Shown one piece after another: positions 1 through 64,000 of a DNA stretch of 64,000 bases. How positions within the stretch are numbered: the first letter of the stretch is position 1; the number at the start of each line of letters is the position of its first letter. A program made the position numbers and the translations under genes. The notes below the pieces were generated by a model that made no database searches, was not told the DNA's origin, and saw nothing but the letters and a program-made list of their open reading frames with translations. The DNA is taken from positions 44,425 through 108,424 of the forward strand of contig JAICYJ010000001.1 of the NCBI GenBank assembly GCA_025934255.1, in the 5' to 3' direction. This DNA is from Thermoleophilia bacterium (GTDB lineage Bacteria; Actinomycetota; Thermoleophilia; Gaiellales; JAICJC01).

Positions 1-1015
1 CCTTGCCCGACAGCACCGTGTCGCCGCGGCCGCCCGCGTGCGGTATCAGCAGCAGCAGCGCGTCCGCCGCCCGCTGTGCCCGGATCGACTCGCTGTAGGG
101 CAGGAAGCCCTCCTCGCGCCAAGCGGCATCGATGCCGAGACCGTGTGCGAACCTGCGATCCTCACCCCGCAGCTCGCCGATGAAGCGCGCCAGGACGAGG
201 CCGTCCAGGTCGGAGCGGCGGTCGAGCAGCCCGGCCAGCGCCTGCAGGAACGGCCGCGGCGAGCGCTGGCCGAAGAACGAGCCCGCGTGCACGATCGTGA
301 AGCGGTCGTTGGGCCGGTAGGGGAGCTGCTCGAAGTCGTCGAAGTCGGCGCCGTTCTCGATCACGATGGTCTTGTGCGCCGCCTCCGGGTGCAGGTGCCC
401 GATCTCCTGGGCGATCGAGCTGGTCGCCGCCGTCAGCGCGGTGGCGCGCCGTCCCACGGATGCCGCCATCCGCGACACCACGGCCCGCTTGGCGCGCACG
501 CCGGCCTTGTCGTAGCGCCGGTGCGGGTTGTCCAGCCAGGAGTCACGGAAGTCGGCCACGAACGGCCGGCGCGTCGCGGTCGCGATCGCCTCGGCCACCA
601 GATGCGTGGAGGCGGGCGGCGACGTCGACATGATCACGTCGATGCCATGCCTGCGCACCACCCCGATGCCGGCCGGGACGGCGGTCGCCAGCCACGGCGT
701 GGCCTTGTCGGGGATCAGCGTCCGCTGGTACGCGTAGCGGGCTTCGGTGCCGAGCCGGCCCAGCCGGGAGCGGCCCTCGAGAGCGTCCGCATGCGAGGTC
801 GAGCGCGGGCCCAGGAACCGGCAGCGGTGCACGGTGGTCGTGGCCGGGATCGCCTCCAGCAGGTGCTCGTCGCGGGCGAACCACTTGGGGTCTTCGGGGG
901 TCAGCACGTGCACCTCGACGCCGTGGTCCGGCAGGAACTTGCAGAACTTGAGCGTCCGCTGGACGCCACCGCCTCCGGCCGGCGGGAAGTAGAAGGCGAC
1001 GATCAGGACTCGCAT
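1..1015 (-). CDS. Glycosyltransferase family 4 (GT-B fold); the 3' end runs off the left edge of the window
   Basis: Absent from the ORF track because it has no stop in the window. My reverse-strand translation from the ATG at 1015 reads MRVLIVAFYFPPAGGGGVQRTLKFCKFLPDHGVEVHVLTP...DRFTIVHAGSFFGQRSPRPF...GRGDTVLSGK, which is typical GT4 architecture. The listed ORFs 38..1030(+) and 543..1346(-) are Arg/Pro-rich shadow frames of this gene. Confidence 0.85.
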   Translation of the reverse strand, partial: MRVLIVAFYFPPAGGGGVQRTLKFCKFLPDHGVEVHVLTPEDPKWFARDEHLLEAIPATTTVHRCRFLGPRSTSHADALEGRSRLGRLGTEARYAYQRTLIPDKATPWLATAVPAGIGVVRRHGIDVIMSTSPPASTHLVAEAIATATRRPFVADFRDSWLDNPHRRYDKAGVRAKRAVVSRMAASVGRRATALTAATSSIAQEIGHLHPEAAHKTIVIENGADFDDFEQLPYRPNDRFTIVHAGSFFGQRSPRPFLQALAGLLDRRSDLDGLVLARFIGELRGEDRRFAHGLGIDAAWREEGFLPYSESIRAQRAADALLLLIPHAGGRGDTVLSGK

Positions 1016-1055
1016 CACCGGGCAGTCTAGGGTCGCCCCCTCTAGGATCGCCGCG

Positions 1056-1424
1056 ATGAACATCCCGCCCGGATTCCGGATCGTGGCCGAGACCAGCGCG
1101 TTCGAGCGGTCGGTGGCCGAGATGGTGCGCCGGGTACCGGCCGGCACGGTCGCCAGCTACGGCCGGATTGCCGCCTGGCTGGGTAAGCCGGAAGCCGCCA
1201 GGGCCGTGGGCGGGGCGATGGCACGGTCGCCGGACGGGGTGCCGGCTCACCGCGTGGTCACGTCCGGCGGCCGGCTGGCGCCCGGCTGGGAGCGGGAGCA
1301 GGCGGAGCTGCTGCGCGCCGAGGGCGTGCGGGTCTGGCGCGGTCACGTGCGCGAGCCGATCCCGTGGTGGGACGGCCCGCCGAGGAGCGCTAGGAGTACT
1401 CGACCTGGTCGTAGTAGCGGGTGA
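1056..1424 (+). CDS. Alkyltransferase-like (ATL) protein: MGMT/Ogt DNA-binding domain with the acceptor Cys replaced by Ala
   Basis: VASYGRIAAWLGKPEAARAVGGAMARSPDGVPAHRVV matches the helix-turn-helix plus PCHRV region of O6-alkylguanine-DNA alkyltransferases, but reads PAHRV here. The protein is a single domain of 122 aa, similar in layout to YbaZ/Atl1. Confidence 0.8.
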   Translation: MNIPPGFRIVAETSAFERSVAEMVRRVPAGTVASYGRIAAWLGKPEAARAVGGAMARSPDGVPAHRVVTSGGRLAPGWEREQAELLRAEGVRVWRGHVREPIPWWDGPPRSARSTRPGRSSG

Positions 1425-2421
1425 CCCGCCGCCCGACCGAGGTGCGTCCGTCCAGCGCCGCCACCGCGTCCGCGTCGATCTCGCCCAGCGCCAGCCGCAC
1501 GGCCAGCCAGGGCAGGTTCAGGTCGGGCTGGTAGACCAGCGTCGAGATCCGCGGGTTGATCTCGAGCAGCCGATCGCCCAGGAACTGCACGTTCACGATC
1601 CAGTCCAGCCGAAGCGCCTCGACCAGCCGGCGCGAGTGCTCGAGCAGGTCGGGCCGGTCGATGATCCGGAACTCCATGGCCAGACCGGCCCGAAACGCCT
1701 CGCGCGTCTTCGCGCTTGCGACCAGCGTGCGGCCGTCCCGGCAGAGCGCGTCCACCGCCAGCTCCTCGCCCTCGACCAGCTCCATCACCAGCATCTCGGG
1801 GAAGCCCTCGCCGCCGTCCAGGATCTCGACCGCATCCGCGAGGGACAGGGGCAGCAGCGTGCCCGGCCGCCCGCCCAGCAGCTGCTGGCGCCGGTCGGCG
1901 CTCGTCGACAGCACCCGGAAGCCGCGCGAGCCCTTGGCCTCGAGCGGCTTCATGCAGACGTCGCGGCCGGGGTAGCCGAGCTCGGCGGCCGCCGCCCGGA
2001 AGCCGTCGGCATCGGAGGCCGCGATCGTGCGCGGCTGGGGGATTCCCAGCTGCTCCGCCAGACGCACCGTCTCGGACTTGGCGCTGGCCCGCTCGATCGC
2101 GTCCGGCCCGGACACCAGCACCGGCACGCCGAAGCGCTCGGCGCCGGCCGCGATCGCGCCCACCTCGGCCGATGACTGCGGGAACACCACATCGACGCGC
2201 TCCTGCTCGGCCACCTCCAGCAATGCCTCCAGGTACCCGGGGTGCGATCCCGGCGGCACCCGCCGGAAGCGGTCGCACAGGAAGCGTCCGGCCGACTCGT
2301 CGCGCATGTCCACACCGACCAGCCGCACCGGGCGCCCGTCGGCCTCCCGCAACGCCCGCAGCAGCCGCGGTGAGCCGGGCGCGCCGCTGGCCGTGACCAG
2401 GATCGTGAGCGGATCGCTCAC
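1390..2421 (-). CDS. ATP-grasp domain ligase (carbamoyl-phosphate-synthase-L / PylC-like)
   Basis: 343 aa. Contains LGYPGRDVCMKPLEAKGSRGFRVL, VMELVEGEELAVDAL and NVQF...LLEINPRIS, which are typical ATP-grasp B and C subdomain motifs. Its start overlaps the upstream stop by 4 nt (2418-2421). Confidence 0.8.
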   Translation of the reverse strand: MSDPLTILVTASGAPGSPRLLRALREADGRPVRLVGVDMRDESAGRFLCDRFRRVPPGSHPGYLEALLEVAEQERVDVVFPQSSAEVGAIAAGAERFGVPVLVSGPDAIERASAKSETVRLAEQLGIPQPRTIAASDADGFRAAAAELGYPGRDVCMKPLEAKGSRGFRVLSTSADRRQQLLGGRPGTLLPLSLADAVEILDGGEGFPEMLVMELVEGEELAVDALCRDGRTLVASAKTREAFRAGLAMEFRIIDRPDLLEHSRRLVEALRLDWIVNVQFLGDRLLEINPRISTLVYQPDLNLPWLAVRLALGEIDADAVAALDGRTSVGRRVTRYYDQVEYS

Positions 2422-3053
2422 AGGATCCAGCGGTAGACCTCGAACACCTCGGCCAGCTCGCGGCCGCTCTCGATCCCGTGGGTGCGGGCCAGGTTGCGGA
2501 TGTACTCCTCGTTCGCGTAGTTGCGGTGCTGCTGGCTGCGGTAGTGGCCGAGCGCCGTCACCTTCGCGTCCAGGTGCCGCGGCTCCAGGGCCACGTAGGC
2601 GTCCCGGCGGAAGGCGAAGCAGTTCCAGGGGATCTCGTAGCCGAGCAGGGTGGTGCGCTTGAAGGCGCGCATGCCCTCGCCCGCGATCGTCTCGTGGTCC
2701 TGGTGGATGTCACCCAGCGAGGGCATCAGCACCATGTCCGGGGCGATCTCGGCGTTCGCGGCCACCAGGATCTCGAGGATCTCCTGCCGTACGGTGGGGA
2801 AGGTGCGCACGTCGAAGTCGTGGATCGAGACGCGCTCCGGGTCGATGCCCAGGGCGGTGGTGGCGGCGCGGGCCTCGTGCACCAGCGTATCGGCGGGGAA
2901 GCCGTCGGGCAGCGAGCGCGATGCCGACGAGAAGGCGTGGTAGTGCACCTCGGCGCCGGCCTCGACCAGGCGCGCGATGGTGCCGCCGCAGCCGAACTCG
3001 CCGTCGTCCGTATGTGGCGCCAGCACCAGCGCGCGGCGTCCGGCTGCGATCAC
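2418..3053 (-). CDS. PIG-L / LmbE family N-acetylglucosaminyl deacetylase
   Basis: VLAPHTDDGEFGCGGTIARL and GDIHQDHETI are the PIG-L zinc-binding motifs. The start is set at the GTG at 3053 (GTGA overlap with the upstream stop at 3050-3052). The rest of track ORF 2418..4007 is a junk N-terminal extension that overlaps the next gene. Confidence 0.85.
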   Translation of the reverse strand: MIAAGRRALVLAPHTDDGEFGCGGTIARLVEAGAEVHYHAFSSASRSLPDGFPADTLVHEARAATTALGIDPERVSIHDFDVRTFPTVRQEILEILVAANAEIAPDMVLMPSLGDIHQDHETIAGEGMRAFKRTTLLGYEIPWNCFAFRRDAYVALEPRHLDAKVTALGHYRSQQHRNYANEEYIRNLARTHGIESGRELAEVFEVYRWIL

Positions 3054-4486
3054 GCGCGGGCCTGACGGATGCGGATGTCGGGTAACGCTGCCATGGTGAC
3101 GATCAGGGCGGTCAGGATCCACGACGCCGGATCCTCGAAGTACGCATTGTAAAAGAGCGAGCTGGTCAGCACAGCGGCCAGCGCTGCGGCCAGGCCGAAC
3201 CGCAAAAGCCGCTCCGGGCCGGTGCGGAACGCCGCCCACGCGATCGATCCGATCAGCGCCAGGTAGGCGGCCAGGCCCAGCGGGCCCAGCTCGGCCAGCA
3301 CGGTCACCGGCGTGGTGTGCGAGGCGGCCGTGCGCGTGCGGTTCGGGTGGGCGCTGCCGGCCAGTGCTGCGCGGGCGAAGCCGCCCAGCCCGGCGCCGTC
3401 GATCGGATGGTGCTTGATCACGTGCCAGCCGTCCGAGAGCAGCACCGAGCGGCCGCTCGTCACCTGCGTGGTTGAGCTGCCGTGCGACGAGACCAGCAGC
3501 CCGGCCACCCCCACCACCGCCACCGCGACGGCCAGGCCCACCAGCAGCCGCCGCGGCCAGATGGTGGCGCCGATCAGCAGGGAGCCGGCCGCCAGCGCCA
3601 TCAGGCTGGACTGCGAGTAGGACAGGTACTGGGCCAGGAACAGCAGCGCCATCAGCCCCAGCAGCTGCGGCGTCGCCCGGCGGTACACCGCCACCGCGGC
3701 CAGCAGCACGATCGTGACCGCCATGAAGCGGCCGTACACGCTGGCGTCGTAGAACAGCGAGTTGACCCGGAAGAACGAGGCGTACTGGTTGCTGACGATG
3801 ATCTTCTGATTCCAGAACAGGTGGCGGCTCTCGTACTGCCAGAACGCCACCGCGGCGAACACCAGCGCCAGCGCCACGTCCGTGTAGAGCATCATGCGCA
3901 GCTGGCGGAGGGTTGGGCGCAGCGCCACGATCCGGGTCGCCAGGTAGCCGAACGGCAGATAGAAGAACAGCATCTGGACGCCGCCCTGGTGGGAGTCGGC
4001 GCTCCACAGCAGCGAGATCGCGCTCCAGCCGATCAGCGCCGCCATCGTCCAGCCCACCAGGCCCATCTGGGGCCGCTGCTCGCGGCCGAGGGCGAGCGTG
4101 TAGGCATGGGCCAGCGCGATTGCGAGCAGGACGCCGTAGAGCGGCACCAGCAGGTTGGCCTGCTGCCCGCCCGCGTGCAGCGGGATCCGGCCCGGCGCAG
4201 CCGCCACCACCGCCATCAGCGCCAGCGTCGGCTTGCGATGGGCGATCACGGCCGCCACCCCGATCGCGATCAGCCCCACCAGCAGGCCGGCGGCGGCCAG
4301 CGCGGGCCGTCGTCCCGCGTCCGTCCGCATGGTCGAGATGGGCGAGTGCAGCAGGTCGCCGGCCAGGATCAGCACGCCCGCGGCGTAGGCCGCGAACCCG
4401 GCCGTTCGCAGGCTGCGCCCGCCGGCGCAGAGCTGCAGGGCGAGCCCGGCGGCCGCGACGATGGCGCCCAGCGCGATGCCGCTCAC
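3050..4486 (-). CDS. O-antigen ligase / polymerase-like (Wzy_C) polytopic membrane protein
   Basis: 478 aa with about 10-12 hydrophobic segments. It has the long periplasmic-loop region typical of the O-antigen ligase family (QYLSYSQSSLMALAAG...HTTPVTVLAELGPLGL). ATGA overlap at 4483-4486. Confidence 0.8.
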   Translation of the reverse strand: MSGIALGAIVAAAGLALQLCAGGRSLRTAGFAAYAAGVLILAGDLLHSPISTMRTDAGRRPALAAAGLLVGLIAIGVAAVIAHRKPTLALMAVVAAAPGRIPLHAGGQQANLLVPLYGVLLAIALAHAYTLALGREQRPQMGLVGWTMAALIGWSAISLLWSADSHQGGVQMLFFYLPFGYLATRIVALRPTLRQLRMMLYTDVALALVFAAVAFWQYESRHLFWNQKIIVSNQYASFFRVNSLFYDASVYGRFMAVTIVLLAAVAVYRRATPQLLGLMALLFLAQYLSYSQSSLMALAAGSLLIGATIWPRRLLVGLAVAVAVVGVAGLLVSSHGSSTTQVTSGRSVLLSDGWHVIKHHPIDGAGLGGFARAALAGSAHPNRTRTAASHTTPVTVLAELGPLGLAAYLALIGSIAWAAFRTGPERLLRFGLAAALAAVLTSSLFYNAYFEDPASWILTALIVTMAALPDIRIRQARA

Positions 4487-5154
4487 GGGATCGTCGCCGT
4501 GAATGAGGGCGGGTTGGGGGTGCGGTTGCCGGCCTGATCGACCGCCACCATCTCGATCCGGTAGCGTCCGGGCGCGAGCTTGCCGTACGCCAGGTGCGCG
4601 ACGTGCGGGACCACGCGCTTCTGCAGGACGATGCGGCTGCCCTGGCGCACGATCATCAGCGCGTACCCGTTCCCCGCCGACCGCGTGTAGTGGACGGCCA
4701 GCGCCACACGGCCCTTGCGCACCTGGTCGATCCGCATCGTGGGCGGCATGGTGTCGACGATGATCGCGTCCGGGATGGTGACCTCACGGCCATCCGCGAG
4801 CGTCACGCGCAGCCGGTAGCGGCCGTCCGCGGCCTGCCCAGCCGAGTCGGTGCTGCCGTCCCAGTGGAGCACCACCGGGCCCTTCCGGTAGCGGCGGCCG
4901 GTGGCGAGCGTCTTTTGGACGTTGCCGTTGGCGTCGACGATCGCCAGGTCCAGGGCCTGTGGCTTTCGCAGCGTGAAGCGGAGCTTGGCGGCCGGCAGGC
5001 AGCCGGGATCGCTGCAGCCGGGGGAGAACGCCTGCCGCACGTGGGGATGGCCAACCGCCGAGTGGTGCAGCTTCAGCTGCTCGGCGCGCAGAAACGCCGC
5101 GGCGCAGAGGGCGATCAGAATCAGCGGGATGGCGGCGGCGGCGCGGTGGCTCAC
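4483..5154 (-). CDS. Membrane-anchored protein with FlgD Ig-like domain(s)
   Basis: N-terminal transmembrane anchor (AAAAIPLILIALCAAAFL). LDLAIVDANGNVQKTLATGRRYRKGPVVLHWDGSTDSAGQAADGRYRLRV is the FlgD-Ig pattern (xDxxGxxV...WDGxxxxGxxxxDGxY). GTG start at 5154, with TACAAT (5166-5171, minus sense) 11 nt upstream. Confidence 0.6.
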   Translation of the reverse strand: MSHRAAAAIPLILIALCAAAFLRAEQLKLHHSAVGHPHVRQAFSPGCSDPGCLPAAKLRFTLRKPQALDLAIVDANGNVQKTLATGRRYRKGPVVLHWDGSTDSAGQAADGRYRLRVTLADGREVTIPDAIIVDTMPPTMRIDQVRKGRVALAVHYTRSAGNGYALMIVRQGSRIVLQKRVVPHVAHLAYGKLAPGRYRIEMVAVDQAGNRTPNPPSFTATIP

Positions 5155-5201
5155 GGTGCGCGCGGATTGTACGGCCGCACCGCGAGCCGCTGCGGCGTTC
5201 G

Positions 5202-6134
5202 TTACGTCTGCCGCAGCTCAGCCGGGACCGGCGAGGGGGCCGGCGCTGAGGAGGCCGGCTTGGAGGCCTTGACGCCCTTCGCCATGTAGACCGCGGCCAC
5301 GAGCAGGATCACGGCGGCGCCGATCACGTACCAGTACGGGGCGGCGTCCAGCGTCTTCAGGCCGGAGGCGGCCAGCACCACCGCGATCGCGCCGCGCAGC
5401 ATCCGCTCGGGGGCGCGGTTGGTGAAGTGCGAGCCGATCAGGATGCCCGGGATCGAGCCGATCAGGATCGAGCCGACGACGCTGAAGTTGGGGGTGCCCC
5501 AGACCAGCGTGGCCAGGCCGGCCGCGACCGTCACCAGCATCGCGTGGAACAGGTCGGTGCCGACCACGCGGCGGGCGGCCAGCGGGAACAGCGTCACCAG
5601 CGTGAGGCCGAAGAACACGCCCGAGCCGACCGAGGTCAGACCCAGGATGAAGCCGAACACGACGCCGATGGTGACGGCCAGCGCCTTGTGCCAGGTGTCC
5701 AGCGGGCCGTCGGTGGGCAGGTTGTCGGAGCTCCACAGCTTCGGGATCGTGAGGAACGTGCGGGCGGCCACCGTGATGCCGACGATCACCAGCACGATGC
5801 CGATCAGGTTCAGCAGCACGCTGTTCACGTCGATGCCGACTCGGGGGAAGATCTCGTAGAGGGTGAACACGCCCAGGATGGCGGCGGGAACGCTGCCGGC
5901 GCCCATCCACAGGCCCAGCTCGGTGTTCACGTTCTTGAGCTGGTGGTGGCGGGCGGCTCCGAACATCTTCGTGATCGCGGCGTAGATCAGGTCGCTGCCG
6001 ACGGCGGTCGTCGGCGGGATGCCGAACACGGTGATCAGGATCGGCGTCATCAGCGATCCGGCGCCCATGCCGGTGGCCCCGACCAGCATGCCGACGACGA
6101 GCCCCGCTGCGATCATTCCGGTGTTGATGTCCAT
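5202..6134 (-). CDS. TauE/SafE (DUF81) family sulfite/organosulfonate permease, paralog 1
   Basis: 310 aa with two 4-TM halves. Contains GATGMGAGSLMTPIL, VGSDL and LTSVGSGVFFG...VVGTDLFH, which is the internally duplicated DUF81 signature. Confidence 0.9.
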   Translation of the reverse strand: MDINTGMIAAGLVVGMLVGATGMGAGSLMTPILITVFGIPPTTAVGSDLIYAAITKMFGAARHHQLKNVNTELGLWMGAGSVPAAILGVFTLYEIFPRVGIDVNSVLLNLIGIVLVIVGITVAARTFLTIPKLWSSDNLPTDGPLDTWHKALAVTIGVVFGFILGLTSVGSGVFFGLTLVTLFPLAARRVVGTDLFHAMLVTVAAGLATLVWGTPNFSVVGSILIGSIPGILIGSHFTNRAPERMLRGAIAVVLAASGLKTLDAAPYWYVIGAAVILLVAAVYMAKGVKASKPASSAPAPSPVPAELRQT

Positions 6135-6179
6135 CTACCTGTGCCCCCGTCTCGATAGCCGTTGTCCACTTGCTCCACA

Positions 6180-6207
6180 AGTCTAAGTGATTTAGTGGGG
6201 AATGCAA
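6180..6207 (-). promoter_or_regulatory. Putative sigma-70-type promoter of tauE paralog 1 (TTGCAT-N16-TAGACT)
   Basis: The minus-sense sequence is CTTGCATTCCCCACTAAATCACTTAGACTTGT. The same -35, spacer length and -10 recur upstream of paralog 2, with 24 of about 32 nt identical. Confidence 0.4.
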
Positions 6208-6248
6208 GTGGCGTGTGACGAAACGATAGTTCCCCAGCCCGGAAGCTC

Positions 6249-7028
6249 CTAAAACAGGCCGAACAGTTTCAGGCCCGAGAAGGCCAGCACGGTGGCCAGC
6301 GAGCCGCGCAGCGCCCGCTCCGGGATCGACACCATTACCTGGGCACCGATCAGGATGCCGGGGATCGAGCCGCACATCAGATAGGCGACCGTCTCCAGAT
6401 GCACATCGGGGAGCAGGAAGTAGGAGGCGATCGCTGCCGGGATCGTCACCAGCGCCCCGTGATACAGGTCGGTGCCGACCACACGGTGTGCCGACAGCGG
6501 GAACAGCAGGATCAGGGCGATCCCGAAGAACGCACCGGCGCCGACCGACGTGATTCCAAAAACGTAGCCGAACACGACGCCGATCACGACCGCCGTGATC
6601 CTGTGATTGCGCGTCAGCGGCCCGTCGGCGACCGCCCCACTGCCGGTCCGCAGCCCGAACGCGCCGAAGGTGCGCACGACCACGATCACCGCGACCAGCA
6701 GCAGCGCTACCCCGATCGCGTACTTCAGCCGACTCTCAACGGCAGCGCTATCGGCCCCGATCAGCACGTGCAACGTGAACACCCCAGCCAGCGAGGCCGG
6801 CACGCTGCCCAGGGCCATCCACCAGGCAAGCTCCGTGTTGACGGTGTTCAGCGATAGGTGGCGCAGGCCGCCGACGCCCTTGGTGATGGCGGAGTAGAGC
6901 AGATCGGTGCCGACGGCGCCCACCGCGGAGGTGCCGAATAGGCCGATCAGCACCGGCGCCATCAGGGAGCCGGCACCCATCCCCGTCGCACCGATCAGCA
7001 CGCCGACCACCAGGCCGGCCAGGATCAG
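6249..7028 (-). CDS. TauE/SafE (DUF81) family permease, paralog 2 (start uncertain)
   Basis: Carries the same DUF81 motifs (GATGMGAGSLMAPVL, ITSVGAGAFFG, VVGTDLYH). The track ORF starts at the GTG at 7109, but that codon lies inside a terminator palindrome and upstream of the conserved promoter. The in-frame candidates downstream of the promoter are CTG 7028 (aligns with Met7 of paralog 1 and is preceded by GGGAG) and GTG 7010. Confidence 0.85.
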   Translation of the reverse strand: MILAGLVVGVLIGATGMGAGSLMAPVLIGLFGTSAVGAVGTDLLYSAITKGVGGLRHLSLNTVNTELAWWMALGSVPASLAGVFTLHVLIGADSAAVESRLKYAIGVALLLVAVIVVVRTFGAFGLRTGSGAVADGPLTRNHRITAVVIGVVFGYVFGITSVGAGAFFGIALILLFPLSAHRVVGTDLYHGALVTIPAAIASYFLLPDVHLETVAYLMCGSIPGILIGAQVMVSIPERALRGSLATVLAFSGLKLFGLF

Positions 7029-7068
7029 CTCTGCTCCCGTCGTCGCTCCCCCCGCCGCATTGCGAACA

Positions 7069-7096
7069 AGTCTAAGCGGAGTGGTGGGGAACGCAA
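7069..7096 (-). promoter_or_regulatory. Putative promoter of tauE paralog 2 (TTGCGT-N16-TAGACT)
   Basis: The minus-sense sequence is CTTGCGTTCCCCACCACTCCGCTTAGACTTGT. Hexamers and spacing match the paralog 1 promoter. Confidence 0.4.
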
Positions 7097-7126
7097 GCGA
7101 AGGCGGCACGATCGTGCCGCCTTCGC
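7097..7126 (-). terminator. 30-nt perfect palindrome (hairpin) 13 nt after the sat stop
   Basis: GCGAAGGCGGCACGATCGTGCCGCCTTCGC forms a 13-bp GC-rich stem around GATC. In minus sense it is followed by TTGCGTT, which is also the -35 of the next promoter. Confidence 0.45.
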
Positions 7127-7139
7127 CTGGCAGGTGCGG

Positions 7140-8306
7140 CTACCGGCCGCGGTATGCGGCGATCAGCACCTCGGCCACTTCGGGACGCGAGAACTCGACC
7201 GGCGGCACCTCTCCGTTGCCGAGCATCTCGCGCACCTTCGTGCCCGACAGGAACACGTGGTGGTCGGAGGGGTGCGGGCAGGTCTTGTTGGAGGCCATGT
7301 TCCCGCAGGTCTTGCAGAAGAACGTGTGGTCGAAGAACATCGGCTCGATGTCCAGCTCGTGCGGCTGGAACTCATCGAAGATGCGGTGCGCGTCGTAGGT
7401 GCCGTAGTAGCTGCCCACGCCGGCGTGGTCGCGGCCGACGATGAAGTGCGAGCAGCCGTAGTTCTTGCGACACAGTGCGTGCCACACGGCCTCCCGGGGG
7501 CCGGCGTAGCGCATCGCCGCGGGGAACACCCCGAGCACGGTGCGGTCGGCCGGGTAGTAGCTCTGCAGCAGCGTCTCGTAGCACTGCATACGCACGTTGG
7601 CGGGGATGTCGTCGCCCTTGGTCTTGCCGACCAGAGGGTGCAGCAGCAGCCCGTCGACGGTCTCCAGCGCGCACTTCTGGATGTACTCGTGCGCGCGGTG
7701 CACCGGGTTCCGCGTCTGGAAGCCGACCACGCGGCTCCAGCCCCGCTCGGCAAAGACCGCGCGGGTGTCCTTGGGATCGAGGTGGTACGCAGGGAAGGCC
7801 GGGCCGGGCCGCTTGAAGACCGTCACCGGGCCGCCCACCAGGGTGGGGCCCTCGGCGTAGATCTGCGCGACGCCCGGATGCTCCTGCTCGGTGGTGCGGT
7901 ACGTCCTGGCCGCCTCGTTCTCGCGGTCGACGCTGAACACCTCCTCCACGTCGAGCACGGCCAGCAGCCCACCGTCGGCGCTCTCCAGCGCCAGCCGGTC
8001 ACCGTCGGGGGCGTCGGACACGGACAACGTCACCGGCATCGCCCACGGCAGCCCGTTTGCGAGGTGCATGTTCTCGACCGAGGCGTCGTAGTCGGCCCGG
8101 GTCATGAACCCGGTCAGGGGCGACAGCGCCCCCGAGGCGATCATGTCCAGGTCGGCCGTCTGCTTGTCGCTCATCCGCACTCGCGGCAGCGACTCGGCCT
8201 CGGCCGCCAGGGCCGCCGCCTCATCACCGCTGACGGTGCGGTCGATCAGCTCGCCGCCGTGCGGCGCGATCACGTTCGACTTCGTCGATGCGGTCGCCTC
8301 CGGCAT
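7140..8306 (-). CDS. sat: Sulfate adenylyltransferase (ATP sulfurylase), homo-oligomeric Sat type
   Basis: 388 aa. Contains GFQTRNPVHRAHEYIQ and FIVGRDHAGVG, which are the ATP-sulfurylase active-site motifs. Confidence 0.95.
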   Translation of the reverse strand: MPEATASTKSNVIAPHGGELIDRTVSGDEAAALAAEAESLPRVRMSDKQTADLDMIASGALSPLTGFMTRADYDASVENMHLANGLPWAMPVTLSVSDAPDGDRLALESADGGLLAVLDVEEVFSVDRENEAARTYRTTEQEHPGVAQIYAEGPTLVGGPVTVFKRPGPAFPAYHLDPKDTRAVFAERGWSRVVGFQTRNPVHRAHEYIQKCALETVDGLLLHPLVGKTKGDDIPANVRMQCYETLLQSYYPADRTVLGVFPAAMRYAGPREAVWHALCRKNYGCSHFIVGRDHAGVGSYYGTYDAHRIFDEFQPHELDIEPMFFDHTFFCKTCGNMASNKTCPHPSDHHVFLSGTKVREMLGNGEVPPVEFSRPEVAEVLIAAYRGR

Positions 8307-8869
8307 CAGGCGACGGCCTCCTCTTTCTCGCGTGCGATGAAGCCGAGCTGCTCGAGCTGGGTGATCACGTGCTGCGCCGACTGCTCGGGCGAGCGGCCCT
8401 CGGTCTCGACCACGATCTCGGCGTGCTCGGGAGCCTCGTAGGGATCGGAGACGCCGGTGAACTCCTTGATCTCACCGGAGAAGGCCTTCGCGTACAGGCC
8501 CTTCACGTCGCGGCGGGCGCACTCGTCGAGCGACGTCGCCACGAACACCTCGACGAAGCGGTCGCCGATCATCTCGCGAACGGCGTCGCGGGTCTCGGCG
8601 TAGGGCGAGATGGCCGCCACGATCACGCCGGCACCGTGCCGGGTCAGCAGCTTCGCGACGAAGCCGATGCGCAGGATGTTGGCGTCGCGGTCCTCACGCG
8701 AGAAGCCGAGGCCCTTGCTGAGGTTGGTGCGGACGACGTCGCCGTCCAGGTGGTCGACCAGGATGCCGCGCCGTTCCAGCTCCGGGCCGACGATCTCCGC
8801 GATGGTGCTCTTTCCGGCCCCGGACAATCCGGTGAACCAGAGGGTGAATCCGTTGGTTTCATTCCCCAC
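8306..8869 (-). CDS. cysC: Adenylylsulfate (APS) kinase
   Basis: Contains the [18 protein letters not shown]-loop, [10 protein letters not shown] and [11 protein letters not shown]. The start is set at the GTG at 8869 (AAGGAA lies 9 nt upstream). The track extension to 8935 overlaps the cysH stop. Confidence 0.92.
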
Positions 8870-8913
8870 GAGTATTCGTTCCTTTCGTTGTATCGTCTGA
8901 CGCGTTGTAGCCG

Positions 8914-9618
8914 CTAGTCGCCGTGCAGGCCGCACTCGACCTTGCCCGTGCCCTTCCAGCGGCCCGTGCGCTCGTCGGCGCCGCTGTCCACCGAGGCGGT
9001 GCAGGGGACGCAGCCGATCGACGGGTAACCGTGGTCGTGCAGCGGGTTGTACGGGATGCCGTGCCTCCAGATGTAGCGCCAGACATCGCGGTTGGTCCAG
9101 TCGGCCAGCGGCTGCACCTTCACAACGCCGCGACGCTCATCTACCTCGATTTTGCGGGCACTTTCCCTGGTTGTCGACTGGTCGCGCCGAATTCCCGTGA
9201 TCCAGGCGTCCATGCCCTCCAGCGCCTGGCGCAGCGGCGCCACCTTGCGCATCGCGCAGCAGCCGTCGGGATCCCGCTCCCACAGCCGGTCTCCATGCTT
9301 GGCCGCCTGCTCGGCGACCGACAGCTCCGGCTCGATCCGCTGGAACCGCACCGGGTAGCGCTCGATCAGCTTCTGGCGGGTCTCGTATGTCTCGCGGAAC
9401 AGCAGGCCGGTGTCGAACTCGACCACCCGCACGTCGGGCTGGATCTCCGACAGCATGTGCACCAGCACCGAGCTCTGCTTCTGCCACGAGCAGGTCAGCA
9501 CCAGCCGCGGGTGGAACAGCTCCACGGCCACGCGCAGCACGTCCTCGGCGCTGCGCGACTCGAGATCGTCGGCCAGGCGGGCTGCCTCGGCCGGGCTGAT
9601 GGGAAGCGTGGTGCTCAT
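8914..9618 (-). CDS. cysH: Assimilatory adenylylsulfate/phosphoadenylylsulfate reductase, Fe-S (APS-reductase) type
   Basis: The sequence from MSTTLPIS... contains DGCCAMRKV and SIGCVPCT (the CC...CxxC cluster ligands) and the C-terminal KVECGLH catalytic motif. The ATG at 9618 forms an ATGA overlap with the comA stop. The remaining N-terminal part of track ORF 8914..10170 is junk. Confidence 0.92.
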
Positions 9619-10394
9619 GTGGCGGTGGGGATGTCTCGCAGCAGCAGGTCCGGCAGCGTGTCGGAGCGCAGCCCCAGCCGCAGCGTCTCCAGCGGGATCA
9701 CCTCGTCGTGCGGGATGTTGCCGAGGTTGCACTCGGGGCCGAGGTGCCGGATGAACCAGGCCTGCTGCTCCTTCTGGGGCGCCTCGAACAGCAGGCTGTC
9801 GGCCGGGATCTCGTGCACGATCTCGTCGATCAGGCCGCTGCGCACCTCGCCGGTGCCGCGGAAGATGCCGGCGGTGCCGGTCTCGCGGGCCTCGGTGATC
9901 ACCTTCCAGGCGCCCGCCTCCAGCTCCTCCTTGATCCAGGCCACCCACTGGTAGGGCGCGAAGATCGAGTCCTGGTCCTTCGAGCCCACCTCGGACAGCA
10001 CCACGAACTCGTCGGCCAGGGAGCTGATCAGCTCCTGCTTGCTCTCGCGCTCCATCTGCAGGGTGCCGTCGGACACCTCCACGTGGGTGAAGCCGTGGCC
10101 GCGCGTCCAGCGCCGGAACTCGTCCACGCGGCCGCGCGCGACCGCCGCCTCGAGCAGGGTGCCGCCGCACATGACGGGCGTCTCGTAGGAGTGGTAGAGC
10201 TTCACCTTCGCGGACAGGTTCTGCGTCACGTAGGACGTGCCCCAGCCCAGCTTGACCATGTCCACGTACTCCCCGGAGGCCTCGAACATGCCGTCCACCT
10301 CGGCCAGGGTCATGCCCTTGTCGATCACGTGGGTGAGCCCGCGCTCACGCGGCTTGGACGGGCGCATCGGTAGGCCCAGGAACTCTTCGACCAT
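9615..10394 (-). CDS. comA: (2R)-phospho-3-sulfolactate synthase
   Basis: ERGLTHVIDKG, VDMVKLGWGTSYV, CGGTLLEAAV, THVEVSDGT and VVLSEVGSKD line up with the ComA family (PF02679) signature as I remember it from Methanocaldococcus ComA. Confidence 0.9.
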   Translation of the reverse strand: MVEEFLGLPMRPSKPRERGLTHVIDKGMTLAEVDGMFEASGEYVDMVKLGWGTSYVTQNLSAKVKLYHSYETPVMCGGTLLEAAVARGRVDEFRRWTRGHGFTHVEVSDGTLQMERESKQELISSLADEFVVLSEVGSKDQDSIFAPYQWVAWIKEELEAGAWKVITEARETGTAGIFRGTGEVRSGLIDEIVHEIPADSLLFEAPQKEQQAWFIRHLGPECNLGNIPHDEVIPLETLRLGLRSDTLPDLLLRDIPTAT

Positions 10395-10397
10395 GGC

Positions 10398-10985
10398 TTA
10401 TAACCTCGAGTAGATGGTTTCCTCGAGCCGCTTGCGCGCCTCGACCTGGACGTTCTCATAGAGCGATTCACCGTGCGTGTCCATGCCCACGATCAGCGGG
10501 CCGAAGTCCTTGACGCGGAACTTCCAGAGGCACTCGGGCATCAGGTCCTCCCACTCGACCTGCTCGATCTCCTCGATCTGGGTGGTCTCGAGCGCGGCCG
10601 CGCCGCCGACGATCGCCAGGTAGACGCCGCCGTGCTCGCGCAGAGGCACCAGCGCCTCCGGCAGCAGGCCGCCCTTGCCGATGATGGCGCGGGCGCGGTG
10701 GTCGCGCACCAGCCCTTCGGTGAAGCGGCTCATGCGGGCGCTGGTGGTGGTGCCGATGCACATCGGCTCGTAGCGGCCCTCGCCCAGCTTGCGCACGTTG
10801 GGCGCGGTGTGCAGCAGCGCCGCGCCGCGAAGCGACATCGGCGGCTCGACGCCCTTGTCGAAGATGCGGATCTGGGTGGCGTCGCGGATGCCGATGATGT
10901 GGCCCTGGACGGTGACGGTGTCGCCGGCCCGGAACTCGCGCACGGCCGCCTCGTCGGTGGGGAAGGTGATCTCGTGATGCATCAC
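10398..10985 (-). CDS. Class I Fe-S hydro-lyase beta subunit (fumarate hydratase / tartrate dehydratase C-terminal-domain type)
   Basis: 195 aa. Contains RAIIGKGGL, VYLAIVGGAAAL and PLIVGMDTHGESLY, typical of Fumerase_C. GTG 10985 and ATG 10982 form a GTGATG overlap with the alpha-subunit stop. GGGAGG lies just upstream. Confidence 0.88.
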   Translation of the reverse strand: MMHHEITFPTDEAAVREFRAGDTVTVQGHIIGIRDATQIRIFDKGVEPPMSLRGAALLHTAPNVRKLGEGRYEPMCIGTTTSARMSRFTEGLVRDHRARAIIGKGGLLPEALVPLREHGGVYLAIVGGAAALETTQIEEIEQVEWEDLMPECLWKFRVKDFGPLIVGMDTHGESLYENVQVEARKRLEETIYSRL

Positions 10986-11902
10986 GCCTCCCGGTCGTAG
11001 TCGACGGTGCCGTCACTGAAGATGTGGGCGCTGGCGCGGCGGGCCGCCCAGCACTGGTAGTTCACGGCCACCGGATTCAACGTGATGTGGGTGTGGGCCT
11101 GCTCGACGTGCACCGACAGCACGGTGGTGTCGCCGCCCAGCCCCATCGGGCCGATGCCGGTCTCGTTCAGCAGCTCGAACAGCTCGCGCTCCAGCGCGGC
11201 CACGTCCGGATCCGGGTTGACATCGTCCACCGGCCGCGCGATCGCCTCCTTGGCCAGGTGCATCGCCAGGTCGGCGGAGCCGCCGATGCCGACGCCGACG
11301 ATGCCGGGCGGGCAGGGCTTGCCGCCGGCGCCGACGATCGAGTCGAGCACGAACCGCTTGATCGCCGAGACGCCGTCGGCCGGCACCAGCATCTTCAGAA
11401 AGCTCATGTTCTCGGAGCCCGATCCCTTGGGGATGCACTTCACGTCCAGGCCGTCCCAGTCCGGCACGAACTCCCAGTGGATGTGGGGGATCTTGTGGCC
11501 GGTGTTGTCGCCGGTCGGCACCCGGGTGAGCGTGTGCACGGTGTTCGAGCGCAGCGGGTGCTCCAGCGTGGCGCGGCGGGTACCCTCGCGCAGGGCCTGC
11601 TCGATGCGGGCCGGGTGCAGCGGGAAAAGCTCGCCCAGGCGCACGTAGTAGACGGCCAGGCCGGTGTCCTGGCAGACCAGGTTCTGGCGCTCGTCGGCCA
11701 CCGAGACGTTGGTGTTGATCGTCTCCAGGATGCGCTTGCCAACCTTGTGGGTCTCGGTCTCCATGGCGTTTCGGAGGGCGTCGCGCAGGTCCTGGGGGAT
11801 GTCCTTCAGCGACCACACGTAGAGGTGCGCGGCGGCGTCCTCGACGGTCTGCTGCAGGTCTGTGGTGGTGTCGATGGCCAAGGTGATCCTTTCAGCGGGC
11901 AT
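10982..11902 (-). CDS. Class I Fe-S hydro-lyase alpha subunit (fumarate hydratase / tartrate dehydratase N-terminal-domain type)
   Basis: Contains LVCQDTG, GGKPCPPG and NYQCWA (three cluster cysteines) plus IPKGSGSENMS. ATG 11902 is chosen as the start; the track ORF starts at GTG 11926. Either start overlaps the flavoprotein stop at 11892. Confidence 0.88.
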   Translation of the reverse strand: MPAERITLAIDTTTDLQQTVEDAAAHLYVWSLKDIPQDLRDALRNAMETETHKVGKRILETINTNVSVADERQNLVCQDTGLAVYYVRLGELFPLHPARIEQALREGTRRATLEHPLRSNTVHTLTRVPTGDNTGHKIPHIHWEFVPDWDGLDVKCIPKGSGSENMSFLKMLVPADGVSAIKRFVLDSIVGAGGKPCPPGIVGVGIGGSADLAMHLAKEAIARPVDDVNPDPDVAALERELFELLNETGIGPMGLGGDTTVLSVHVEQAHTHITLNPVAVNYQCWAARRASAHIFSDGTVDYDREA

Positions 11903-13106
11903 CCGCGGCGGCGGCGCGGCCGGCACGGCGCCCGAACACGGTGCAGTCGAGCAGGGAGTTCCCCATCATGCGGTTGCGGCCGTGCACGCCGCCGGTGATC
12001 TCACCGGCTGCGAACAGGCCCTCGACGGTGGTGCGGCCGTCCCGGTCGATCACCAGCCCGCCGTTCTGGTAGTGAAGCACGGGATAGGTCAGGATCGGCT
12101 CGGTCAGCGGGTCGATCCCGGCGTGGCGGTAGCGCCGCATCATGTAGGGCAGCACCTGGTCGGCCACCTCCGCCTCGATCTGCGTGGTGTCGAGCAGCAC
12201 CGCCGGGCGGCCGTCCGGCGTGGTCAGACCGCGGCCCTCGTCGCACTCCTTCACGATCGCCTCCGCCACCGTGTCGCGCGGCGCCAGCTCGTCGATGAAC
12301 CGCTCCCCCTTGCCGTTCACCAGCAGCGCGCCGTAGCTGCGCGTGGTCTCGGGGATCGAGTAGCCCTGCAGCGGTGGCGGCCAGGCGCCGCCGTTGGGGT
12401 GGTGCTGCAGCGAGTCCTCGTCGCGGGCCGCCGCTCCCAGCTCGCGGGCCAGCGCCGCCACCTCGCCGGTGGCGCCGGGCTGGTTGGTGGTGAGAACGCC
12501 ACGGCGGCTGGCTTCCGCATAGCAGCGGCCGCCGGCCGCCAGCACGACGGTGCCGGCCGCGATCGTGGCCGTCTGCCCCTCGCAGTCGACCGTCGCCGTG
12601 AAGTGGCCATTGGGCTTCGCGAACGCCGTCAGCGCCGCGTGACCGTGGATCTCGACGCCCTCGGCGGCCAGCGCGCCGCGCAGCGCGTGGGCGATGGCGT
12701 GGCCGGTGCGGTCGCCCACCTGCAGCAGGCGCCTGGTGGACGCGCCGCCGCAGCGGGCCAGCCGGTAACCGTCGCCCTCGCGTGAGAACTCGACGCCCAG
12801 CTGCTCCAGCCAGGCGATCGCCTCCGGCGCCTCCCCCGTCAGCACCGACACCAGCTCCATGTCGGCCGTGTCGTGCGAGGAGCGGTAGACGTCGGCGGCG
12901 TGCTGCTCGGGTGAGTCGTCGCCGCCGATGGCGGCCTGGATGCCGCCCTGGGCCTTGCCGGTGTTACAGGAGGCGGGCGAGCCCTTGGTGATCAGCACCG
13001 TCCGCGCGCCCTCACGGGACGCCGCCCACGCCGCGGCCAGGCCGGCGCCGCCGCTGCCGACCACGAGCACGTCCGCGCGTGTCGGAAGTGAGCTCACGGG
13101 CCGCAT
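11892..13106 (-). CDS. Soluble FAD flavoprotein of the succinate dehydrogenase / fumarate reductase / L-aspartate oxidase family (FAD_binding_2), lacking the C-terminal domain
   Basis: Contains the DVLVVGSGGAGLAAA dinucleotide fold, AQGGIQAA, DRTGHAIAHAL, LQHHPNGG, ELAPRDTV, LHYQNGGL and GEITGGVHGRNRMMGNSLLD. It is only 404 aa, and no Fe-S or cytochrome partner gene is adjacent. Confidence 0.85.
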   Translation of the reverse strand: MRPVSSLPTRADVLVVGSGGAGLAAAWAASREGARTVLITKGSPASCNTGKAQGGIQAAIGGDDSPEQHAADVYRSSHDTADMELVSVLTGEAPEAIAWLEQLGVEFSREGDGYRLARCGGASTRRLLQVGDRTGHAIAHALRGALAAEGVEIHGHAALTAFAKPNGHFTATVDCEGQTATIAAGTVVLAAGGRCYAEASRRGVLTTNQPGATGEVAALARELGAAARDEDSLQHHPNGGAWPPPLQGYSIPETTRSYGALLVNGKGERFIDELAPRDTVAEAIVKECDEGRGLTTPDGRPAVLLDTTQIEAEVADQVLPYMMRRYRHAGIDPLTEPILTYPVLHYQNGGLVIDRDGRTTVEGLFAAGEITGGVHGRNRMMGNSLLDCTVFGRRAGRAAAADAR

Positions 13107-13121
13107 TGTACAGAAGAAAAC

Positions 13122-13529
13122 CTAATCTTGAAAATAAGCGGAGCTTATATCCTGGATCTCCGCGAGGTCACCGGGAGCCGGGCGCCAGGGCAGCACCAGC
13201 GGGTCGCCGTGGTAGCGCGGGATCACGTGCACGTGGTAGTGGAAGACCGTCTGCCAGGCGGCCGCACCATTGGATTGCATGATCGTGACGCCGTCCGCCG
13301 CAAGGCCCGACAGGGCCCGGCCGGCGATGTCGCGCGAGACCAGCGCACAGTGCGCCAGGTCCTCGTCAGAGATGTCCTGGATGTCGCGGGCGTGGGCCCG
13401 CGGGATCACCAACGCGTGGCCGCGGGTGGCCGGGTTGATGTCCATGATCACGATCGCCCGCTCGTCCTCGTGGATGCGGATCGAGGGCAGGTCGCCGGCC
13501 ACGATCCGGCAGAAGATGCAGTCGTCCAT
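13122..13529 (-). CDS. HIT (histidine triad) family nucleotide hydrolase/transferase
   Basis: 135 aa. Contains CIFCRIV, the NPATRGHALVIP region and the triad HYHVHVIP. Confidence 0.9.
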   Translation of the reverse strand: MDDCIFCRIVAGDLPSIRIHEDERAIVIMDINPATRGHALVIPRAHARDIQDISDEDLAHCALVSRDIAGRALSGLAADGVTIMQSNGAAAWQTVFHYHVHVIPRYHGDPLVLPWRPAPGDLAEIQDISSAYFQD

Positions 13530-13569
13530 GGCCCGGATGCTATCGCCCGCTCCCCGCTAGGATCGCGCG

Positions 13570-14541
13570 ATGGAAACGGACCAGCGCACGCCGTTCGTGC
13601 CGGACGGCTTCGTTCCGCCCGCCGGCCTGGCCACGGCCGGCTTCGTGCTGGAGCCGCTCGGTCCACAGCACAACGACTCCGACTACGACGCCTGGACCTC
13701 CAGCATGGAGCACATCCGGGCGACGCCCGGCTACCCCGACGGCAGCTGGCCGCACCCGATGACGCTCGAGCAGAACCGCGGCGACCTGGAGCGCCACCAG
13801 CGCGACTTCGAACAGCGCAAGGGCTTCACCTACACCGTGCTCGACCCGGGCTCGCGGTCGGTGATCGGCTGCGTCTACATCTATCCCTGCAAGCGGCCGC
13901 TGCACGATGCCGAAGTGCTGCTGTGGGTGCGGGCCACCCACGCACAGCTCGACCGGGAGCTGTGGCGGGCGGTCTGGGAGTGGCTCGATCGCGACTGGCC
14001 GTTTCGCTCGGTCAGCGCGCCCGGTCGGCTGGAGGTGGTGGCGACCACCGCGCGCTGCCGGCTAGAGCTGCTGCGACGGCAGGATGCCGAGCCGCTGCAG
14101 CGACTGTACGGCGACCCGGAGGCGATGCGCTTCATCGGCGCCGACGGCTCGGTGCGCACGCCCGAGCAGACGGCGGCCGGCGTCGGCCGCCTGATCGACC
14201 ACCAGCAGGCGCACGGGTTCTCGCTGTGGGCGGTGGCCGACCGCAACGGCGGTGAGGTGATCGGCGTGGCCGGCCTGGTGCTGGTGGAGCTGATCGGCCC
14301 CGACGTGGAGGTGGTGTACGAGCTGGTGCGCGACGCCTGGGGCCGCGGCATCGCCACCGAGGTCGGCCGCGCCTGCCTGGACGTCGCCTTCGGCCCGCTG
14401 GGGCTGGGGCGGGTGGTGGCGCTGTCCTACCCGGAGAACGCCGCCTCGGTGCGGGTGATGCAGAAGATCGGCATGCGGGACGACGGCGAGTTCGAGGCAT
14501 ACGGACGCCGGATGGTGCGCTACGTGGCGGAGCCGGGTTAA
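13570..14541 (+). CDS. Tandem GNAT-family N-acetyltransferase
   Basis: 323 aa in two halves. The second half (LELLRRQDAEPLQRLYGDPEAMRF...VRDAWGRGIATE...NAASVRVMQKIGM) is a RimJ/RimL-like GNAT. The first half has a GNAT-like beta-strand pattern (FTYTVLDPGSRSVIGCVYIYP). Confidence 0.8.
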   Translation: METDQRTPFVPDGFVPPAGLATAGFVLEPLGPQHNDSDYDAWTSSMEHIRATPGYPDGSWPHPMTLEQNRGDLERHQRDFEQRKGFTYTVLDPGSRSVIGCVYIYPCKRPLHDAEVLLWVRATHAQLDRELWRAVWEWLDRDWPFRSVSAPGRLEVVATTARCRLELLRRQDAEPLQRLYGDPEAMRFIGADGSVRTPEQTAAGVGRLIDHQQAHGFSLWAVADRNGGEVIGVAGLVLVELIGPDVEVVYELVRDAWGRGIATEVGRACLDVAFGPLGLGRVVALSYPENAASVRVMQKIGMRDDGEFEAYGRRMVRYVAEPG

Positions 14542-14588
14542 CTCCGACTGAACGCCCGCTGAATGTAAGGCCGGTAACATCCGGCCCC

Positions 14589-15707
14589 ATGCGAGTCCTG
14601 ATCACGGGTGGCGCCGGCTTCATCGGATCGCACCTGGCCGACGCCCTGCTGGCGCGCGGCCACGAGGTGCGGGCGCTCGACAACCTCGACCCCCAGGTGC
14701 ACCCGGCGGGCGAGCGGCCGGCCTACCTCGATCCCCAGATCGACCTGCGCGTGGGCGACGTTCGCGACCACGAGGCCGTGGCGGCCGCGCTCGAGGGCAT
14801 CGATCACGTCGTGCACTTCGCGGCTGCCGTCGGTGTCGGCCAGTCGATGTACGAGATCGAGCGCTACACGTCGATCAACTCGATCGGCGCGGCCGTGATG
14901 CTGGAGGAGATCTCGAAACGCCGCGACCAGCTGGCGCGGGTGCTGGTGGCCTCGTCGATGTCGATCTACGGCGAGGGCCGCTACCGCTGCGCCGAGCACG
15001 GGCTGCTGGCGCCGCAGGTGCGCAGCGACGAGCAGCTGGACGCGCGGCGGTGGGAGCTGGCCTGCCCGGACTGCGGCCGGCCGCTGGAGCCGCTGGCCAC
15101 CGGCGAGGACAAGCCGGTGCAGCCGATGTCGATCTACGCCGTGAATAAGCGCGACCACGAGGAGATGTTCCTGGCGATCGGCCGTGCCCACCGCCTGCCC
15201 ACGGTCGCCACGCGCTTCTTCAACGTCTACGGCGACCGCCAGGCCCTGTCCAACCCCTACACCGGTGTGGCCGCGATCTTCGGCGGCAGGCTGCTGAACG
15301 ACAACGCGCCGCTGGTGTTCGAGGACGGCCTCCAGAGCCGCGACTTCGTGCACGTCTCCGACATCGCCGCCGGCTGCGTGGCGGCGCTCGAGGGCGGCGG
15401 CGCCGACCATCGCGCCGTCAACCTGGGCACCGGCGTCTCCACCTCGGTGCTGGACGTCGCCCGCGAGCTGGCCTGCGGGCTGGGCAAGGAGCACCTGCAG
15501 CCCGAGGTCGTGAACAAGTTCCGCGCCGGTGACATCCGGCACTGCTTCTCGGACATCTCGCTGGCGCGGGAGACGCTTGGCTACGCGCCACGGGTCGAGT
15601 TCGCCGACGGCATGCGGGAGCTGCTGGGCTGGGTCGCGACGCAGCAGGCCACCGACTCGGTGGACGCCGCGGCCGACCGGCTGGCGGCCGCCGGCCTGAC
15701 CCGGTGA
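14589..15707 (+). CDS. NAD-dependent sugar-nucleotide epimerase/dehydratase (extended SDR)
   Basis: Contains MRVLITGGAGFIGSHL, the catalytic-pair region YAVNKRDHE, and FNVYG. Confidence 0.9.
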   Translation: MRVLITGGAGFIGSHLADALLARGHEVRALDNLDPQVHPAGERPAYLDPQIDLRVGDVRDHEAVAAALEGIDHVVHFAAAVGVGQSMYEIERYTSINSIGAAVMLEEISKRRDQLARVLVASSMSIYGEGRYRCAEHGLLAPQVRSDEQLDARRWELACPDCGRPLEPLATGEDKPVQPMSIYAVNKRDHEEMFLAIGRAHRLPTVATRFFNVYGDRQALSNPYTGVAAIFGGRLLNDNAPLVFEDGLQSRDFVHVSDIAAGCVAALEGGGADHRAVNLGTGVSTSVLDVARELACGLGKEHLQPEVVNKFRAGDIRHCFSDISLARETLGYAPRVEFADGMRELLGWVATQQATDSVDAAADRLAAAGLTR

Positions 15708-16678
15708 GCGGCACCCCCGCAATCACGATCTCGCTGGTCAACACGGACAACCGGGAGCTGCTGCTGGGCTGCCTGGCCTCGCTCGAGGGTGCCGCGCGCG
15801 ACACGGCCCTGCAGACGATCGTGATCGACAACGCCTCCCCCGACGGCAGCGCAGCCGCGGTGCGCGACGCGTACCCCGGCGTCGAGGTGGTCGAGCGGGA
15901 GCGGCGCCACGGCTTCGGCGCCAACCACAACGAGGCGATCCGAAGGGCGCAGGGCCGCTATGTGCTGATCCTGAACGAGGACACCGTCCTGCACGAGGGC
16001 ATGCTCGATCGCATGTGCCGGTTCATGGACCAGAACCCCGAGGTGGGCGCCTGCGGGCCGAAGATCCTGAACCCGGACGGCTCTCAGCAGCCGTCCGCCT
16101 TCCACTTCCCCACGCCCGGCCGGGTGGCGCTGACGGCCGTGACGCTGCAGCGGCGCGGCTGGATCCAGTCAGGCGGCGACCGCATCGCCCGCGTCGACTG
16201 GGTGTGCGGCGCCGCCATCCTCGCCCGCCGCGCGGCGCTGGCCGCCGTCGGCGGCTTCGACGAGCAGCTGTTCATCTACTCGGAGGATCCCGACCTGTGC
16301 CTGCGCCTGCGCGACGCCGGCTACGCGACGGCGTACTTCCCGCAGGCCTCGCTGGTGCACCTCGAGAACGCCAGCACCGGCGGGGTGCCGGAGCGGCGGA
16401 TCGCCGAGATGGAGCGCAGCCGCGCCGTCTACGCACGCAAGCACCACGGCGCCGCGGGCGAGCTGGCCGTGCGCGGCCTCACCGCGGCCACCTTCATGGC
16501 GCGTGCAGCGGCGGCGAAGGCGCTCCTGACCGTGCCCGGCGGCGAGCGGGTGAAGCGCGTCGATCCCGATGCGCCGGCCCGGTTCATGGCGCACGTTCGG
16601 GGCGCGATCCGTCCGCACGACGGCGAGGGCATCGCCGAGGCTGCGGCCGAGTTCAACGCGGAGCGCGCCGCCGGCTGA
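15704..16678 (+). CDS. Glycosyltransferase family 2
   Basis: Contains ISLVNTDNRELL, VIDNASPDGS, LILNEDTV (DxD-type) and FIYSEDPDLCLR. GTGA overlap with the epimerase at 15704-15707. Confidence 0.88.
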   Translation: MSGTPAITISLVNTDNRELLLGCLASLEGAARDTALQTIVIDNASPDGSAAAVRDAYPGVEVVERERRHGFGANHNEAIRRAQGRYVLILNEDTVLHEGMLDRMCRFMDQNPEVGACGPKILNPDGSQQPSAFHFPTPGRVALTAVTLQRRGWIQSGGDRIARVDWVCGAAILARRAALAAVGGFDEQLFIYSEDPDLCLRLRDAGYATAYFPQASLVHLENASTGGVPERRIAEMERSRAVYARKHHGAAGELAVRGLTAATFMARAAAAKALLTVPGGERVKRVDPDAPARFMAHVRGAIRPHDGEGIAEAAAEFNAERAAG

Positions 16679-16679
16679 G

Positions 16680-18200
16680 TCAGCCGGCCGTGTCGCGCAC
16701 GAACACGACGCCGTCCGCGTCGCCGTAGATGCGGTGCCAGCCCGGCAGCGTGCGCATGCGGTCGATCACGTTCTGCCGGTAGGCGGTCGAGAGCAGCACC
16801 TCGTCGTAGCCGTCCAGCACCCGCGACCACTGCGACCGCGAGCCGTTGCCGGCCACCCAGTCGGTATAGGCCAGCAGCTGGCGCTGGGAGTAGATCTCGT
16901 AGCGGGAGTCGAACCCGACGCGACCGGTCAGCTCCGGATGCGTCCACAACAGCGCCGATGCCGAGGTGTCGCCGGCCATGATCTTTGCCTGCCGGTGGGC
17001 GGCCGCCCAGGCCGCCGTCGCGTCCATGGCGGGGCGCGGTGACAGCGCCTCGAACCGCGCCGTGGCGGTGGTCGCCAGCAGCAGCGAGCTGCCCACCACT
17101 CCGATCACCGCCGCGGCCGGCACCACCCGCGCCGAGATGCGGCGGATCAGCGGCGACTCCGACGACGCGAACGTGCCGCTCATCACCTCGGCGATCAGCA
17201 GCGTGGCCGCGAACCCGAACCAGACCTGGTAGCGCACCGCGTGGATGCCGGCCACGGCCAGCGCGAAGGTCAGGCCGACCATGAACAGCGGCGGGCGGAA
17301 CCCGCGCCCGTAGGCGAAGCCCAGCAGGCCGATCGCCGCCAGCAGCACGATCACGAACTGGGTGCTAGGCCCGCCGAACGTGGCCGGGTGCCACTCGCCG
17401 ACGCGGGCGGTCAGCACCGGATTGTCGAGCACCGAGCGGTAGTAGTCGGCAATCGTCAGCCCGTAGGGCGTCGTCAGCAGCGCCAGCGGCATGCAGGCCG
17501 CGAGCCCCAGGTACGACGCCAGCGTGCGCTGCCGCACCGGGCGCAGGTTGTGCGCCGCCGCCCACACGCAGTAGATGACCACGATCGGGGCGGCCAGCAG
17601 CACCGAGCCGTGCAGGTTGGCCCACAGCAGGAACAGCAGCGGCAGCGCCAGCAGGCTGCGGCTGAAGCGATGCCGGCGGTCGTCCTCCAGCAGGATCACG
17701 ATCATCAGCACGAACAGCGGATAGGCGAAGCTCTGGGTGCGCATGACGGTGTTCAGCTCGCAGACGGCGTACGCCACCGCCACCCAGATCAGGGTGCGCA
17801 CGGTGGAGGTGCCGCGGTGCAGCATGTAGGCGGCCAGCATGCCGAAGGCGAGCGCGATGCTGAGCGCCGAGAGCGCGCCCACCGCAGGGTACCCGCCCAG
17901 GCGGTAGGCCTCGTAGTAGAGCCACTGGCCCAGCCACTGCTGGTCGATCCAGGGGCGCCCGTGCGCGGCCCAGGTCAGCACCTCGGTGTGGGGCACGCCG
18001 TGCTGGGCGATCTCACGCCCGGCCGCGAGGCTCGCGAACGTGTCCAGCATCAACAGCCGCGAGGTGGTGCAGGCGACGGCGGTGAACACGAGCGCGGCCA
18101 GCGACACGGCCCAGATCACCGATGACCCGGTCAGCCCGCGCGCGGCCGCAGCCGCTCGATCGCGGCCCGGGGCGCGGACGGCCTCGCTGAGAACCTGCAT
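16680..18200 (-). CDS. Large polytopic membrane protein, possibly a GT-C-type glycosyltransferase or polymerase
   Basis: 506 aa with at least 10 hydrophobic segments and a soluble C-terminal domain of about 120 aa. WIDQQWLGQWLYY loop motif. The function is inferred only from topology and the glycan-gene context. Confidence 0.7.
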   Translation of the reverse strand: MQVLSEAVRAPGRDRAAAAARGLTGSSVIWAVSLAALVFTAVACTTSRLLMLDTFASLAAGREIAQHGVPHTEVLTWAAHGRPWIDQQWLGQWLYYEAYRLGGYPAVGALSALSIALAFGMLAAYMLHRGTSTVRTLIWVAVAYAVCELNTVMRTQSFAYPLFVLMIVILLEDDRRHRFSRSLLALPLLFLLWANLHGSVLLAAPIVVIYCVWAAAHNLRPVRQRTLASYLGLAACMPLALLTTPYGLTIADYYRSVLDNPVLTARVGEWHPATFGGPSTQFVIVLLAAIGLLGFAYGRGFRPPLFMVGLTFALAVAGIHAVRYQVWFGFAATLLIAEVMSGTFASSESPLIRRISARVVPAAAVIGVVGSSLLLATTATARFEALSPRPAMDATAAWAAAHRQAKIMAGDTSASALLWTHPELTGRVGFDSRYEIYSQRQLLAYTDWVAGNGSRSQWSRVLDGYDEVLLSTAYRQNVIDRMRTLPGWHRIYGDADGVVFVRDTAG

Positions 18201-18233
18201 CGAGCCGGGTATCGGCAGAACCCGGCGCGAGTG

Positions 18234-19637
18234 TTAGACGGGCCGGTCGGCCACCACAAGCAGCGTCTCGAGCGTGGGATCGGAGCAGTACGCGACCCGC
18301 GTTCCGGCCGCGGCCTCGCGCTGCAGCGCCACCAGGATCTCCTCGGTGATCAGTTCGCCCGGCGCCAGCGCGGGGATGCCGGGCGGGTAGGGCGCCGCCG
18401 TCTCGGCCGCCACCCGGCCCACCGCGCGCCCGGCGGGGACGCGCTCGCGCGGCGCGAAGAAGGCCTCGCGCGGACTGATCGCGGCCACCGGCTGCAGCGA
18501 CCACACGCTGGAGGCGGCCAGCGGCCGGGCCGCGCCCCGCCGCAGCGCGATCGATCGCTCCAGCGCCTCCACCAGCCGTGCCACCGTGGCCGGCGTGTCC
18601 GCCAGCGTCACGATCGGCACCAGCGTGTCACGGTCGGCCATCTCCAGCCGCAGGCCGTCGGCCAGCAGGTCGGCCTCGACCTGGAACCCGTCGGCGCCGG
18701 TGCCGGCCAGCCCCAGCACCAGCTTTACCGGGTCGGATGCCTCGGAGACGTGCAGGCCGTCGATCCGGCGCAGCCGGGTGCGGGCATCGGCCACCAGCGC
18801 GATCGCCTGCTCCAGCAGCTGCTCGCCGCGGTCCTCGACCAGCTGGCGGGCGCGGTCGGTCGACGCCAGGATCGCCGCGGACGGGCTGGTCGTGTGCAGC
18901 AGCTCGAACGACTCCTCGACGCGGGCCAGGTCGAGCAGGCCGCCGCGGGCCAGCACCACCGAGCCCTGGGTGAAGGCCGTCAGCGTCTTGTGCGTCGAGG
19001 TGACCATGGCATCGGCGCCGCGGGCGATGGCGTGCGCAGGCAGCCCCGGGTGAAAGCCGAGGTGTGCGCCCCAGGCCTGGTCGACGATCAGCGGCACCGC
19101 GGCCTCGTGCACGGCGGCGGCGATCGCCTCCAGGTCGGACAGCATGCCCACGTAGCTGGGCTCGACCAGGAACAGCGCCCGCAGATCCGGGTGGTCGCGC
19201 AGCGCAGCGGCCACCGCGGCGGCCGGCACCTGCGTGGCAAGACCGGTCTGGGGATCGACGGCGGGCCGCACCCAGACCGGCTCCAGACCGGCCAGCACCA
19301 GCCCGCCGAACATCGATTTGTGCAGCGTCCGGGCGACGGCCACGCGCTCGCCCGGCCGCGCCGCCGCCAGCGCCAGCGACTGGTTGCCGTGCGTCGATCC
19401 GGCCACCGAGAACCGGCACAGGTCGGCGCCCCACAGCCGTGCCGCCAGGCGCTCCGCCCTGCCCAGCACGTCGCCGCTCAGGCGCGAGTCGTCGGCGCCC
19501 GAGACCAGCGGCAGGTCGAGCATCAGCAGCGGGTCGGCGACGCCGGGTGCGCGCTTGTGCCCGGGCACGGTGAAGGTGGTGCCGGAGTCGGCCAGGAACG
19601 CGTCGACCGCGTCCGCCAGTGGGGCGTCCGATGGCAT
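18234..19637 (-). CDS. PLP-dependent Orn/Lys/Arg decarboxylase family protein
   Basis: Contains FTVPGHKR, GSTHGNQS and AMVTSTHKTLTAFTQGS (PLP lysine motif), plus a C-terminal AAPYPPGIP region typical of the OKR_DC_1 family. Confidence 0.85.
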   Translation of the reverse strand: MPSDAPLADAVDAFLADSGTTFTVPGHKRAPGVADPLLMLDLPLVSGADDSRLSGDVLGRAERLAARLWGADLCRFSVAGSTHGNQSLALAAARPGERVAVARTLHKSMFGGLVLAGLEPVWVRPAVDPQTGLATQVPAAAVAAALRDHPDLRALFLVEPSYVGMLSDLEAIAAAVHEAAVPLIVDQAWGAHLGFHPGLPAHAIARGADAMVTSTHKTLTAFTQGSVVLARGGLLDLARVEESFELLHTTSPSAAILASTDRARQLVEDRGEQLLEQAIALVADARTRLRRIDGLHVSEASDPVKLVLGLAGTGADGFQVEADLLADGLRLEMADRDTLVPIVTLADTPATVARLVEALERSIALRRGAARPLAASSVWSLQPVAAISPREAFFAPRERVPAGRAVGRVAAETAAPYPPGIPALAPGELITEEILVALQREAAAGTRVAYCSDPTLETLLVVADRPV

Positions 19638-19664
19638 CGGCGCGGGAGGATACCGGCAGGCGGG

Positions 19665-20336
19665 TCAGGCCGAGCGGCGGAAGCGCTGGTCGACGGTGCC
19701 GGTGTGAGGCGCCTCCGCCGTCAGCGCCGAGATGAGGCGGCGATCGTCGTCGGTGATATGCAGGATCTCGCATCCCACCCGCTGGCGGCCGTAGTGCGAG
19801 GGGGAGGTCTGCAGGGCGCGCGCCTGCAGGCGCAGCAGCTGCCCGCGGATGGTCACCATCATGGCGAAGAAGTCGCCGGTGTGGAAGCTGCGGTCGGTGA
19901 CGAAGGCGACGCCGGTCGCCGACAGGTCGGCCAGGCGCACGTCGAACTCCTCGCCCTCTCCGATCCTGCGTGCGCCCAGCACATGCATCAGCGCCAGCTC
20001 CTCGACGGCGGCGCGCGGCGTGGTGCGCTCGCTCTCGCGCCGCAGCACGTCCAGCACCAGCAGCCGCACGCCGATCGTCGACTCCGTCTGGTGCAGGGTT
20101 TCGGCCACGGTCAGCGAGATGTCGTAGCCGCCGCCGCTGATCTCGTTCGTGCGCACCAGCAGGTCGAGATGGTCGCGCACCTGCGGCCGCGGCGCGTCGG
20201 CAAGGATGTAGACCCCGTCCTGCGACTGCAGCTCAAGCAGCACCACGCCGCCGCGGGCGGTGAACGCCTCGACCTTCGGCGTGGGTAGCTGCGACAGGAT
20301 GCTGACGGCCAGGTCGGCGAGCTTTGTGTCGTTCAT
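19665..20336 (-). CDS. PilZ domain protein (putative c-di-GMP receptor)
   Basis: LRRESERTTPR (RxxxR) followed by VRLADLSATGVAFV (DxSxxG) gives the two-part PilZ signature. An N-terminal domain of about 90 aa has unknown function. Confidence 0.75.
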   Translation of the reverse strand: MNDTKLADLAVSILSQLPTPKVEAFTARGGVVLLELQSQDGVYILADAPRPQVRDHLDLLVRTNEISGGGYDISLTVAETLHQTESTIGVRLLVLDVLRRESERTTPRAAVEELALMHVLGARRIGEGEEFDVRLADLSATGVAFVTDRSFHTGDFFAMMVTIRGQLLRLQARALQTSPSHYGRQRVGCEILHITDDDRRLISALTAEAPHTGTVDQRFRRSA

Positions 20337-20443
20337 CTGAGCTGACTCCGGATCATTCTGTGATTCGTCATCGGCGAAAACCGCGCGAGGCTTAGCGATA
20401 TAGACGGAGTCGGCGCATCCCGCCGGCCACAGAGGTGGTTCCT

Positions 20444-22852
20444 TCAGCCGGTGATCGTGAACGCGTAGACGTGGCGGCTGTTGTCACTCGCGTACAGCCT
20501 GCCGTCGGGTCCGAACGCGAGGTAGTTGCTGCCGTCCATGGTGTAGCCGGCGGGCAATGTGGCGGTCGTTGCAACCACCTGGCAGGTGCCGGAGACCGGA
20601 TCCCAGCGCACGATGCGCTTGTTGCCGACGTCGCCGATGTAGAGCCAGGCGCGGGCCGGATCCCAGGTGATGCCCCACGGCTGCGACAACAGCGTGCCGC
20701 CACAGTTCGGCTTCGTGGTGGTGGCCGTGTTGTTCGACAGGTTCCAGACGCTGATCCGGTTGGCGCCGGTGTCGATGACGTACGCCGTGTTTCCGTTGGA
20801 GGAGACGGCCACGCCGCGCGGCACCTTCATCTGGTTCGCAGCCGTTCCGCACGTACCCAGGCTCTCCAGCAGCGTGCCGGCGGGTGCATTGGCGATGCTG
20901 TCCGCCGTCAGCAGCTTGGCCTCGTCGAACACCTGCAGGCGGCAGCCGCCCACGTCGGTGGCGTAGACCTTGCCGCCCTCGACGTCGATGCCCTGGACGC
21001 CGCCTGAGAACTGGCCGTTGCCCTTTCCCTGGGAGCCGTAGCGGTGCACGAACGAGCCGTCCTGATTGAAGGCCAGCACGTCGTTGTTGTTGTCACCCAC
21101 CCAGATCCGGCCGTCGTCGCCCACCGTCAGCGTGCGCGGATACCCGAATCCCTGTGACTTGGGCGCATTGGGTGCCCGTGAGCCCCACTGCAGCTCCCAG
21201 GCGGGGCAGTTACCGACCGAGCCGCAGGTCTTGGTGGTGTCGAACTTCTGCACGCGCTGCTCGAACGTGTCGATCACATACAGGTTGCCGCTGGGGTCAA
21301 GCCCGATCCCGTTCTGCTGGTTGAACCCGCCCTCCGGCGGAGGTTGCGGGCCGGTCGCCCACGGCAAGCGGGTCGCTCCGGCGCAGGTGGTCTGGGCGGT
21401 GCCGCCGTTTGCGACGTTGCACGATGGGAAGGCCGAGATGTTGCCGGGTGCGAACTTCTCGACGCCGTAGCCGTAGGGCGTACCGTTGCAGGACGCGTCG
21501 CAGCCCCAGGTCTCACCGACGTAGACGTTGCCCTGGCCATCCACCGCCGGGAAGCGGATCGAGTCGAACGGCTGGTGGCCGGTGGCGTAGTTGGTGCCGT
21601 CGATGTTGCGCCACTCGTTCACGAACTTGCCGACCACGCTCGAGGGCCCCGTGCCGGCCGCGACCTTGGCCGGGTCATACGAGAACTCGTAGACCCGGTT
21701 CCAGTAGGCGCCGACGGTGTAGATCAGGTGGTTGACCGGGTCGATGTCGATGCCGCGCACGTCGTTCTCGTCGCTCTGGGGGCCGATCACGCCGATGATC
21801 TTCCGGGTCGTCGCGCTGAACACGAAGATCTTGCGAGAGTTGAACTCGGCCACGTAGATGTTGCCGGCCGCGTCCTCCGCCACGCCACGCGGGATCGGTG
21901 TGGCCACACCCGAGCCGGTCCAGTCCAGCGATCCCTGGAACGCCCCGCTGTGGTCGAAGATGTAGACCGCACGGCAGTTGGGGTCGGAAACGTAGATCAG
22001 GTGCGACGGCTGCACCGTGTCGACCAGGATGTGCGTGGGGATGTGCATCTGACCGCCGCCGCAGCCATACGGGTAGTTGTGCCCCGGGTGTTGCGCATCG
22101 GCACCGCTTGCCTGGCCCGCGTTGAGGGGGCCGATCGTCTGCAGCCACTTGCCGTTGTGGTCGAACTCGACGATCCGCGAGCTGCCCTGGTCGGCCACCC
22201 ACAGCGCCGCCTTGCCGCTCGAGTCGAGATCGGTGGGATCGGCCTCGACGTCGTAGGGCGCGGTGATGCCGCCGCTCATGCCGCCCAGCGCGTGCTGGGA
22301 GACCGAGCCGATCAGGTTGCCGTTGGTGTCGTAGCGCCAGACCCGGTAGTTCCAGTAGTCGCCGACCAGGATCGTGTTATCGGTCGAGTCCCAGTCCATG
22401 CCGTAGGCGTACAGCCCGGCCGATCCGCTGAAGCCGTAGACGCCGGAGTACGTGGCCGGCCCGCCGCCGCTTCCCGCGCCCGGGTAGTCGACCGAAAGCG
22501 TGTAGGCCGCGGATCCGCTGAGCGCCTTGACGCCCAGCTTCCAGGTACCCGCCGTCGGCGCGTCGAAGCTCATCGTCTTGGGCTTGCCCGCGGTGGGGCT
22601 CTGCCAGACCAGGGCGCCGGTCGGGTCGTACAGGAACAGCCGCAGGTTGGCGGAAGCGTTGTCCCAATCGAGCGTGGCGGTGATGGTGCCGGCCGCGCCG
22701 ATCGTGATCTTGTGCGACTTGAAGGCGGTGCCGGCCTGGTCCACGGTGCCGTTCAGGATGGTCGTGTCGCCCTGCGCGCTCGACGCCGCAACCAGCGTCG
22801 AGCACACCACCAGCGCCAGCAGCGTGACCCCTGTGCGGATAGTCCTAGTCAT
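20444..22852 (-). CDS. Secreted protein: signal peptide, PPC (pre-peptidase C-terminal-type) domain, and a long NHL-repeat beta-propeller region
   Basis: Signal peptide: TGVTLLALVVCSTLVAASSAQG. PPC pattern: ATLDWDNASANLRLFLYDPTGALV...GTWKLGVKALSGSAAYTLSV. Many repeats of the NHL type (P.GIAVD..GN.YV.D..N.R...F). Confidence 0.85.
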   Translation of the reverse strand: MTRTIRTGVTLLALVVCSTLVAASSAQGDTTILNGTVDQAGTAFKSHKITIGAAGTITATLDWDNASANLRLFLYDPTGALVWQSPTAGKPKTMSFDAPTAGTWKLGVKALSGSAAYTLSVDYPGAGSGGGPATYSGVYGFSGSAGLYAYGMDWDSTDNTILVGDYWNYRVWRYDTNGNLIGSVSQHALGGMSGGITAPYDVEADPTDLDSSGKAALWVADQGSSRIVEFDHNGKWLQTIGPLNAGQASGADAQHPGHNYPYGCGGGQMHIPTHILVDTVQPSHLIYVSDPNCRAVYIFDHSGAFQGSLDWTGSGVATPIPRGVAEDAAGNIYVAEFNSRKIFVFSATTRKIIGVIGPQSDENDVRGIDIDPVNHLIYTVGAYWNRVYEFSYDPAKVAAGTGPSSVVGKFVNEWRNIDGTNYATGHQPFDSIRFPAVDGQGNVYVGETWGCDASCNGTPYGYGVEKFAPGNISAFPSCNVANGGTAQTTCAGATRLPWATGPQPPPEGGFNQQNGIGLDPSGNLYVIDTFEQRVQKFDTTKTCGSVGNCPAWELQWGSRAPNAPKSQGFGYPRTLTVGDDGRIWVGDNNNDVLAFNQDGSFVHRYGSQGKGNGQFSGGVQGIDVEGGKVYATDVGGCRLQVFDEAKLLTADSIANAPAGTLLESLGTCGTAANQMKVPRGVAVSSNGNTAYVIDTGANRISVWNLSNNTATTTKPNCGGTLLSQPWGITWDPARAWLYIGDVGNKRIVRWDPVSGTCQVVATTATLPAGYTMDGSNYLAFGPDGRLYASDNSRHVYAFTITG

Positions 22853-24620
22853 TCAGCGTGAACGCTTCGATCCGGTCGTTGTACTCGTCTGCGACGTAGA
22901 GGGCGCCGTTCCAGATCTCGAGGTGGGTCGGGTGGTTGAACGTCCCGTGCGCGGTGCCGGTTGCTCCGCCGGTGGCACCGAGCGCCTGCAGCTTGACGCC
23001 GCCAGGCGAGAACTCGACCAGGCGGTTCGAGGCCGTGTCGGCCACCCAGACGTTGCCGTTGTCGGCAACGGCGATCCCCTGGGGGCTGTGCAGCCCGCCG
23101 AAGCTGGTGATGACGTGACCGGTCGAGGCGTCGAGCTCCACGACCGAGTTGCCGTTGCTGTCGGCCACGTACACCACTGCGCCGGCAACGGTCACGTCGC
23201 GGGGGTTGTGCAGGGTGTCGTTGCTCCACTCCACCGTCAGGCCGGTGCCGTCGATGCGTTCGACGCGGTTGTTGAACGTGTCGGCCACGACCACATCGGA
23301 GCCGACCGATGCGATCCCGAACGGCCAGTGCAGGGAGTCGGAGTCGCTCCCGAGGTGGCCGAACACGCTGCCGGTGGGGGTGCCGTCGGTGCTGAACTGG
23401 GTGAGCCTGTTGTTCTTGGTGTCAGCCACCCAGACCGTGTTGGTCGCGGTGTTCAAGGTCACGTCCCGGGGCCAGTTGAAGCCGGTCAGATCGGCCTTCT
23501 CCCAGCCGCGCGCGCCCCACGCCTGCTCGAACACGCCGGTGGCGGTGACGAACCGCTCCATGCGCTGGTTGACGGTGTCGGCCACGTACATGTGGGTGCC
23601 GACGGCCAGCCCGGACGGCTCGTTGAAGCCTCCCACCGCCGGGTGGTTGTGGCCCCACCGCTGCACGACGGCGCCGCTGTGCTGGAAGCTGGTGACGTGG
23701 TTGCCCCACAGGTCGGCGCCGTAGACCTTGGGGCTGGTGCCGCCTCCCACCGCAACCCTCCGGAGCTGCGTGAACTGGCCTGGCTTGCCCCACTTGGCCA
23801 CGTACCGGCCCTTCCTCGTGAACTCCTGGATCCGCTCGTTGTTCGAGTCGGCCACGTACACGTGATCGGTCCTGTCAACGGCGACGCCGTAGGGCCGGGC
23901 GAACTGCCCGTTCGCGGCACCCTTGGTGCCCCAGTTGCGCAGCCACTTGCCGCCGGGGCCGAACTTGGCCATGCGGTTGTTCGCGAAGTCGGCGATGTAG
24001 ATGTCGCCGTGTGAGTCGGTGTCCGCATCGCGCGGCTCGTCCAGCTGGCCGTTGCCCTTGCCCAGCGGCGGCGCGATCTGGTTGACGAGCACACCCGCGG
24101 TCGTCCACTCGGCGACCGTGTTGGCGTCGTCGTCGGCAGTCAGGATCACCGTGCCGCCGTGCCCGTTGGGGCCGGCGCCGATGCCGATCACCGACTGGAA
24201 CTGGTGCGGCCAGGTCGCGATCCAGGCGCCGGTCTTGGCGTTCAGCACCTGCACCCGGTTGTAGCCTGTGTCGGCAACGTAGAGGCGGCCGTTGTGGTAG
24301 GCGACGTCTCTGGGGTTGTTGAAGCTTCCGGGCTGCTTGGGCCCGCGCGTCCCCACCCGCCACCGGAGCGTGCCGTCCGCGCGGTAGGCGGCGACCTGGT
24401 CGTTGCCGGTATCGGCGATGTAGATGGTGCCCTTGTGCGTGTCGACGCCGGACGGGTACATCGTGGCGTGCGCCGGCCCGCCGATCGTCCTCAGGTAGGT
24501 GGGAGCCGGCGGTGGCGTGACCGCCGCCGACACCGGCAGCGGCGATGCCGCCGCGACCAGACAGAATGACACCGCGAGCAGCGGTGCGACGCAGCGCTTT
24601 ACCCCAGGCGGATGCCGCAA
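22845..24620 (-). CDS. Secreted NHL-repeat beta-propeller protein
   Basis: TTG start at 24620, 6 nt after GAGGGGG. Signal peptide: CVAPLLAVSFCLVAAASPLPVSAA. About 12 NHL-like repeats (PRDVAYHNGRLYVADTGYNRVQVL and similar). Its stop overlaps the next gene's ATG by 8 nt. Confidence 0.85.
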   Translation of the reverse strand: MRHPPGVKRCVAPLLAVSFCLVAAASPLPVSAAVTPPPAPTYLRTIGGPAHATMYPSGVDTHKGTIYIADTGNDQVAAYRADGTLRWRVGTRGPKQPGSFNNPRDVAYHNGRLYVADTGYNRVQVLNAKTGAWIATWPHQFQSVIGIGAGPNGHGGTVILTADDDANTVAEWTTAGVLVNQIAPPLGKGNGQLDEPRDADTDSHGDIYIADFANNRMAKFGPGGKWLRNWGTKGAANGQFARPYGVAVDRTDHVYVADSNNERIQEFTRKGRYVAKWGKPGQFTQLRRVAVGGGTSPKVYGADLWGNHVTSFQHSGAVVQRWGHNHPAVGGFNEPSGLAVGTHMYVADTVNQRMERFVTATGVFEQAWGARGWEKADLTGFNWPRDVTLNTATNTVWVADTKNNRLTQFSTDGTPTGSVFGHLGSDSDSLHWPFGIASVGSDVVVADTFNNRVERIDGTGLTVEWSNDTLHNPRDVTVAGAVVYVADSNGNSVVELDASTGHVITSFGGLHSPQGIAVADNGNVWVADTASNRLVEFSPGGVKLQALGATGGATGTAHGTFNHPTHLEIWNGALYVADEYNDRIEAFTLND

Positions 24621-24780
24621 TTCTTGCCCCCTCTACGCAAATACCGGGGCCGTGCCCACCCCGCCGATCTCAGCAATGTACATGCCGTTGACACCGATAT
24701 CCAGCCCCCAACCTCCCTCGCGGCCATGCCCGCCACGATGGGGCCCGACGTTACCGGTTGTGCCCGGCCTGCGCCACCGG

Positions 24781-25407
24781 TCACGGCACGAACGTGTGCT
24801 CGCCCGCCGTGACGGCGATCCCAAGCCGGCTCTGGCGGGGCGGCAGCGGGCACGTCCAGCGCGGGTCGTAGGCGCAGGACGGGTTGTAGGCGAAGTTGAA
24901 GTCGAGCAGCAGCCGCCCGTCCTGCTCGCCCAGGTCGGCGCCCTTGACCGTGTCCAGCAGGTAGCGGCCGCCCCCGTAGCTGTCGCGCCCGCTGGTTGCG
25001 TCGGCGAACGGCAGGAACAGCCCGCCGCCGTAGCCCTCCAGCCAGTACAGCGGCAGCGATTGCTCGCCGGACAGCTCGAACTGCACGAGCCCGAACTGGC
25101 GGAACCGGATCCGCTCGCCGGTGCTTGAGTCGATCTCCCGGACGGCCGGCTCGGTTGCAACCACGGTGCCGGTGACGCGGAACGCCGGGTCGTATGGGAA
25201 GAAGCGAAGCTCGTCGAACCCGGCCAGGGCGTCTGGGCCGAGCGGCGTCTGCGGGTGGGTGGCGAACAGGCGGTCGCGCCCCGCCCGCCACTCGCCCCAC
25301 GCCACCTCCGGCTCCAGCTCGCGGACGCGCCGGTAGAGCGCGAACACCTCGCGCTTCCAGCTGAGCAGATCGAGCTCCGAGATCGCGGTGTCGGCGGGCG
25401 AGCGCAT
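24781..25407 (-). CDS. DUF1684 domain protein
   Basis: The real part starts at MRSPADTAISELDLLSWKREV (ATG at 25407). GGGRYLLD...LLLDFNFAYNPSCAYDPRWTCPLPP is the DUF1684 C-terminal signature. The rest of track ORF 24781..25965 is a junk extension. Confidence 0.8.
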   Translation of the reverse strand: MRSPADTAISELDLLSWKREVFALYRRVRELEPEVAWGEWRAGRDRLFATHPQTPLGPDALAGFDELRFFPYDPAFRVTGTVVATEPAVREIDSSTGERIRFRQFGLVQFELSGEQSLPLYWLEGYGGGLFLPFADATSGRDSYGGGRYLLDTVKGADLGEQDGRLLLDFNFAYNPSCAYDPRWTCPLPPRQSRLGIAVTAGEHTFVP

Positions 25408-25475
25408 GGTCAGGGTACGGAAGTCTGCCCGCGACCGGATCTCGGCGCAAAGCGGACGCCGACCGGAACGGTGGC

Positions 25476-26084
25476 TCAGGCCTTGACGACGTGCGTGTGG
25501 GCGATCATGTCGTGCGGGGCGCGGTTCGAGCTGTCCCAGAGCGGCCACAGGTACCAGACGAACGAGGCGAAACCGCCCACGATCGGCACGAAGCCAAGCG
25601 CGGTCAGGATCACGAGCTTGGCCACCACCTCGCGCAGCAGCGCGGTGCCGAGGTCGACCGGCGCGCCGCTGTCGCGGACGACCCGGATCGACAGCGCCTG
25701 CTTGCCCCAGGTCTGCCCGTTGTGGCGGCCCTCCCGCCGCAGCAGCAGCGGCGCATAGAGCAGGGCCGATGCCAGGTAGGCCAGCCCGGCGATCACCGCG
25801 ACCACCTTCATCTCGTGGGACAGCGTGTAGGTGGCGTGCCCGGCGACCGTGGTCTGCACGTGCAGGCCGCCGCCGGCTGCAACGGCGAGCGCGAGCACCA
25901 GCGTCGGTGCGTTCAGCACCATCACGATCAGGCCGTCCAGCAGCGTCGCGCCCGCCCGCGGCCACCAGCCGGACAGGTTGGCGTGGATGGGTGCGGCCGG
26001 GTTGAGCGATCCGCCGCAGCCCGGGCAGTAGTTGACGTCGGCGACCGCGGGCCGTGCCAGACCGCAGCCGGGGCAGTAGTTCAT
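25476..26084 (-). CDS. RDD family membrane protein with an N-terminal double CPxCG zinc ribbon
   Basis: Starts at MNYCPGCG...NYCPGCGG (ATG at 26084). Followed by WWPRAGATLLDGLIV, three TM segments and APHDMIAHTHVV. The upstream 1.5 kb of track ORF 25476..27662 is the antisense shadow of the oxidase gene. Confidence 0.8.
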   Translation of the reverse strand: MNYCPGCGLARPAVADVNYCPGCGGSLNPAAPIHANLSGWWPRAGATLLDGLIVMVLNAPTLVLALAVAAGGGLHVQTTVAGHATYTLSHEMKVVAVIAGLAYLASALLYAPLLLRREGRHNGQTWGKQALSIRVVRDSGAPVDLGTALLREVVAKLVILTALGFVPIVGGFASFVWYLWPLWDSSNRAPHDMIAHTHVVKA

Positions 26085-26210
26085 GCTCTCACTGCTAGCG
26101 GGCGATCGAGCGGATGTCCACCCGCCGATCGGCGAGCCGGGCCGGTTCCTGACAGAATCGGCCGGTCGCGCGCACGGGGGCGCGCCGCAACTCACAAGGG
26201 GAGGTCTTGG

Positions 26211-27578
26211 ATGTCTACGACACCAGCGGTCGATGCGGCCACGCTGCAGACGCTCGCGAACGGATTCGCGGGGCGCGTGCTGCAGAGCTCCGATCACGAT
26301 TATGAGGGCGCGCGGCGCGTCCACAACGGGCTGATCGACCGGCGGCCGGCCGTGATCGCCGAGTGCGTCGAGTCGGCCGACGTGGCCGCGGCCGTCAGGT
26401 TCGCGACCGCCAACGGGCTGGAGATCGCGGTGCGGGGAGGCGGGCACAACGTGGCCGGGCGCTCCGTCTGCGAGGGCGGCCTGATGATCGACCTGTCGCA
26501 GATGCGCGAGGTCGCCATCGACGCCGAGGCCGGGACGGCGAGCGCGCAGGGAGGCGCCCTCTGGTCGGACGTAAATACCGCCGCCGGCCGGCACGGGCTG
26601 GCCGTCACCGGCGGCCTCATCTCCACCACCGGCGTGGGCGGCTACACGCTGGGCGGCGGGCTGGGCTGGCTGATGTCCACCCAGGGCCTGTCGTGCGACA
26701 ACCTGATCGGCGCCCAGCTGGTGACCGCGGCGGGTGAGGTGCTGGACGTCACCGACGAGACACATCCCGACCTGATGTGGGCGCTGCGCGGCGGCGGCGG
26801 CAACTTCGGCGTGGCGACCGTGCTGCGCTACCGGCTGCGGCACCAGCCGATGGTGGTGGGCGGCCTGATCGCCCATCCCATCGACGCCGCGCGCGACCTG
26901 TTGCGGTTCTATCGCGACGCCGTGGACAGCTGCCCGGACGAGCTGTCGGCGTTCGCCGGTCTGGTGCACGCGCCGGACGGATCCGGGATGAAGCTGGCGG
27001 CGATGCTCGTCTTCCACACCGACCTCGATCGGGCCGACGCCGAGCTGGCGCCGTTCCTCGAGTTCGGCTCGCCGGTCGTGACGCAGGTGCAGCCGATGCC
27101 GTATCCGGTGATGAACTCGCTGCTGGACGAGGGCTACCCCAAGGGCGCGCTCAACTACTGGCTCTCGAGCTTCACCACGGGCATGTCCGATGCGCTGATC
27201 GACACCGTCATCCAGCGGTTCGAGACGGTGCCCTCGCCGATGTCCGCGATCCTGTTCGAGCACTTCCACGGCCAGGTGACGCGAATCGACCCGACGGCGA
27301 CCGCCGTCCCGCACCGGTCGAAGGGGTGGAACCTGCTGCTGCCGTCCGAGTGGATGGACCCTGCGGATACGGTCAACAACATCGCCTGGACGAAGGAGAC
27401 CTACGCGGCCGTGTCCGAGCACCTGGCCCCCGGGCGCTGGCTGAACTACCTGGGCGACGACCAGGAGGGCGAGGCGATCAGGGCCGCATACGGCCCCAAC
27501 TACGAGCGGCTGCTCGCGGTCAAGCGCCAGTACGACCCGGGCAACGTGTTCCACCTGAATCACAACATCGTGCCGTGA
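26211..27578 (+). CDS. FAD-linked oxidase (FAD_binding_4 with a berberine-bridge-enzyme-like C-terminus)
   Basis: The ATG at 26211 follows AAGGGGAGG. Contains VRGGGHNVAG, GGYTLGGGLGWL, LRGGGGNFGV and the C-terminal YGPNYERLLAVKRQYDPGNVFHLNHNI. Confidence 0.9.
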   Translation: MSTTPAVDAATLQTLANGFAGRVLQSSDHDYEGARRVHNGLIDRRPAVIAECVESADVAAAVRFATANGLEIAVRGGGHNVAGRSVCEGGLMIDLSQMREVAIDAEAGTASAQGGALWSDVNTAAGRHGLAVTGGLISTTGVGGYTLGGGLGWLMSTQGLSCDNLIGAQLVTAAGEVLDVTDETHPDLMWALRGGGGNFGVATVLRYRLRHQPMVVGGLIAHPIDAARDLLRFYRDAVDSCPDELSAFAGLVHAPDGSGMKLAAMLVFHTDLDRADAELAPFLEFGSPVVTQVQPMPYPVMNSLLDEGYPKGALNYWLSSFTTGMSDALIDTVIQRFETVPSPMSAILFEHFHGQVTRIDPTATAVPHRSKGWNLLLPSEWMDPADTVNNIAWTKETYAAVSEHLAPGRWLNYLGDDQEGEAIRAAYGPNYERLLAVKRQYDPGNVFHLNHNIVP

Positions 27579-27598
27579 GCTGAACCGCCGTCCGGTGC

Positions 27599-27628
27599 GG
27601 CCTGCCGTCCAGGAGGTGACGGCAGGCC
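27599..27628 (+). terminator. Hairpin downstream of the oxidase gene
   Basis: GGCCTGCCGTC-caggaggt-GACGGCAGGCC forms an 11-bp stem. No T-tract follows, so it could be a terminator or an mRNA-stabilising stem. Confidence 0.35.
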
Positions 27629-27725
27629 CGCCGACGGTGTACGACCTCGGTCGTAGCCACAAACGCTTGAAGATCCTCCCTGAGACTGTTTCGCGGGGGC
27701 CCCTGCGTCCCTACCATCAGGGCAG

Positions 27726-28667
27726 ATGATTGACGTCCAGGGATTGTCCAAGCGATACGGCGACAGGCTTGCCGTCGATGACCTCACCTTCACGGTGAAG
27801 CCGGGCATCGTGACCGGCTTCCTGGGGCCGAACGGCGCCGGCAAGTCGACGACGATGCGCCTGATCCTGGGGCTCGACCGGCCCTCGGCAGGGTCGGCGA
27901 CGGTCAACGGTCGCGCCTACCGCGACTTCGAGGCGCCGCTGCACGAGGTGGGCGCGCTGCTCGAGGCGCGAGCGATCCACACCGGCCGCAGCGCCTACAA
28001 CCACCTGCTGGCGCAGGCCCAGACCCACGCCATCGGCCGCGACCGCGTTGACGAGGTGATCCGGCTGGTGGGCCTCGAGTCCGTCGCCCGCAAGCGGGTC
28101 GGCGGGTTCTCGCTGGGGATGGGCCAGCGGCTCGGCATCGCGGCTGCGCTGCTGGGCGATCCCGCCACGCTGATCCTGGACGAGCCGTCCAACGGCCTCG
28201 ACCCGGAGGGCATCCGCTGGATCCGAAACCTCTTGAAGCAGCTGGCCGCCGAGGGGCGCACGGTGTTCGTCTCCTCGCACCTGATGAGCGAGATCGCGCT
28301 CACGGCCGAGCGGCTGGTCGTGATCGGCCGTGGCCGGCTGATCGCCGACACCTCGGTGGAGGAGTTCGTGCGCAGCGCCTCCGGCGACGCCGCCGTCCGC
28401 GTCCGCAGTGCCGATCCGGGCCGGCTGGCCGAGCTGCTGGCGGCTCAGGGCGCGCACGTCGAGGACGATGGCGACGCGCTGTCGGTGAGCGGCACGACCA
28501 GCGAGGAGATCGGCCGGGTGGCGCTCGAGGGCGGCATCGCCCTCTCCGAGCTGGTCGTCCAGGAGGTCTCGCTGGAGGACGCCTTCATGCGCATCACGCG
28601 GGACTCGCTCGAGTTCCGCGGCGACCAGGGCGGCCACGTCGATGAGCCGGTGGCAGCATCCGCATGA
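27726..28667 (+). CDS. ABC transporter ATP-binding protein (ABC-2 / DrrA-like)
   Basis: Walker A GPNGAGKST, signature FSLGMGQRL, Walker B LILDEP. Confidence 0.92.
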   Translation: MIDVQGLSKRYGDRLAVDDLTFTVKPGIVTGFLGPNGAGKSTTMRLILGLDRPSAGSATVNGRAYRDFEAPLHEVGALLEARAIHTGRSAYNHLLAQAQTHAIGRDRVDEVIRLVGLESVARKRVGGFSLGMGQRLGIAAALLGDPATLILDEPSNGLDPEGIRWIRNLLKQLAAEGRTVFVSSHLMSEIALTAERLVVIGRGRLIADTSVEEFVRSASGDAAVRVRSADPGRLAELLAAQGAHVEDDGDALSVSGTTSEEIGRVALEGGIALSELVVQEVSLEDAFMRITRDSLEFRGDQGGHVDEPVAASA

Positions 28668-29491
28668 GCACCGCCGTCGGCACCCCCCAGGATCGTCCCC
28701 GCATCGCGATCGGCAGGGTCACCCAGCTGCACGTGATCAGGTCGGAGTGGACGAAGCTGTGGTCGCTGCGATCGACCCGCTGGTCGCTGCTGGTGGCGGT
28801 GATCGGCATGGCCGGGCTCGGCATCGTCATCGCCGCCGTGCAGATGGCCCACTGGAACTCGATGAGCCCCAACGACCGCCGCACCTTCAACCCGGTCGAC
28901 GTCAGCACCGCCGGATTCCACTTCGCGCAGCTGGCGCTGGGCGTGCTCGGGGTGCTGGTGATCAGCGGCGAGTACTCGACGGGCATGATCCGATCCAGCT
29001 TCGCGGCCGTCCCCAAGCGACTGCCGGTGCTGTGGGCGAAGCTGCTCACGTTCGGCACGACCGCCCTGTTGCTGATGCTGCCGTCGGCGCTGCTCGCGTT
29101 CTTCGTCGCCCAGGCGATCCTGCGGCAGCACCACGTGCAGACCACCTTCGGCTCGCCCCACGTCGCCCGCGCCGTGATCGGGTCGGCGCTGTTCCTCACG
29201 GTCGTGGGGCTGCTGGGCGTCGCCATCGGCGCGCTCGTCCGCAACACCGCGGGCGGCATCGCCACCCTGGCCGGCGTGCTGTTCGTGCTGCCCGGGATCG
29301 CGGCGATCCTGCCCAACAGCTGGGGCGACACGATCAACCCCTACCTGCCGAACAGCGCGGGCGAGGCGATCACGGCGATCCACTCCGACCCGCACACGCT
29401 CTCCGCCTGGAACGGCTTCGCGCTGTTCTGCGCGTACACGGCCGTCGCAACGATCGTGGCGGCGGTGCTGCTCGTGCGACGCGACGCCTGA
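28664..29491 (+). CDS. ABC-2 type transporter permease
   Basis: 275 aa with 6 TM segments. SGEYSTGMIRSSFAAVP motif. ATGA overlap with the ATPase gene. Confidence 0.85.
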   Translation: MSTAVGTPQDRPRIAIGRVTQLHVIRSEWTKLWSLRSTRWSLLVAVIGMAGLGIVIAAVQMAHWNSMSPNDRRTFNPVDVSTAGFHFAQLALGVLGVLVISGEYSTGMIRSSFAAVPKRLPVLWAKLLTFGTTALLLMLPSALLAFFVAQAILRQHHVQTTFGSPHVARAVIGSALFLTVVGLLGVAIGALVRNTAGGIATLAGVLFVLPGIAAILPNSWGDTINPYLPNSAGEAITAIHSDPHTLSAWNGFALFCAYTAVATIVAAVLLVRRDA

Positions 29492-29502
29492 CGCGGCCTA
29501 GG

Positions 29503-30690
29503 ATGGGTGCCGTGGCCAGGGCTCGCACCGCATCCGCAGGCGACGACCAGGCGCGAGCGGTGATCGACTGGCTGCAGCGCTTCGGTCGCTACCACCCGAT
29601 CGTGACCGACACCGCGATCGCCGCCGGCGTCGCGCTGATCGGCCTACCCAGCCTGCGCCACCACCAGCAGTGGGGCATCGCGCTGACGGTGGCGCTGTGC
29701 CTGCCGCTGGTGCTGCGTCGCCGCTACCCGCGGGCGGTGTTCGCGACGATCACGCTGGTGCTGCTGGTGCAGTGGCTGTTCGACGTCCAGCTGGGCGCGG
29801 ATCTGGCGCTGCTGGTCTCGCTCTACACCGTTGCGGCGGTCTCGTCGCGCCGCTGGACGGCGGCGGCGGTGGCCGTGGCCGAGGTCGGGGCGATGCTGGC
29901 GACGCTGCGCTGGGGCGACCCCGTGCTCCCGTTCTTCGTCGGCCTCTCGGCGCTGGTGATCGCGTCGGCCCTGCTCGGCATCAGCGTCCAGAACCGGCGG
30001 GCGCTGCTGGCATCGCTGCACGAACGGGCCGCCCGGCTCGAGATCGAGCGCGACCAGCAGGGCCGCGTGGCGGCCGCCGCCGAGCGCGCCCGGATCGCGC
30101 GGGAGATGCACGACATCGTCGCCCACAACCTGGCGGTGGTGATCGCGCTCGCCGACGGGGCCGTGTTCGCCGCCCGCGAGTCCCCGGAGCAGGCCACGGC
30201 GGCGATGGAGAAGGTGTCCCGCACCGGCCGCGAGGCGCTGGCCGAGATGCGGCGCCTGCTGGGGGTGCTGAACGACGAGAGCCCGAGCTCACGGGTGCCG
30301 CAGCCCGGCATCTCCGAGCTCGAGCAGCTGGCGGCGCAGGTGCGCACGACCGGCGTGCCGGTCGATCTCGAGGTGGAGGGCGATCCCGCCGGCCTGCCTG
30401 CGGGCGTCCAGCTGGCCACCTATCGGATCGTGCAGGAGGCGCTCACCAACACGCTCAAGCACGCCGGGCCGGACGCGGCCGCCGACGTGCGCGTGCTGTG
30501 CGTGAACGGCACCGTGGAGGTCGACGTCCACGACGACGGCAGCGGCGGCCCGGCCGGGCTGGGCGGACGCGGGCTGGACGGGATGCGCCAGCGCGCCGCC
30601 GTGTTCGGCGGGACGGTCGACGCCGGCCCGGCCGAGGGCGGCGGCTGGCAGGTGAAGGCGCGCCTGATGGTCGAGCCGGATCCGCGATGA
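29503..30690 (+). CDS. Sensor histidine kinase, NarL/DesK type (HisKA_3 plus HATPase_c)
   Basis: ATG at 29503. Four to five N-terminal TM segments. H-box RIAREMHDIVAHNL, N-box QEALTNTLKHAG and G-box GGRGLDGMRQR. The upstream part of track ORF 28642..30690 is a shadow frame. Confidence 0.88.
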   Translation: MGAVARARTASAGDDQARAVIDWLQRFGRYHPIVTDTAIAAGVALIGLPSLRHHQQWGIALTVALCLPLVLRRRYPRAVFATITLVLLVQWLFDVQLGADLALLVSLYTVAAVSSRRWTAAAVAVAEVGAMLATLRWGDPVLPFFVGLSALVIASALLGISVQNRRALLASLHERAARLEIERDQQGRVAAAAERARIAREMHDIVAHNLAVVIALADGAVFAARESPEQATAAMEKVSRTGREALAEMRRLLGVLNDESPSSRVPQPGISELEQLAAQVRTTGVPVDLEVEGDPAGLPAGVQLATYRIVQEALTNTLKHAGPDAAADVRVLCVNGTVEVDVHDDGSGGPAGLGGRGLDGMRQRAAVFGGTVDAGPAEGGGWQVKARLMVEPDPR

Positions 30691-31361
30691 GCTCGACCGT
30701 GCTGCTGGCCGACGACCAGCCGCTGCTGCGGATGGGATTTCGGATGGTGCTCGAGTCACAGGACGACCTGTCGGTGGTGGGGGAGGCGGCGGACGGCCGG
30801 GAGGCGCTGGAGCTGACCCGGCGGCTGGCGCCGGACGTGGTGCTGATGGACGTGCGGATGCCGGGCATGGACGGCATCGAGGCGACCCGGCTGATCGTCG
30901 AGCAGGGGCTCAGCAGCCGGGTGCTGATCCTGACCACGTTCGACCTCGACGAGTACGCGCACGCCGCGCTGCGCGCCGGTGCCAGCGGCTTCCTGCTCAA
31001 GGATGCTCTGCCCAACGATCTGCTGTCCGGCATCCGGGCGGTCGCCAGCGGCGACGCCGTCGTCGCCCCCAGCGTGACCCGGCGGCTGCTCGACACCTAC
31101 GCCCACCGGCTGTCGCCGGACGGGGAGGGCGAGCTCGATCCCGAGCCCTACCTGGAGGCGCTGACGCCGCGCGAGCGCGAGGTGCTGACGCAGGTCGCGC
31201 AGGCGCTGTCCAACAGCGAGATCGCCGCCGCCCTGCACCTGACCGAGGCGACGGTCAAGACCCACGTCGGCAGGATCCTGGCCAAGCTCGGCATGCGCGA
31301 CCGGGTGCAGTTGGTCGTCTTCGCCTACGACATCGGCCTGGTGCGGCCGTCGCCGCGGTGA
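30687..31361 (+). CDS. NarL/LuxR-family response regulator
   Basis: Contains VLLADDQPLLR, VVLMDVRMPGMDG and the C-terminal HTH LTPREREVL...SNSEIA...TVKTHV. ATGA overlap with the kinase gene. Confidence 0.92.
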   Translation: MSSTVLLADDQPLLRMGFRMVLESQDDLSVVGEAADGREALELTRRLAPDVVLMDVRMPGMDGIEATRLIVEQGLSSRVLILTTFDLDEYAHAALRAGASGFLLKDALPNDLLSGIRAVASGDAVVAPSVTRRLLDTYAHRLSPDGEGELDPEPYLEALTPREREVLTQVAQALSNSEIAAALHLTEATVKTHVGRILAKLGMRDRVQLVVFAYDIGLVRPSPR

Positions 31362-31559
31362 CTACGACCTTCGGCTGACGCCGAGCCCGTGAAGATCAGC
31401 CTCGCGGCCGTTTCGGACGCGGGCACCGGTCGGTAGCCTCGGTGGATTCTGGAAGGCGCAGTCGACACCAGGAACGCCCCGGCCCCGGTCGCGCGGCCGC
31501 CGGCACGAGGTGGTCTTAGCCGCGTCCCGGAGATCACCGCGTACTTCTGGATCATCAAG

Positions 31560-32261
31560 GTGCTGACGACCGGCATGGGTGAGACGACGTCGGACTTCCT
31601 GGTGCACCGGCTGGGGCCGCCGCCCGCCGTCCTGATCGGGGCGGCCGCCTTCGGCGCCGCGCTGTGGCTGCAGCTGCGGGCCGGGCGGTATTCGGCCTGG
31701 ATCTACTGGCTGGCCGTCGCCATGGTGGGGGTGTTCGGCACGATGGCCGCGGATGTGCTGCACGTGGGCCTGGGCATTCCCTACGTCGTCTCGACCATGT
31801 TCTACGCGATCGTGCTGACGGCGGTGTTCCTGACCTGGCAGCGCAGCGAGCTGACGCTCTCGATCCACAGCATCCTCACCCGTCGGCGCGAGCTGTTCTA
31901 CTGGGCGGCGGTGCTGGCCACGTTCGCGCTCGGCACGGCCGCCGGTGACATGACTGCGCGCACGCTGGGGCTGGGCTACCTCGGCTCCGGGATCATGTTC
32001 GCCGCGCTGATCGCGGTGCCAGCGGTCGCGTGCTGGCGCTTCGGCATGAACGCGATCCCGGCGTTCTGGTTCGCCTACATCGTGACGCGGCCGCTGGGCG
32101 CGTCCTTTGCCGACTGGTTGGCGGTCCCGCACAGCCGCGGCGGGCTTGGCTTCGGCTACGGGCCGGTCAGCACCGTCCTGGCCGTCCTGATCGTCGGATT
32201 CGTCGCCTACCTGGCGAGCAGCCGCATCGACGTCGCTGCGGTCGAGACGGCCGGCGAGTAA
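31560..32261 (+). CDS. COG4705-type membrane protein (start unresolved)
   Basis: 233 aa from the GTG at 31560, with multiple TM segments. The family-typical N-terminal motif (VPEITAYFWIIKVLTTGMGETTSDF) begins 11 codons upstream of that GTG, where no canonical start codon exists. Confidence 0.7.
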   Translation: MLTTGMGETTSDFLVHRLGPPPAVLIGAAAFGAALWLQLRAGRYSAWIYWLAVAMVGVFGTMAADVLHVGLGIPYVVSTMFYAIVLTAVFLTWQRSELTLSIHSILTRRRELFYWAAVLATFALGTAAGDMTARTLGLGYLGSGIMFAALIAVPAVACWRFGMNAIPAFWFAYIVTRPLGASFADWLAVPHSRGGLGFGYGPVSTVLAVLIVGFVAYLASSRIDVAAVETAGE

Positions 32262-32270
32262 CGTCAGCCG

Positions 32271-33671
32271 CTAGCCCGGGATCGTCTGCTCCACGTGATC
32301 GCGGACGCGGCCGCTCTGATCGATGAACTGGTAGCTGATGCGGTCCCCGGCGATGCCGATGCGCAGGTAGCCGTAAGCGATCAGCGAGACGATTGCGTCC
32401 GGGGTGGCGAGCGTGTGGGCGGCGTCGCCGGGGCCTTCGCCGCCTGTTCCGATCGTGAACTGGAGCACCCCGGCGCGGACGTGCCGCTCGTAGCGGTGCA
32501 GGTGGGCGGCCAGGATCGCCGCCACGTGCCGCCCTCGCAGCAGCGGCATGATCGGGTTGTTCGCCGAGATGGGACGGTGGGTCAGGACGAACCGCACCGG
32601 ACACGGGCCGCTGCACCGGCCCAGCGTCTTGCGCGCGTAGGCAAGCGCGGAGGCATCGGCCTGGAGCCCCAGCACGACGACCTGCACCGGGCCGTACTGG
32701 ACGCTGTAGTGGTGGCCGGGGAGCTGCAGCGCCGAGATCACTGCGGCCCCGTCGCGGTAGGCCAGGTCGTGCTCGCCCAGCGCGACCACGGCCGGCGCCT
32801 CGGCCAGCAGCGCGTGCAGGGGCCGGAAGATGGCGCGGTCGAGGAAGGGCGGCGCCGCCACCAGGTAGGCGTTGTCGCCCGCCGACAGGAACAGCGCCGG
32901 GTGCTCGGCCGCCGCCAGCCGGGCGACGGCGTACTCGTGGGCGGTGCCGGATCCGTAGTCGCCGAAGGACACCAGCGTGATCGGCGTGGCGGTCGAGAGC
33001 GGGGCGGTGCTGAAGGCGCCGGCCGCGGCCGACTCGCCGCCGAGGTTCGCCGTCCACACGTAGCGGGTGGCCGGCCGAAGGCCGGTGACGCGTCCCCCGG
33101 GAGCGCTTGTGACGGTGCCGTCCGGCGCCCGCACGCTCAGGCTGAGAGATGCGTTGCCGGACTTCAGCTTCCAGGCGAAGTCGGCCTCGGTTGTGGTGAC
33201 GCGTGTCAGGAAGGGGCCGCGGGCGAAGACGCCTGACGGCGGCAGCAGCAGGTACGTGGATCCGTACCAGACCAGAGCGACCACGGCGATCAGCAGCAGC
33301 GCCGTGGTGATCACCAACGCGCCCACCACCCGCCGCGGCCCCTCGGCGCCGGGCCGCTCCGGCCGCGGGCCGCGGGCCTGGACGAGCGGGATCACCTGCA
33401 GCACGACGATCGCGATCGCCCCCAAAATCGGTCCCGCCGAGCCGCCGAAGGCCAGGAACGGGAACGGCGCCACGATCGTGAGCGCCGAGCAGGCCCACTC
33501 GACCCGCCGCCGCGGCCGCACCAGGTCGGCGCTGAGGCAGGCGATCGCCACGATCACGCCGATCAGCAGCGTCGGCACCGTGGCGACGTCGCGGACGATC
33601 GAGTCGGAGATGGTCGACGTGGCCGCCAGGGCGATGGCATCGACGATCAGGAGCAGGCGAAGGGCGCGCAT
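32271..33671 (-). CDS. Membrane-anchored metallophosphoesterase (purple-acid-phosphatase-like)
   Basis: ATG at 33671 (MRALRLLLIV...). Four to five TM segments, then a PAP N-terminal Ig-like region (TEADFAWKL...GLRPATRYVW). Contains the GDYG, GDNAY, GEHD and LTHRP/AHLHRYER phosphoesterase motifs. Confidence 0.8.
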   Translation of the reverse strand: MRALRLLLIVDAIALAATSTISDSIVRDVATVPTLLIGVIVAIACLSADLVRPRRRVEWACSALTIVAPFPFLAFGGSAGPILGAIAIVVLQVIPLVQARGPRPERPGAEGPRRVVGALVITTALLLIAVVALVWYGSTYLLLPPSGVFARGPFLTRVTTTEADFAWKLKSGNASLSLSVRAPDGTVTSAPGGRVTGLRPATRYVWTANLGGESAAAGAFSTAPLSTATPITLVSFGDYGSGTAHEYAVARLAAAEHPALFLSAGDNAYLVAAPPFLDRAIFRPLHALLAEAPAVVALGEHDLAYRDGAAVISALQLPGHHYSVQYGPVQVVVLGLQADASALAYARKTLGRCSGPCPVRFVLTHRPISANNPIMPLLRGRHVAAILAAHLHRYERHVRAGVLQFTIGTGGEGPGDAAHTLATPDAIVSLIAYGYLRIGIAGDRISYQFIDQSGRVRDHVEQTIPG

Positions 33672-33755
33672 TCCGTCAACGTAGCCTGTGCCGTCGCCGC
33701 CGGCGTGCGACGGCGCCTCTGTCGCGCGAGCTGGGGTTGGCGGTATGGTCTTGGC

Positions 33756-34490
33756 GTGATCGCGTTTGTGACCGGTGGGGGTCGTGGGATCGGGGCGAAC
33801 ATCGCCCGCACGCTGGCAGCGGACGGCTGGGAGGTCGTCGTCGCCGCGCGCACGCCGGGGCAGGTTGAGGCGGTCGCGGAGGAGATTGGCGGCCGTGCCA
33901 TCGCGCTCGATGTCTCCGATCGTGACGCGGTCGAGCGCGCGATTGCGGAGAACGGGCCGGTCGATCTGCTCGTTGCCAATGCGGGCGTTGCCCGCCGCGG
34001 CGGCGCGACGTGGGAGGTCGAACCGCAGGACTGGTGGCGGACGTTCGAGATCAACGTCCTGGGCGTGCACCTCTGTTGCCGGGCCGTGATCCCCGAGATG
34101 CTCGAGCGGGGGTCGGGCCGGATCGTGATCACCGGCAGCGGGGCCGCGTACCTGCCTCCGGGTGGCCCCTCGGAAACCGATTACCCGGCGAGCAAGGCGG
34201 CGGTCTGCCGCTACGGCGAGATGCTCGCCGCCGAGCTCGCCGGTCGCATTCCCGTGTTCTTCTTCAGCCCGGGGCTCGTCCGCACCGAGCTGACCTCAGA
34301 GGCGCCTGATGACGCGCCCTGGACGCCGCCGGAGCTGGCTCCGCGGCTGGTCGCGGCGCTCGCCACCGGGCGGTACGACGCGCTTGCGGGCCGCTACCTG
34401 CATGCGGAGCACGACGACCTCGACGACCTGCTCTCGCGCATCGACCAGGTGCGCGAACAGGACCTGAACGCCATCCGCCTGCGCCGCTAG
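33756..34490 (+). CDS. Short-chain dehydrogenase/reductase (SDR)
   Basis: The GTG at 33756 gives VIAFVTGGGRGIGANIA (TGxxxGIG). Also LVANAG and YPASKAA (YxxxK). The track start at 33705 adds an implausible Arg/Trp-rich leader. Confidence 0.85.
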   Translation: MIAFVTGGGRGIGANIARTLAADGWEVVVAARTPGQVEAVAEEIGGRAIALDVSDRDAVERAIAENGPVDLLVANAGVARRGGATWEVEPQDWWRTFEINVLGVHLCCRAVIPEMLERGSGRIVITGSGAAYLPPGGPSETDYPASKAAVCRYGEMLAAELAGRIPVFFFSPGLVRTELTSEAPDDAPWTPPELAPRLVAALATGRYDALAGRYLHAEHDDLDDLLSRIDQVREQDLNAIRLRR

Positions 34491-35149
34491 CCGCCGGGTG
34501 CGACCAGGCCGGACTCGTAGGCGTAGATCACCGCCTGCACGCGGTCGCGCAGGCCCAGCTTCTGCAGGATGTGTGCGACGTGGGTCTTTGCGGTGGCCTC
34601 GCTGATCACGAGCTGCTCGCAGATCTCCGGGTTGGAGAGGCCGCGCACGAGCAGCGCCAGCACCTCCTGCTCGCGCGGCGTCAGCTCGGCCACCGCCGCC
34701 GGCGGCTCGATCTCAGTGGGCGGCCCGGGCTGGCGCGCGAACTCCTCGATCACGGCGCGGGTGACGGCCGGGGCCAGCAGCGCGTCGCCGCTTGCGACGA
34801 TGCGGACGGCAGCCGCGATCTCCTCGGGCCGCGCGTCCTTCAGCATGAAGCCGCTGGCGCCGGCGCGAAGCGCGTCGTAGACGTAGCCGTCCAGCCCGAA
34901 GGTGGTCAGGATCATCACCCGCGTGCCGTGGCCGGCGCGCATGATCCGGCGGGTGGCCTCGATCCCGTCCAGCACGGGCATGCGCACGTCCATCAGCACC
35001 ACCTCCGGCCGCAGCCGGAGGGCCTCCGCGACCGCCCCGGAGCCGTCGCCGGCCTCGCCGATCACGGTCATGTCCGGCTCGCCGTCGAGGATCTTGCGCA
35101 GGCCGACGCGCACGAGCTCCTGGTCGTCGACGATCAGGAGCGTGGTCAT
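34487..35149 (-). CDS. NarL/LuxR-family response regulator
   Basis: Contains LIVDDQELVR, VVLMDVRMPVLDG and LTPREQEVL...SNPEIC...TAKTHV. Confidence 0.92.
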   Translation of the reverse strand: MTTLLIVDDQELVRVGLRKILDGEPDMTVIGEAGDGSGAVAEALRLRPEVVLMDVRMPVLDGIEATRRIMRAGHGTRVMILTTFGLDGYVYDALRAGASGFMLKDARPEEIAAAVRIVASGDALLAPAVTRAVIEEFARQPGPPTEIEPPAAVAELTPREQEVLALLVRGLSNPEICEQLVISEATAKTHVAHILQKLGLRDRVQAVIYAYESGLVAPGG

Positions 35150-36270
35150 GTCACCGGCAGGGTGACGTGCACGACGAACCCGCCGCTGGGCCCGCGCGCG
35201 GCGTCGAGCCTGCCACCGTAGAGGGCGACCCGCTCGCGCATCCCGGCCAGGCCGTGGCCGCCGGGGCGCGCCGCCGGCGACTCCCGTCCGTCGTCCGCCA
35301 CCTCGATCTCGAGCGCCTCCGGCCGGTAGCGGATGCTGACGTGGGCGTTGGCGTCGCCGGCGTGCCTGAGTGCGTTCGTCAGCGCTTCCTGCACGATCCG
35401 ATACGCCGAGAGCTCGATGCCGGCGGGCAGCTCGCGCTGCTCGCCGTCGATCACGAGATCGACCGGGAGCCCGGCCGCCCGCACCTGGCTGATCAGCGAC
35501 GGCACGTCCCCGATCCGCGGCTGCGGCGCCAGCGGCTGGTCGTCTCCGCTGCGCAGCATCCCCAGCAAGCGGCGGGTCTCGGTCAGCGCGCTTCGGCCGG
35601 ATCGCTCGATCGTCTCCAGCACCTCGCCGGCCGAAGAGTCCGACCGCTCCAGCACCCTCCGCTCGGCGCCCGCCTGCAGCACGATCATCGAGACGTGGTG
35701 GGCGATCACATCGTGGAGCTCGCGTGCGATCCGGGCCCGCTCCTCGACAACCGCCTCACGGCTGGCCAGGTCACGCTCACGCTCGGCGATCTGGGCGCGC
35801 TGCTCGCGGTCGCCGACCACCCGGTTCACGAGCAGGATCACCACCGTCGAGACGACGACGAACTGGACGCTGCTCTTGAAGGTGACCGGGCCGACCGCTG
35901 AGACGAGGCCGCCGATGGCAATCACGGTGAGCCCGATCGCGAACGGCCGCGGCGGCGACCAGACCGCGAACCCGTACATGCAGCAGATCCAGGCCAGGCC
36001 GTAGCTGAGCAGGGAGGGCGGGCCCCAGACGCCGGCGACCACGTCCCCAAGCAGGCCGGCGCCGACCCCGACCGCCACCGGGTGCAGCCGGCGCACCGCC
36101 ACCGTCAGGGTGACCAGCGGCCCCAGCAGCGCCACCACCCACTGGTGAGGCACCGGGCCGGCCACCCACACCTCGGTCTCCAGCATCACGGTCAGCAGCA
36201 CCGCCACCACACGGTCGAGGTTGATCGGGTCGATCCGGATCCGTCCGATGCCCAGCGTGCGCTCGCTCAC
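35146..36270 (-). CDS. Sensor histidine kinase, NarL/DesK type
   Basis: Four to five TM segments. RIARELHDVIAHHVS H-box, QEALTNALRHAG and GHGLAGMRERV. ATGA overlap with the response regulator gene. Confidence 0.88.
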   Translation of the reverse strand: MSERTLGIGRIRIDPINLDRVVAVLLTVMLETEVWVAGPVPHQWVVALLGPLVTLTVAVRRLHPVAVGVGAGLLGDVVAGVWGPPSLLSYGLAWICCMYGFAVWSPPRPFAIGLTVIAIGGLVSAVGPVTFKSSVQFVVVSTVVILLVNRVVGDREQRAQIAERERDLASREAVVEERARIARELHDVIAHHVSMIVLQAGAERRVLERSDSSAGEVLETIERSGRSALTETRRLLGMLRSGDDQPLAPQPRIGDVPSLISQVRAAGLPVDLVIDGEQRELPAGIELSAYRIVQEALTNALRHAGDANAHVSIRYRPEALEIEVADDGRESPAARPGGHGLAGMRERVALYGGRLDAARGPSGGFVVHVTLPVT

Positions 36271-36436
36271 CGCTCCAAGATAGACCCTGCCGGAGGCGCT
36301 GTCATCGGCCGATCGGCTGATCGCAGCCGGTCACGATTTCAACCGATCGGGCGATCGCAAGATCGGGCGACGGGGCGATGATCCGCCGCCGCTGCGTGGG
36401 TAGCTTGGTCGGGTCAACGAACGAGGAGGTTGTCCG

Positions 36437-36916
36437 ATGAAGACGCTCAACCGCAGCCTGGGGCGCGTGCTGATGACCGCGATGGTGGCAGGCCTGGTGG
36501 CGGCCGCGATCGGCGGGGTCTCTCTGGCCCGGGCCGGCTCAGGAGACAGGACGATGACGCTGACCGAGGTGGAGACCGGCGCCCAGTTCGTGAACATCAC
36601 GAACACTCCGCAGGGCGGTCCTGGAGATCAGATCGTCCTGCACCGGATCGTGAAGAACGCCGCCGGAGACCGCGTCGGCGCGCTGAACGTCGTCTGCGAG
36701 GTGGTGCTCGGCCACAAGCTGCTGTGCAACGGCATCTACCGCCTGCCCGGCGGCACCATCACCGGGACGGCGCAGGACGTCCAGAGCGAGAGCAGCACCG
36801 CGCCCGTGCACATCGCCATCACCGGCGGCACCGGCCGCTACGACAACGCCAGCGGGCAGATCACCTCGACGCCCACCGGTGAGACCACCACCCAGTCGGT
36901 CGTCGACCTCGACTGA
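36437..36916 (+). CDS. Secreted small beta-rich protein of unknown function (allene-oxide-cyclase/dirigent-like barrel is possible)
   Basis: Signal peptide: LMTAMVAGLVAAAIGGVSLARA. ITGGTGRYDNASGQI resembles the GGTG.Y motif of dirigent-like barrels. GAGG lies upstream of the ATG. Confidence 0.6.
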   Translation: MKTLNRSLGRVLMTAMVAGLVAAAIGGVSLARAGSGDRTMTLTEVETGAQFVNITNTPQGGPGDQIVLHRIVKNAAGDRVGALNVVCEVVLGHKLLCNGIYRLPGGTITGTAQDVQSESSTAPVHIAITGGTGRYDNASGQITSTPTGETTTQSVVDLD

Positions 36917-36928
36917 CGCCGGAGCAGG

Positions 36929-36974
36929 CTGCCTGCGCTCGCCGCTTCGTCACCGGGGCGGCCGGCGCAGGCAG
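36929..36974. terminator. Hairpin between convergent genes
   Basis: CTGCCTGCGC ... GCGCAGGCAG forms a 10-bp stem with an inner CCGC/GCGG pairing. It lies between the stops at 36916 (+) and 37038 (-). Confidence 0.3.
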
Positions 36975-37037
36975 CGGCGTGGTTCTGGATGTCGCTTGCC
37001 GCGCACAGAATCACTGATCGGCCGATTGTTGCCCGGG

Positions 37038-38324
37038 TTATGCGCCGGTAAGGAACTGTGAGTAACCGTCCTCCCAAAGCGTCTGTCCTTTGGTGGTCAG
37101 CGTCATCTCCTGGAGCGACCTGGGGCCGAGGTCTTCGGGTGTGACGACTGCGGTGGAGAGGATCTCGGGGATCATGCCCTTCGCGACCAGAACGTTCGGC
37201 TCGATCTCGTTCAGGGGCGGCTGGAATCCGGTGAACTGCGTGAAATTCTGATAACCGTTCCCATTTTCCAGGATGAAATTCAGGAACAGGTGCGCCAGCA
37301 CCGGCTTTTTGGTCGTCGAGCAGACGCACCAGGTGTCGTTCTGCACGGGGCCCTTGCCTGTCGGCGCGTGCCAGTAGCGCAACGCCCGCTTGTCCTCCTT
37401 CGTGGGGGCGTAGAACAGGTAGCCCTCGATCGGGTCCGCCGACCAGCCCTGGTTCAGCCACGCCTTGTCCTCGGCGATATTCGTGTACTGAAGGTCTCCT
37501 ACCTTGACGTGGCAGATGGAGTTGAGCGCTTCCAGGTCGGCCACAGCGCGGTTGATCAGCTGCGGATCCTCGGTGTTGATGTCGAGGACGCCGCGATGCA
37601 GGAGCGCCAGTGCGATCGACTCGCGGATCTCCGAGAGGATTGCGGTCTTGCCGGTGTAGGCGTGGGCGTGCCAGAAGATGTCCCAGGGGTTCGTCATCGA
37701 CGGGATGTCCTCGGCCACGCGGTCGGCGCGCCAGTAGATACCCGTCGTGTACACCGTGTAAGGCACGGTGTAGCGCGAGCCCACGTCGTAGAACGGATCG
37801 GCAAGCTGAGACCAGACGTTCTGCTTCAGGTTGGGGATGTAATCGAGGTTGAGAGGTTTGACCAGCTTGCCGGCGACGACACGGTCGAGGTTGTCGGGGG
37901 TCATCTCCGTCACGTCCGGTGCCACGGCCCCGGAGGCCAGGCGGGTGATTCCCGTGTTGATGTCGTCGTAGGGTGTGACGAGCACCTTGACTCCGTACTG
38001 CTTCCCGAACGCCTTGAGCAGTGCTGGATCGATGTAGTCGGGGTAGTTGAAGACGTTGAACGTGCCGCCGGTCTCAGGCTTCATGCCGGACGGGATCGGA
38101 TCCTCGTAGCGCGGCAGCGTGACGCGGCGGTCCGGCCTGGCGAGGGGCAGGCCCCCGGGGCCCAGCAGCTGTCCCTGTGCATTCGTCGAGACGGCACCCG
38201 CGTTGGTGTTGCTGCTGCACGCGGCCAGCACCCCGCTGAGACCGGACAGGGCCGCGGCCGCCCCGCCCGACCGGATCAGGAACTCGCGTCGGTTCGCTCG
38301 GAGACGGCATTCTTTCGGGTGCAT
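37038..38324 (-). CDS. ABC-transporter extracellular solute-binding lipoprotein (PotD/PotF-like family 1 SBP) with no adjacent permease or ATPase
   Basis: Tat-like signal NRREFLIRSGGAAAALSGLSGVLAAC with a lipobox. 428 aa. The codon usage is visibly more A/T-rich than that of its neighbours. Confidence 0.85.
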   Translation of the reverse strand: MHPKECRLRANRREFLIRSGGAAAALSGLSGVLAACSSNTNAGAVSTNAQGQLLGPGGLPLARPDRRVTLPRYEDPIPSGMKPETGGTFNVFNYPDYIDPALLKAFGKQYGVKVLVTPYDDINTGITRLASGAVAPDVTEMTPDNLDRVVAGKLVKPLNLDYIPNLKQNVWSQLADPFYDVGSRYTVPYTVYTTGIYWRADRVAEDIPSMTNPWDIFWHAHAYTGKTAILSEIRESIALALLHRGVLDINTEDPQLINRAVADLEALNSICHVKVGDLQYTNIAEDKAWLNQGWSADPIEGYLFYAPTKEDKRALRYWHAPTGKGPVQNDTWCVCSTTKKPVLAHLFLNFILENGNGYQNFTQFTGFQPPLNEIEPNVLVAKGMIPEILSTAVVTPEDLGPRSLQEMTLTTKGQTLWEDGYSQFLTGA

Positions 38325-38354
38325 CTCGGCCTTCCTTCCGTTCGTTGCCGTCGG

Positions 38355-38693
38355 TCAGCGGCCCCCGAGCGCGTGCGCCTGGGAGATCCGCTCGTAGTTT
38401 CGGGCGCGGTAGCTCTCGATCCGCGGCCAGTACTGTTGGTAGCCAGCGTCCTGGATGCGCCGCATCGCCTCCGGCCACTCCGTGTACGAGCCGATCGCAC
38501 CCTGCTCGCGGCTGGCGATGTCGTAGATCGACAGGTAGCGCGGCTCTCCGTCGAGGCACCGGTACCGGGTCGCGCGCACCCATCCTGGCTGCTGGACGAC
38601 TTCGATGATGTGCTGCTCGTACCACGCGTTAAAGCCGTCCTCGACGGCACGGTCCACATCCGTCGTCACCACACAGATCAAGTCACTCTCCAC
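38355..38693 (-). CDS. Small cytoplasmic protein, dimeric alpha/beta-barrel-like (DUF4286/EthD-like); function unknown
   Basis: 112 aa. GTG start at 38693, 4 nt after GGAGG. There is no signal peptide or TM segment. The fold assignment is tentative. Confidence 0.6.
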   Translation of the reverse strand: MESDLICVVTTDVDRAVEDGFNAWYEQHIIEVVQQPGWVRATRYRCLDGEPRYLSIYDIASREQGAIGSYTEWPEAMRRIQDAGYQQYWPRIESYRARNYERISQAHALGGR

Positions 38694-38708
38694 GCCGCCT
38701 CCCTGTAG

Positions 38709-38726
38709 ACAATAATGTGATATTGT
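38709..38726. promoter_or_regulatory. AT-rich inverted repeat ACAATA-N6-TATTGT in the divergent promoter region (candidate TetR operator overlapping a -10 element)
   Basis: tgtagACAATAatgtgaTATTGTtacagcATG. It is the only AT-rich stretch for kilobases. TGaTATTGT resembles an extended -10 that ends 6 nt before the ATG at 38733. Confidence 0.4.
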
Positions 38727-38732
38727 TACAGC

Positions 38733-39236
38733 ATGCCCAAGGCGACGTCAAGCGACCCGAGATGGGATGGCGCCGAGCGGTGGGGACACGGGCGCGACTA
38801 CCGCGAGTTCCACCTCGGCGACATCCACACCCACCACTGGGGGCGCACGATCACCGAGGCGGACGCGATCCTGTTCGCGACCCAGACGCTGGCGCACAAC
38901 CCGCTGTACCTCAACCGGGAGTACGCACGGGCGAATGGCCATCCGGACATGGTCGTCAGCCCCTACCTTGTCCTCGCAGTCGTCGTCGGCTTGAGTGTCG
39001 AAGACCTGAGCGAGCGCAGCGAGGCCTTCCTCGGCATGCGTGCCGTGGATTTCCGCGAGCCCGTGTACCCCGGCGACACGCTCTCGGCAACGAGCCGGGT
39101 GGTCTCGGTGCGCGGCTCCGCGTCGCGTCCTGACAACGGGATCGTCACCTGGTCGACGACCAGCACGAACCAGCACGGGCGGACGGTGCTCGAGCTCGAA
39201 CGGTCGAACCTGTTTCGCATTCGTGATGCTAACTGA
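38733..39236 (+). CDS. MaoC-like (hot-dog) dehydratase/hydratase, subunit 1
   Basis: 167 aa. Contains ITEADAILFATQTLAHNPLYLNREYA and PVYPGDTL, which is the MaoC_dehydratas pattern. Confidence 0.85.
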   Translation: MPKATSSDPRWDGAERWGHGRDYREFHLGDIHTHHWGRTITEADAILFATQTLAHNPLYLNREYARANGHPDMVVSPYLVLAVVVGLSVEDLSERSEAFLGMRAVDFREPVYPGDTLSATSRVVSVRGSASRPDNGIVTWSTTSTNQHGRTVLELERSNLFRIRDAN

Positions 39237-40371
39237 CGCCCAGGTGGAGCTTCGGCGCGCCGCCGCCCGCTTCGCCCGGGAGCGCGTGCTCCCCGTCGCG
39301 AACCGCCTGGATCCCGAGCGTGCCGAGATCCCCGACGAGCTGCTCGCGGCCCTCGCCGCCGAGGGGTGGTTCGGCATCATGATCTCCGCCGAGCACGGCG
39401 GCCTCGGGCTCGGCGTCCTCGAGTACTCCCTGGTCTCCGAAGCGCTTGCCGAGGCCTGGTTGAGCGTGGCAAGCGTGATCGGCTACACCAACGGCTCGAC
39501 GGCCGTCATCGACCCGCCTAGCCATCGTGACCTCGTGCGCCGAATGGCCGGCGGCGAGTTCATCCCTGCGTTCTCACTCACCGAGCCGGATGCGGGAAGT
39601 GACGCCGCGGGTATCACCTGTCGAGCGGATCGCGTGGAGGACGGGTGGCGGATCAGCGGGCGCAAGCGGTGGTGTGGCTTTGCCCGAAGCGCAGACGCGA
39701 TCATCCTCTACGCCCGGACCGATCCGCCCAGCGCTGACTCGCGAAGTGCCGGGATCTCGGCCTTCCTGGTACCGAAGGAGCGAAACAGCTTCCCACCCGG
39801 CCTGACCGGGCGGGCGATTCCCAAGATCGGTTACTTCGGCATCACCAGCTGGGAGCTGGACTTCGACGGCCTGATGCTGCCGGCGGAGGCGTTGCTCGGC
39901 GACGAGGGGCGCGCCTTTTCGGTCGGCATGCGTGAGCTGACGACGGCCCGCGTCCAGACCGCGGCCCGTGCCGTCGGCTGCGCCCAGGCCGCGCTCGACG
40001 CAGCGGTGTCCTACGCTGCCGGCCGCCGCCAGTTCGGCCGGACGCTCACCGAGTTCCAGGCGGTCCGGTTCCGCATGGCCGAGATGGCGACCCAGGTTGC
40101 CGCAGCCCGCAGCCTGACCCACCACGCAGCCGCACGACTCGATTCCGGTGAGACCGCTGTCGCCGAGGCTGCCATGGCCACGCTGTTTGCCAGTGAGATG
40201 GCCGAGTGGGTAACCAGCGAGGCGCTCCAGATCCACGGCGGGAACGGCTACACCACCGAGCACCCGGTGGAGCGGTACTGGCGGGATGCGCGGCTGACTC
40301 GGATCATCGAGGGCACCTCCGAGATCCAGAAGCACATCATTTCGCGGCAGCTGCTACGGGCCGGCACATGA
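39226..40371 (+). CDS. Acyl-CoA dehydrogenase
   Basis: ATG at 39226 (MLTDAQVELRRAAARFARE). Contains FSLTEPDAGSDA, QIHGGNGYTTEHPVERYWRDARLTRIIEGTSEIQ. Confidence 0.92.
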   Translation: MLTDAQVELRRAAARFARERVLPVANRLDPERAEIPDELLAALAAEGWFGIMISAEHGGLGLGVLEYSLVSEALAEAWLSVASVIGYTNGSTAVIDPPSHRDLVRRMAGGEFIPAFSLTEPDAGSDAAGITCRADRVEDGWRISGRKRWCGFARSADAIILYARTDPPSADSRSAGISAFLVPKERNSFPPGLTGRAIPKIGYFGITSWELDFDGLMLPAEALLGDEGRAFSVGMRELTTARVQTAARAVGCAQAALDAAVSYAAGRRQFGRTLTEFQAVRFRMAEMATQVAAARSLTHHAAARLDSGETAVAEAAMATLFASEMAEWVTSEALQIHGGNGYTTEHPVERYWRDARLTRIIEGTSEIQKHIISRQLLRAGT

Positions 40372-40808
40372 CTCCGGCGGCGCGCGGCACCTTCTACGAG
40401 GACTATGTGGTGGACGACGTCGTGCGCCACGCCCGGGGCCGGACGATCACCGAGTTCGACGTGGCCGGCCTGGCGTTGCTCGCCCTGAACACCTCCGACG
40501 GGCACTTCAACGACGACGCCATGCGGGACACCGGCGCCGGCCGGTCGGTCGCCTTTGGCTGCGTCACGCTGGCAGTTGCCGCCGGGCTGGTCATGCAGGA
40601 CACCGGGGAGCGCGCTGCGGCCGAGCTGGAGCTGGAGGATGTCCGCTTCCTCACGCCGGTGGTTACCGGAGACACCCTCTATGCGATGAGCCACGTGGCT
40701 GCGAAGGAGGGCGGCGTCGTGACCTTCGATCATTGCTGCATGAACGACCGCGACCAGGTCGTCCTCACGATGCGACGCAGAGTGCAGATCGCGAGCCGCG
40801 ATGACTGA
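40368..40808 (+). CDS. MaoC-like (hot-dog) protein, subunit 2
   Basis: ATG at 40368 (ATGA overlap with the dehydrogenase stop). 146 aa. Contains RTITEFDVAGLALLALNTSDGHFN and TPVVTGDTLY. Confidence 0.8.
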   Translation: MTPAARGTFYEDYVVDDVVRHARGRTITEFDVAGLALLALNTSDGHFNDDAMRDTGAGRSVAFGCVTLAVAAGLVMQDTGERAAAELELEDVRFLTPVVTGDTLYAMSHVAAKEGGVVTFDHCCMNDRDQVVLTMRRRVQIASRDD

Positions 40809-41967
40809 AGGGCCGCTCGCCGGCATGCGTGTAGTCGACCTGACCTGGATGCTGGCCGGGCCCTACGCCACCATGCTGCTCGCGGATCTGGGTGCCGACG
40901 TGGTAAAGGTCGAGCCCCCGTGCGGCGATCCGATGCGCGCCGTCGGGCCGTTTCTCGACGACGACAAGGACCACGCCTTCGGAGGCTACTTCCAGAGCAT
41001 CAACCGGAACAAGCGCAGCGTCGTGCTCGACTTGAAGACCGACGACGGCCGGGAGCGGCTGCTGGAACTGGTCGACGGCGCCGACGTGCTCGTCGAGAAC
41101 TTCAGGGCCGAGGTGATGGGCCGCCTCGGCCTCGGGTACGAGGTGCTCGCCGGCAGGGCGCCTCGCCTGGTCTATGCGGCGATCCGCGGGTTCGGGGATC
41201 CGCGCTCCGGCGAGGGGCCGAGGTCGAACCAACCCGCCGTGGACGTGACGATCCAGGCGCTGGGCGGCCTGATGGGGATCACCGGCTCGGCGCCGGGTCA
41301 GCCGCTGAAGGCGGGGCCCGGTGTCGGCGATCTGTTCCCCGCCGTGCTGTGCGCTGTCGGCGTGGTGGCTGCTTGGCGCGAGGCTGAGCGATCCGGCCAG
41401 GGCCAGTTCGTGGACGTCGGGATGTACGACGCGATGCTCTCGTTGTGCGAGCGGATCGTCTACCAGTACTCCTACACGGGAGTGGTGCCCGGGCCGCAGG
41501 GAAACACGCATCCGATCTTCTGTCCGTTTGACGTCTTCCCGTCCGCCGACGGGCACATCGCCATCTGCGCGTCCGAGGACCACCAGTGGAGGATGCTGGC
41601 CGGCGCGATCGGGAGGCCGGAGCTCGGCGGAGACGACCGGTATGCCAGTGTGGAGAGGCGAAGGGTGAATGCGGCTGACGTGCGGCGCGTCGTCTCTGAG
41701 TGGACGCAGAGCCGCACGGCGCGTGAGATCACCGAGGTCCTGGGTGCGCGAATACCGGTCGGCAAGGTGCAGACGGTCGAGGAGATCTTCGACGACCCGC
41801 ACGTTCGCGCTCGTGAGATGTTGGTCGAGGTGGAGCATCCCGGCACCGGCCAGGCGGTCACGGTGGCCGGAGTGCCGATCAAGCTCTCGCGCACCCCCGG
41901 CGGTGTCCGCACCCGTGCTCCGCTGCTGGGGGAGCATCAGGCCCTGCTCAAGGGAGTGCGGACGTGA
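40801..41967 (+). CDS. Family III CoA-transferase (CaiB/BaiF/Frc type)
   Basis: Contains LAGMRVVDLTWMLAGPYATMLLADLGADVVKVEPP and ADVLVENFR. The active-site Asp region (VDVTIQALGG) is present. Confidence 0.92.
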   Translation: MTEGPLAGMRVVDLTWMLAGPYATMLLADLGADVVKVEPPCGDPMRAVGPFLDDDKDHAFGGYFQSINRNKRSVVLDLKTDDGRERLLELVDGADVLVENFRAEVMGRLGLGYEVLAGRAPRLVYAAIRGFGDPRSGEGPRSNQPAVDVTIQALGGLMGITGSAPGQPLKAGPGVGDLFPAVLCAVGVVAAWREAERSGQGQFVDVGMYDAMLSLCERIVYQYSYTGVVPGPQGNTHPIFCPFDVFPSADGHIAICASEDHQWRMLAGAIGRPELGGDDRYASVERRRVNAADVRRVVSEWTQSRTAREITEVLGARIPVGKVQTVEEIFDDPHVRAREMLVEVEHPGTGQAVTVAGVPIKLSRTPGGVRTRAPLLGEHQALLKGVRT

Positions 41968-42932
41968 ACCGGTTCCGCCTCCGGCGCTCCGAGCTGTCGA
42001 CGCCGGGCTGGAGCGAGCGGATGATCGCCAAGGCCGCGTCCAGCGATGCCGATCTGGTGTTCCTGGATCTCGAGGACTCGGTTGCTGTGCCCGGGAAGGC
42101 GAGCGCCAGGGCCACCGTGGTCTCGGCGCTGCGGGAGCTGGATTGGCGTCCAGCCACTCGCGCGGTCAGGGTCAACGCGCCTGGCTCTCCCTGGATCGAG
42201 GAGGACGTTGAGACGATCGCCACGGAAGCCGCCGGCCGGGTCGACGTGCTGATCGTCCCCAAGGTGGTAGTCGCTGAGGATGTGCACAGAATCGATCGGC
42301 AGCTGACCGAGCTCGAGCGCTTCCGGCCCCAGGAGACTCCCATTGGGCTGGAGGTGTTGATCGAGGACGTGGCGGCGCTCGTCCACATCCACGAGATCGC
42401 GGATTCGTCACCGCGGATCGAGACGCTGATCTTTGGATCGGGCGATATGGCTGCATCCCAAGGCGTCAGGACCGGCTTGCTCCCAGAGTTCCCGGGCGAT
42501 CCGTGGAGCTACCACCGGGCCCAGGTCGTCATCGCTGCGCGTGCGGCGGGGCTGGTCGCGGTCGACGGTCCGAGCTGGTCAGCCCTCGACGACCTTGAGG
42601 CATACAGGTGGGAGTGCCGTATCGCCGCGACCCTCGGCTACGCCGGCAAGTGGGCGATCCATCCGGCGCAGATCGCGCCGGCGAACCACGCTTTCAGCCC
42701 GACGGCCGGCGAAGTCGCACACGCACGTCGGGTGGTCGCGGCCTGGGACGAGGCCGGCGCACAGGGACGTGGGGCGATCGCACTCGACGGAGTCATGGTC
42801 GATGCCGTCGACCTCCGGCTAGCTGGCGAAACGCTCGACATGCACGAGCGCGTGGCCGCATCTGGGACAGGACGAGGAGACAGCGTCGCGCCCGATTGCG
42901 AGCGGCTAGGCGGGCGAGACCTGTGCAACTAG
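41964..42932 (+). CDS. HpcH/HpaI-CitE family acyl-CoA lyase (citryl/malyl/beta-methylmalyl/citramalyl-CoA lyase-like)
   Basis: Contains RRSELSTPG, DLVFLDLEDSV, RVNA, IVPKV, LEVLIED and GKWAIHPAQI. GTGA overlap with the transferase gene. Confidence 0.9.
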   Translation: MNRFRLRRSELSTPGWSERMIAKAASSDADLVFLDLEDSVAVPGKASARATVVSALRELDWRPATRAVRVNAPGSPWIEEDVETIATEAAGRVDVLIVPKVVVAEDVHRIDRQLTELERFRPQETPIGLEVLIEDVAALVHIHEIADSSPRIETLIFGSGDMAASQGVRTGLLPEFPGDPWSYHRAQVVIAARAAGLVAVDGPSWSALDDLEAYRWECRIAATLGYAGKWAIHPAQIAPANHAFSPTAGEVAHARRVVAAWDEAGAQGRGAIALDGVMVDAVDLRLAGETLDMHERVAASGTGRGDSVAPDCERLGGRDLCN

Positions 42933-42938
42933 GCTGCG

Positions 42939-43604
42939 TTGATGGCCCTCACCGATCCGGCACCCGACCGTCGTGAGCTGATCCTCGACGCCGCCGTCGT
43001 GGTCATCAGCCAGCGCGGCGTCGACCGGGCGCGGCTTGCCGATGTGGCCGAGGAGGCCGGAGTCAGCCTGGGGCTGGTGCAGCACTACTTCCGTACCCGC
43101 GAGCGCCTGCTCGTCGAGACGTTTCGTCGTGAGCAGGAGCGGATCTCGGCCATCTGGTCGTCCGCGGTGCCACCCAATGCGGATCCGCTGCTGCGGCTTG
43201 CCGAGTACATCCGCCTTGCGTCTCCCGAGGGCGGCCCCGAGGCGGCGACGCCATTCGACCCGGGTTGGTCGTTCTGGCTCGAGTTCTGGTCAAAGGCAAA
43301 CCGCGACGAGGAGATCCGTTCGGAGTTCACCGACATCTACAACGACTTTGCGGGACTCTTCCGGGACGCGATCGTGGACGGAGTCGAGCGCGGCGAGTTC
43401 CGGACGGCGTCAGCGCCCGACGAGATCGCCGACCGGCTGATCTCGCTGATCGACGGGACCGCGATCCGCACGCTCCTCGGAGGTTTTGAGCGCGAACGGA
43501 TGCTGCGCCTGCTGGCCGCTTCCCTCGAGCTCGAGCTGGGCCTCGATGATGCGCATGCGCGACGCCTTCGTGACTACCTCTCGGCCGGCGGACGAAGCCA
43601 TTGA
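42939..43604 (+). CDS. TetR family transcriptional regulator
   Basis: RRELILDAAVVVISQRGVDRARLADVAEEAGVSLGLVQHYFRTRERLL is a TetR_N helix-turn-helix. Confidence 0.9.
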   Translation: MMALTDPAPDRRELILDAAVVVISQRGVDRARLADVAEEAGVSLGLVQHYFRTRERLLVETFRREQERISAIWSSAVPPNADPLLRLAEYIRLASPEGGPEAATPFDPGWSFWLEFWSKANRDEEIRSEFTDIYNDFAGLFRDAIVDGVERGEFRTASAPDEIADRLISLIDGTAIRTLLGGFERERMLRLLAASLELELGLDDAHARRLRDYLSAGGRSH

Positions 43605-43697
43605 GTGAGCATGATCCAACCTCATCGCAACATTCTCAGCTAGTTCGAAGGTAGCTGTGGTCTCGTACCAGGGGTCAACGAGACTGAAGGAGAACCA

Positions 43698-44750
43698 GTG
43701 GAGCTCGATCTACCAGCGCGGCAGCCGGGCAGGGAGCCGGCCCGCCGAATCCGTGCCCGAACCGTTCTGGCAGTGCTCATCGCTGTCGTCGTCATATCGG
43801 CGATCGTCGCCGGCCTGACTCGCGCAAGGACGCAGTCGACGGCGGTCGGCAGCGGCGTCGTCGTCATCGAGACGAACCTCGGCTACCAGGGTGGGCAGGC
43901 TGCCGGCACCGGGATGGTGCTGACGTCGTCGGGTGAGATCCTGACGAACAACCACGTCATCCGCGGCGCGACCGACATCAAGGTCGTGGTGCCGAAGACG
44001 GGCCAGAGCTATTCGGCACAGGTGGTCGGCTACGACGTCTCGCATGACGTCGCGCTGCTGCGGGCGAGCGGCGCCTCGAATCTGAAGACCATCTCCCAGG
44101 GCGATTCCGGGTCCGTCAACCCTGGCCAGTCGGTGCAGGCGCTCGGAAACGCCGGTGGCACCGGCAGGCTCAGCTTCGCCTCCGGCACCGTGACAAACGT
44201 CGATCGCGCGATCACCGTGGGGGACGAACAGGGCGGGAACCCTGAGCACCTGAGCGGGCTGATCGAGACGAACGCGGCCGTGCGGCCGGGAGACTCGGGT
44301 GGGCCGTTGCTGAACTCCTTCGGCCAGGTGATCGGGATGGATACCGCCGCGTCGGCAGGCAACGACGTCGCCCAGACGACCACCAACGACGGGTACGCGA
44401 TCCCGATCAACAACGCCATGTCGATCGTCAAGCAGATCGAGAGCGGCAACGGCTCGGGATCTGTCCACGTCGGTGGCACCGCGTTCCTCGGAGTGGAGTC
44501 GACCGCGAGCAGCTACTCGTCTGGCGCGGAGATCTCGGCGGTGGTTGCCGGTGGCGCCGCGGAAGCCGCGGGCCTCACCGCGGGCGACCTGATCCTCTCG
44601 GTCGGCGGTCACACGATCTCATCTCCCGACGACCTCAGCCAGGTCGTCCTGACCCAGAAGCCGGGAGCGTCCATCTCCGCCGTCTACCTGGATCAGGCCG
44701 GCGCAACCCAGACCACGAACCTCACGCTGACAAGCGGACCTCCGCGCTAG
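43698..44750 (+). CDS. Membrane-anchored trypsin-like serine protease with a C-terminal PDZ domain (HtrA/DegP family)
   Basis: TM anchor VLAVLIAVVVISAIVAGL. Catalytic triad regions TNNHVI, HDVALL and GDSGGPL. PDZ region: GAEISAVVAGGAAEAAGLTAGDLILSVGG. Confidence 0.88.
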   Translation: MELDLPARQPGREPARRIRARTVLAVLIAVVVISAIVAGLTRARTQSTAVGSGVVVIETNLGYQGGQAAGTGMVLTSSGEILTNNHVIRGATDIKVVVPKTGQSYSAQVVGYDVSHDVALLRASGASNLKTISQGDSGSVNPGQSVQALGNAGGTGRLSFASGTVTNVDRAITVGDEQGGNPEHLSGLIETNAAVRPGDSGGPLLNSFGQVIGMDTAASAGNDVAQTTTNDGYAIPINNAMSIVKQIESGNGSGSVHVGGTAFLGVESTASSYSSGAEISAVVAGGAAEAAGLTAGDLILSVGGHTISSPDDLSQVVLTQKPGASISAVYLDQAGATQTTNLTLTSGPPR

Positions 44751-44760
44751 GAGCTGCCGA

Positions 44761-44794
44761 CACGGCCCCGGATCAGAAGCGATCCGGAGCCGTG
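44761..44794. terminator. Bidirectional hairpin between the convergent protease and nrdJ genes
   Basis: CACGGCCCCGGATC-agaagc-GATCCGGAGCCGTG forms a 14-bp stem with one mismatch. Confidence 0.45.
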
Positions 44795-44807
44795 CCGGCG
44801 CCGCAGA

Positions 44808-47800
44808 TCAGCCGCAGCCGGAGTTGTCGCCGCAGTCGCGGCAGGTGTAGCAGGCGCCGGTGCGCACCTTGCGCCCGCCGCACTTGGCGCACTCGACCGC
44901 GTCCTCCCAGGCGTTGAACAGCGCCGCCTGACCCGCCGATGGCGAGTGGGCGACCTCGGCCGCCGGCTCGCCCGCCTCCTGGGCGTCGTAGCTGGCGGCG
45001 ATCCGATCCTTTACGGCCTGGCTCATGATGCCCAGATCGGCCTGCTGATCGGTGTCCAGGAAGCGCTTGCCCATCCACCGGAAGATGTAGTCGGGGATCG
45101 ACTTGGCGACGCGGATGTCGGGGTCGTTGGTGAGCCCGCTCGGCTCGAACCGCATGTGCGCGAACTTCGAGACGAACACCTCCAGCGGCACGCCGTACTG
45201 GATGCCCACCGACACCGCGATCATGAACGCGTTCATGAGGCCGGCCAGGGTGGTGCCCTCCTTGGCGATGTCGACGAACACGTCGCCCGGGTCGCCCTCG
45301 GGGAACAGCCCCACGTGGATGTAGCCCTCGTATTCGCCGACCTTGAACTTGCGGCCGATCTCCTGCCGCTCAATCGGCATCACCCGCCGCTGCGGCTTGG
45401 CCGCGATCAACTCCGGCGCGTCGCTCTTGGTCGACAGCGGCTGGGCCACCTTGCAGCCGTCGCGGTAGATCGCGATCGCCTTCACGCCCAGCTTCCATGC
45501 GTCGATGTAGAGGCCGGCCACGTCGTCCACCGTGACCTCGGTGGGCAGGTTCACCGTCTTCGAGATCGCGCCCGAGATGAACGGCTGCACCGAGGCCATC
45601 ATCTTGACGTGGCCCATGTGATGGATCGCGCGGTCGCCCACGGCCACGTCGAACACCTGCAGGTGCTCGCCCTTGAACCCGGGTGCGCCCACCACCGTGT
45701 TGTGCTCGTTCACGAAGGCCACGATCTGGTCGATCTCGTGCGGCGCGTAGCCGAGCTTGGAGAGGGCGGTCGGCACCGTCTGGTTGACGATCGTGATGTC
45801 GCCGCCGCCGACCAGCTTCTTCGACTTGACCAGCGAGAAGTCGGGCTCAACGCCGGTGGTGTCGCAGTCCATCATGAACGAGATGGTTCCGGTCGGCGCA
45901 AGCACGGTGGCCTGCGCGTTGCGGTAGCCGTTGGCCTCGCCCAGCGCCAGCGCCTCGTCCCACGCCTTGCGGGCGGCCAGCATCATCTCGTCGGGCACCA
46001 CGCCCGCGTCGATGTTCGCGACCGCGGCGCGGTGCTTGCGGATCACCCGCAGCATCGCGTCGGCGTTCTTGTCGTACTCCTCGAACGGGCCGATGCGTCC
46101 CGCCATGTCGGCTGACTTGCGGTAGGCGCGGCCGGTCATGATGGCCGTGATCGCGCCGGCGTAGGCGCGGCCCTCGTCGGAGTCGTAGGGCAGCCCGCGT
46201 GCCATCAGCAGCGCACCCAGGTTGGCGTAGCCGAGGCCCAGCTGTCGCATCGCGTTGGCGTTGCGGGTGATCTCCTCGGTCGGGTAGCTCGAGTTCGAGA
46301 CCAGGATCTCCTGGGCCATGAAGATGATGTCCACCGCCCGCTCGAACCGCTCGACCTGGAACTCCAGCGTCTCGGGGTCGCGGAACTTCATCAGGTTGAG
46401 GCTGGCCAGGTTGCAGGCCGAGTTGTCGACGTGCAGGTACTCGGAACAGTTGGCGACGACGATGCCATCCACGATGTAGGAATGGTTGGTTGGCTCGGTC
46501 AGGTTGTAGACCGTCTCCTGGCCGTCCTCCTCACGCGAGACCAGCGCCGCCCCGGCCTTCGTCGCGTAGCGGGTGGTCGCTTGTAGCAGCTGCTCGAGCT
46601 TGGCTTGCTTGTTGACGGACGCGAAGCCGATCCGGGCGGCGAACTGCTCGATGTCGGTGCCGCTGATGCGGAGGTCGAACGCGGCGCTGCTTGCGTAGGT
46701 TCGGGTATCGCCGTCGGCGCGGGTGTACGTGAACGAGCCGCGATTCTCAGAGCCATTGGCGTAGATCCGGGCGCGGATGCCGAAGCCGAGCAACAGGCGC
46801 TGGACGTCCTTCAACAACGTTTCGCTGGCCGAGCCCAGGCCAACGTAGCGAGACGCGTTGCCCTCGCAGCGGGCGACGCATCCGTCCGCCGAGAACAGTC
46901 CGGCCAGGAAGCTTCCCTGTACTTCGGACGGCGCCTGGAAGACGCTACGCGGCACACGCTTTAGAGCTGACAGGTCGCGCGATGCGCCCAGGTCTCGCAG
47001 CAGCCGGCGCACTTCCTTGCGCCCGATGCGCAACTGTACGGTGCCGTTGCCCATGTGGACACTACTCACCGAGCCGAACTCTTGCTCGAGCAGCCGCTGG
47101 TGTTCGTCGATGGTCCCGTCCTCGATCTCGCTGCCGCCGTACACCCAGACGGCCTGCGTATCGGTGAGGCAGCCGTCGCCGGTGAGAACGCCCAGCATCG
47201 TGCCAAGGCCCGCGCTCCATCGCTCCGGCAGACCATCCACGGCCGTCGCCGCACCTGCGGCGACGGGCACCGGAACCGGCAGCTCCCATGACGCGTCGAA
47301 CGCCGGCGTCGGTGCGTCGCAGACCAGCACGTGATCGCTCTCCACCAAGTCCTTGGCCTCGACGTAGCCGCGGGTTGTCGTCCACAGGCGGTGGTTCTCG
47401 GTGCAGCGCAGCTCCTGGCCGTTCGCGAACCGGAGTCGCACGATCGGCTTGACACCATTACACATGATCGCCAGCGGCGTGGTTGCGCGCACGCCCACTG
47501 CGGGCTGCGCGGCCGTGGCGTCGTGGGTGTAGACCTGGAACTCCTCGCCCGCCTGGGCGCGGTCGTACAACTCTTCGATCTGCACGAGACCGATCGACGT
47601 GTGAACGCGGGCGTCACCCGGGAAGCACGGGTTACTTGCGTTGATGCGGCCGCTGGCGGGGCACGTGTGCCAGTCGTTCATGGTGGTGTCGTAATGCATG
47701 CCGGGATCGGCGCACTTCCAGGCCGCCTCCGAGATCTGGTGCATCAGGTCGCGGGCGCGCACTGTGCCCACGACGGAGCCGTCGGTGCGTGCCGTCAGGT

Positions 47801-49847
47801 TCCACTCCTCGTCCTCCAGCACGGCCCGCATGAACTCGTCGGTCACGCGCACCGAGTTGTTGGCGTTCTGGTATTGGATCGAGGCCCAGTCGGGCGAGTC
47901 CAGGCTCATGTCGTAGCCGGCCGCCTGCAGCACGCGCGCCTTCTCCTCCTCGTGCTGCTTGCACCAGATGAACTCCTCGATGTCCGGGTGGTCGACGTTC
48001 AGCACCACCATCTTGGCCGCGCGGCGGGTCTTGCCACCCGACTTGATGGTGCCGGCGGACGCGTCGGCGCCGCGCATGAACGAGACCGGCCCGGAGGCGT
48101 AGCCGCCCTTGGACAGCTGCTCCTTCGATGAGCGCAGCTTGGACAGGTTGATGCCCGAGCCGGAGCCGCCCCGGAACACCCGTCCCTCCTTGGTGATCCA
48201 GTCCAGGATCGAGTCCATGGAGTCGTCCACCGACAGGATGAAGCAGTTGTGGACGGCCACGTTGTTGGAGAGGTATTCGCCTGACTCGGTTTGAATGTCA
48301 TACACCTCTTCGGTGCCGATCTGTTCGATCGACACGATCTCTTCCTCGCGGAGATCCCCGCAGTTCTTGAGGCCACGCAACGAAAGCGACTCGATCAGCT
48401 TGGCCTGCTTCTCGCGACCGACGAACCCCACTTGCTGAGCGAAGCGGGCCCGCTCCGAGCCGATGGCCACAGAGACGACTGCCAGGTCGTGCCGGTCTTC
48501 GCGCGGATCGCTCTTGCGAATACGGCGAGAGTAGATACCCAGCATGCCAAGCAGCAGCTGCACCCCCTCCGCCCACCGCTCTCCGATCACCGCGAACTCG
48601 ACGCGGGCGTTCTCATAGCCAGCGTCGCGCCGCAGCGAGACATAGCCGTCGGCCTGGAAGATGCTCTGCAGGTAGGCGGCAACCTCGTCGGTCGATGCTG
48701 ACCAGAGCCGCTCGGGGACCGAGATGTCGGTCCCGCGCGCCATCAGTCCCCAGTCCTCGACGAATGGGCGCAGAGCCTCGCCATAGAGCCGGATCCGCCG
48801 GCACGTCAGGTCGGTGCGCTGCGTCTCGACGTCCGTGACACGGCGATGCACGTCCGGGAACACAACATCAAGGTGGTCGGTGATCCAGGCGTGCTCGTCA
48901 TCGTTCGCTGTGATGAACTCGATCGTCAGCGAGCGGTTGGTGCCGTTGTACTGCCCGACGAATCCGTCGGCCTGCAGCCAGCCGGCAAGGGCTGCCTCGG
49001 CCACCAGTCGCGCGTTGGTCTCGGTCGGGTCGTCACGAAGGTCGCCGGGACCTGCCGTCGCGAGAGCGCGCTCGGCGACTCGCGCCTTGTGCGGGTGAAG
49101 GTGCAGCCGCATGCCCGGCACGAGTTGATCGACGCGCAGCCAAGCCGGAGCGGTCCGTCGTTCCGCGACAGCTTTCACCACATGGTCGGGCGTTGCCTCG
49201 ATGTAGGAGCCATTGCGGAGGTTGACGCGCCACACCGGCTTTGTGCCGTTCGCCTGCACGGCGACGATGCGCGTCGCACCATTCGCGTCATAGACCTCGC
49301 GTCCGACCTGCTCATCCTCGACCAGCTGGCCGATCGGCACCATGCCGTCCGGCGTGGACACCAATGCGCGGTACGGCTGGCAGGCCGAGCACTGCGGGTT
49401 CTCCTCGAAGCCGACGTTGAACCAGACGGGCGAGTTGAACGCCACCATCTGGTGCAGCAGCAGGTGCGTCAGCTCCGCGTGGAAGGTGTCGGCCTCGGCC
49501 TGGTCGACGAAGTAGCCGTCCTTGACGCCCCAGGTCGTGATGGTGTCGGTGACGCGGCCGATCATCTGGCGCACGGAGTGCTCGCGCTGGGGGGTGTTCA
49601 GCTTCCCGCGGAAGTACTTCTGGGCGACGATGTTGGTGGCGGTCTGCGACCAGAACGAGGGGAACTCCACGTCCTTCTGCTCGAACGAGGGGCCGTCCTT
49701 GCCGGGGATCAGCGCCGTGCGCTGCTCCCAGTCGACGGTCTCGAAGGGGTCGTCGCCATCGCCCGTGAAGTACCGGTCCACGCCGATGGAAACGTCTTCC
49801 CTGCCCTCCAGGACGCGGGTTTCAGCCGGGTTCTCAGTCGTCGCCAT
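44808..49847 (-). CDS. nrdJ: Class II (adenosylcobalamin-dependent) ribonucleotide reductase precursor carrying two inteins
   Basis: 1679-aa precursor. The exteins (155 + 206 + 546 aa) contain AQKYFRG, SPVWFNVG, SA|CFIL, ASNP|CSEYLHVDNSACNLASLN, TVLAPTGTISF, ISKTVN and a C-terminal CxxC...CxxC tail. Confidence 0.95.
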   Translation of the reverse strand: MATTENPAETRVLEGREDVSIGVDRYFTGDGDDPFETVDWEQRTALIPGKDGPSFEQKDVEFPSFWSQTATNIVAQKYFRGKLNTPQREHSVRQMIGRVTDTITTWGVKDGYFVDQAEADTFHAELTHLLLHQMVAFNSPVWFNVGFEENPQCSACQPYRALVSTPDGMVPIGQLVEDEQVGREVYDANGATRIVAVQANGTKPVWRVNLRNGSYIEATPDHVVKAVAERRTAPAWLRVDQLVPGMRLHLHPHKARVAERALATAGPGDLRDDPTETNARLVAEAALAGWLQADGFVGQYNGTNRSLTIEFITANDDEHAWITDHLDVVFPDVHRRVTDVETQRTDLTCRRIRLYGEALRPFVEDWGLMARGTDISVPERLWSASTDEVAAYLQSIFQADGYVSLRRDAGYENARVEFAVIGERWAEGVQLLLGMLGIYSRRIRKSDPREDRHDLAVVSVAIGSERARFAQQVGFVGREKQAKLIESLSLRGLKNCGDLREEEIVSIEQIGTEEVYDIQTESGEYLSNNVAVHNCFILSVDDSMDSILDWITKEGRVFRGGSGSGINLSKLRSSKEQLSKGGYASGPVSFMRGADASAGTIKSGGKTRRAAKMVVLNVDHPDIEEFIWCKQHEEEKARVLQAAGYDMSLDSPDWASIQYQNANNSVRVTDEFMRAVLEDEEWNLTARTDGSVVGTVRARDLMHQISEAAWKCADPGMHYDTTMNDWHTCPASGRINASNPCFPGDARVHTSIGLVQIEELYDRAQAGEEFQVYTHDATAAQPAVGVRATTPLAIMCNGVKPIVRLRFANGQELRCTENHRLWTTTRGYVEAKDLVESDHVLVCDAPTPAFDASWELPVPVPVAAGAATAVDGLPERWSAGLGTMLGVLTGDGCLTDTQAVWVYGGSEIEDGTIDEHQRLLEQEFGSVSSVHMGNGTVQLRIGRKEVRRLLRDLGASRDLSALKRVPRSVFQAPSEVQGSFLAGLFSADGCVARCEGNASRYVGLGSASETLLKDVQRLLLGFGIRARIYANGSENRGSFTYTRADGDTRTYASSAAFDLRISGTDIEQFAARIGFASVNKQAKLEQLLQATTRYATKAGAALVSREEDGQETVYNLTEPTNHSYIVDGIVVANCSEYLHVDNSACNLASLNLMKFRDPETLEFQVERFERAVDIIFMAQEILVSNSSYPTEEITRNANAMRQLGLGYANLGALLMARGLPYDSDEGRAYAGAITAIMTGRAYRKSADMAGRIGPFEEYDKNADAMLRVIRKHRAAVANIDAGVVPDEMMLAARKAWDEALALGEANGYRNAQATVLAPTGTISFMMDCDTTGVEPDFSLVKSKKLVGGGDITIVNQTVPTALSKLGYAPHEIDQIVAFVNEHNTVVGAPGFKGEHLQVFDVAVGDRAIHHMGHVKMMASVQPFISGAISKTVNLPTEVTVDDVAGLYIDAWKLGVKAIAIYRDGCKVAQPLSTKSDAPELIAAKPQRRVMPIERQEIGRKFKVGEYEGYIHVGLFPEGDPGDVFVDIAKEGTTLAGLMNAFMIAVSVGIQYGVPLEVFVSKFAHMRFEPSGLTNDPDIRVAKSIPDYIFRWMGKRFLDTDQQADLGIMSQAVKDRIAASYDAQEAGEPAAEVAHSPSAGQAALFNAWEDAVECAKCGGRKVRTGACYTCRDCGDNSGCG
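46449..47627 (-). mobile_element. Intein 2 of NrdJ (393 aa) with a LAGLIDADG homing-endonuclease domain
   Basis: The N-terminal boundary reads ASNP|CFPGDARV (Cys1) and the C-terminal boundary reads DGIVVAN|CSEY (Ala-Asn followed by +1 Cys). Block B is CTENH. The LAGLIDADG motifs are MLGVLTGDGCL and FLAGLFSADGCV. Confidence 0.85.
48246..49382 (-). mobile_element. Intein 1 of NrdJ (379 aa) with a LAGLIDADG homing-endonuclease domain
   Basis: The N-terminal boundary reads QCSA|CQPYRALV (Cys1) and the C-terminal boundary reads NNVAVHN|CFIL (His-Asn followed by +1 Cys). Block B is TPDH. The LAGLIDADG motifs are LAGWLQADGFVG and YLQSIFQADGYVS. I verified the boundaries codon by codon on the DNA. 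Confidence 0.85.
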
Positions 49848-49900
49848 TCGTCTCTCCTCTGTCCGTCGTCCTCATCCGTATTCTAGCCGATTTGGGATCC

Positions 49901-50368
49901 CTACCGAACACCTGTTCGCCTCAGATCCTCCATCCGGGCCAGCTCCTGCTCGAACTCCTCAACATCCTGAAAATCGCGGTAGACCGAGGCAAATCGCACG
50001 TACGCGACGGGGTCGAGCCCGCGCAGCGCGGCCAGCGCCTGCTCGCCGATCGCCTGCGACGGCACCTCCTCGCGGATGCCGTTTCGCAGCCGCGCCTCGA
50101 CGGTCGCGGCGGCGTCCTCGATCTGCTCCAGCGACAGCGGGCGCTTGGTGCACGCGCGCACCAGGCCGGCCATCAGCTTGCCGCGATCGAACGGCTGCCG
50201 CGAGCCGTCGCGCTTGACCACGAACAGCGGCGATTCCTCGGTGCGCTCGAAGGTCGTGAACCGCTGCGCGCACAGCAAGCACTCGCGCCGGCGCCGGATC
50301 GTGCCCTTGCCGGCGACCCGCGAGTCGACCACCTTCGTCTCACCGTGCTCACAATATGGACAGTTCAC
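49901..50368 (-). CDS. nrdR: Transcriptional repressor NrdR (zinc ribbon plus ATP-cone)
   Basis: The GTG at 50368 gives VNCPYCEH...RRRRECLLCAQRFTTFE (CxxC...CxxC), then an ATP-cone (VVKRDGSRQPFDRGKL...YVRFASVY). The track start at 50440 adds 24 non-homologous residues. Confidence 0.9.
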   Translation of the reverse strand: MNCPYCEHGETKVVDSRVAGKGTIRRRRECLLCAQRFTTFERTEESPLFVVKRDGSRQPFDRGKLMAGLVRACTKRPLSLEQIEDAAATVEARLRNGIREEVPSQAIGEQALAALRGLDPVAYVRFASVYRDFQDVEEFEQELARMEDLRRTGVR

Positions 50369-50372
50369 GAGA

Positions 50373-50421
50373 TCCCCAGATGTAGTGGCCGCCGACCGGA
50401 TCAACCCACCAGATGTTGTGG
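50373..50421 (-). promoter_or_regulatory. Two tandem NrdR-box-like sites upstream of nrdR-nrdJ
   Basis: In minus sense the sites are CCACAACATCTGGTGG (50421-50406) and CCACTACATCTGGGGA (50388-50373), 33 nt apart start to start. Each matches about 11 of 16 positions of the remembered consensus acaCwAtATaTwGtgt. Confidence 0.45.
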
Positions 50422-50467
50422 CGGGACGGGTATTGTGCATAACGGCTCGGACGGACTCGGATCCCGC

Positions 50468-51097
50468 TCAACCAGGCGCAATCGGGGCGGCCGCCAGCAG
50501 CTCGCTGACCGTCACCGAGCGGTACCCGCGGGCGCCCATCTCGGGCAGCGCGATGCGCAGCGCCTCCACCGTCGGCGTGCGGTCGGCCTCGGTCGAGGTG
50601 TGCCGCGGCCAGCAGTCGTGCAGGTCGACGATCGCGCCCGGCGCGAGCCCGTCCAGGATCACCGTGGCGATCGCCTGGGGATCGCGCTCCAGCCAGTCGG
50701 ACGGGTCGACCGACCACAGCACCGTGGTCGGCAGCATCCGCGCCTCGGCGATGCGGCTGCAGCGCAGCGCGTCCTCGCCGTAGGGCGGGCGGAACAGCAC
50801 CGGCGCGTGGCCCAGCAGCCGCTGGCAGCGGGCGATGTCGTGTGCCAGCTCGTCGTCGGTGGCGTCCATCGCGTGCGGGTGGCTGAACGTGTGGTTGCCG
50901 ATCTCGTGGCCTTCGGCGATGGTGCGGCCGAGGATCTCCTCGCGGCCCTCGACCGACTCGCCCAGCACGAAGAAGGTGCCGTGCCCGCCGTGCTGCCGGA
51001 ACAGGTCGAGGATGTCGGGCGTCTGCGGCCCCGGCCCGTCGTCGAACGTGAGCGCAACCAGGCCGGCGGCGGCCGGGCCCTGCGAGACCACGCTCAC
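50468..51097 (-). CDS. Polysaccharide deacetylase (NodB homology domain, CE4)
   Basis: The GTG at 51097 forms a GTGA overlap with the upstream stop. Contains LTFDDGPG, IGNHTFSHP and LFRPPYG. Confidence 0.85.
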   Translation of the reverse strand: MSVVSQGPAAAGLVALTFDDGPGPQTPDILDLFRQHGGHGTFFVLGESVEGREEILGRTIAEGHEIGNHTFSHPHAMDATDDELAHDIARCQRLLGHAPVLFRPPYGEDALRCSRIAEARMLPTTVLWSVDPSDWLERDPQAIATVILDGLAPGAIVDLHDCWPRHTSTEADRTPTVEALRIALPEMGARGYRSVTVSELLAAAPIAPG

Positions 51098-52011
51098 GGG
51101 TGCAGGGCGCGCAGCGTCTCGGCCAGCCCCTCCCCGAGCGGCATCGCCGGCTGCCAGCCCAGCTCGCGCCGCGCCAGCGCGATGTCGAGGCAGCTGCGGT
51201 CGAGCTCTCCCAGCCGCGCCGGCCGGTGTTCGGGTGTGACGTCCGTGCCTGCCACCCGCTGCGACTCGGCCAGCAGGTCGATCACGTCGGTCTCGGTCTG
51301 GGTGCCGATGTTGAAGGCCCGGTGCGGCCCCTCGTAGGCCAGCGCCGCCATGTTGGCCGCCACCACGTCGCTCACGTAGACGTAGTCGCGGGTCTGGCGG
51401 CCGTCGCCGAAGATCACCGGGGTCGCGCCCGACGTCAGCTTGCCGAAGAAGATCGCGACCACGCCTGCCTCGCCGTGGGGATCCTGGCGCGGCCCGTACA
51501 CGTTGCTGTAGCGCAGCACCACGTGACGCGTGCCGTAGAGCCGGTTGAACAGGCCCAGGTAGAGCTCGGCGCCGTGCTTGGACGTGCCGTACGGCGACAT
51601 CGGCGCCGGCTCGACCGCCTCCGGCGAGGGGATCGTCTCGGCCTCCCCGTAGAGCGCGCCGCCGGTCGACGAGAACACCACTCGCGCGCCGGTGCTGCGG
51701 GCGCACTCCAGCACGGCGATCGTGCCGCGCACGTTCACGTCGGCGTCGAAGCCGGGGTTCTCGACGGACGCGCGCACGTCGGCCTGCGCGGCCAGGTGGA
51801 ACACCGCCGCCGGCTGCACGTCGTCGAACACCGCCTGCATGGCGTCGTGGTCGCGGATGTCCAGCTCGTGGAACTCGGCCCCGGCCGGCACCCTGTCCCT
51901 ACGTCCCCCGACCAGGTTGTCGATCACGGCAACGCGACCGCCGCGCTCGAGCAGCGCGTCGGCGACGTGCGAGCCGATGAAGCCCGCGCCCCCGGTGACG
52001 ACCGCGTCCAT
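51094..52011 (-). CDS. NAD-dependent sugar-nucleotide epimerase (GalE-like extended SDR)
   Basis: The ATG at 52011 gives MDAVVTGGAGFIGSHV. Contains YGTSKHGAE (YxxxK) and SNVYGPRQ. The track ORF to 52263 is a junk extension that overlaps the topA stop region. Confidence 0.9.
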   Translation of the reverse strand: MDAVVTGGAGFIGSHVADALLERGGRVAVIDNLVGGRRDRVPAGAEFHELDIRDHDAMQAVFDDVQPAAVFHLAAQADVRASVENPGFDADVNVRGTIAVLECARSTGARVVFSSTGGALYGEAETIPSPEAVEPAPMSPYGTSKHGAELYLGLFNRLYGTRHVVLRYSNVYGPRQDPHGEAGVVAIFFGKLTSGATPVIFGDGRQTRDYVYVSDVVAANMAALAYEGPHRAFNIGTQTETDVIDLLAESQRVAGTDVTPEHRPARLGELDRSCLDIALARRELGWQPAMPLGEGLAETLRALHP

Positions 52012-52043
52012 GATGGCGCAGGATAGTGGGTCGGGGCGGTTGG

Positions 52044-55007
52044 CTACGCCGCAGCTTCGGCCGAGTCGGCCCGCACGACCTCGACCGATTTGTCGTCGGT
52101 CATCACCAGCCGCCCGGTGAACGCTCCCTGCCGGTCGCGGAACTCGAGCGGCCCGGTGCTGCCCTGCTCGATCACCTGCCTGGCCTCTTCGGGCGTGATC
52201 TCGCGGCCCTTCATCGACTTCCAGATCACGAAGCCGCAGCCCGGGTTCTTGCGGCTCTTCCACGACGAGCAGCCGTAGGCGCGGCTGTTGCCGCGGATCT
52301 CACCGCCGCAGCGCGGGCAGGTGGCGATCGTCTCGCGTGGCACGCGGGCGGCGGCTGAGCGCACCAGCGGCGCTCCGTCCAGGCCCACGATCTGAGGCAC
52401 GTTGCCCTCGCCCAGCACCAGCTTGGCCGGCTGCGGGCCGTCGGCCAGCGTGGCCTCGCCGTGCTCCAGCAGCGCGCGCACCTCCGCCTCGTTGACCACG
52501 TAGCCCTTCTGCGACTTCCAGATCGTGAACCCGCAGCCCGGCTCGTCCTTGCTCTTCCAGGAGCTGCAGCCGAAGGCGCGCCGGTTCTCCTTGATCTCGC
52601 CGTCGCCGTTCGGGCAGGGCCCGAGCGCGCCGGTCAGCGGCTTGCCGTCGGGGTCGACGATCACGGGCTGGTGGCCGTCCCCCAGCACCAGGCGCGCGGG
52701 CGTGGCCGACTCCAGCTGCGCCTCGCCCTGCTCCAGCAGCTGGCGCACGTCGTCGGCGGTGATCGTGAAGCTGCCCTGCGACTTCCAGATCGTGAAGCCG
52801 CAGCCCGGCTCCTTCTTACTCTTGTAGGAGCTGCAGCCGAATGCCGCGCGGTTCTCGCGGATGTCGCCGTCGCCGTTGGGGCACGGCCCCAGCGCCAGCG
52901 TCTGGGCGATCGGCGCGCCGGCCGCGTCCACGATCTCCGGCGTGTTGCCCTCGGCCAGCACCAGGCGCGCCTCGACCGGGCCGTGCAGCTCGACCTCGCC
53001 CTTCTCCAGCAGCGCCCGCACCTGGTCGCGGTCGATGCTGAACCCTCCCTGGGTCTTCCAGATCGTGAAGCCGCAGCCCGGTTCCTTCTTGCTCTTGTAG
53101 GAGCTGCAGCCGAACGCCGAGCGGTTCTCGATCACGTCGCCGTCGCCGTTCGGGCAGGCGCCCAGCGACTCGGTGCGGATCTCGCGGAAGTAGTCGACCA
53201 GCTGCTCGGTGAAGCGGGCGATGTCGGCCATGAAGCCGGCGCGGTCGGCCTGGCCGTGCTCGATCTCGGACAGCCGCTTCTCCCACGAGCCGGTCAGCTC
53301 CGCGGAGGTGAGGGCGTGCGTGCCCAGCAGCTCGATCGTGTCGCGGCCCTTGGTGGTGGCCACCAGCGCCTTGCCCTCGCGGTCGATGTAGCCGACGTTC
53401 AGCAGCCGCTCGATCGTGTCCGCGCGGGTGGCCGGGGTGCCGAGGCCGCTGTCCTTCATGGCCTCGCGCAGCTCCTCGTCGTCGATGGCGCGGCCGGCCG
53501 TCTCCATGGCGCCCAGCAGCGATGCCTCGGTGTAGCGGCCGGGCGGCTTCGTCTGCTTCTCCAGCACCTCGGCCGAGGTGCAGGTGCCGCGCTCGCCCTC
53601 GTCGATCCGCGGCAGCGTCTGCTCCGGCTCCTCGTCGCCCTTGCGCTCCGGCTCGGCCGGCTCGTCACCGAAGGCGGGGCCGCGCCAGCCGGCCTCGAGC
53701 AGGCGCCGGCCCTTGGTGCGGAAGCGCGAGCCGCCGGCCTCGGTCACGACCTCGGTGTCCTCGAACCGGGCCTCGGGATGGAACACGGCCAGGTAGCGGC
53801 GGCAGATCAGGTCGTAGACGCGGCGGTCGTCGTTGGACAGCTCGCCGCGCGGCAGGTCGCCGGTGGGGATGATCGCGTGGTGGTCGTCGACCTTGCCGTC
53901 GTTGACGACGCGCGCCAGCGGCAGCACGTCCAACCCGGCCACGTACTCGGCGTGAGGCTTGTAGGCCGGGATGCCGCCCAGTGAGGCGGCGATCCGCTTC
54001 AGGGTCGGGATCTGGTCGGAGGGCAGGAACTGCGAGCGGGTGCGGGGGTAGGTGATGACGGCGCCGTGGGACGAGCCCTCGTAGAGGCGCTGGGCGGCGG
54101 CCAGCGTGCGCTGCGCGGACAGGCCGTAGCGGCTGTTGGCCTCGCGCTGCAGGCTGGTCAGGTCGTAGAGCAGCGGCGGGCGCGTCTTGCGCTCGTTGCG
54201 CTTGACCGACAGCACGCTGGCGTCGGCGCCGGAGGCGGCGTCGGCAACAGCCTGCGCCCGGCCGTGCTCCGAGGTGCGGTCCTCCTTGCCCTCGAACCAG
54301 CGGCCCAGGTACGTGCGCTCCTGGTCGAGCTGGAAGCGGGCGTCAACCTGGAAGTAGGTCTCGGGGACGAAGGCGTCGATCTCGAGGTCGCGGCGCACGA
54401 TCAGCGCCAGCGTGGGCGTCTGCACCCGGCCCAGCGACACGACGCCCTCCAGGCGGCCGACCTTGGTGGCGGCGCGGGTGCCGTTCATCCCGACCAGCCA
54501 GTCGGCCTCGCCGCGGGAGCGGGCGGCGGCGCTGAGCGGCGCCATCTCGGAGGAGTCGCGCAGGTGCTCGAAGCCCTCGCGGATGGCGTCCTTGGTCATC
54601 GACGACACCCACAGCCGCTTGACCGGCTTGTCCACCGCCAGCAGCTCGCGGATGTACTCGAAGATCAGCTCGCCCTCGCGTCCGGCGTCACAGCCGTTCA
54701 CGATCTCGTCCACGTCCTTGCGCTTGGCCAGCTTGCGCAGCACGTCCAGCTGTTTCTTGCCGCGGCCCTCGATCGGCTTCAGGTGGAACTCGTCGGGGAT
54801 GATCGGCAGCCGGTTCAGCGACCACAGCTTGTACTTGGGGTCGTAGTCTTCGGGCTCGGCCAGCTCGACCAGGTGGCCGACCGCCCAGGACACGACGAAG
54901 TCGTCCGACTCGAGGTAGTCGGACTCTGCCTTAAAGGACCCCGGAAGCGCCTTGGCGTAGTCCTTGCCAACGGACGGCTTCTCGGCTATGACGAGCGTTT
55001 TTCCCAT
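52044..55007 (-). CDS. topA: DNA topoisomerase I (type IA) with four C-terminal repeat domains
   Basis: Toprim region MGKTLVIAEKPS and DAGREGE. Active-site region ITYPRTRSQ (catalytic Tyr). Four tandem units of about 90 aa containing GCSS(Y/W)KS...PGCGF(T/V)IWK. Confidence 0.95.
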   Translation of the reverse strand: MGKTLVIAEKPSVGKDYAKALPGSFKAESDYLESDDFVVSWAVGHLVELAEPEDYDPKYKLWSLNRLPIIPDEFHLKPIEGRGKKQLDVLRKLAKRKDVDEIVNGCDAGREGELIFEYIRELLAVDKPVKRLWVSSMTKDAIREGFEHLRDSSEMAPLSAAARSRGEADWLVGMNGTRAATKVGRLEGVVSLGRVQTPTLALIVRRDLEIDAFVPETYFQVDARFQLDQERTYLGRWFEGKEDRTSEHGRAQAVADAASGADASVLSVKRNERKTRPPLLYDLTSLQREANSRYGLSAQRTLAAAQRLYEGSSHGAVITYPRTRSQFLPSDQIPTLKRIAASLGGIPAYKPHAEYVAGLDVLPLARVVNDGKVDDHHAIIPTGDLPRGELSNDDRRVYDLICRRYLAVFHPEARFEDTEVVTEAGGSRFRTKGRRLLEAGWRGPAFGDEPAEPERKGDEEPEQTLPRIDEGERGTCTSAEVLEKQTKPPGRYTEASLLGAMETAGRAIDDEELREAMKDSGLGTPATRADTIERLLNVGYIDREGKALVATTKGRDTIELLGTHALTSAELTGSWEKRLSEIEHGQADRAGFMADIARFTEQLVDYFREIRTESLGACPNGDGDVIENRSAFGCSSYKSKKEPGCGFTIWKTQGGFSIDRDQVRALLEKGEVELHGPVEARLVLAEGNTPEIVDAAGAPIAQTLALGPCPNGDGDIRENRAAFGCSSYKSKKEPGCGFTIWKSQGSFTITADDVRQLLEQGEAQLESATPARLVLGDGHQPVIVDPDGKPLTGALGPCPNGDGEIKENRRAFGCSSWKSKDEPGCGFTIWKSQKGYVVNEAEVRALLEHGEATLADGPQPAKLVLGEGNVPQIVGLDGAPLVRSAAARVPRETIATCPRCGGEIRGNSRAYGCSSWKSRKNPGCGFVIWKSMKGREITPEEARQVIEQGSTGPLEFRDRQGAFTGRLVMTDDKSVEVVRADSAEAAA
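52083..53165 (-). repeat. Four tandem coding repeats of about 270-300 nt (topoisomerase C-terminal repeat / zinc-ribbon-like modules)
   Basis: The units start at TopA residues about 615, 706, 795 and 894. Units 1-3 read CPNGDG...GCSSYKSKKEPGCGFTIWK. Unit 4 reads CPRCGG...GCSSWKSRKNPGCGFVIWK. Confidence 0.7.
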
Positions 55008-55172
55008 TCAGGGCGGAGAGGGTAGCACGGTGGTTTCCCGGCGCCGGTGGCGGATTGGTGACGTTTTGGTGCCGTGCGTAGCACGGGTTTCGCGATGTCG
55101 GGCACCTTTGTCGGCGGGGACGGTGCCGGGCTTGAGCGCCGGGTCCGCTCGGCGCTCCACGCGCCGGGTTGC

Positions 55173-55649
55173 TCAGGCTGATGTTCGGACTGCGGCCGCT
55201 CGCCGGCGCCCGATCCACCTTGCACCGGCCGCCCACACGTAGACGTACGCGCCACCGCAGAGGAGGATGAACGCGACCGCGACGACCCAGTTTCCGTTGC
55301 CTCGCAGCGCGCGCACCGAGGCGACGGCGACGGCCGGGTAGATCGGTACCAGCGCGAGCACCGACGCACCGAACCACCACCGGCCGAGGTCGCTGCGCAG
55401 GGCCGGCTCGAGGGCCACGCGGGCCGCCAGCGCCGTGCACCCGAGCATGACCGCAAACGCAAGAACGAAGGCGGCGTCACCGGGGCCAGACGCGTTCGGA
55501 TTGTCGGACAACCCTGCGGCGAGTGCGGCGAGCAGGGCAAGGCCCAGCGGCACCGTTCCGGTAATCAGAATGCATGTCGCGCCCAGTGCCCGGCCAAGTC
55601 GGGTCGAGGCGTTCGCGTAGTCGCTCATACCATTCACGCTATATCGCAT
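55173..55649 (-). CDS. Hypothetical integral membrane protein
   Basis: 158 aa with four hydrophobic segments and no recognisable motif. There is an alternative ATG at 55628 (MSDYANAS). Confidence 0.5.
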   Translation of the reverse strand: MRYSVNGMSDYANASTRLGRALGATCILITGTVPLGLALLAALAAGLSDNPNASGPGDAAFVLAFAVMLGCTALAARVALEPALRSDLGRWWFGASVLALVPIYPAVAVASVRALRGNGNWVVAVAFILLCGGAYVYVWAAGARWIGRRRAAAVRTSA

Positions 55650-55704
55650 TCATGCTATTGTCAACCCCGGGCCGCGCGGTGGCGCCGCTCGGTACCATCA
55701 GGCC

Positions 55705-56301
55705 GTGTTCATCTCCTTCGAGGGCCTCGACGGCTGCGGCAAGACCACCCAGGCCGCGATGCTGGCGGCCGCCCTGGAGCTGGAGGGGCGAACGGTGGTG
55801 CGCGTCCGTGAGCCGGGCGGCACGCCCATCGGCGAGCGCATCCGCGAGCTGCTGCTGGACGGCGACTCGGTGATCGGCGGTGCGGCCGAGGCGCTGCTGT
55901 ACGCCGCCGCCCGCGCCCAGCTGGTCGATCAGGTGATCCTGCCGGCGCTGGCCCGGGGGGAGGTGGTGGTGGCCGACCGTTTCATCGACTCATCGCTGGC
56001 CTACCAGGGCGTCGCCCGCGGGCTCGGCCTGGAGCAGGTGCTGCAGGCGAACGAGCTCGCGACCGGCGGGCTGATGCCCGACATCACGCTGCTGCTGGAG
56101 CTCCCGCCCGAGCTGGCGGCCGCCCGCCGCGGCGACACCCCCCCCGACCGCATCGAGTCCGAGAGCGACGGCTTCCACGCGGCGGTGGCGGAGGGCTTCG
56201 CGGCCGCCGCCGCCCGGTTTCCCGAGCGCATCCACGTGGTGGACGCGTCCGGCCCTCCGCGTGCCGTCCTGGCCCGCGTGCGCGAGGCGGCGAACCTGTG
56301 A
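55705..56301 (+). CDS. tmk: Thymidylate kinase
   Basis: Contains FISFEGLDGCGKTTQ (P-loop), the REPGGTP region and DRFIDSSLAYQG. GTG start. Confidence 0.92.
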   Translation: MFISFEGLDGCGKTTQAAMLAAALELEGRTVVRVREPGGTPIGERIRELLLDGDSVIGGAAEALLYAAARAQLVDQVILPALARGEVVVADRFIDSSLAYQGVARGLGLEQVLQANELATGGLMPDITLLLELPPELAAARRGDTPPDRIESESDGFHAAVAEGFAAAAARFPERIHVVDASGPPRAVLARVREAANL

Positions 56302-57371
56302 ACGCGCCGTTCGAGGGGCTGCCGCCGCAGTCCGAGGCCCAGCCGCTGCTAACCGCCGCGCTGGCCGACCCCAGCCACGCCTATCTGTTCTCCGGTCCGG
56401 CCGGCACCGGCAAGCGCCGCTACGCCGAGCACTTCGCGGCCGCGCTGCTCGACTCGCGGCTGGGCCGGATCGAGACCCGTGCCCACCCCGATCTGTTCGT
56501 GCTGGAGGCGGAGGGCGGCTCGATCCTGATCGAACACGCCCGCGAGCTGCGCCGCGACCTGCACATGCGGCCGTTCGAGGCCGGCCGCCGCGTCTACATG
56601 ATCCTGGACGCCCACCTGCTCCGCACCGAGAGCGCCAACGCGCTCCTGAAGTCGCTCGAGGAGCCGCCCGCCTACGCCGTGTTCGTGCTCGTATCCGACC
56701 ACGCCGAGGGCATGCTCCCGACCATCCGCTCCCGGGTCGTGCCGATCCCGTTCCGGCGGCTGAGCAGCGCCCAGCTGACCGAGCTGACAGGCGACGCGGT
56801 GGCCGCGCGGGCGGCCCTGGGCGACGCCGGCCGCGCCCAGCGTCTGGCCTCCGACCCGGAGTCGGCCGAGCGCCGCCGCACCTACCTGGCGCTGGCGCGG
56901 GCCAGCCTGGTCGATCCCGAGTTCGACTCGGGCGCCGCCGCCCAGGTGATCACCGACGCGGCGTCCGCTCGCTCCGCCCAGGCCCAGAAGCAGATCGAGC
57001 AGGAGGCCGCGCCGCAGCTGGAGGGTGTCGAGGACGCCCGTCAGCGCAAGGCGCTCGAGAAGCGGATCGACGATCGCGCCAAGCGCACCGCCCGCCGTGC
57101 CCAGATGGAGGAGGTGCGCGACGCGGTCGATATGGTCGCGTTGTGGTACCGCGACCTGATGGCCGCGGCGATTGGCGCGGAGGGCACGGTGGTAAACTTG
57201 GACCTGTCGGGCGAGCTGATTGATGACGCCAGACGGTGTGCCCCCGGTGACGCCGCACGAGCGGTGCTGGTGGTCTCGGAGGCGCGTCGGACACTCGAGA
57301 CAAACGTGCAGCCGGCGTTGGCCGTGGAGGCGATGTTTCACCGTCTGCGGCTGGCTCCAGCAGGGAGTTAG
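56298..57371 (+). CDS. holB: DNA polymerase III subunit delta'
   Basis: Contains HAYLFSGPAGTGKR, ANALLKSLEEPP and TIRSRV (sensor motif). GTGA overlap with tmk. Canonical tmk-holB order. Confidence 0.88.
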   Translation: MNAPFEGLPPQSEAQPLLTAALADPSHAYLFSGPAGTGKRRYAEHFAAALLDSRLGRIETRAHPDLFVLEAEGGSILIEHARELRRDLHMRPFEAGRRVYMILDAHLLRTESANALLKSLEEPPAYAVFVLVSDHAEGMLPTIRSRVVPIPFRRLSSAQLTELTGDAVAARAALGDAGRAQRLASDPESAERRRTYLALARASLVDPEFDSGAAAQVITDAASARSAQAQKQIEQEAAPQLEGVEDARQRKALEKRIDDRAKRTARRAQMEEVRDAVDMVALWYRDLMAAAIGAEGTVVNLDLSGELIDDARRCAPGDAARAVLVVSEARRTLETNVQPALAVEAMFHRLRLAPAGS

Positions 57372-57376
57372 ATCAG

Positions 57377-58183
57377 ATGGCGACTGTGGTCGGCGTCGTG
57401 TTTCAGCCAGGCGGCAAGGTGTACTCCTTCGATCCCGCCGGGCTCGAGTTGCGCTGGGACGAATACGTGATCTGCCAGACCGCCCGCGGCCGCGAGCTGG
57501 GCCGGGTGGTGCAGGCCAACCACGATGTGCCCGACTCGGAGCTGACCGGGCCGCTGAAGCGCGTGATCCGCCGCGCCGGCGCCGACGACCACGAGCAGGT
57601 GCGCAAGAACCGGATCGAGGCGAAGCGCTCGATGCTGCTCTTCCGCGAGCTGGCCGGCCGCTTCCAGCTGCCGGTGAAGCCGCTGTCGGCTGAGATGGTG
57701 TTCGACCAGAGCCGGATCGTGTTCTCGTACGGCAGCGAGGAGCGGCTTGACACGCAGGCGCTGCAGTCGGAGCTGGCCAAACGGCTGAACCGCCGGGTCG
57801 AGGTGCGCGCCGTCGGCCCCCGCGAGGGCGCCCGGCTGTCCGGCGGCGGCGGCCTCTGCGGACCCACCAAGTGCTGCAACCGCTACCCGTCGCACGAGAG
57901 CCCGATCACGCTCAAGATGGCCAAGGACCAGGAGCTGCCGATGAACCCCGGCCGCATCACCGGTCTCTGCGGCAGGCTACGCTGCTGTCTTGCATTTGAG
58001 CATCCGGTCTACCGGTCGTTCCGGGATCGGGCCCCCGCGGTGGGGCGCATCGTCACGACACCCCAGGGCCGGGGCGTCGTTCGCAGCTACGAGGTGCTGC
58101 GGGATGCATGCGTCGTTGAGATGGAAGGTGAGAAGGAGATGTTGGAAGTGAAGCTGGACGACCTCGCGGATGTGACCGCGTGA
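57377..58183 (+). CDS. PSP1 C-terminal domain protein (YaaT/RicT-like)
   Basis: Contains VGVVFQPGGKVYSFDP, VICQTARGRELGRV and the cysteine cluster CGPTKCC...LCGRLRCCLAFE typical of the PSP1/RicT Fe-S site. Canonical position after holB. Confidence 0.88.
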   Translation: MATVVGVVFQPGGKVYSFDPAGLELRWDEYVICQTARGRELGRVVQANHDVPDSELTGPLKRVIRRAGADDHEQVRKNRIEAKRSMLLFRELAGRFQLPVKPLSAEMVFDQSRIVFSYGSEERLDTQALQSELAKRLNRRVEVRAVGPREGARLSGGGGLCGPTKCCNRYPSHESPITLKMAKDQELPMNPGRITGLCGRLRCCLAFEHPVYRSFRDRAPAVGRIVTTPQGRGVVRSYEVLRDACVVEMEGEKEMLEVKLDDLADVTA

Positions 58184-59268
58184 CCACCAAGATTGCCTAC
58201 TGGGGGCCGGGTAGCGACGACCCCGCGCTGGCGAAGTTCCGGACGCGGTTGCGCGACGAGTGGCTGCGCCGTGGCTACGGCTGGGACGACAGCGAAAACC
58301 CGGTCGACGCCGAGGTCGTGTTCAACTTCATCAACCCCGACAAGCCGAAGCCGTTCCGGCGACGGCAGCGCGGCACCTACGTGACCATCATCCACTCGGC
58401 GTCCGAGGTGCCGGACGACGTGCTGCGCTACGAGTATCCGCTGATGGTGCGTGGCCTGGCCAACCTGGGCATGCTGGTGGTGCCGGGCGACTCCTGCCAC
58501 TTCGTGACGCCCGAGCGCGGCCACTACTCGATCCCCGACCCGGGCGACCTCGACACCTGGATCCACGACATCGTCGATCGCATCACGCCGCTAGCGACCT
58601 CGCGGCTGGTGATCGACAACCGCTTCGAGGACGACCTCGAGCCGGAGCTGTGGCAGGGCGACGAGCTGACCGAGAGCCTCTTCCAGGCCGGGCACCGCCT
58701 GGACGCGCTGGGCCTGCTGCCGGCGCCGTTCCCGCTGCACGAGATCGTGCCCGAGAAGGAGCTGCGCGCGATCAAGCGCATCTACGGGATCGGCGGCCTC
58801 TCCTACGGCAACCTGTCGGTGCGCAAGGACGAGCGGCGCTACTGGATGAGCGCGTCCGGGGTCGACAAGTCAGACCTGCGCGAGGTCGGCAAGGACGTGC
58901 TGATGGTGAAGGACTACGAGGCCGACACCGGCACCATGGTGCTGTCCGTGCCGCCCGGCATCGAGCCGAACCGCGTGTCCGTCGACGCCATCGAGCACTG
59001 GATGATCTACCAGGAGCACCCCGAGGTGAACGCGATCGTGCACGTGCACGCGTGGATCCCGGGCATCCCCGCAACCGAGTTCAACTACCCCTGCGGCACG
59101 GCCGAGCTGGCCGTGGCCGTGGCGGACATCATCCGCGATGAGCACGACCCGTCGCACGCTGTGGTCGGGCTCAAGAACCACGGCATCACGGTCACCGGCA
59201 CCAGCCTCGAGGACATCTTCGAGCGCATCGAGCCGGTGATCGAGGTGCAGGTTCCGATGATCGCCTGA
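58180..59268 (+). CDS. Fusion protein: unknown N-terminal domain of about 190 aa plus a class II aldolase/adducin domain
   Basis: The C-terminal half has GNLSVR, WMSASGVDK, SVDAIEHWMIY, AIVHVHAW and LKNHGITVTG (aldolase_II metal and loop motifs). The N-terminal half has no motif I recognise. GTGA overlap with the PSP1 gene. Confidence 0.8.
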   Translation: MTTKIAYWGPGSDDPALAKFRTRLRDEWLRRGYGWDDSENPVDAEVVFNFINPDKPKPFRRRQRGTYVTIIHSASEVPDDVLRYEYPLMVRGLANLGMLVVPGDSCHFVTPERGHYSIPDPGDLDTWIHDIVDRITPLATSRLVIDNRFEDDLEPELWQGDELTESLFQAGHRLDALGLLPAPFPLHEIVPEKELRAIKRIYGIGGLSYGNLSVRKDERRYWMSASGVDKSDLREVGKDVLMVKDYEADTGTMVLSVPPGIEPNRVSVDAIEHWMIYQEHPEVNAIVHVHAWIPGIPATEFNYPCGTAELAVAVADIIRDEHDPSHAVVGLKNHGITVTGTSLEDIFERIEPVIEVQVPMIA

Positions 59269-59312
59269 CCCCGTGGAGGCGGGAGCGGGCGGGTGATCTG
59301 GAATACTGGGAC

Positions 59313-59603
59313 ATGGCCGCAACGCTGAGAGCGCGGGCAGGCGGCGGGCGGCGGCTGGTCATGGACGAGGCGACGCCGGGGCCGCAGGGCCGCCGACGGG
59401 TGGTGCTGCTCCTGTACCTGCTGCTGTCGCCGATCGGCATCGCTGCGTCGCTGGCGCTGGGCGCGCGCGGCGGCTACGGGCCGGTGATCGCAAAGGCGCT
59501 GGTACTGCTGGCCGCGATCGTGTGGCTGGTACGCCGCACGCTGACGCGGCTGGAGTGGATCGTCCTGATCGCATTGGTGCCGGCCGACGGTTCGCAGCCG
59601 TAG
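59313..59603 (+). CDS. Possible small two-TM membrane protein
   Basis: 96 aa (or fewer from the internal ATG at VMDEATPG). Two clear hydrophobic helices. No homology is recognisable, and it could be a chance ORF. Confidence 0.35.
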   Translation: MAATLRARAGGGRRLVMDEATPGPQGRRRVVLLLYLLLSPIGIAASLALGARGGYGPVIAKALVLLAAIVWLVRRTLTRLEWIVLIALVPADGSQP

Positions 59604-59673
59604 CCACCCGCGCCGCCGCGCATGTCAAACCGAACGCAGCGGCCAGGCTCGCGAGAGGTACCGATCAACCATC

Positions 59674-60669
59674 TCAGTGGCGGTGGTAGCCGTCGCTCTT
59701 GAACCAGGCGATGGTGTCGGCCAGCGTCTCGTCCAGCGGCCGGGTGCCGTATCCGAGCTCGGTGCGCGCCTTCTGCGACGTGTAGAACCACCAGTACGCG
59801 CTGGAGCGCAGCTCGTTGTCGTCCAGCGGCACCAGCGGCAGCCGCAGCGCCCGCGACACCCGCAGGAACGGCGTGAGCGCGCCCACCGGCAGCTTGTAGG
59901 TCGCCCGCCTGCGGCCGGAGACGGTGCCGACGCGCTCGAAGAACTCGGGGTAGGGGAGGTTGCCCTCGTCGTTGGAGAGGATGTACCGCTCGCCGGATCC
60001 GCCCCGCTGCTCTGCCAGCAGCATGCCGGCCACCACGTCGCGCACATCCACGTAGGACAGGCCGCCCCGCACGGTGAACCGCAGCAGGCCTCGCAGGTAC
60101 TCCTCGATCGGCCACGACGAGACGCGGTGCACGTCGCCCGGCCCGATCAGGAACCCCGGGTTGACGACCACGACGTCGAGGCCGTCGGCGGCGGCCTGCA
60201 GCGCGTGCTGCTCACCCAGCGCCTTGGCGCGCGCGTAGCGGAAGTCGGGGCGCCCGTCGTCGCCGTCCAGCAGCCAGTGGGCCTCGCTGCGGGGGTGCTC
60301 GGGCGTCGATGCGGGGCCCATCGCACCCACGCTGGACGCAAACACGACCCGCTCGACGGCGGCCGCTGCCGCCGCGTCCAGCAGGTTCTTGACGCCCACC
60401 ACGTTGACCTGCTCCAGCCGCAGGTCGTCGGAGGCGCGGTGGCCGACCACGCCGGCCAGGTGGAACACGTGGCTGACGCCCTCCAGCGCCGGCGCCAGCG
60501 TCTCCGGGTGGGTGACGTCGGCAAGCACCGTCATGGCGCCGGTGCCGGACAGCCGCTGCTCGGAGTCCCAGGTGCGCACCATCGCGCGCACGTCGCGGCC
60601 CTGGGCGCGCAGCTGCCGCACCATCTCCACGCCGATGTAGCCGGCGGCGCCGGTGACGAGGGTCAGCAT
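59674..60669 (-). CDS. NAD(P)-dependent epimerase/dehydratase family oxidoreductase (dihydroflavonol-reductase-like)
   Basis: The ATG at 60669 gives MLTLVTGAAGYIGVEMV. Contains YARAKALGE (YxxxK) and VVNPGFLIGPGD. The track extension to 60795 is junk. Confidence 0.85.
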   Translation of the reverse strand: MLTLVTGAAGYIGVEMVRQLRAQGRDVRAMVRTWDSEQRLSGTGAMTVLADVTHPETLAPALEGVSHVFHLAGVVGHRASDDLRLEQVNVVGVKNLLDAAAAAAVERVVFASSVGAMGPASTPEHPRSEAHWLLDGDDGRPDFRYARAKALGEQHALQAAADGLDVVVVNPGFLIGPGDVHRVSSWPIEEYLRGLLRFTVRGGLSYVDVRDVVAGMLLAEQRGGSGERYILSNDEGNLPYPEFFERVGTVSGRRRATYKLPVGALTPFLRVSRALRLPLVPLDDNELRSSAYWWFYTSQKARTELGYGTRPLDETLADTIAWFKSDGYHRH

Positions 60670-60703
60670 CCCGGAAAGCCTACCGGCGGGATAGGTTTCC
60701 CGG

Positions 60704-62041
60704 ATGGGTGAACGCCGCACGGTGGTGGCGCTGGGCCTGATCGTCGGTCTGGTGCTGGCCGACTCGTCGGTCGTGATCCTGGCGCTGCCCGACATCCTCG
60801 ATCATTTCAACGTCTCGATCGACCACGTGGCGTGGGTGCTGACGCTCTTCAACCTGGTGCTGGCCGTGGTCGCGGTGCCGGCCGCCTACCTGTCGCGGCG
60901 GTTCGCGCCGGGGGTCGTCTGCTCGGCCGGGCTGGTGCTGTTCGCAGCGGCCTCGCTGGGCTGCGCGCTGGCCCCCGACTTCACCTGGCTGCTGGTCTCG
61001 CGCGCCGGCCAGGCCGTGGGCGGCGCCGCCGCAGTCTGCGCGGCGCTGGAGCTGCTCTCGACCGTGGCCGGCTCCGAGAGGCGCGCGGTAGGCGTGTGGG
61101 CGGCGGCCGGCGGGCTCGGCGCGGCGGCCGGGCCGGCCGTGGGCGGCGTGCTGACCGACGCGATCAGCTGGCAGGCGATCTTCTTCGTGCAGGTGCCGCT
61201 GGCGCTGGCGGCGCTGGCGCTGATCCCGCATCGCTCCACGAGGCCGGCCCCGGTGACGGCACCGGCCGGCCGCCCGGCGCTGGCGGCGAACGTCTCGCTG
61301 GCGCTGCTGTCGGCGGCGCTGACGGCGGCGCTGTTCCTGGTCGTGCTGCTGCTGATCAACGGCTGGGGCCACACGCCGCTGGCCGCGGCGGCGGTGGTGA
61401 CGGTGATGCCGCTGGCGGCGTTTGCCACCTACCGGTTGGTCCCGGCAAACGTGCCCTCGGCCCGGATCCGGGCGATCTGCGGGGCGATCCTGATCGCCGG
61501 CGGGCTGGCCGCGCTGGCGCTGCTGCCGGCGGCGGCCTGGGGCTGGCTGGTGCCGCCGCAGGTGGCGATCGGCGTCGGCTTCGCGCTGTCGCTGGGCGCG
61601 CTCACGCAGGACGCGCTGGCCGGCCGCTCGCCGCTCGCCATCCACGGCGGCTGGACGCTGGCCACCCGCCACGCCGGGGTCTGCCTCGGGCTGCTGATCC
61701 TGACGCCGATCTTCACCGGCGATCTGGTCGACCAGCAGAACGCCGCCGAGCTGGCCGGCACCCGCCTGATCCTCGACTCCTCGCTCAGCCTCTCCCAGAA
61801 GGTGTCGCTGGGCTCGGCCATCGTCGCCCAGGTCAGCTCGGCCTCGGTCACGCGTCCGCCCAACCTGCAGCCCGCCTTCCAGCATGCGGGACACTCGCCG
61901 GAGGTGCACCGGCTGGAGGCGTCGATCCAGGATCAGATCGAGCGCGCGGTCACGCACGCGTTCAGCAACAGCTTCCTGGTGGCCTCGCTGCTGGCGCTGC
62001 TGGCGGCGCTGCCGCTGATCCGGGGGAAGGTCGAGCTGTGA
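60704..62041 (+). CDS. MFS transporter with an atypical soluble C-terminal extension
   Basis: About 11-12 TM segments. The [11 protein letters not shown] and [15 protein letters not shown] motifs resemble the DHA-type MFS. The last roughly 110 aa are mostly hydrophilic and end in one more TM segment. Confidence 0.8.
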
Positions 62042-62493
62042 CGTGGCAGAGGGCGTGGCTGCTGGGCGCCGCCGCGATCGCGCTCGCGCTGGTGGGCGTC
62101 TACGCCCTGGCCGGCGGCACCGACTACAAGCCGGACGCCTCGCCCGATCCCTGCGCGCCCTATCGCTGGCCGCACGGCGTCAGCGGCACCACGGCCATCA
62201 CCGAGCAGGTGGGGCTGTCGGCGCTGGCCGGTGCCGCCTGCGACCTCGGCGTCTCCCGCGAGGAGCTGACGCTGGCGTTCGCCGACCAGGGCCGGCTGGA
62301 TGCGTTCGAGAAGAAGCACGGCTTCAGCACGGACCGCGTCAACGAGGCCGCCCGCGCCGGCCTCAACCGCGCCGTCGACGAGGGTGAGCAGGCCGGCGCG
62401 TTCAACTCCGTGGAGGCGTTCCTGCTGCACGCGGCGATCGGGCTGGCCCCGATCGACAAGCTGATCTCCTACGTGCGGCAGTACCTGTCGTAG
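62038..62493 (+). CDS. Membrane-anchored hypothetical protein, translationally coupled to the MFS gene
   Basis: The GTG at 62038 forms a GTGA overlap with the MFS stop. N-terminal TM segment [18 protein letters not shown], followed by a helical domain of about 120 aa containing two Cys. Lies in the same frame as track ORF 60832..62493, whose upstream part is a shadow frame. Confidence 0.5.
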
Positions 62494-62804
62494 CGCCCGC
62501 GCGCCAGCTCCTCGGCCAGCCACATCGAGCCGATCTCCATCGCGCCGGCCTGCAGCATGTTCTCGCGGCTCTCTGGCAGGTCGAGCTCCCTGGCCATCGC
62601 CTCGGCCTTGCTGCGATCGTCGAACTCGAGCACCAGCTCGGTCTCGCTGTGGTCGTCGACGACCCGTAGCAGGGAGTAGCCGATCACGCCGGCGGCGCGC
62701 AGCCTCGGGATGCGCCGCTCGATCGTCAGGCGCCAGTCGTCGATGTCGGATACTCGGCGGCGGATGGTCAGCCGGTAGGCCGTCGGTTGATGGTTTGCGT
62801 CCAT
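62469..62804 (-). CDS. Hypothetical small cytoplasmic protein
   Basis: The ATG at 62804 gives MDANHQPTAYRLTIRRRVSDIDDWRL... The codon usage is coding-like. No motif is recognised. Confidence 0.5.
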   Translation of the reverse strand: MDANHQPTAYRLTIRRRVSDIDDWRLTIERRIPRLRAAGVIGYSLLRVVDDHSETELVLEFDDRSKAEAMARELDLPESRENMLQAGAMEIGSMWLAEELARGRYDRYCRT

Positions 62805-62862
62805 GGGCACTGCCCACAGAGTATCTGCGACCGCGCGCGGCGGTCTGTGCGATCCTCGAGGC

Positions 62863-64000
62863 ATGCGTCGCACCGCGGTTCTGATCTACCTCGCAATCTT
62901 CATCGGCGAGGTGGTGTGGTCGTCGCTGGTGCCGCTGGTGCCGACCTACAGCGACCGGTTCGACCTGTCCAAGCTGGAGGCGGGAGTTCTACTGGCGGCG
63001 GCCAGCCTCACGATCCTGCTGGCGTCGATCCCGGCGACGATGCTGAGCGACCGCTACGGCGCGCGGGCGGTGACGCTGGTGGCGGTGGCCGGGATGGCGA
63101 TGGCCGACGTCGGGCAGGCGCTGGCCGGCCGCTACTGGATGCTGCTGGTGGCGCGCGCGCTGTTCGGGATCGCGTTCGGGGCGCTGTGGGTGGCCGGGGT
63201 AGCGTGGCTGGCCGAGGCGGCCGGTGAGCTGCAGGCGCGGGCGCTGTCGTTGACGATCACGACGGCCGGGCTGGCCGGGATCGTGGGGCCGGCGTTCGCG
63301 GGCGTGCTGGTGCAGCGGTTCGGACTGGCGGCGCCGTTCCTGACCTGTGCGATCGCAACCGCGGCGGTGGTGTCGATGATGGCGCTGTCGTCGTCGGATG
63401 CGGGGCAGCGGCTGGACGGCGTGCCGCCGCTGCTGCAGACGATGCGGGCGGCGATGGGCAGCAGGCTGATCCTGTCCAGCCTGCTGCTGATGACGCTGGG
63501 CGGGTTCGTGGGCGGCGCCACCAACCTGCTGGCGCCGCTGCAGCTGCACCAGAACGGGCTCAGCAGCGCCGCGATCGGGATCGCGTTCTCGGCGGCGGCG
63601 GTGGCGTTCATCGCATCGAGCGGCGTGGTGGCACGGTTCGGGGAGCGGGCGGCGAAGGTGGAGGTGGGGGTGATCGCGACGGTGCTGATGTCGGCGACGC
63701 TGCTGATCGTGGTGGTCAGCACGACGACGCCGGCGGTGCTCAGCTTCCTGCTGCTGCGGGGGCCGATCGCGGCGGTGATGTTCACGATCACGTTCCCGCT
63801 GGGCGTGGTCGGGGCGCGCGCGGCGGGGGTCAGCCTGAGCGCGGTGGCGGCGCTGCTGAACATGGTCTGGGCGGGGTCGGCGCTGGTCGGTCCGATCCTG
63901 GCAGGAGCGATCACGGAGGTCGCGTCGCCCGAGGCCAGCTACCTGGTGGTGATCGTGATGGCGCTGGCCGGCAGCGCCTGGATGGCGACGGCCGGACGCG
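62863..64000 (+). CDS. MFS transporter; the 3' end runs off the right edge of the window
   Basis: Absent from the ORF track because it has no stop in the window. My translation from the ATG at 62863 reads MRRTAVLIYLAIFIGEVVWSSLVPLVPTYSDRF...LSDRYGAR...LVARALFGIAFGALW..., with about 11 TM segments up to position 64000. ORFs 62989..63549(-) and 63132..63914(-) are its shadow frames. Confidence 0.8.
   Translation, partial: MRRTAVLIYLAIFIGEVVWSSLVPLVPTYSDRFDLSKLEAGVLLAAASLTILLASIPATMLSDRYGARAVTLVAVAGMAMADVGQALAGRYWMLLVARALFGIAFGALWVAGVAWLAEAAGELQARALSLTITTAGLAGIVGPAFAGVLVQRFGLAAPFLTCAIATAAVVSMMALSSSDAGQRLDGVPPLLQTMRAAMGSRLILSSLLLMTLGGFVGGATNLLAPLQLHQNGLSSAAIGIAFSAAAVAFIASSGVVARFGERAAKVEVGVIATVLMSATLLIVVVSTTTPAVLSFLLLRGPIAAVMFTITFPLGVVGARAAGVSLSAVAALLNMVWAGSALVGPILAGAITEVASPEASYLVVIVMALAGSAWMATAGR

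Follow-up and report, generated by a model that had tools for sequence, protein, structure and literature searches.

The 64,000-nucleotide stretch analyzed here (the window) comes from a soil actinobacterium and carries, at positions 5202-13529, a tightly packed string of 10 co-directional minus-strand open reading frames (ORFs) that probably directs the synthesis of a small sulfonated acid from sulfate and phosphoenolpyruvate (PEP), most likely 3-sulfopropionate, by an undescribed route. The reading that we favor, with a probability of roughly 0.55, is that the operon encodes the biosynthesis of a C3 carboxylic acid bearing a sulfonate: sulfoacrylate would be reduced to 3-sulfopropionate, with the product tentatively attached to a glycan. 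To the extent that computation can, the analysis supports the original prediction that phosphosulfolactate synthase (ComA) acts together with a lyase of fumarase type and a flavoprotein of Frd type on the sulfonate counterparts of C4-dicarboxylates. The evidence is that ComA and the flavoprotein co-localize in 62/62 loci, that the flavoprotein belongs to a dedicated clade and that XcbC homologues take the place of the lyase in other lineages. No description of a pathway combining these three proteins was found in the literature searched.

Gene organization of the operon

Read from 13529 to 5202, the operon encodes the following proteins, and all family calls of the original prediction were confirmed with Pfam and NCBIfam profiles.

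13122-13529, minus strand: HIT-family nucleotide hydrolase/transferase, which opens the string (PF01230, 81.5 bits)
11892-13106, minus strand: truncated FrdA/NadB-like flavoprotein of the "PETxR" clade, 404 aa (PF00890 FAD_binding_2 only)
10982-11902, minus strand: class I Fe-S hydro-lyase alpha (PF05681 Fumerase, 309 bits; NF004885, 317 bits, cut-off 276)
10398-10985, minus strand: class I Fe-S hydro-lyase beta (PF05683 Fumerase_C, 105 bits; TIGR00723, 149.7 bits, only just above the cut-off of 145; under every equivalog cut-off)
9615-10394, minus strand: ComA, phosphosulfolactate synthase (PF02679, 295 bits; TIGR03849, 253 bits, below the cut-off of 280)
8914-9618, minus strand: CysH, (P)APS reductase making sulfite (PF01507, 186 bits; NF002537, 274 bits)
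8306-8869, minus strand: CysC, APS kinase (PF01583, 207 bits; NF002059, 250 bits, above the cut-off of 244)
7140-8306, minus strand: Sat, ATP sulfurylase (PF01747 and PF14306; NF003166, 547 bits)
7094-7129, minus strand: perfect 16-bp RNA hairpin, sat to first TauE gene (-43.5 kcal/mol, z = -5.15)
6249-7109, minus strand: TauE/SafE (DUF81) permease 1 (PF01925, 123 bits)
5202-6134, minus strand: TauE/SafE (DUF81) permease 2 (PF01925, 141 bits)

The close packing that had been described, with its gaps and overlaps, matched in both coordinates and junction sequences. The HIT stop is followed by 15 nt and the flavoprotein ATG at 13106, and the stop codon of the flavoprotein gene in turn overlaps the ATG of hydro-lyase alpha at 11902 (a GTG farther upstream, at 11926, is a possible alternative start). 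Alpha and beta overlap at GTGATG, beta and ComA are separated by 3 nt, and ComA and CysH overlap at ATGA; a 44-nt gap containing GAAAGGAA then leads to the CysC GTG at 8869, and CysC and Sat overlap at TGATG. GC3 ranged from 0.86 to 0.98 across the operon ORFs in a genome of 70% GC, which is the codon-position pattern of real genes (CysH was left out of this scoring because its ORF extends upstream). The hairpin predicted after sat was recovered; it spans the GTG start of the first TauE gene and has no U tract. The promoter proposed beside it was not confirmed, since the promoter scan gave no sigma-70-like site between Sat and the first TauE gene.

The order flavoprotein, alpha, beta, ComA was found again in about 60 species-level Thermoleophilia/Gaiellales genomes, which shows that these genes did not come together by chance. 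The HIT gene, found in 7 loci of the closest relatives only and missing from the modules of other lineages, is accessory rather than core.

Sulfate activation and phosphosulfolactate synthesis

ComA aligned with B. subtilis YitD (1U83) at 214 bits and with M. jannaschii ComA (1QWG) at 156 bits, with conserved motifs, and is 39% identical to Xanthobacter XcbB. On this strong family assignment it would convert sulfite and PEP to (2R)-phospho-3-sulfolactate. The sulfite would come from sulfate, activated and then reduced by Sat, CysC and CysH, whose family assignments are also strong. The CysH translation contains DPDGCC, GCVPC and ECGLH, and its CC...CxxC cysteines are typical of the Fe-S, APS-accepting type. 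As had been noted, neither sulfite reductase or cysteine synthase nor ComB, ComC or ComDE has a family member among the approximately 55 window ORFs scanned with profiles, which lie outside 24620-25491, 29491-31560 and the ORF at 62469-62873.

Two unrelated lyases at one module position

Hydro-lyase alpha matched the M. jannaschii fumarase (7XKY_A) at 240 bits and keeps the three cluster cysteines (CQDTG, KPCPP and QCWA), and the TTSARM and GKGG motifs of beta are conserved in comparison with 7XKY_B and 2ISB. With every canonical fumarase motif retained and alpha passing the NCBI "fumarate hydratase" cut-off, the enzyme may have plain fumarase activity; its predicted role in the operon is the formation of sulfoacrylate from sulfolactate or phosphosulfolactate. 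In 50/62 loci, alpha has the flavoprotein on one side and ComA on the other. The module of the 9 non-actinobacterial loci (L083, L084 and L164-L170) consists of ComA, the flavoprotein and a Lyase_1 protein. Two of these Lyase_1 proteins were compared with Xanthobacter enzymes and showed 33-34% identity to XcbC (Xaut_5053; E 1e-91 to 1e-94), against E 1e-8 or no match for XcbD. In experiments, XcbC turned phosphosulfolactate into sulfoacrylic acid (PMC9457059). The occupation of one module position by two unrelated lyase types points to sulfoacrylate as the shared intermediate. Flavoprotein and ComA also occur without an adjacent lyase, in a basal actinobacterial subgroup (L061, L063-L065, L067 and L069) and in L024 and L058.

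ComA and, by inference, sulfoacrylate are common to the Xanthobacter route, which might suggest a variant coenzyme M (CoM) pathway, in which genes located elsewhere would supply the enzymes that thiolate sulfoacrylate and decarboxylate it, giving 2-mercaptoethanesulfonate. We regard this as highly improbable, given that no homologue of XcbD, XcbE or XcbA was present in the window or in 170 loci, that Pfam scans recovered no ComB, ComC or ComDE and alkene or epoxide genes were not observed, and that the context is polysaccharide synthesis with carboxylate ligases.

A dedicated clade of truncated flavoproteins

All NCBIfam equivalogs scored approximately 250 bits against the flavoprotein, well under their cut-offs and spanning just the first ~400 profile positions; the NadB, SdhA and FrdA cut-offs were each missed by ~200 bits or more. 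Its clade, monophyletic in 100/100 bootstraps, comprises proteins of ~400-425 aa with a PETxR (PExxR) hinge that lack the C-terminal domain and the covalent-FAD His. ComA was located within 6 kb of the flavoprotein in 62/62 loci with adequate flanks, which are not independent observations because ~50 of them are related Thermoleophilia, compared with 0/35 loci of the sister "TExxR" type. The TExxR-type loci examined were TCA-type contexts. The Nitrospirota sisters belong to a reductive-TCA cluster (ATP-citrate lyase, aconitase, FrdB-like Fe-S protein, flavoprotein and succinyl-CoA synthetase), and gut-metagenome sisters adjoin class I fumarase genes. The nearest sister proteins are fumarate-reductase-like, and their contexts suggest fumarate-type C=C reduction as the ancestral chemistry.

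The flavoprotein retains the catalytic H/R/H/R set, while the covalent-FAD His is replaced by Asn (SCNT in place of SHT), the NadB Glu121 position by Cys and the hinge Thr by Pro. This combination of a preserved catalytic set with loss of the His and of Glu121 fits a reductase, not a succinate dehydrogenase (SDH) or an amino-acid oxidase. Without the covalent-FAD His, the flavin has a lower potential, which favors reduction. We predict that the protein is a sulfoacrylate reductase yielding 3-sulfopropionate; neither an electron-transfer partner gene nor an NAD(P)H domain is adjacent to it, so that reduction is its putative direction. Among the products listed originally (sulfolactate, sulfoacrylate, 3-sulfopropionate and cysteate), 3-sulfopropionate via sulfoacrylate fits best, and the lack of the NadB-specific Glu121 makes cysteate an unlikely product.

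Plain Bacillus-type sulfolactate synthesis, with the hydro-lyase and flavoprotein as ordinary neighbors (a fumarase; a fumarate reductase or L-aspartate oxidase), would be consistent with the clustering of the same sulfate-activation paralogues with comA in B. subtilis, with one locus (L001) that has ComA and the sulfate-activation genes without flavoprotein or lyase, with the fumarate hydratase equivalog score of alpha and with the JGI annotation of the flavoprotein as aspartate oxidase. It seems very unlikely in view of the ComA linkage of a monophyletic clade against none in its sister type, the recurrence of the trio in distant lineages, where the lyase is non-homologous, the failed NadB/SdhA/FrdA cut-offs of a protein without C-terminal domain or NadB Glu121, and the translational coupling at each junction.

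Another possibility is a sulfopyruvate branch, in which the flavoprotein would dehydrogenate (phospho)sulfolactate to enol-sulfopyruvate (phosphate), the hydro-lyase would serve as tautomerase/dehydratase, and cysteate or taurine would follow. SDH oxidizes malate, with enol-oxaloacetate formed in a side reaction that offers an analogy, and an oxaloacetate tautomerase activity is established for class I fumarase A. ComB and ComC are absent and would need replacements if sulfopyruvate were the goal, and an OKR_DC_1 PLP decarboxylase (18234-19637), 5 kb upstream and conserved in the closest relatives, might catalyze a later step. However, this decarboxylase is linked in the nearest relatives only, the cluster has no aminotransferase or ComDE, the loss of the covalent-FAD His favors reduction, and the sister-branch lyase is a homologue of XcbC, whose product sulfoacrylate is off any sulfopyruvate route, making this branch unlikely. 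The dedicated clade, its linkage to ComA and the swapped lyase indicate instead a likely route from phosphosulfolactate through sulfoacrylate to 3-sulfopropionate.

Glycan genes, carboxylate activation and permeases

The operon had been described as a self-contained block, which it probably is not. Glycosyltransferases and the following genes form a co-directional string with it.

4483-5154, minus strand: FlgD_ig-domain protein, co-directional glycan gene (Pfam; membership tentative)
3050-4486, minus strand: Wzy_C O-antigen ligase/polymerase-like membrane protein (Pfam; membership tentative)
2418-3098, minus strand: PIG-L family de-N-acetylase (PF02585; putative member)
1390-2421, minus strand: PylC-like ATP-grasp ligase (PF21360 and PF15632; putative member)

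The order TauE, FlgD_ig, Wzy_C is kept across many Thermoleophilia loci, and PIG-L is found downstream of the cluster in 20. In the non-actinobacterial locus L166, a PIG-L with 52% identity to that of the window (E 2e-84) lies two genes upstream of flavoprotein, Lyase_1 and ComA, and an ATP-grasp protein with 36% identity over the full length (E 2e-91) is encoded directly upstream of the flavoprotein; ATP-grasp genes flank the module in L084, L167, L168 and L169 too. All non-Thermoleophilia modules are inside polysaccharide loci and every one is accompanied by carboxylate-activating enzymes, either AMP-binding or ATP-grasp with PIG-L or DUF7033. Four loci have AMP-binding proteins, in some cases as a fusion with the lyase; two of these four also encode a PP-binding carrier, and one of the two (L170) has an MBOAT as well. 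PIG-L is a candidate for exposing a sugar amine for the sulfonated acyl group and the ATP-grasp ligase for joining the sulfonated carboxylate to it. From the co-directional string and the homologues beside the module elsewhere, it is probable that the product is not released but becomes attached to a surface glycan.

Most Thermoleophilia loci have one or two TauE genes after the cluster, and none was found in the non-actinobacterial modules examined. The proposal that these are dedicated sulfonate permeases is weakened by this absence; they may be importers of sulfate or sulfite instead of sulfonate carriers, and sulfate/sulfite supply or export of excess product is more likely than a pathway-defining role. 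Adjacent permeases would also suit a catabolic reading, with imported 3-sulfopropionate or homotaurine degraded via sulfoacrylate to sulfolactate. The series 3-sulfopropionate, sulfoacrylate, sulfolactate has been proposed for Roseovarius nubinhibens and is accepted in the breakdown of sulfonates (PMC11489063), and it is also a chemical precedent for the biosynthetic reading. Catabolism is hard to reconcile with an operon that also activates and reduces sulfate and that includes ComA, an enzyme that forms the C-S bond and does not break it; there is no sulfolactate sulfo-lyase or dehydrogenase, non-covalent FAD speaks against the oxidative direction, and other lineages have glycan and ligase genes and no transporter. 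We give it very little credence.

Proposed pathway and comparison with known systems

In the biosynthetic pathway that we propose, the two-subunit hydro-lyase would form sulfoacrylate either by dehydrating sulfolactate, after the action of a separate phosphatase, or through direct elimination of phosphate. Reduction of the double bond to 3-sulfopropionate would then fall to the truncated FrdA-like flavoprotein, which has non-covalent FAD. More tentatively, the PylC-like ATP-grasp ligase would activate the acid and couple it to an amino sugar that PIG-L makes accessible by deacetylation. Such ligation would give the surface polysaccharide a permanently charged sulfonate group; the literature searched yielded no natural glycan that carries 3-sulfopropionyl.

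The association of sat, cysC and cysH with comA is not itself new. Paralogues of these genes are clustered with comA in B. subtilis (yitCD and yitBA-yisZ), for spore sulfolactate (PMC517825). The Xanthobacter CoM route had been treated as absent, but its first two steps are apparently common to both systems, with a class I hydro-lyase here replacing the class II-type XcbC there.

Gene string and family assignments

The original prediction placed ten minus-strand open reading frames between positions 5202 and 13529 (HIT, flavoprotein, hydro-lyase alpha and beta, ComA, CysH, CysC, Sat, and two TauE genes) and proposed that they encode an undescribed organosulfonate pathway. All ten were found at the predicted positions, and they show the marked preference for GC at third codon positions that is typical of real genes in this genome (GC content of the window of ~70%); the junction sequences bear out the overlaps and tiny gaps described for them.

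Junctions of the gene string, as read from the sequence
HIT / flavoprotein, minus strand: 15-nt gap
Flavoprotein / hydro-lyase alpha, minus strand: flavoprotein stop codon overlaps the alpha ATG
Hydro-lyase alpha / beta, minus strand: GTGATG overlap
Hydro-lyase beta / ComA, minus strand: 3-nt gap
ComA / CysH, minus strand: ATGA overlap
CysH / CysC, minus strand: 44-nt gap with ribosome-binding-like GAAAGGAA
CysC / Sat, minus strand: TGATG overlap

An HMM check with Pfam and NCBIfam models agreed with each of the predicted family calls. ComA scored 295 bits against PF02679 (cutoff of 25) and 253 bits against TIGR03849, the stricter archaeal equivalog (cutoff of 280). Because only the first score exceeds its cutoff, the protein is, as judged by these profiles, a member of the family and not an archaeal-type equivalog. 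The motifs KxGWGTS, GGTLxE, VExSxG, EVGxK, ExREsG, FEAPxK, and LETLRxGLRxDT all appear in its alignments to 1U83 and 1QWG/24FO. The cysteines of CysH (CC...CxxC) are of the Fe-S, APS-accepting type, and therefore CysC may be dispensable. From these strong family assignments, Sat, CysC, and CysH would generate sulfite, from which ComA is predicted to form phosphosulfolactate with PEP.

Three known types of operon were considered for this gene string. An operon for assimilatory sulfate reduction does not fit, since the window scans gave no NIR_SIR or PALP match; sulfite reductase and cysteine synthase, already reported as missing, were not found by Pfam among the ~55 window ORFs scanned, and the ATGA junction couples CysH translationally to ComA rather than to assimilatory genes. 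The archaeal coenzyme M route (ComA to ComE) fails likewise, with no ComB, ComC, or ComDE among the same ~55 ORFs, as had been claimed. As for the Bacillus operon, sat, cysC, cysH, and comA are in the window, but ComB is not.

A perfect 16-bp hairpin (7094 to 7129, minus strand), GC rich and without a U tract (−43.5 kcal/mol, z = −5.15), occupies the junction of Sat and the first TauE gene. It encloses and sequesters the GTG start of that TauE gene and may serve in RNA processing, in stability, or in the control of translation. A promoter had been predicted together with the hairpin, but the promoter and terminator scan of 4400 to 14000 gave weak consensus matches only and no promoter-like site there. 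Rfam and tRNA scans of the window returned no RNA element and no tRNA. Both TauE genes are present. Their role, proposed to be that of dedicated permeases (DUF81) of the pathway, is uncertain.

Beyond TauE and co-directional with it are FlgD_ig, Wzy_C, PIG-L, PylC-like ATP-grasp, and GT4 glycosyltransferase genes, and on the opposite flank GNAT, SDR epimerase, and GT2 genes are divergent. The SDR epimerase (14589 to 15707) was considered as a UDP-sulfoquinovose synthase, which would be another sink for sulfite, and rejected, as its best structure matches are ordinary UDP-sugar 4-epimerases/dehydratases and none of the 60 best is named as a sulfoquinovose synthase chain. An Orn/Lys/Arg-type decarboxylase encoded 5 kb upstream of the cluster keeps its position in the closest relatives (L002 and L062). 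Its participation in the sulfonate pathway (for example, from cysteate to taurine) was weighed and found no support outside these nearest relatives.

Other features of the window
18234-19637, minus strand: the PLP-dependent Orn/Lys/Arg-type decarboxylase
20444-24620, minus strand, and 25491-27578, plus strand: two large NHL-repeat beta-propeller proteins (802 and 591 aa) adjoining a PilZ protein; near them, a 695-aa protein whose FAD_binding_4 and BBE domains start only at residue 286
38733-43604, plus strand: MaoC/mesaconyl-CoA hydratase, acyl-CoA dehydrogenase, family III CoA-transferase, HpcH/HpaI (citrate lyase beta-like) lyase, and TetR, which look like a degradation cluster for itaconate or another C5-dicarboxylate
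44808-49847, minus strand: 1,679-aa class II (B12-dependent) ribonucleotide reductase split by an intein that carries a LAGLIDADG homing-endonuclease domain
49901-50440, minus strand: NrdR repressor gene, preceding the ribonucleotide reductase

A truncated relative of fumarate reductase

The similarity of the flavoprotein to SdhA, FrdA, and NadB is confined to the FAD-binding and capping domains (PF00890, FAD_binding_2, 236 bits). The protein ends about 20 residues past the GNSLLD motif and gave no match to the C-terminal helical domain (Succ_DH_flav_C, PF02910). Its best equivalog scores are ~250 bits against cutoffs of 450 to 1,100, with 250 bits for the NadB model TIGR00551 (cutoff of 453). 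Automated annotation as "L-aspartate oxidase" or "succinate dehydrogenase flavoprotein" is misleading, because the protein lacks defining features of SdhA/FrdA and of NadB. The catalytic His-Arg-His-Arg set, equivalent to NadB H244, R290, H351, and R386, is invariant. The histidine that binds 8-alpha-FAD covalently in SdhA and FrdA (R-S-H-T) is replaced by Asn (S-C-N-T at the aligned position), and the Thr of the TExxR hinge is replaced by Pro, giving PETxR. At the position of NadB Glu121 (Escherichia coli numbering), a residue required for L-aspartate oxidation, the window protein has Cys, and the clade has Ala, Cys, or Gly.

A search of 1.8 billion representative proteins retrieved about a dozen clusters of ~400 aa with 34 to 64% identity to the flavoprotein, together with a larger set of 480- to 550-aa relatives carrying an N-terminal extension. 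In Nitrospirota, these longer relatives (43% identity, hinge TEGIR) are encoded within a reductive-TCA cluster in the order ATP-citrate lyase, aconitase, FrdB-like Fe-S protein, flavoprotein, and succinyl-CoA synthetase, and by this gene context they are fumarate reductases. In a neighbor-joining tree of 52 flavoprotein sequences (417 columns, 100 bootstraps), the proteins with the PExxR hinge formed a clade in 100/100 replicates, made up of an actinobacterial branch and a branch linked to Lyase_1 (the Pfam family of class II-type lyases), each recovered in 100/100; the sister group was the fumarate reductase type of Nitrospirota/Nitrospina.

The longer TExxR flavoprotein of ~530 aa was found in the reductive-TCA cluster of the Nitrospirota loci L076, L078, and L080, with an N-terminal extension of ~85 aa, and beside class I fumarase alpha/beta genes in eight gut metagenome loci (L101, L105, L112, L116, L117, L125, L126, and L132). 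It lacks the SdhA-type C-terminal domain and is probably a distinct soluble type of fumarate reductase.

Conservation and linkage of the module

The closest homologues of both ComA and the flavoprotein come from Gaiellales/Thermoleophilia soil metagenome-assembled genomes. A survey probed with the window proteins, at one genome per species (80 loci), found the order flavoprotein, alpha, beta, ComA in ~60 Thermoleophilia genomes, usually followed by CysH-CysC-Sat, or by CysH and ~3 kb of other genes, with TauE, FlgD_ig, and Wzy_C closing the usual arrangement. In a few genomes TauE follows the four-gene block directly. A basal subgroup (L061, L063 to L065, L067, and L069) has LysR, flavoprotein, and ComA with no adjacent lyase, and one relative (L001) has HIT-ComA-CysH-CysC-Sat-TauE without flavoprotein or lyase. 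Since gene content differs in this way among the loci, HIT and the sulfate activation genes are variable, and the constant pair is the flavoprotein and ComA.

Five members of the lyase-less subgroup (L061, L063, L064, L065, and L069, about 12 to 15.5 kb in each) encode a conserved 600- to 660-aa protein after ComA with faint GH42/DUF4350 similarity; the L064 copy may be secreted, because it has a single N-terminal hydrophobic segment. L063, L064, and L065 carry the public labels "Bifidobacteriaceae" or "Bifidobacterium breve" (GC of L064, 72%) and share the flavoprotein-ComA pair of the Thermoleophilia subgroup; these labels look wrong.

A metagenome scan seeded with distant ~400-aa flavoprotein representatives gave another 80 loci. 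The ~535-aa type with a Thr/Ser-Glu (TExxR-like) hinge accounted for 76 of them, one untypable by motif; none of the 76 had ComA, and many had class I fumarase genes beside the flavoprotein. The other four were of the ~400- to 420-aa PExxR type: two short Gaiellales contigs and L083 and L084 (37% and 32% GC), in both of which ComA is adjacent. A homologue search with the L084 flavoprotein added ~65 clusters of ~400 to 425 aa, three of which, among those bearing organism names, derive from Magnetovibrionaceae or Verrucomicrobiae genomes. In the seven loci examined (L164 to L170), flavoprotein, Lyase_1, and ComA were always neighbors and were contiguous in 6/7, with an AMP-binding gene separating ComA from the flavoprotein in L164.

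With the count limited to loci flanked by 3 kb or more on each side, ComA lay within 6 kb of the flavoprotein gene in 62/62 PExxR loci, which are mostly from related Thermoleophilia and represent far fewer independent lineages (Thermoleophilia and nine non-actinobacterial loci of varied GC), versus 0/35 loci of the TExxR type. A lyase was present in 58 of the 62, class I alpha/beta in 50 and Lyase_1 in 8.

Lyase displacement and the predicted route

The hydro-lyase of the window has alpha and beta subunits (PF05681 and PF05683), the three Cys cluster ligands, and the TTSxR and GKGG motifs in beta. The alpha subunit exceeds the cutoff of NF004885 (317 versus 276 bits), and beta passes only the subfamily-domain model TIGR00723. 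Comparison of 55 to 60 ComA-linked hydro-lyases with a phylogenetically narrow reference of 13 FRD-linked fumarases gave ~24 discriminating columns per subunit, none of them within assignable motifs.

Outside Thermoleophilia a different lyase takes this place. In L084 the gene order is GT2, ATP-grasp, flavoprotein, Lyase_1, ComA, CysH-like, epimerase, methyltransferases, and DegT, and in L083 it is ComA, flavoprotein, and a Lyase_1::AMP-binding fusion. The best plasmid matches of these two lyases are in the coenzyme M clusters of alkene oxidizers, with Xaut_5053, which directly follows the phosphosulfolactate synthase gene in Xanthobacter, as the match there. Its product, XcbC, is 33 to 34% identical to them (E values of 1e-91 to 1e-94), whereas XcbD gave 1e-8 or nothing. 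This comparison covers L083 and L084, the lyases of L164 to L170 being Lyase_1 by Pfam assignment only. Using tblastn with the pXAUT01 proteins, no homologue of XcbC, XcbD, XcbE, or XcbA was detected in the window or the Thermoleophilia loci, and the only hits were to XcbC, in L083 and L084. XcbC has been shown by experiment to eliminate phosphate from phosphosulfolactate, yielding sulfoacrylic acid (PMC9457059).

Because the two lyase types hold the same place in sister modules and the product of XcbC is known, sulfoacrylate is most simply taken as the intermediate shared by class I and XcbC-like modules, and by this displacement the class I Fe-S hydro-lyase would also form it. The flavoprotein most likely reduces sulfoacrylate to 3-sulfopropionate, considering its descent from fumarate reductases, the retention of the catalytic residues, the non-covalent FAD, and the lack of the NadB signature. 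As a degradative sequence, 3-sulfopropionate via sulfoacrylate to sulfolactate is already accepted (PMC11489063). Beyond family assignment, everything in this scheme is inferred from gene context, and we assign a probability of about 0.55 to a route via sulfoacrylate to 3-sulfopropionate.

Glycan context and possible fate of the product

All nine loci with the module outside Thermoleophilia also encode a carboxylate-activating enzyme, either of the AMP-binding type (L083, L164, L165, and L170) or of the ATP-grasp type (L084 and L166 to L169). L165 and L170 encode carrier proteins, and MBOAT is present in L169 and L170; the AMP-binding, PP-binding carrier, and MBOAT trio of L170 is similar to the Dlt D-alanylation arrangement. 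PIG-L lies beside ATP-grasp in L166. Directly after ComA, L168 (11525 to 12853) and L169 (11458 to 12783) encode a DUF7033 protein that matches polysaccharide deacetylases weakly and may be the functional counterpart of PIG-L. These modules are all within polysaccharide loci, with Wzy, flippase, Bac_transf, glycosyltransferases, DegT, NeuB, or Poly_export.

The window connects to this setting through L166, whose order is PIG-L, ATP-grasp, flavoprotein, Lyase_1, ComA. The ATP-grasp proteins of the two are 36% identical over their full length (E value of 2e-91), and the PIG-L proteins are 52% identical (2e-84). The activating enzymes, the polysaccharide loci, and this matching pair suggest, with less confidence than for the route, that the sulfonated acid may become joined to an amino sugar of a surface glycan once that sugar has been de-N-acetylated. 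The observation behind the original prediction is confirmed and the core of its pathway reading is supported, but four corrections are needed; one is that the pathway is probably not self-contained, given this glycan context, and the other three concern TauE, Bacillus, and the Xcb pathway.

Tentatively, then, C-bonded sulfonate could be a widespread, unrecognized modification of bacterial surface polysaccharides, with 3-sulfopropionate made from sulfite and PEP and attached to sugars by ATP-grasp or adenylation/carrier/MBOAT enzymes. Such synthesis, by way of phosphosulfolactate and sulfoacrylate, would employ ComA, a dedicated truncated FrdA-like ene-reductase, and one of two unrelated lyases recruited convergently: in Thermoleophilia a class I Fe-S enzyme resembling fumarase, and in other lineages a class II enzyme resembling XcbC.

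If this is correct, phosphosulfolactate would have a third outlet in addition to coenzyme M and spore sulfolactate, the two fumarase superfamilies would offer a clear example of non-orthologous displacement, and a function would emerge for a large, uncharacterized clade of "aspartate oxidase/fumarate reductase" look-alikes misannotated in hundreds of soil and marine genomes. The reading predicts sulfonate, not sulfate ester, on the surfaces of marine bacteria and of Gaiellales, soil actinobacteria that rank with the most abundant and the least studied. Sulfonate groups resist sulfatases and are charged at any pH, and therefore they might affect phage and predator recognition, metal binding, and desiccation tolerance. 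Surface sulfonates could also affect the organosulfur pool of soil and ocean.

Comparison with known systems

Our literature searches found nothing on ComA with a fumarate reductase-like enzyme, on 3-sulfopropionate made de novo, or on glycans that carry sulfopropionyl groups, and no paper linking phosphosulfolactate synthase to fumarate hydratase. Titles and abstract openings retrieved for phosphosulfolactate synthase and polysaccharide did not concern this pathway, and in a SAR11 paper ComA adjoins a transporter, in a context unrelated to it.

Sulfate activation combined with ComA, part of the gene combination that the original prediction did not recognize as a described system, has a precedent in Bacillus subtilis. 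There, yitCD and yitBA-yisZ group comA with paralogues of sat, cysC, and cysH dedicated to the route (PMC517825, citing Graham et al. 2002), a clustering shared with the window. Among solved structures, YitD matches the window ComA best (214 bits). Bacillus has ComB (YitC), and its spore route ends at sulfolactate; in the window ComB is missing, and a hydro-lyase and a flavoprotein are added.

Soluble, TfrA-like fumarate reductase flavoproteins, such as those of Nitrospirota, share 43% identity with the window flavoprotein, the same FAD-binding and capping domains, the H/R/H/R set, non-covalent FAD, and the absence of the long SdhA/NadB C-terminal domain. These sisters have an N-terminal extension of ~85 aa, a tail of ~40 aa, the TExxR hinge, and FrdB-like Fe-S and TCA neighbors, whereas the window protein has no extension, tail, or such neighbors, and its hinge Thr is changed to Pro. 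The hydro-lyase belongs to the same fold family as class I fumarate hydratase and L-tartrate dehydratase (Methanocaldococcus jannaschii 7XKY; TtdAB) and conserves their three cluster cysteines and the substrate motifs of their beta subunit. It differs from them in the position of its genes, between ComA and a flavoprotein dedicated to ComA, and in its predicted substrate, the sulfonate counterpart of malate or the phosphate ester of that compound.

The coenzyme M pathway of Xanthobacter autotrophicus Py2 (XcbA to XcbE; PMC9457059) was said to be absent, which holds for XcbA, XcbC, XcbD, and XcbE in the window but overlooks a kinship through ComA and the predicted sulfoacrylate. The first step is common (39% identity between XcbB and the ComA of the window), the predicted second intermediate is the same, and the lyase of the L083 and L084 modules is a true XcbC homologue. 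The window has the non-homologous class I Fe-S hydro-lyase in place of XcbC; XcbD (cysteine addition), XcbE (PLP), and XcbA are absent from it and from the loci probed, and the FrdA-like flavoprotein found instead predicts reduction to 3-sulfopropionate, not thiolation. The setting is glycan synthesis rather than alkene oxidation. We therefore regard the pathway as a candidate ComA-dependent sulfonate biosynthesis branching off the bacterial coenzyme M route after sulfoacrylate.

A precedent for the use of ComA in acylation is the misNOPQ cassette, in which a ComA homologue, an adenylating enzyme, and a carrier protein install the 2-sulfoacetyl group of misaugamycin B (PMC9136965). Compared with both misNOPQ and Dlt, the acyl group and the acceptor predicted here are different, and the window has an ATP-grasp/PIG-L pair in place of an adenylation/carrier pair.

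Follow-up and report, generated by a model that had tools for sequence, protein, structure and literature searches.

A sulfonate operon in a Gaiellales-like actinobacterium with a proposed sulfoacrylate-reducing flavoprotein and a glycan-linked gene context

Gene content of the operon

The window, a stretch of 64,000 nucleotides taken as a whole, comes from a Gaiellales-like actinobacterium and contains, on its minus strand, a ~12-kb operon in the order HIT, flavoprotein, FumA-like, FumB-like, ComA, CysH, CysC, Sat, two TauE, FlgD_ig, Wzy_C, PIG-L and ATP-grasp, in much of which stop and start codons overlap or lie only a few bases apart. At the head of the operon in this lineage stands a gene for a HIT-family protein (13122..13529; PF01230, E 7.5e-23; HinT-like in NCBIfam, with a score under the cut-off), which 29 loci carry upstream of the flavoprotein and which is possibly involved in the turnover of adenylylsulfate or a related nucleotide. 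It is followed by a 404-aa flavoprotein of the FrdA/SdhA/NadB family (11892..13106; PF00890 at residues 12-385) and by the alpha (FumA-like, 10982..11881; PF05681, E 4e-92) and beta (FumB-like, 195 aa, 10398..10985; PF05683, E 6e-30) subunits of a class I (Fe-S) hydro-lyase, all three being intact minus-strand ORFs at their originally predicted positions. In public annotations the flavoprotein is named L-aspartate oxidase and the hydro-lyase genes tartrate dehydratase. The longest FumA-like ORF (10982-11926) has an alternative upstream GTG start at 11926, but the true start is most likely the TTG at 11881 (299 aa), which is preferred because it lies 10 nt past the flavoprotein stop codon and has the ribosome-binding site AAGGA 6 nt upstream; the FumB-like start overlaps the FumA-like stop by 4 nt.

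The fumarase-like pair and the flavoprotein are flanked in the operon by sulfite-making and sugar-modifying genes. Beyond the pair lie a ComA/YitD-type (2R)-phospho-3-sulfolactate synthase (9615..10394; PF02679, E 4e-88), whose best solved homologue is the Bacillus subtilis phosphosulfolactate synthase (1U83, E 2e-62), and the sulfite-making PAPS/APS reductase CysH (8914..9621; PF01507; NF002537, 274 against a cut-off of 154), the APS kinase CysC (8306..8935; PF01583; NF002059, 250 against 244) and the ATP sulfurylase Sat (7140..8306; PF01747 and PF14306; NF003166, 547 against 387). These are followed by two TauE/SafE-family anion permeases (6249..7109; PF01925, E 2e-35 and 5202..6134; PF01925, E 8e-41), the first of which may serve sulfate uptake or sulfonate export, and by a FlgD_ig-domain protein (4483..5154; PF13860), which adjoins the cassette repeatedly in Gaiellales. 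The last genes encode a Wzy_C (O-antigen ligase/polymerase-like) membrane protein (3050..4486; PF04932), a PIG-L/LmbE-family de-N-acetylase (2418..3053; PF02585) and an ATP-grasp carboxylate-amine ligase (1390..2421; PF15632 and PF21360); this continuation of the operon was missed in the original prediction.

Two plus-strand genes, homologues of an NAD-dependent sugar epimerase/dehydratase (14589-15707) and a GT2-type glycosyltransferase (15704-16678), were labelled by reading the sequence rather than by Pfam search. By tblastn, their homologues recur in three types of locus, close to ComA and the flavoprotein, and these divergent genes (14589..16678) are probably part of the same glycan locus. 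A Pfam scan of 58 ORFs, most of those in the window, revealed neither an SdhB-like Fe-S subunit nor a membrane anchor, and likewise no second fumarase, NadB, NadA/C or phosphatase, in agreement with the earlier observations that the flavoprotein has no Fe-S or anchor partner gene and the operon no phosphatase.

The short flavoprotein

The flavoprotein contains the motifs DRTGHA, HHPNG, APRD, HYQNGG and HGRNRMMGNSLLD and retains the His-Arg-His-Arg tetrad (FrdA H232, R287, H355 and R390) together with the C1-carboxylate and catalytic residues. The original claim that it keeps the whole SdhA/FrdA/NadB motif set does not hold, however, as the substrate-contacting Thr (FrdA T244) is replaced by Pro252, the hinge Thr of HPT by Asn and RGEGG by RSYGA, and the active-site loop is longer by four residues. 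The T244 position, which contacts the distal carboxylate, is Pro in 16 of 16 members of the short family and Thr or Ser in 96 of the 103 other aligned sequences. In a rough tree this family forms a separate 'PE' group, the invariant residues of which are P252-E253, H236, R277, H345 and R379.

The fold matches that of FrdA (1kf6, TMq 0.67), with the pLDDT of the AlphaFold model falling below 50 exactly at the active-site loops. The protein lacks the PF02910 C-terminal domain, as noted originally, scores under every NCBIfam equivalog cut-off (nadB, 250 bits against 452), and has no evident electron-donor partner. The covalent-FAD His44 is replaced by Asn48, and absence of this histidine accompanies reductases in the FrdA/SdhA/NadB family; the Gln of AQGG is present as in SdhA and NadB. 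We propose that the flavoprotein is a sulfoacrylate reductase making 3-sulfopropanoate.

The FumAB-like hydro-lyase

The Fe-S cysteine motifs noted in the alpha subunit (LVCQDTG, GGKPCPPG and NYQCWA) and the GKGG and MDTHG motifs noted in beta are all present. The alpha subunit retains the Cys ligands, Q-D, R and KGSGS, is 43% identical to Methanocaldococcus jannaschii fumarate hydratase (MjFH) alpha (7XKY) and scores above the NCBIfam fumarate hydratase cut-off (NF004885, 317 against 276). The beta subunit passes TIGR00723 (149.7 against 145.15) and falls under the FH-beta equivalog cut-off (157 against 269), and it is 60% identical to beta of the distant L081 cassette compared with 35-43% to archaeal FH beta. 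Three active-site motifs of the pair are flanked by substitutions that are invariant among the cassettes, with second-shell changes at GTTTSAR (in place of GPTTSAR in beta), IRD and LRSN. The first-shell residues all equal those of genuine fumarase (Q134, D135, R173, KGXGS, R421, T467/468, R471 and K491 in LmFH numbering), so that sequence alone has no power to show sulfonate specificity. A role as (R)-sulfolactate dehydratase making sulfoacrylate is proposed for the hydro-lyase.

Linkage to ComA and replacement of the lyase

In 82 of the 82 related loci with enough flank to judge the distance, the flavoprotein is located within 3.5 kb of ComA, and in 57 of these the fumarase-like pair lies between them. 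Reciprocal sampling via FumB homologues recovered the same cassette, supporting a functional tie of the pair to ComA over chance placement. In the other 25 loci ComA and the flavoprotein are present but neither kind of lyase occurs within 10 kb, so that there either an unlinked enzyme would have to supply sulfoacrylate or the flavoprotein would act on another substrate.

Flavoprotein homologues with 36-41% identity occur in the same cassette in unrelated organisms (contigs of 35-54% GC), in several gene orders: Wzy_C, FLAVO, FumA, FumB, ComA, His_Phos_1, PIG-L and ATP-grasp (L081); Lyase_1, ATP-grasp, FLAVO, ComA, GT2 and DegT (L088); FLAVO, Lyase_1 and ComA (L084); Wzx, FLAVO, Lyase_1, ComA, ATP-grasp and Wzy_C (L173); and PAPS reductase, ATP-grasp, FLAVO, Lyase_1, GT2 and DegT (L082). 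In the latter four an XcbC-like class II lyase stands in for the class I fumarase pair; its identity to XcbC is 32-42% (E 1e-56 to 6e-85), compared with 24% or no match to XcbD. The best plasmid-database match of these lyases is Xaut_4873, the gene adjoining xcbB, followed by matches on other plasmids, of Nocardioides JS614 and M. chubuense NBB4, with true ArgH ranking lower. Beside one and the same flavoprotein family, the lyase thus comes from either of two unrelated families. XcbC has been shown experimentally to convert phosphosulfolactate to sulfoacrylate (PMC9457059), and since its relatives replace the fumarase pair, sulfoacrylate is the likely substrate of the flavoprotein, which would reduce it to 3-sulfopropanoate. 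We regard this replacement as the decisive comparative evidence for sulfoacrylate, giving strong independent support to its predicted place as the shared intermediate.

Proposed pathway and glycan link

It is reasonably probable that the cassette converts sulfate and phosphoenolpyruvate (PEP) to a C3 sulfonic acid for a surface glycan. By their gene families, Sat, CysC and CysH would make sulfite, and ComA, with ~50% identity to B. subtilis YitD, would combine it with PEP to give (2R)-phosphosulfolactate; the steps beyond ComA are all proposed from comparative genomics. Removal of the phosphate, most likely by a phosphatase unlinked in this genome, would give (R)-sulfolactate, a steric and sulfonate analogue of L-malate, which the [4Fe-4S] FumAB-like hydro-lyase would dehydrate to (E)-3-sulfoacrylate. 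The short flavoprotein, with non-covalent FAD, would then reduce the C2=C3 bond to yield 3-sulfopropanoate, with Arg277 as the predicted proton donor, His345 and Arg379 as the carboxylate clamp and the remodelled loop (Pro252) accommodating the sulfonate. In the least certain step, the ATP-grasp ligase probably couples the acid through its carboxylate to a sugar whose amine PIG-L has freed, in a Wzy-type surface-glycan pathway; alternatively, the free acid may be exported by the TauE permeases. No description of this pathway was found in the literature.

Co-conservation of Wzy_C, PIG-L and ATP-grasp with the cassette across phyla points to an end product that is linked to a glycan. Beside the distant L081 and L173 cassettes, too, there is a Wzy_C gene. 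The PIG-L of the window, proposed to free the sugar amine, is 54-56% identical to that of L081 and has weak matches to BshB and LmbE structures. The ATP-grasp ligase, proposed to attach the sulfo-acid, shares 42% identity with the gene that follows PIG-L in L081, and L082, L083, L088, L173 and type B loci also have ATP-grasp genes next to the flavoprotein; this co-conservation within glycan clusters suggests that the acid is attached to a sugar through an amide. A literature search found no natural glycan bearing a 3-sulfopropanoyl group.

Alternative explanations

An unlikely variant of the same pathway would have the Fe-S hydro-lyase itself eliminate phosphate from phosphosulfolactate to give sulfoacrylate, as XcbC does, with no phosphatase needed. 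XcbC is a precedent for such chemistry (PMC9457059), FumAB and XcbC-like lyases share the same cassette position, and neither the window nor type A Gaiellales loci have a linked phosphatase. The fumarase first shell argues against this, since the C2-OH sits on the unique Fe and is touched by the G of KGXGS, leaving no obvious space for a phosphate ester. In addition, type B loci have two PF01663 phosphoesterases, L081, the one distant FumAB-type cassette, has His_Phos_1 directly after ComA, and no phosphatase is present in the four XcbC-type cassettes. An unlinked phosphatase is favoured because of this histidine phosphatase in L081. It is more doubtful still that the flavoprotein works as a dehydrogenase rather than a reductase, oxidising (phospho)sulfolactate to (phospho)enol-sulfopyruvate across C2-C3 like a flavin-based ComC and feeding sulfopyruvate, cysteate or sulfoacetaldehyde chemistry, with the lyase as a side branch. 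The lyase-free close loci (25 of 82), the AQGG Gln and the oxidation of malate to enol-oxaloacetate by Complex II enzymes would fit a dehydrogenase, but non-covalent FAD speaks against oxidation of the succinate dehydrogenase type, and two unrelated enoate-forming lyases repeatedly beside the flavoprotein would be left unexplained. Neither ComDE nor an aminotransferase nor any other enzyme that uses sulfopyruvate accompanies the cassette in a conserved manner, and gene context likewise lends no support to the suggested NadB-like action on cysteate or sulfopyruvate.

We consider it very improbable that the genes are a standard fumarase together with an L-aspartate oxidase or soluble fumarate reductase that lie near ComA by chance, or that simply supply or consume fumarate as a redox partner. 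The fully canonical fumarase active site, the alpha score above the equivalog cut-off and the public annotations agree with housekeeping functions, but these would not account for the constant adjacency to ComA in close loci and in distant cassettes of differing GC content and gene order, for a flavoprotein far under the nadB cut-off that has lost its C-terminal domain and substrate-contacting Thr, or for the replacement of the pair in four cassettes by an XcbC-like lyase, an enzyme without a part in fumarate metabolism; nadA and nadC are also absent nearby. The predicted action of the enzymes on sulfo-analogues is largely supported by comparative genomics, through ComA linkage and sulfoacrylate, though not by the hydro-lyase first shell. 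Hardly any probability is given to the cassette being a modified coenzyme M pathway: the first two Xcb steps have homologues (ComA here and XcbC-like lyases in distant cassettes), but the window and cassettes contain no XcbD-like second lyase, XcbE-like PLP desulfhydrase or ComDE (XcbA has no family model), and the surroundings are those of glycan biosynthesis rather than of alkene or methane metabolism.

Relation to known systems

The bacterial coenzyme M pathway of Xanthobacter autotrophicus Py2 (PMC9457059) shares with the preferred pathway its start at a ComA-type synthase (XcbB) and the intermediate sulfoacrylate. True XcbC relatives are present in the distant cassettes, while in the window the class I Fe-S hydro-lyase occupies the place of XcbC. 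Past sulfoacrylate, the cassette has the flavoprotein, with its proposed reduction, and ATP-grasp in a glycan synthesis context, unlike XcbD (cysteine addition), XcbE and XcbA.

The yisZ-yitABCD operon of B. subtilis is a sporulation operon for sulfolactate. It similarly combines dedicated Sat, APS kinase and PAPS reductase with a YitD-type ComA, and YitD is the synthase most similar to that of the window. The window operon lacks the ComB (YitC) phosphatase and has the additional FumAB-like pair and flavoprotein, implying a product beyond sulfolactate.

The pair shares with the fumarate hydratases of M. jannaschii (7XKY) and L. major (5L2R) the fold family, three Cys ligands, KGXGS loop, catalytic Thr and Asp and the complete set of Arg, Lys and Gln residues that bind substrate, differing in the low FH-beta score, the cassette-specific second-shell changes, the sulfonate operon and the proposed substrate (R)-sulfolactate. 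NadB, flavocytochrome c3, Osm1/Frd1 and urocanate reductase, soluble enzymes of the fumarate reductase family with non-covalent FAD that reduce alpha,beta-unsaturated carboxylates, share with the flavoprotein the FAD-binding and capping-domain fold, the His-Arg-His-Arg set and the lack of the covalent-FAD histidine. The flavoprotein is the shortest of them, has neither a C-terminal domain nor a cytochrome or other donor domain, and differs in its Pro for the substrate-contacting Thr and its longer loop.

The misNOPQ cassette, which supplies the 2-sulfoacetyl group of misaugamycin-B (PMC9136965), likewise uses a ComA homologue towards a sulfonated acyl group amide-linked to an amine, but its partners are an ACP together with an acyl-CoA ligase and a glyoxalase, its product is C2 and its acceptor is a peptide, not a glycan. 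A catabolic route from 3-sulfopropanoate through sulfoacrylate to sulfolactate, proposed for Roseovarius nubinhibens in a thesis cited in PMC11489063, where the account of the route names no genes, has the same three intermediates and mirrors the logic of succinate, fumarate and malate. That route runs in the direction of degradation, whereas the dedicated sulfate-activation genes and ComA in the window point to synthesis.

Operon organisation and conserved core

Three open reading frames (ORFs) lie on the minus strand where the original prediction had placed them, and their translations contain every motif that it quoted. They encode a FumB-like protein (10398-10985, 195 amino acids, PF05683), a FumA-like protein (10982-11926 as the longest ORF, PF05681) and a flavoprotein of the FrdA/SdhA/NadB family (11892-13106, 404 amino acids, with PF00890 over residues 12-385). 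Codon statistics (GC3 of 0.94-0.98 in a sequence of 70% GC) mark all three as real genes. The likely start of FumA is a TTG codon at 11881, which is preceded by an AAGGA ribosome-binding site, with the flavoprotein stop 10 nt upstream.

These genes belong to a run of 14 co-directional genes, in which several adjacent pairs share one to a few bases or nearly touch. The operon order is HIT (13122-13529), flavoprotein, FumA-like, FumB-like, the phosphosulfolactate synthase ComA (9615-10394; PF02679, E 4e-88), CysH, CysC and Sat, followed by two TauE permeases, a FlgD_ig protein, Wzy_C (3050-4486), a PIG-L de-N-acetylase (2418-3053) and an ATP-grasp ligase (1390-2421), all on the minus strand. For the window ComA, the nearest match is B. 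subtilis YitD (1U83, E 2e-62). Sulfate-activation genes and ComA are laid out here much as in the yit operon of that species. Two divergent upstream ORFs resemble genes for a sugar epimerase/dehydratase and for a GT2 glycosyltransferase, and homologues of both recur close to the cassette (ComA and flavoprotein, with or without a lyase, and their neighbours) in other loci. Promoter and terminator scans were uninformative, giving 2 promoter-like sites against 0.6 expected and terminator-like sites no more often than by chance. One sigma-70-like match (TTTTCA, 18 nt, TACAAT at 13105-13134, minus strand) ends on the annotated flavoprotein start codon; it may be due to chance, or may be the sign of an internal promoter combined with a later GTG start at 13070.

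Without exception, the nearest relatives are MAGs of Gaiellales or Thermoleophilia that come from soil and fresh water. Of 146 related loci whose flavoproteins are at least 50% identical, 82 were usable, having at least 3.3 kb of downstream and 1 kb of upstream flank. ComA lies within 3.5 kb of the flavoprotein in all 82 of these, the FumA/FumB pair lies between the two in 57, and 25 are without any linked lyase; the hydro-lyase is common in the cassette, not universal. A search with FumB was saturated by relatives at least 79% identical. The close-relative loci fall into four architectures: type A, that of the window, with a complete sulfate-activation set and glycan genes; type B, with an opposite-strand ATP-grasp gene, then flavoprotein, FumA, FumB and ComA, and two PF01663 phosphoesterases close by; type C, with flavoprotein, ComA, a pAp-phosphatase-like PHP protein and CysH, then FlgD_ig, Wzy_C, PIG-L and ATP-grasp; and type D, with ComA, flavoprotein, a geranylgeranyl-reductase-like protein and ACT, then an epimerase and GT2. 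From these architectures and the linkage counts, the invariant core is therefore ComA and the flavoprotein.

Type D is represented by the locus L060 and about 20 freshwater loci, in which a two-component system precedes ComA and the flavoprotein, a geranylgeranyl-reductase-family flavoprotein and an ACT_7 protein follow them, and no lyase was found within 10 kb. This arrangement hints at a lipid-linked variant or at another flavoprotein substrate.

Alternating lyases in distant cassettes

A full-library search recovered further short flavoprotein homologues (about 400-415 amino acids, 36-41% identity) on contigs of quite different organisms, with a GC content of 34-54%. The distant locus L081 has the order Wzy_C, flavoprotein, Fumerase, Fumerase_C, ComA, His_Phos_1, PIG-L and ATP-grasp, its PIG-L and ATP-grasp proteins being 54-56% and 42% identical to those of the window, respectively. 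A Lyase_1 protein is encoded in L084 (flavoprotein, Lyase_1, ComA), L173 (Bac_transf, epimerase, Wzx, flavoprotein, Lyase_1, ComA, ATP-grasp, Wzy_C), L088/L089 (Lyase_1, ATP-grasp, flavoprotein, ComA, GT2, DegT) and L082 (PAPS reductase, ATP-grasp, flavoprotein, Lyase_1, GT2, DegT).

The cassette Lyase_1 proteins share 32-42% identity with Xanthobacter XcbC (E 1e-56 to 6e-85), an enzyme of bacterial coenzyme M (CoM) biosynthesis, and show 24% identity or no match to XcbD of the same pathway. Their best matches in a plasmid collection are Xaut_4873, which adjoins xcbB, and the plasmid lyases of Nocardioides JS614 and M. chubuense NBB4, and these matches rank above true ArgH. Two unrelated lyase folds, class I Fe-S 'fumarase' and class II 'fumarase/ASL', alternate beside the same flavoprotein family and ComA. 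Experiments have shown that XcbC forms sulfoacrylate by removing phosphate from phosphosulfolactate in an elimination reaction (PMC9457059). Given this chemistry and the alternation of lyase folds, the simplest explanation is that both lyases supply sulfoacrylate, which the flavoprotein then uses.

In the proposed chemistry, the first two steps are similar to those of bacterial CoM biosynthesis, and XcbB, which corresponds to ComA, is present in the window. The gene content differs from that of the CoM pathway, as XcbC relatives occur in distant cassettes only, XcbD relatives occur in no cassette, and neither a Lyase_1 nor an XcbE-like gene was found among the window ORFs scanned.

Active site of the flavoprotein

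The flavoprotein scores 250 bits on the NadB, TfrA and SdhA/FrdA models alike, far under every cut-off; for NadB (TIGR00551) the cut-off is 452 and the match covers only model positions 2-387 of 489. The C-terminal three-helix domain PF02910 was not found in it by Pfam, and the window ORFs scanned include no gene for a Fer2_3 or Fer4 Fe-S partner or other SdhB-like subunit, no second fumarase and no separate NadB. Association with nadA or nadC was likewise absent among these ORFs, the neighbour always being ComA. The predicted fold matches FrdA and SdhA (1kf6, TMq 0.67); the model (pLDDT 68.7, pTM 0.73) falls below pLDDT 50 at the active-site loops, so it supports the fold, not an analysis of the pocket.

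The catalytic tetrad of FrdA (H232, R287, H355 and R390) corresponds to H236, R277, H345 and R379 of the window protein and is invariant. The full SdhA/FrdA/NadB motif set had been expected to be kept, and this proved incorrect: the covalent-FAD His (FrdA H44) is replaced by Asn48, with Asn or Lys across the family; the hinge Thr234 of FrdA is replaced by Asn; T244 is replaced by Pro252 within a loop of 15 residues, four longer than the 11 of FrdA; and RGEGG of E. coli FrdA reads RSYGA. In a set of 119 sequences, Pro-Glu occupies the T244 site of each of the 16 short members, and 96 of the 103 others have Thr-Glu or Ser-Glu there. In work by Tomasiak and colleagues from 2008, T244 reportedly forms a hydrogen bond to the substrate, and T234 one to the proton shuttle. 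With the tetrad kept and the T244 loop altered, the carboxylate-proximal catalytic half is therefore conserved and the cover of the distal group remodelled. Such remodelling would be expected if the distal carboxylate had become a sulfonate. Non-covalent FAD in the fumarate reductase family goes with enoate reduction, not with succinate-type oxidation.

The nearest non-cassette relatives (38-46% identity), which are N-terminally extended, were considered as enzymes of the same function and rejected: they keep Thr or Ser at the substrate-contacting site (T244 of FrdA), and none of seven lies near ComA, which indicates a separate family. This sister family (P0127, P0131 and P0139-P0144; loci L090 and L156-L170) has an extension of about 80 amino acids that carries a conserved 'FHPDY...G.N.G' motif, and one of its proteins also has a fused ferredoxin-like domain. 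The archaeal homologue P0146 has no cassette around its gene.

Active site of the hydro-lyase

The alpha subunit keeps the three [4Fe-4S] Cys ligands, with VCQDTG, KPCPP and YQCWA aligning with the Cys positions of the M. jannaschii fumarase (MjFH). Alignments to 7XKY and 5L2R show that the equivalents of Q134, D135, R173, R421, T467, T468, R471 and K491 of the L. major fumarase (LmFH) are all kept, as are the LRxN Arg, the (A/I)RD Arg, TTSAR, GKGG and the Q-D of CQDTG in comparison with the M. jannaschii (7XKY) and L. major enzymes; residue roles are from bioRxiv 10.1101/2023.06.17.545066. The Cys ligands and GKGG are among the motifs that the original prediction had cited for a functional hydro-lyase. 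The first-shell residues are all as in fumarase, and the sequence by itself therefore gives no evidence of sulfonate specificity. The proximal loop of the alpha subunit is KGSGS, of the KGXGS type, whereas L-tartrate dehydratase has AGGGC at this point. L-tartrate dehydratase, the JGI annotation of homologues, is therefore ruled out, and judging from its residues the hydro-lyase is of the S-malate type.

Among the NCBIfam models, the alpha subunit scores above the equivalog cut-off of NF004885 (317 against 276), and the beta subunit below that of the fumarase-beta equivalog NF004708 (157 against 269) and above that of the broad domain model TIGR00723 (149.7 against 145.15). Between the window and L081 cassettes, the beta subunits share 60% identity, compared with 35-43% to archaeal fumarase beta. 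Changes invariant among cassettes adjoin three substrate-contacting motifs (GPTTSAR to GTTTSAR, ARD to IRD and LRPN to LRSN); together with the divergence of the beta subunit, they are compatible with a retuned specificity and are no proof of it. By the CIP rules, (2R)-3-sulfolactate is spatially arranged like (2S)-malate, so a fumarase-like site could plausibly accept sulfolactate, and the gene neighbourhood speaks for a sulfonate analogue, in preference to fumarate or malate, as the physiological substrate.

Among the homologues P0001-P0120 and P0271-P0390, source databases list the flavoprotein either as 'L-aspartate oxidase' or as 'succinate dehydrogenase/fumarate reductase flavoprotein'; for the beta subunit they give 'L(+)-tartrate dehydratase beta subunit'. 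The KGSGS loop and the genomic context suggest that both proteins are misnamed.

Removal of phosphate

The original prediction had pointed to a missing phosphatase, and no phosphatase family, including the phosphosulfolactate phosphatase ComB/YitC, was indeed found among the window ORFs scanned. Two routes to sulfoacrylate could follow from this: an unlinked phosphatase in the window genome would form sulfolactate, which FumAB would then dehydrate, or FumAB itself could eliminate phosphate directly. L081, the only distant cassette of the FumAB type, has a histidine-phosphatase gene directly after ComA, a relative of which was found neither in the window nor in any Gaiellales locus, and no phosphatase was seen in the four XcbC-type cassettes. 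This distribution of phosphatases across cassettes, in samples that are few, favours the route through a phosphatase and sulfolactate, and makes direct elimination by FumAB the less likely of the two.

Two PF01663 genes (alkaline-phosphatase-superfamily phosphodiesterases) adjoin the type B unit (L171 2523-5584 and L172 2019-5082) and are candidate phosphosulfolactate phosphatases. The PHP protein encoded between ComA and CysH in type C (L046 12047-12862) was considered as a ComB analogue and rejected, as its nearest NCBIfam family is the 3',5'-nucleoside bisphosphate (pAp) phosphatase; it is more likely a CysH helper, probably removing the PAP by-product of PAPS reductase.

Possible fate of the product

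An ATP-grasp ligase is encoded along with the flavoprotein in the window, L081, L082, L083, L088, L173 and the type B loci, surrounded by genes for PIG-L, DegT, GT2/GT4, Wzx, Wzy_C and Bac_transf. From the ligases and these glycan genes, we infer that the sulfo-acid is amide-linked to a sugar amine of a surface glycan. A chemical precedent is the ComA-fed 2-sulfoacetyl amide of misaugamycin-B (PMC9136965). Alternatively, free 3-sulfopropanoate could be exported through TauE, whose genes stand in the same operon. TauE proteins might import sulfate instead, as in the case of C. glutamicum CysZ. In PMC11489063, one TauE bears the annotation of a probable exporter of 3-sulfopropanoate.

Attachment to glycans would place the cassettes in a widespread, undescribed pathway that puts 3-sulfopropanoyl, a C3 sulfonate derived from sulfite and PEP, on surface glycans of soil and freshwater Gaiellales/Thermoleophilia, with an XcbC-like-lyase variant in unrelated low- and mid-GC bacteria. 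We hold this to be a real possibility that falls slightly short of an even chance, inferring functions beyond family membership from genomic context and residue patterns. Literature searches on sulfopropanoyl, sulfolactyl and sulfoacetyl glycans and on ComA with fumarate reductase returned no description of the cassette, and neither a sulfoacrylate reductase nor an Fe-S sulfolactate dehydratase was found described. The sulfolactate-sulfoacrylate-sulfopropanoate series has been proposed in a thesis cited in PMC11489063, for catabolism only as far as that citation goes.

Such a pathway would involve two new activities, an Fe-S (R)-sulfolactate dehydratase in the class I fumarase family and a minimal flavin sulfoacrylate reductase in the fumarate reductase family, and would clearly exemplify how 'fumarase' folds of class I and class II can stand in for each other within one pathway. 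To our knowledge, biosynthetic carbon-sulfonates comprise few products only (CoM, sulfolactate, sulfoquinovose, capnine/cysteate and sulfoacetyl). The pathway would add a new branch from the ComA product, assign a role to thousands of genes that now carry the labels 'L-aspartate oxidase' and 'tartrate dehydratase', and supply testable substrates for the minimal fumarate-reductase-like flavoenzyme and the fumarase look-alike. It would also illustrate the reach of substrate-analogue recruitment, in which malate, fumarate and succinate give way to sulfolactate, sulfoacrylate and sulfopropanoate while the first shell stays almost unchanged. Sulfonated surface glycans with a permanent negative charge would be predicted on abundant, mostly uncultured soil and lake actinobacteria, which could bear on their envelope biology, phage interactions and role in the organosulfur cycle.

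Other features of the window

Upstream of the cassette, an Orn/Lys/Arg-decarboxylase-family PLP enzyme and a PilZ-domain protein (18234-20336, minus strand) are kept in this position in the closest relatives. Two large NHL-repeat/beta-propeller proteins, one with a PPC domain, are encoded at 20444-24572 (minus strand) and are probably secreted or located at the surface. An acyl-CoA dehydrogenase, a family III CoA-transferase, an HpcH/HpaI (citrate-lyase-beta-like) aldolase and a TetR regulator are grouped at 39223-43604 (plus strand), a set that looks like a CoA-dependent route for a C5-dicarboxylate, for instance itaconate or mesaconate. An ORF of 1679 amino acids at 44808-49847 (minus strand) has strong coding statistics.

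Follow-up and report, generated by a model that had tools for sequence, protein, structure and literature searches.

The window (the whole 64,000-nucleotide stretch of DNA that was analysed) carries an nrdJ precursor gene on its minus strand, at 44808..49847. The open reading frame runs for 1679 codons and a stop from an ATG at 49847, with a GGAGAG Shine-Dalgarno sequence before it, and the 1679-aa precursor matches the Pfam families Ribonuc_red_2_N, Ribonuc_red_lgC, TSCPD, Intein_splicing and LAGLIDADG_3. All coding features given below lie on the same strand. The N-extein (49383..49847, aa 1–155) contains the class II-specific N-terminal domain and has NPQCSA as its last residues. Intein 1 follows (48246..49382, aa 156–534, 379 aa), placed directly before the redox-active cysteine that opens the middle extein (47628..48245, aa 535–740, CFILS...INASNP). 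Intein 2 (46449..47627, aa 741–1133, 393 aa) in turn sits directly before the thiyl-radical cysteine, at the head of the C-extein (44811..46448, aa 1134–1679), which begins CSEYLHVDNSACNLAS and comprises the remainder of the barrel, a TSCPD domain and a C-terminal tail. This Cys-rich tail, CAKCGGRKVRTGACYTCRDCGDNSGCG (44811..44891), is similar to the zinc-finger-type tails that act as reductant shuttles in many NrdJ proteins (PMC5704485). With splice points marked by a slash, intein 1 is bounded by NPQCSA/CQPY and AVHN/CFILS, and intein 2 by INASNP/CFPG and VVAN/CSEYL. Removing both inteins in silico yields a 907-aa NrdJ; when recomputed from the sequence, the boundaries and product length put forward in the initial annotation were exact to the base, and the pattern lies well outside anything that chance would produce.

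The gene for the regulator NrdR (49901..50368, 155 aa, GTG start) lies 53 nt upstream of nrdJ and matches TIGR00244 over its full length with 186 bits. Just upstream of the nrdR start are two NrdR-box-like palindromes, at 50374-50387 and 50407-50420 (together spanning 50374..50420), 33 bp apart. The nrdR-nrdJ gene order is the same in relatives, and the two genes probably form an operon. An Rfam search of positions 43000-52000 returned no riboswitch or other RNA family, and neither a second ribonucleotide reductase (RNR) nor a further intein was found in the 64-kb window.

Host enzyme and insertion sites

The spliced NrdJ scores 1354.7 bits against NF005122 (cut-off 859) and 593.1 bits against TIGR02504 (cut-off 399.95), both NCBIfam equivalogs, and contains the class II N-terminal domain (PF08471, E=4e-19) and the ten-stranded barrel domain (PF02867, E=1.6e-136). 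With both equivalog cut-offs exceeded, the class II assignment made at the outset is upheld. Judged by these profiles, the host gene is nrdJ, and its product is a class II enzyme that reduces ribonucleotides with adenosylcobalamin. The organism is an uncultured actinobacterium that is Gaiellales/Thermoleophilia-like.

Extein homology is contiguous around both inserts, as the initial annotation presupposed: the spliced extein aligns with the intein-less NrdJ 7b9q (E=8e-180) without a break over either junction, and also aligns continuously with the T. maritima NrdJ 1xje. Placed on the T. maritima protein, the +1 Cys of intein 1 (extein C156) aligns to C134, a member of the redox pair equivalent to E. 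coli C225, and the +1 Cys of intein 2 (extein C362) aligns to C322, the thiyl-radical cysteine (E. coli C439). Extein C373 aligns to C333, and the NPCSE motif to NPCGE. The catalytic roles first ascribed to the two +1 residues, namely the redox cysteine equivalent to C225 and the thiyl-radical cysteine within NPC(G/S)E, are borne out by this alignment. From where the inserts lie within the catalytic barrel, we infer that the precursor must stay inactive until both inteins have been spliced out. The supply of dNTPs would depend on splicing only on the assumption that NrdJ is the sole RNR of the genome.

This GC-rich region has many long spurious open reading frames on its two strands, and nrdJ could in principle be dead, its inserts no longer splicing and its long frame persisting through the scarcity of stop codons in 67% GC DNA. 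We consider this highly improbable. Extein dN/dS is 0.04–0.11, and the exteins have a GC3 of 0.96, as highly expressed genes typically do; the catalytic residues of the enzyme and of the inteins are all intact, and the nrdR-nrdJ arrangement with its NrdR boxes is conserved.

Splicing residues, fold and known counterparts

Pfam matches, AlphaFold models searched with Foldseek, and conserved splicing residues agree in identifying the two inserts as inteins, as first proposed. On this combination of sequence and model evidence, each is a canonical class-1 intein in which a two-motif LAGLIDADG endonuclease is nested. Intein 1 has C1, a block B TPDH (49182-49193), an HN terminus with N379, and a +1 Cys; its Cys1, HN terminus and +1 CFIL context are 100% conserved in 116 intein-1 alleles. 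The corresponding elements of intein 2 are C1, a block B TENH (47391-47402), an AN terminus with N393, and a +1 Cys, with Cys1, the AN terminus and the +1 CSEY context 100% conserved in 45 intein-2 alleles. Across alleles, block B TxxH varies little or not at all, and the same holds for the LAGLIDADG motifs, which are at least 90% conserved where they are not invariant. The penultimate His that is present in intein 1 is replaced by Ala in intein 2 (45 of 45 alleles), which also has Asn at a block F position often occupied by Asp; together, the Ala-Asn end and the block F Asn might slow C-terminal cleavage. The missing penultimate His does not exclude intein 2 from class 1, because splicing without this residue has published precedent, as cited in PMC8772380 (its reference 23).

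The AlphaFold models of inteins 1 and 2 have pLDDT values of 88.9 and 90.4. Their best Foldseek matches are the endonuclease-bearing inteins TliVMA (E-values of 1e-19 to 1e-20), PI-PfuI (1dq3) and PI-SceI (1e-12 to 1e-17 for the two) and PI-TkoII, together with I-DmoI; the Mtu RecA and Ssp DnaB mini-inteins are also among the matches. For each of the two models, PI-PfuI ranks near the top of the structural matches, at a sequence identity of only about 15%. Work by Komori et al. in 1999 is said to have found PI-PfuI and PI-PfuII to be active homing endonucleases of the P. furiosus RNR gene. A sequence search of the PDB with the inteins gave marginal matches only, at E about 1e-3. The two inteins share about 25% identity with each other, which rules out one being a duplicate of the other.

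All four LAGLIDADG motifs keep their Asp, in agreement with the initial description of two intact motifs per intein. They read LAGWLQADG (48963..48989; invariant in a 43-sequence alignment) and LQSIFQADG (48645..48671) in intein 1, and MLGVLTGDG (47172..47198) and LAGLFSADG (46881..46907) in intein 2. The LAGLIDADG_3 profile (PF14528) is matched above its cut-off by both, with E-values of 1.3e-11 and 8.1e-21, and Foldseek superposes I-DmoI and I-Tsp061I with target-normalised TM-scores of 0.63–0.74.

RNRs are the second commonest bacterial intein hosts, with 211 inteins (PMC4760082), and the thiyl-radical cysteine is the site at which inteins are most often inserted in class I/II RNRs (Dassa et al. 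2009, PMC2677866). A comparison of the insertion sites with known RNR sites places intein 2 at this commonest one, where it resembles the contiguous inteins catalogued as InBase 'RIR1' alleles (PMC2677866). Relative to these, intein 2 is a new sequence variant, with a C-terminus of Ala-Asn instead of His-Asn. Archaeal NrdJ of the Pyrococcus type (NF006207/PRK08332, a 1684-aa profile) is likewise a class II RNR with LAGLIDADG inteins. Within NF006207, intein 2 aligns to the profile's own intein over positions 937-1240 (E=8.6e-31), and the match of the C-extein begins at 1240. The host here is bacterial, however, and the whole protein reaches 106 bits, far under the cut-off of 2400. The nrdJ gene of Trichodesmium erythraeum, described in PMC2874743 (citing Liu, Yang and Meng 2003) as having four inteins as well as three group II introns, is on that description likewise a bacterial class II RNR gene with several independent inteins, whereas the gene in the window has two inteins and zero introns. 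The NrdJ-1 split intein, of metagenomic origin and widely used for protein trans-splicing, shares its host enzyme and its active-site loop with intein 2. NrdJ-1 is split, inserted one residue further (NPC/SE) and followed by a +1 Ser; intein 2, in contrast, is contiguous, is followed by a +1 Cys and carries an endonuclease. At the NrdJ-1 position, the relatives P0055, P0056, P0058 and P0075 carry a mini-intein that is contiguous and about 162 aa long. A two-intein nrdJ is a common and well-documented arrangement; it is not novel, and is far more ordinary than the initial annotation implied.

Presence, absence and mobility

Every comparison sequence is a metagenome assembly. Two relatives with nucleotide identity in the 95–99% range each lack one intein: L001 is without exactly 1137 nt, the length of intein 1, and L002 is without exactly 1179 nt, the length of intein 2. 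Such precise absence in near-identical alleles is a natural confirmation of the intein boundaries. Read from the sequences, the coexistence of near-identical alleles with and without an intein points to gain or loss in the recent past. Site 2 junctions free of an intein also occur in L165, L166 and L009, and the one in L002 is a T-rich variant. Alleles with an extein identity of at least 95% display three of the four presence/absence states; relatives at 82–83% identity have neither intein. An exact-sequence look-up gave no existing record for the precursor; the closest species representative among the matches listed, an uncultured Actinomycetes MAG (L009), is 82% identical and has no intein. 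The same two inteins are found in 41 of the 120 nearest protein clusters. Among the matches listed, inteins at both sites occur in MAGs assigned to several phyla, including two archaeal bins, and site 2 inteins with 43–59% identity occur in MAGs assigned to Chloroflexi, Fimbriimonadales and Dermatophilaceae. The number of inteins rises to three or four in relatives such as P0011 (2567 aa). In a Bacteroidota-labelled sequence (L006), intein 1 is 63% identical and the best extein segment about 50%, which might reflect intein transfer between phyla; the 8.5-kb MAG contig that carries it may, however, be mis-binned. Homologues number roughly 8000, and in public databases the relatives go by different names, either 'LAGLIDADG family homing endonuclease' or 'ribonucleotide reductase'.

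In close relatives, the identities of inteins and exteins go together (92–97% for inteins vs 96–100% for exteins in the closest alleles), so much of the inheritance is vertical. Over the same genome pairs, intein dS is 2–3 times extein dS. This higher value fits separate histories, although it would also follow if codon bias were stronger in the exteins. A mosaic synonymous tract adjoins site 2, in the flank of intein 2. Base composition departs from the initial account, in which intein DNA was more A/T-rich than its surroundings: total GC is 0.654 and 0.669 in the inteins vs 0.660–0.675 in the exteins, and is thus equal. The difference is confined to GC3, which is lower in the inteins (0.815 and 0.855) than in the exteins (0.95–0.96) and lies at the low end of the values for other genes in the window (0.817–0.981, median 0.92).

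The dN/dS ratio is 0.09–0.14 for the inteins and 0.08–0.3 for the endonuclease sub-domains (0.08–0.15 for most pairs), as low as for the splicing domains. Ratios of about 0.1 indicate that the splicing and endonuclease domains are both under purifying selection. A different reading is that the inteins splice yet are immobile, with inactive endonucleases, and that the pattern reflects ancient gain followed by occasional precise deletion or allelic recombination. The scaling of intein with extein divergence in the closest alleles is in keeping with this, as is an intein GC3 inside the host-gene range, which gives no sign of very recent foreign origin; moreover, the second catalytic Asp is just 'nearly invariant' over alleles. 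We regard immobility as possible and somewhat doubtful, given that endonuclease dN/dS is as low as that of the splicing domains in most pairs, that Asp is kept in all four motifs, that three of the four states occur among such close exteins, and that the mosaic tract lies beside site 2. The raised intein dS also fits separate histories, subject to the same caveat on extein codon bias. The exact presence/absence polymorphism between 95–99% identical alleles and the endonuclease dN/dS suggest that the inteins may still be mobile. A more speculative reading is that a homing cycle is now running in this soil lineage, to judge from its alleles with and without inteins at 95–99% identity, its co-conversion- or resistance-like synonymous tracts and its mini-inteins at the neighbouring site.

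Interpretation and significance

With a probability of about 0.88, we interpret the locus as an ordinary nrdJ invaded by two unrelated class-1 LAGLIDADG inteins, which excise themselves to leave a 907-aa active NrdJ and are best seen as selfish. Excision of each intein is predicted to be post-translational. An N-S acyl shift at the intein Cys1 would be followed by trans-thioesterification onto the +1 Cys, after which the C-terminal Asn would cyclise and an S-N shift would give the joined exteins. In both inteins, the nucleophile at +1 would be NrdJ's own catalytic cysteine. As selfish elements, the inteins would spread or persist through homing into intein-less alleles, and insertion into an essential gene, at its most conserved codons, would provide an invariant endonuclease target and make imprecise loss lethal. 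Splicing of the inteins, cleavage by their endonucleases and the position of NrdJ as the cell's single RNR are inferred.

The chemistry at the junctions also invites a regulatory reading, in which the inteins are redox-conditional maturation switches: an oxidative disulfide, between Cys1 and Cys+1 or involving another intein Cys, would stall splicing and gate B12-dependent dNTP supply. Both inteins have the Cys1/Cys+1 pair, and their +1 residues are the redox and radical cysteines of NrdJ. Other cysteines are conserved (C75 and C250 of intein 2 are invariant, C341 of intein 1 nearly so), a large share of the nrdJ genes of the lineage retain inteins, and redox-sensitive splicing is documented in other inteins, such as that of mycobacterial DnaB (PMC6195587). 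We nevertheless think such a switch unlikely. The sequence data need no regulation, close relatives are without one or other intein and those at 82–83% identity are without both, and the selfish-element model equally predicts placement at catalytic residues.

For two selfish inteins in an ordinary nrdJ, the main importance is one of annotation, the correct product being a 907-aa NrdJ reached via two splicing events. What the locus adds is confined to the presence/absence polymorphism and the mosaic flank beside intein 2. Alleles that are nearly identical except that they carry or lack a given intein could be natural target/donor pairs for tests of homing and target-site resistance, and the inteins are possible parts for protein engineering, both being of the Cys1/Cys+1 type and one having no penultimate His. 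The find of a two-intein nrdJ leaves current understanding unchanged; it is another example of the known rule by which inteins insert at catalytic residues in enzymes linked to replication.

The nrdJ precursor, its spliced product and its neighbours

The class II (adenosylcobalamin-dependent) ribonucleotide reductase (RNR) gene nrdJ occupies 44808–49847 on the reverse strand and encodes a 1679-aa precursor. Searching the translation for the junction strings, we placed intein 1 at residues 156–534 (379 aa; 48246–49382; NPQCSA/CQPY...AVHN/CFILS, slashes marking junctions) and intein 2 at residues 741–1133 (393 aa; 46449–47627; INASNP/CFPG...VVAN/CSEYL). Removing both in silico leaves a spliced NrdJ of 907 residues. 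The recomputed ORF, intein boundaries and product length are identical to those of the initial annotation, which had been read from sequence alone. Searches with the spliced sequence gave E=8e-180 for 7b9q, an intein-less NrdJ structure, and 1e-55 for T. maritima NrdJ (1xje), with alignments that cross both junctions without a break; the extein homology is therefore contiguous, and a lack of contiguity, which the initial annotation had named as fatal to its claim, is not what we found.

In the T. maritima alignment, extein residues C156, C362 and C373 fall opposite C134, C322 and C333, with NPCSE opposite NPCGE at the second position. In established RNR enzymology, C134 is the redox-pair cysteine (E. 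coli C225), C322 the thiyl-radical cysteine (E. coli C439) and C333 the second redox cysteine (E. coli C462). The alignment thus bears out the assignment of the +1 Cys of intein 1 to the redox cysteine and that of intein 2 to the thiyl-radical cysteine, and human R1 aligns with the corresponding motifs SCFLLS, NLCTE and CNLAS. The spliced protein scored 1355 bits against NCBIfam NF005122 (curated cut-off 859) and 593 bits against TIGR02504 NrdJ_Z (curated cut-off 400); Pfam recognised a class II-specific N-terminal domain, a barrel domain and TSCPD in the host protein. Its last 27 residues, CAKCGGRKVRTGACYTCRDCGDNSGCG (44811–44891), form a Cys-rich tail that resembles the one demonstrated to act as a zinc-finger reductant shuttle in an actinobacterial NrdJ; cysteine-rich zinc-finger domains that shuttle reductant have been reported for many class II RNRs (PMC5704485).

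The nrdR gene (49901–50368 if read from a GTG start; 155 aa, full-length TIGR00244 match) lies 53 nt upstream of nrdJ. Directly upstream of this start are two NrdR-box-like palindromes (50374–50387 and 50407–50420), the sole two matches in the window. The longest nrdR ORF, from an ATG at 50440, runs over both palindromes; translation probably begins at the GTG at 50368. Close relatives with enough upstream contig keep the order epimerase, polysaccharide deacetylase, nrdR, nrdJ, and the genes downstream of nrdJ differ among close relatives. An Rfam scan of 43000–52000 returned no family, so no B12 riboswitch was detected there, and the 64-kb window holds no other RNR or further intein.

Two unrelated endonuclease-bearing inteins

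Both inserts matched Pfam Intein_splicing and LAGLIDADG_3 above threshold, as well as NCBIfam intein_Nterm. Because PDB sequence searches with the inteins gave marginal matches only, we predicted their structures from homologue alignments (A1, A2) and searched the models with Foldseek. The models, with mean pLDDT of 88.9 (intein 1) and 90.4 (intein 2), matched endonuclease-bearing inteins best, TliVMA first (E ~1e-19 to 1e-20), followed by PI-PfuI (1dq3), PI-TkoII and PI-SceI; the monomeric two-motif enzyme I-DmoI matched their central domain and mini-inteins their splicing domain. Among alleles taken from the best 120 homologues, Cys1, a His-Asn terminus and the +1 CFIL context are present in 116 of 116 intein-1 alleles, and Cys1, an Ala-Asn terminus and the +1 CSEY context in all 45 intein-2 alleles; across the alleles of both inteins, conservation of block B TxxH and of the four LAGLIDADG motifs is complete or at least 90%. 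Profiles, folds and splicing residues thus agree with the annotation of both inserts as inteins with LAGLIDADG motifs. The uniform Ala-Asn terminus places intein 2 in the minority of inteins without a penultimate His, a known splicing-competent variation according to a reference cited in PMC8772380. At ~25% mutual identity, neither intein is a duplicate of the other, and they are therefore independent elements.

We conclude, with a probability of about 0.88, that nrdJ carries two canonical, independently acquired LAGLIDADG inteins at hot-spot catalytic-cysteine sites, both kept as selfish elements. Standard class-1 protein splicing would remove each, with NrdJ's own catalytic cysteines serving as the +1 nucleophiles in both events. 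A regulatory, redox-gated role for the inteins is conceivable, unsupported and, in our view, improbable.

The initial annotation was essentially right except in describing the intein DNA as visibly A/T-richer than the extein DNA. Total GC is comparable (0.654 and 0.669 in the inteins, 0.660–0.675 in the exteins) and the real difference lies at third codon positions (GC3 of 0.815 and 0.855 versus 0.96), counterbalanced by higher GC at position 1 in intein 1 and at positions 1 and 2 in intein 2. Other genes in the window have GC3 of 0.817–0.981 (median 0.92); the inteins therefore fall near the bottom of the host range, and the exteins belong to its highly expressed end. The intein composition is no signature of recent foreign origin.

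Natural alleles and selection

The great majority of homologues belong to metagenome bins of Gaiellales, Gaiellaceae and Thermoleophilia; the exact precursor was not on record in a protein look-up. Three intein states occur among alleles whose exteins are 95–100% identical to the window's: both inteins (P0001), intein 2 only (P0003–P0005) and intein 1 only (P0007, P0008, P0052). Among the matches listed, alleles free of both inteins are confined to 82–83% identity (loci L009 and L085). At the DNA level, locus L001 is shorter by exactly 1137 nt and L002, which encodes P0008, by exactly 1179 nt; both gaps are in frame and fall at the predicted junctions, and their remaining extein DNA is 95.5–99% identical to the window. 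These alleles confirm the intein boundaries naturally.

A dead nrdJ is very unlikely indeed, because extein dN/dS is 0.04–0.11 and the catalytic residues are intact. L002 has an extein dN/dS against the window inflated to 0.40 by an aberrant C-terminal region: its nrdJ ends in ...GDASMSW rather than ...GDNSGCG, and similarity to the window protein stops at extein residue 841, suggesting a frameshift or an assembly error. The inteins have dN/dS of 0.09–0.14 and their endonuclease sub-domains alone 0.08–0.3, values that indicate purifying selection on the endonucleases. That the inteins are spliced but immobile relics would qualify the main reading, and we hold it to be possible, though somewhat unlikely. 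In the same genome pairs (window nrdJ against L163, L164 and L165), intein dS is 2–3 times extein dS (e.g. 0.49 versus 0.16), which may reflect either separate intein histories or very strong extein codon bias (GC3 0.96).

Directly 3′ of site 2 (~46400–46445), L002 differs from the window by 10 synonymous changes in 46 nt, where ~0.8 are expected (Poisson P ~9e-9); overall the two are 98–99% identical. The changes are mostly to T-ending codons, atypical of nrdJ, and 6 of the 10 are common to L164, an intein-2 carrier. Such a mosaic could record co-conversion, precise loss of the intein, or variation of the target site (endonuclease resistance); a homing cycle would fit the pattern but is not proven by it.

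Distribution across relatives and phyla

Both inteins occupy the same two sites in 41 of the best 120 90%-identity clusters. P0011 (2567 aa) has further intein sites at GGK/T and APTG/T. Three or four inteins occur in P0011, P0040, P0045, P0050, P0051, P0064, P0109, P0117, L008 and L030, with extra sites at extein ~223–235 (GGK/TRRAAKM), 549/550 (APTG/TISFMMDC) and ~660. P0055, P0056, P0058, P0063, P0065 and P0075 combine intein 1 with a contiguous ~162-aa mini-intein that has no endonuclease and sits one residue beyond site 2 of the window gene (NPC/C...VVVHN/SEY, +1 Ser; junction read in P0055, P0056, P0058 and P0075). Its insertion point is the same as that of the split intein NrdJ-1 (PMC2677866).

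We also surveyed species-representative genomes and metagenome contigs. Among the matches listed, site 156 (intein 1) is occupied in MAGs labelled Bacteroidota, Pseudonocardiaceae, Propionibacteriales and Bathyarchaeia, and site 362 (intein 2) in MAGs labelled Chloroflexi, Chloroflexia, Fimbriimonadales, Rhodothermales, Planctomycetota, Polarisedimenticolia, Dermatophilaceae and Nanoarchaeota, with allelic inteins 28% to 69% identical. Both sites hold inteins in L006, an 8.5-kb contig from a MAG labelled Bacteroidota; identity to the window is 63% for its intein 1 and only ~50% for its best extein segment, which points either to intein transfer between phyla or to mis-binning of the contig. 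The curated archaeal NrdJ profile NF006207 contains an intein of its own, to which intein 2 aligns (E=8.6e-31) up to profile position 1240, the point at which the C-extein match starts.

In class I and II RNRs, inteins are inserted most often at the thiyl-radical cysteine (PMC2677866). RNR is the second most frequent bacterial intein host, with 211 inteins, Actinobacteria included (PMC4760082), and a four-intein bacterial RNR gene was described in 2003, as cited in PMC2874743. The double-intein nrdJ is thus a member of a well-known class and unsurprising to a specialist; its added value is modest, and lies in the natural plus and minus alleles and in the mosaic tract flanking the thiyl-cysteine site.
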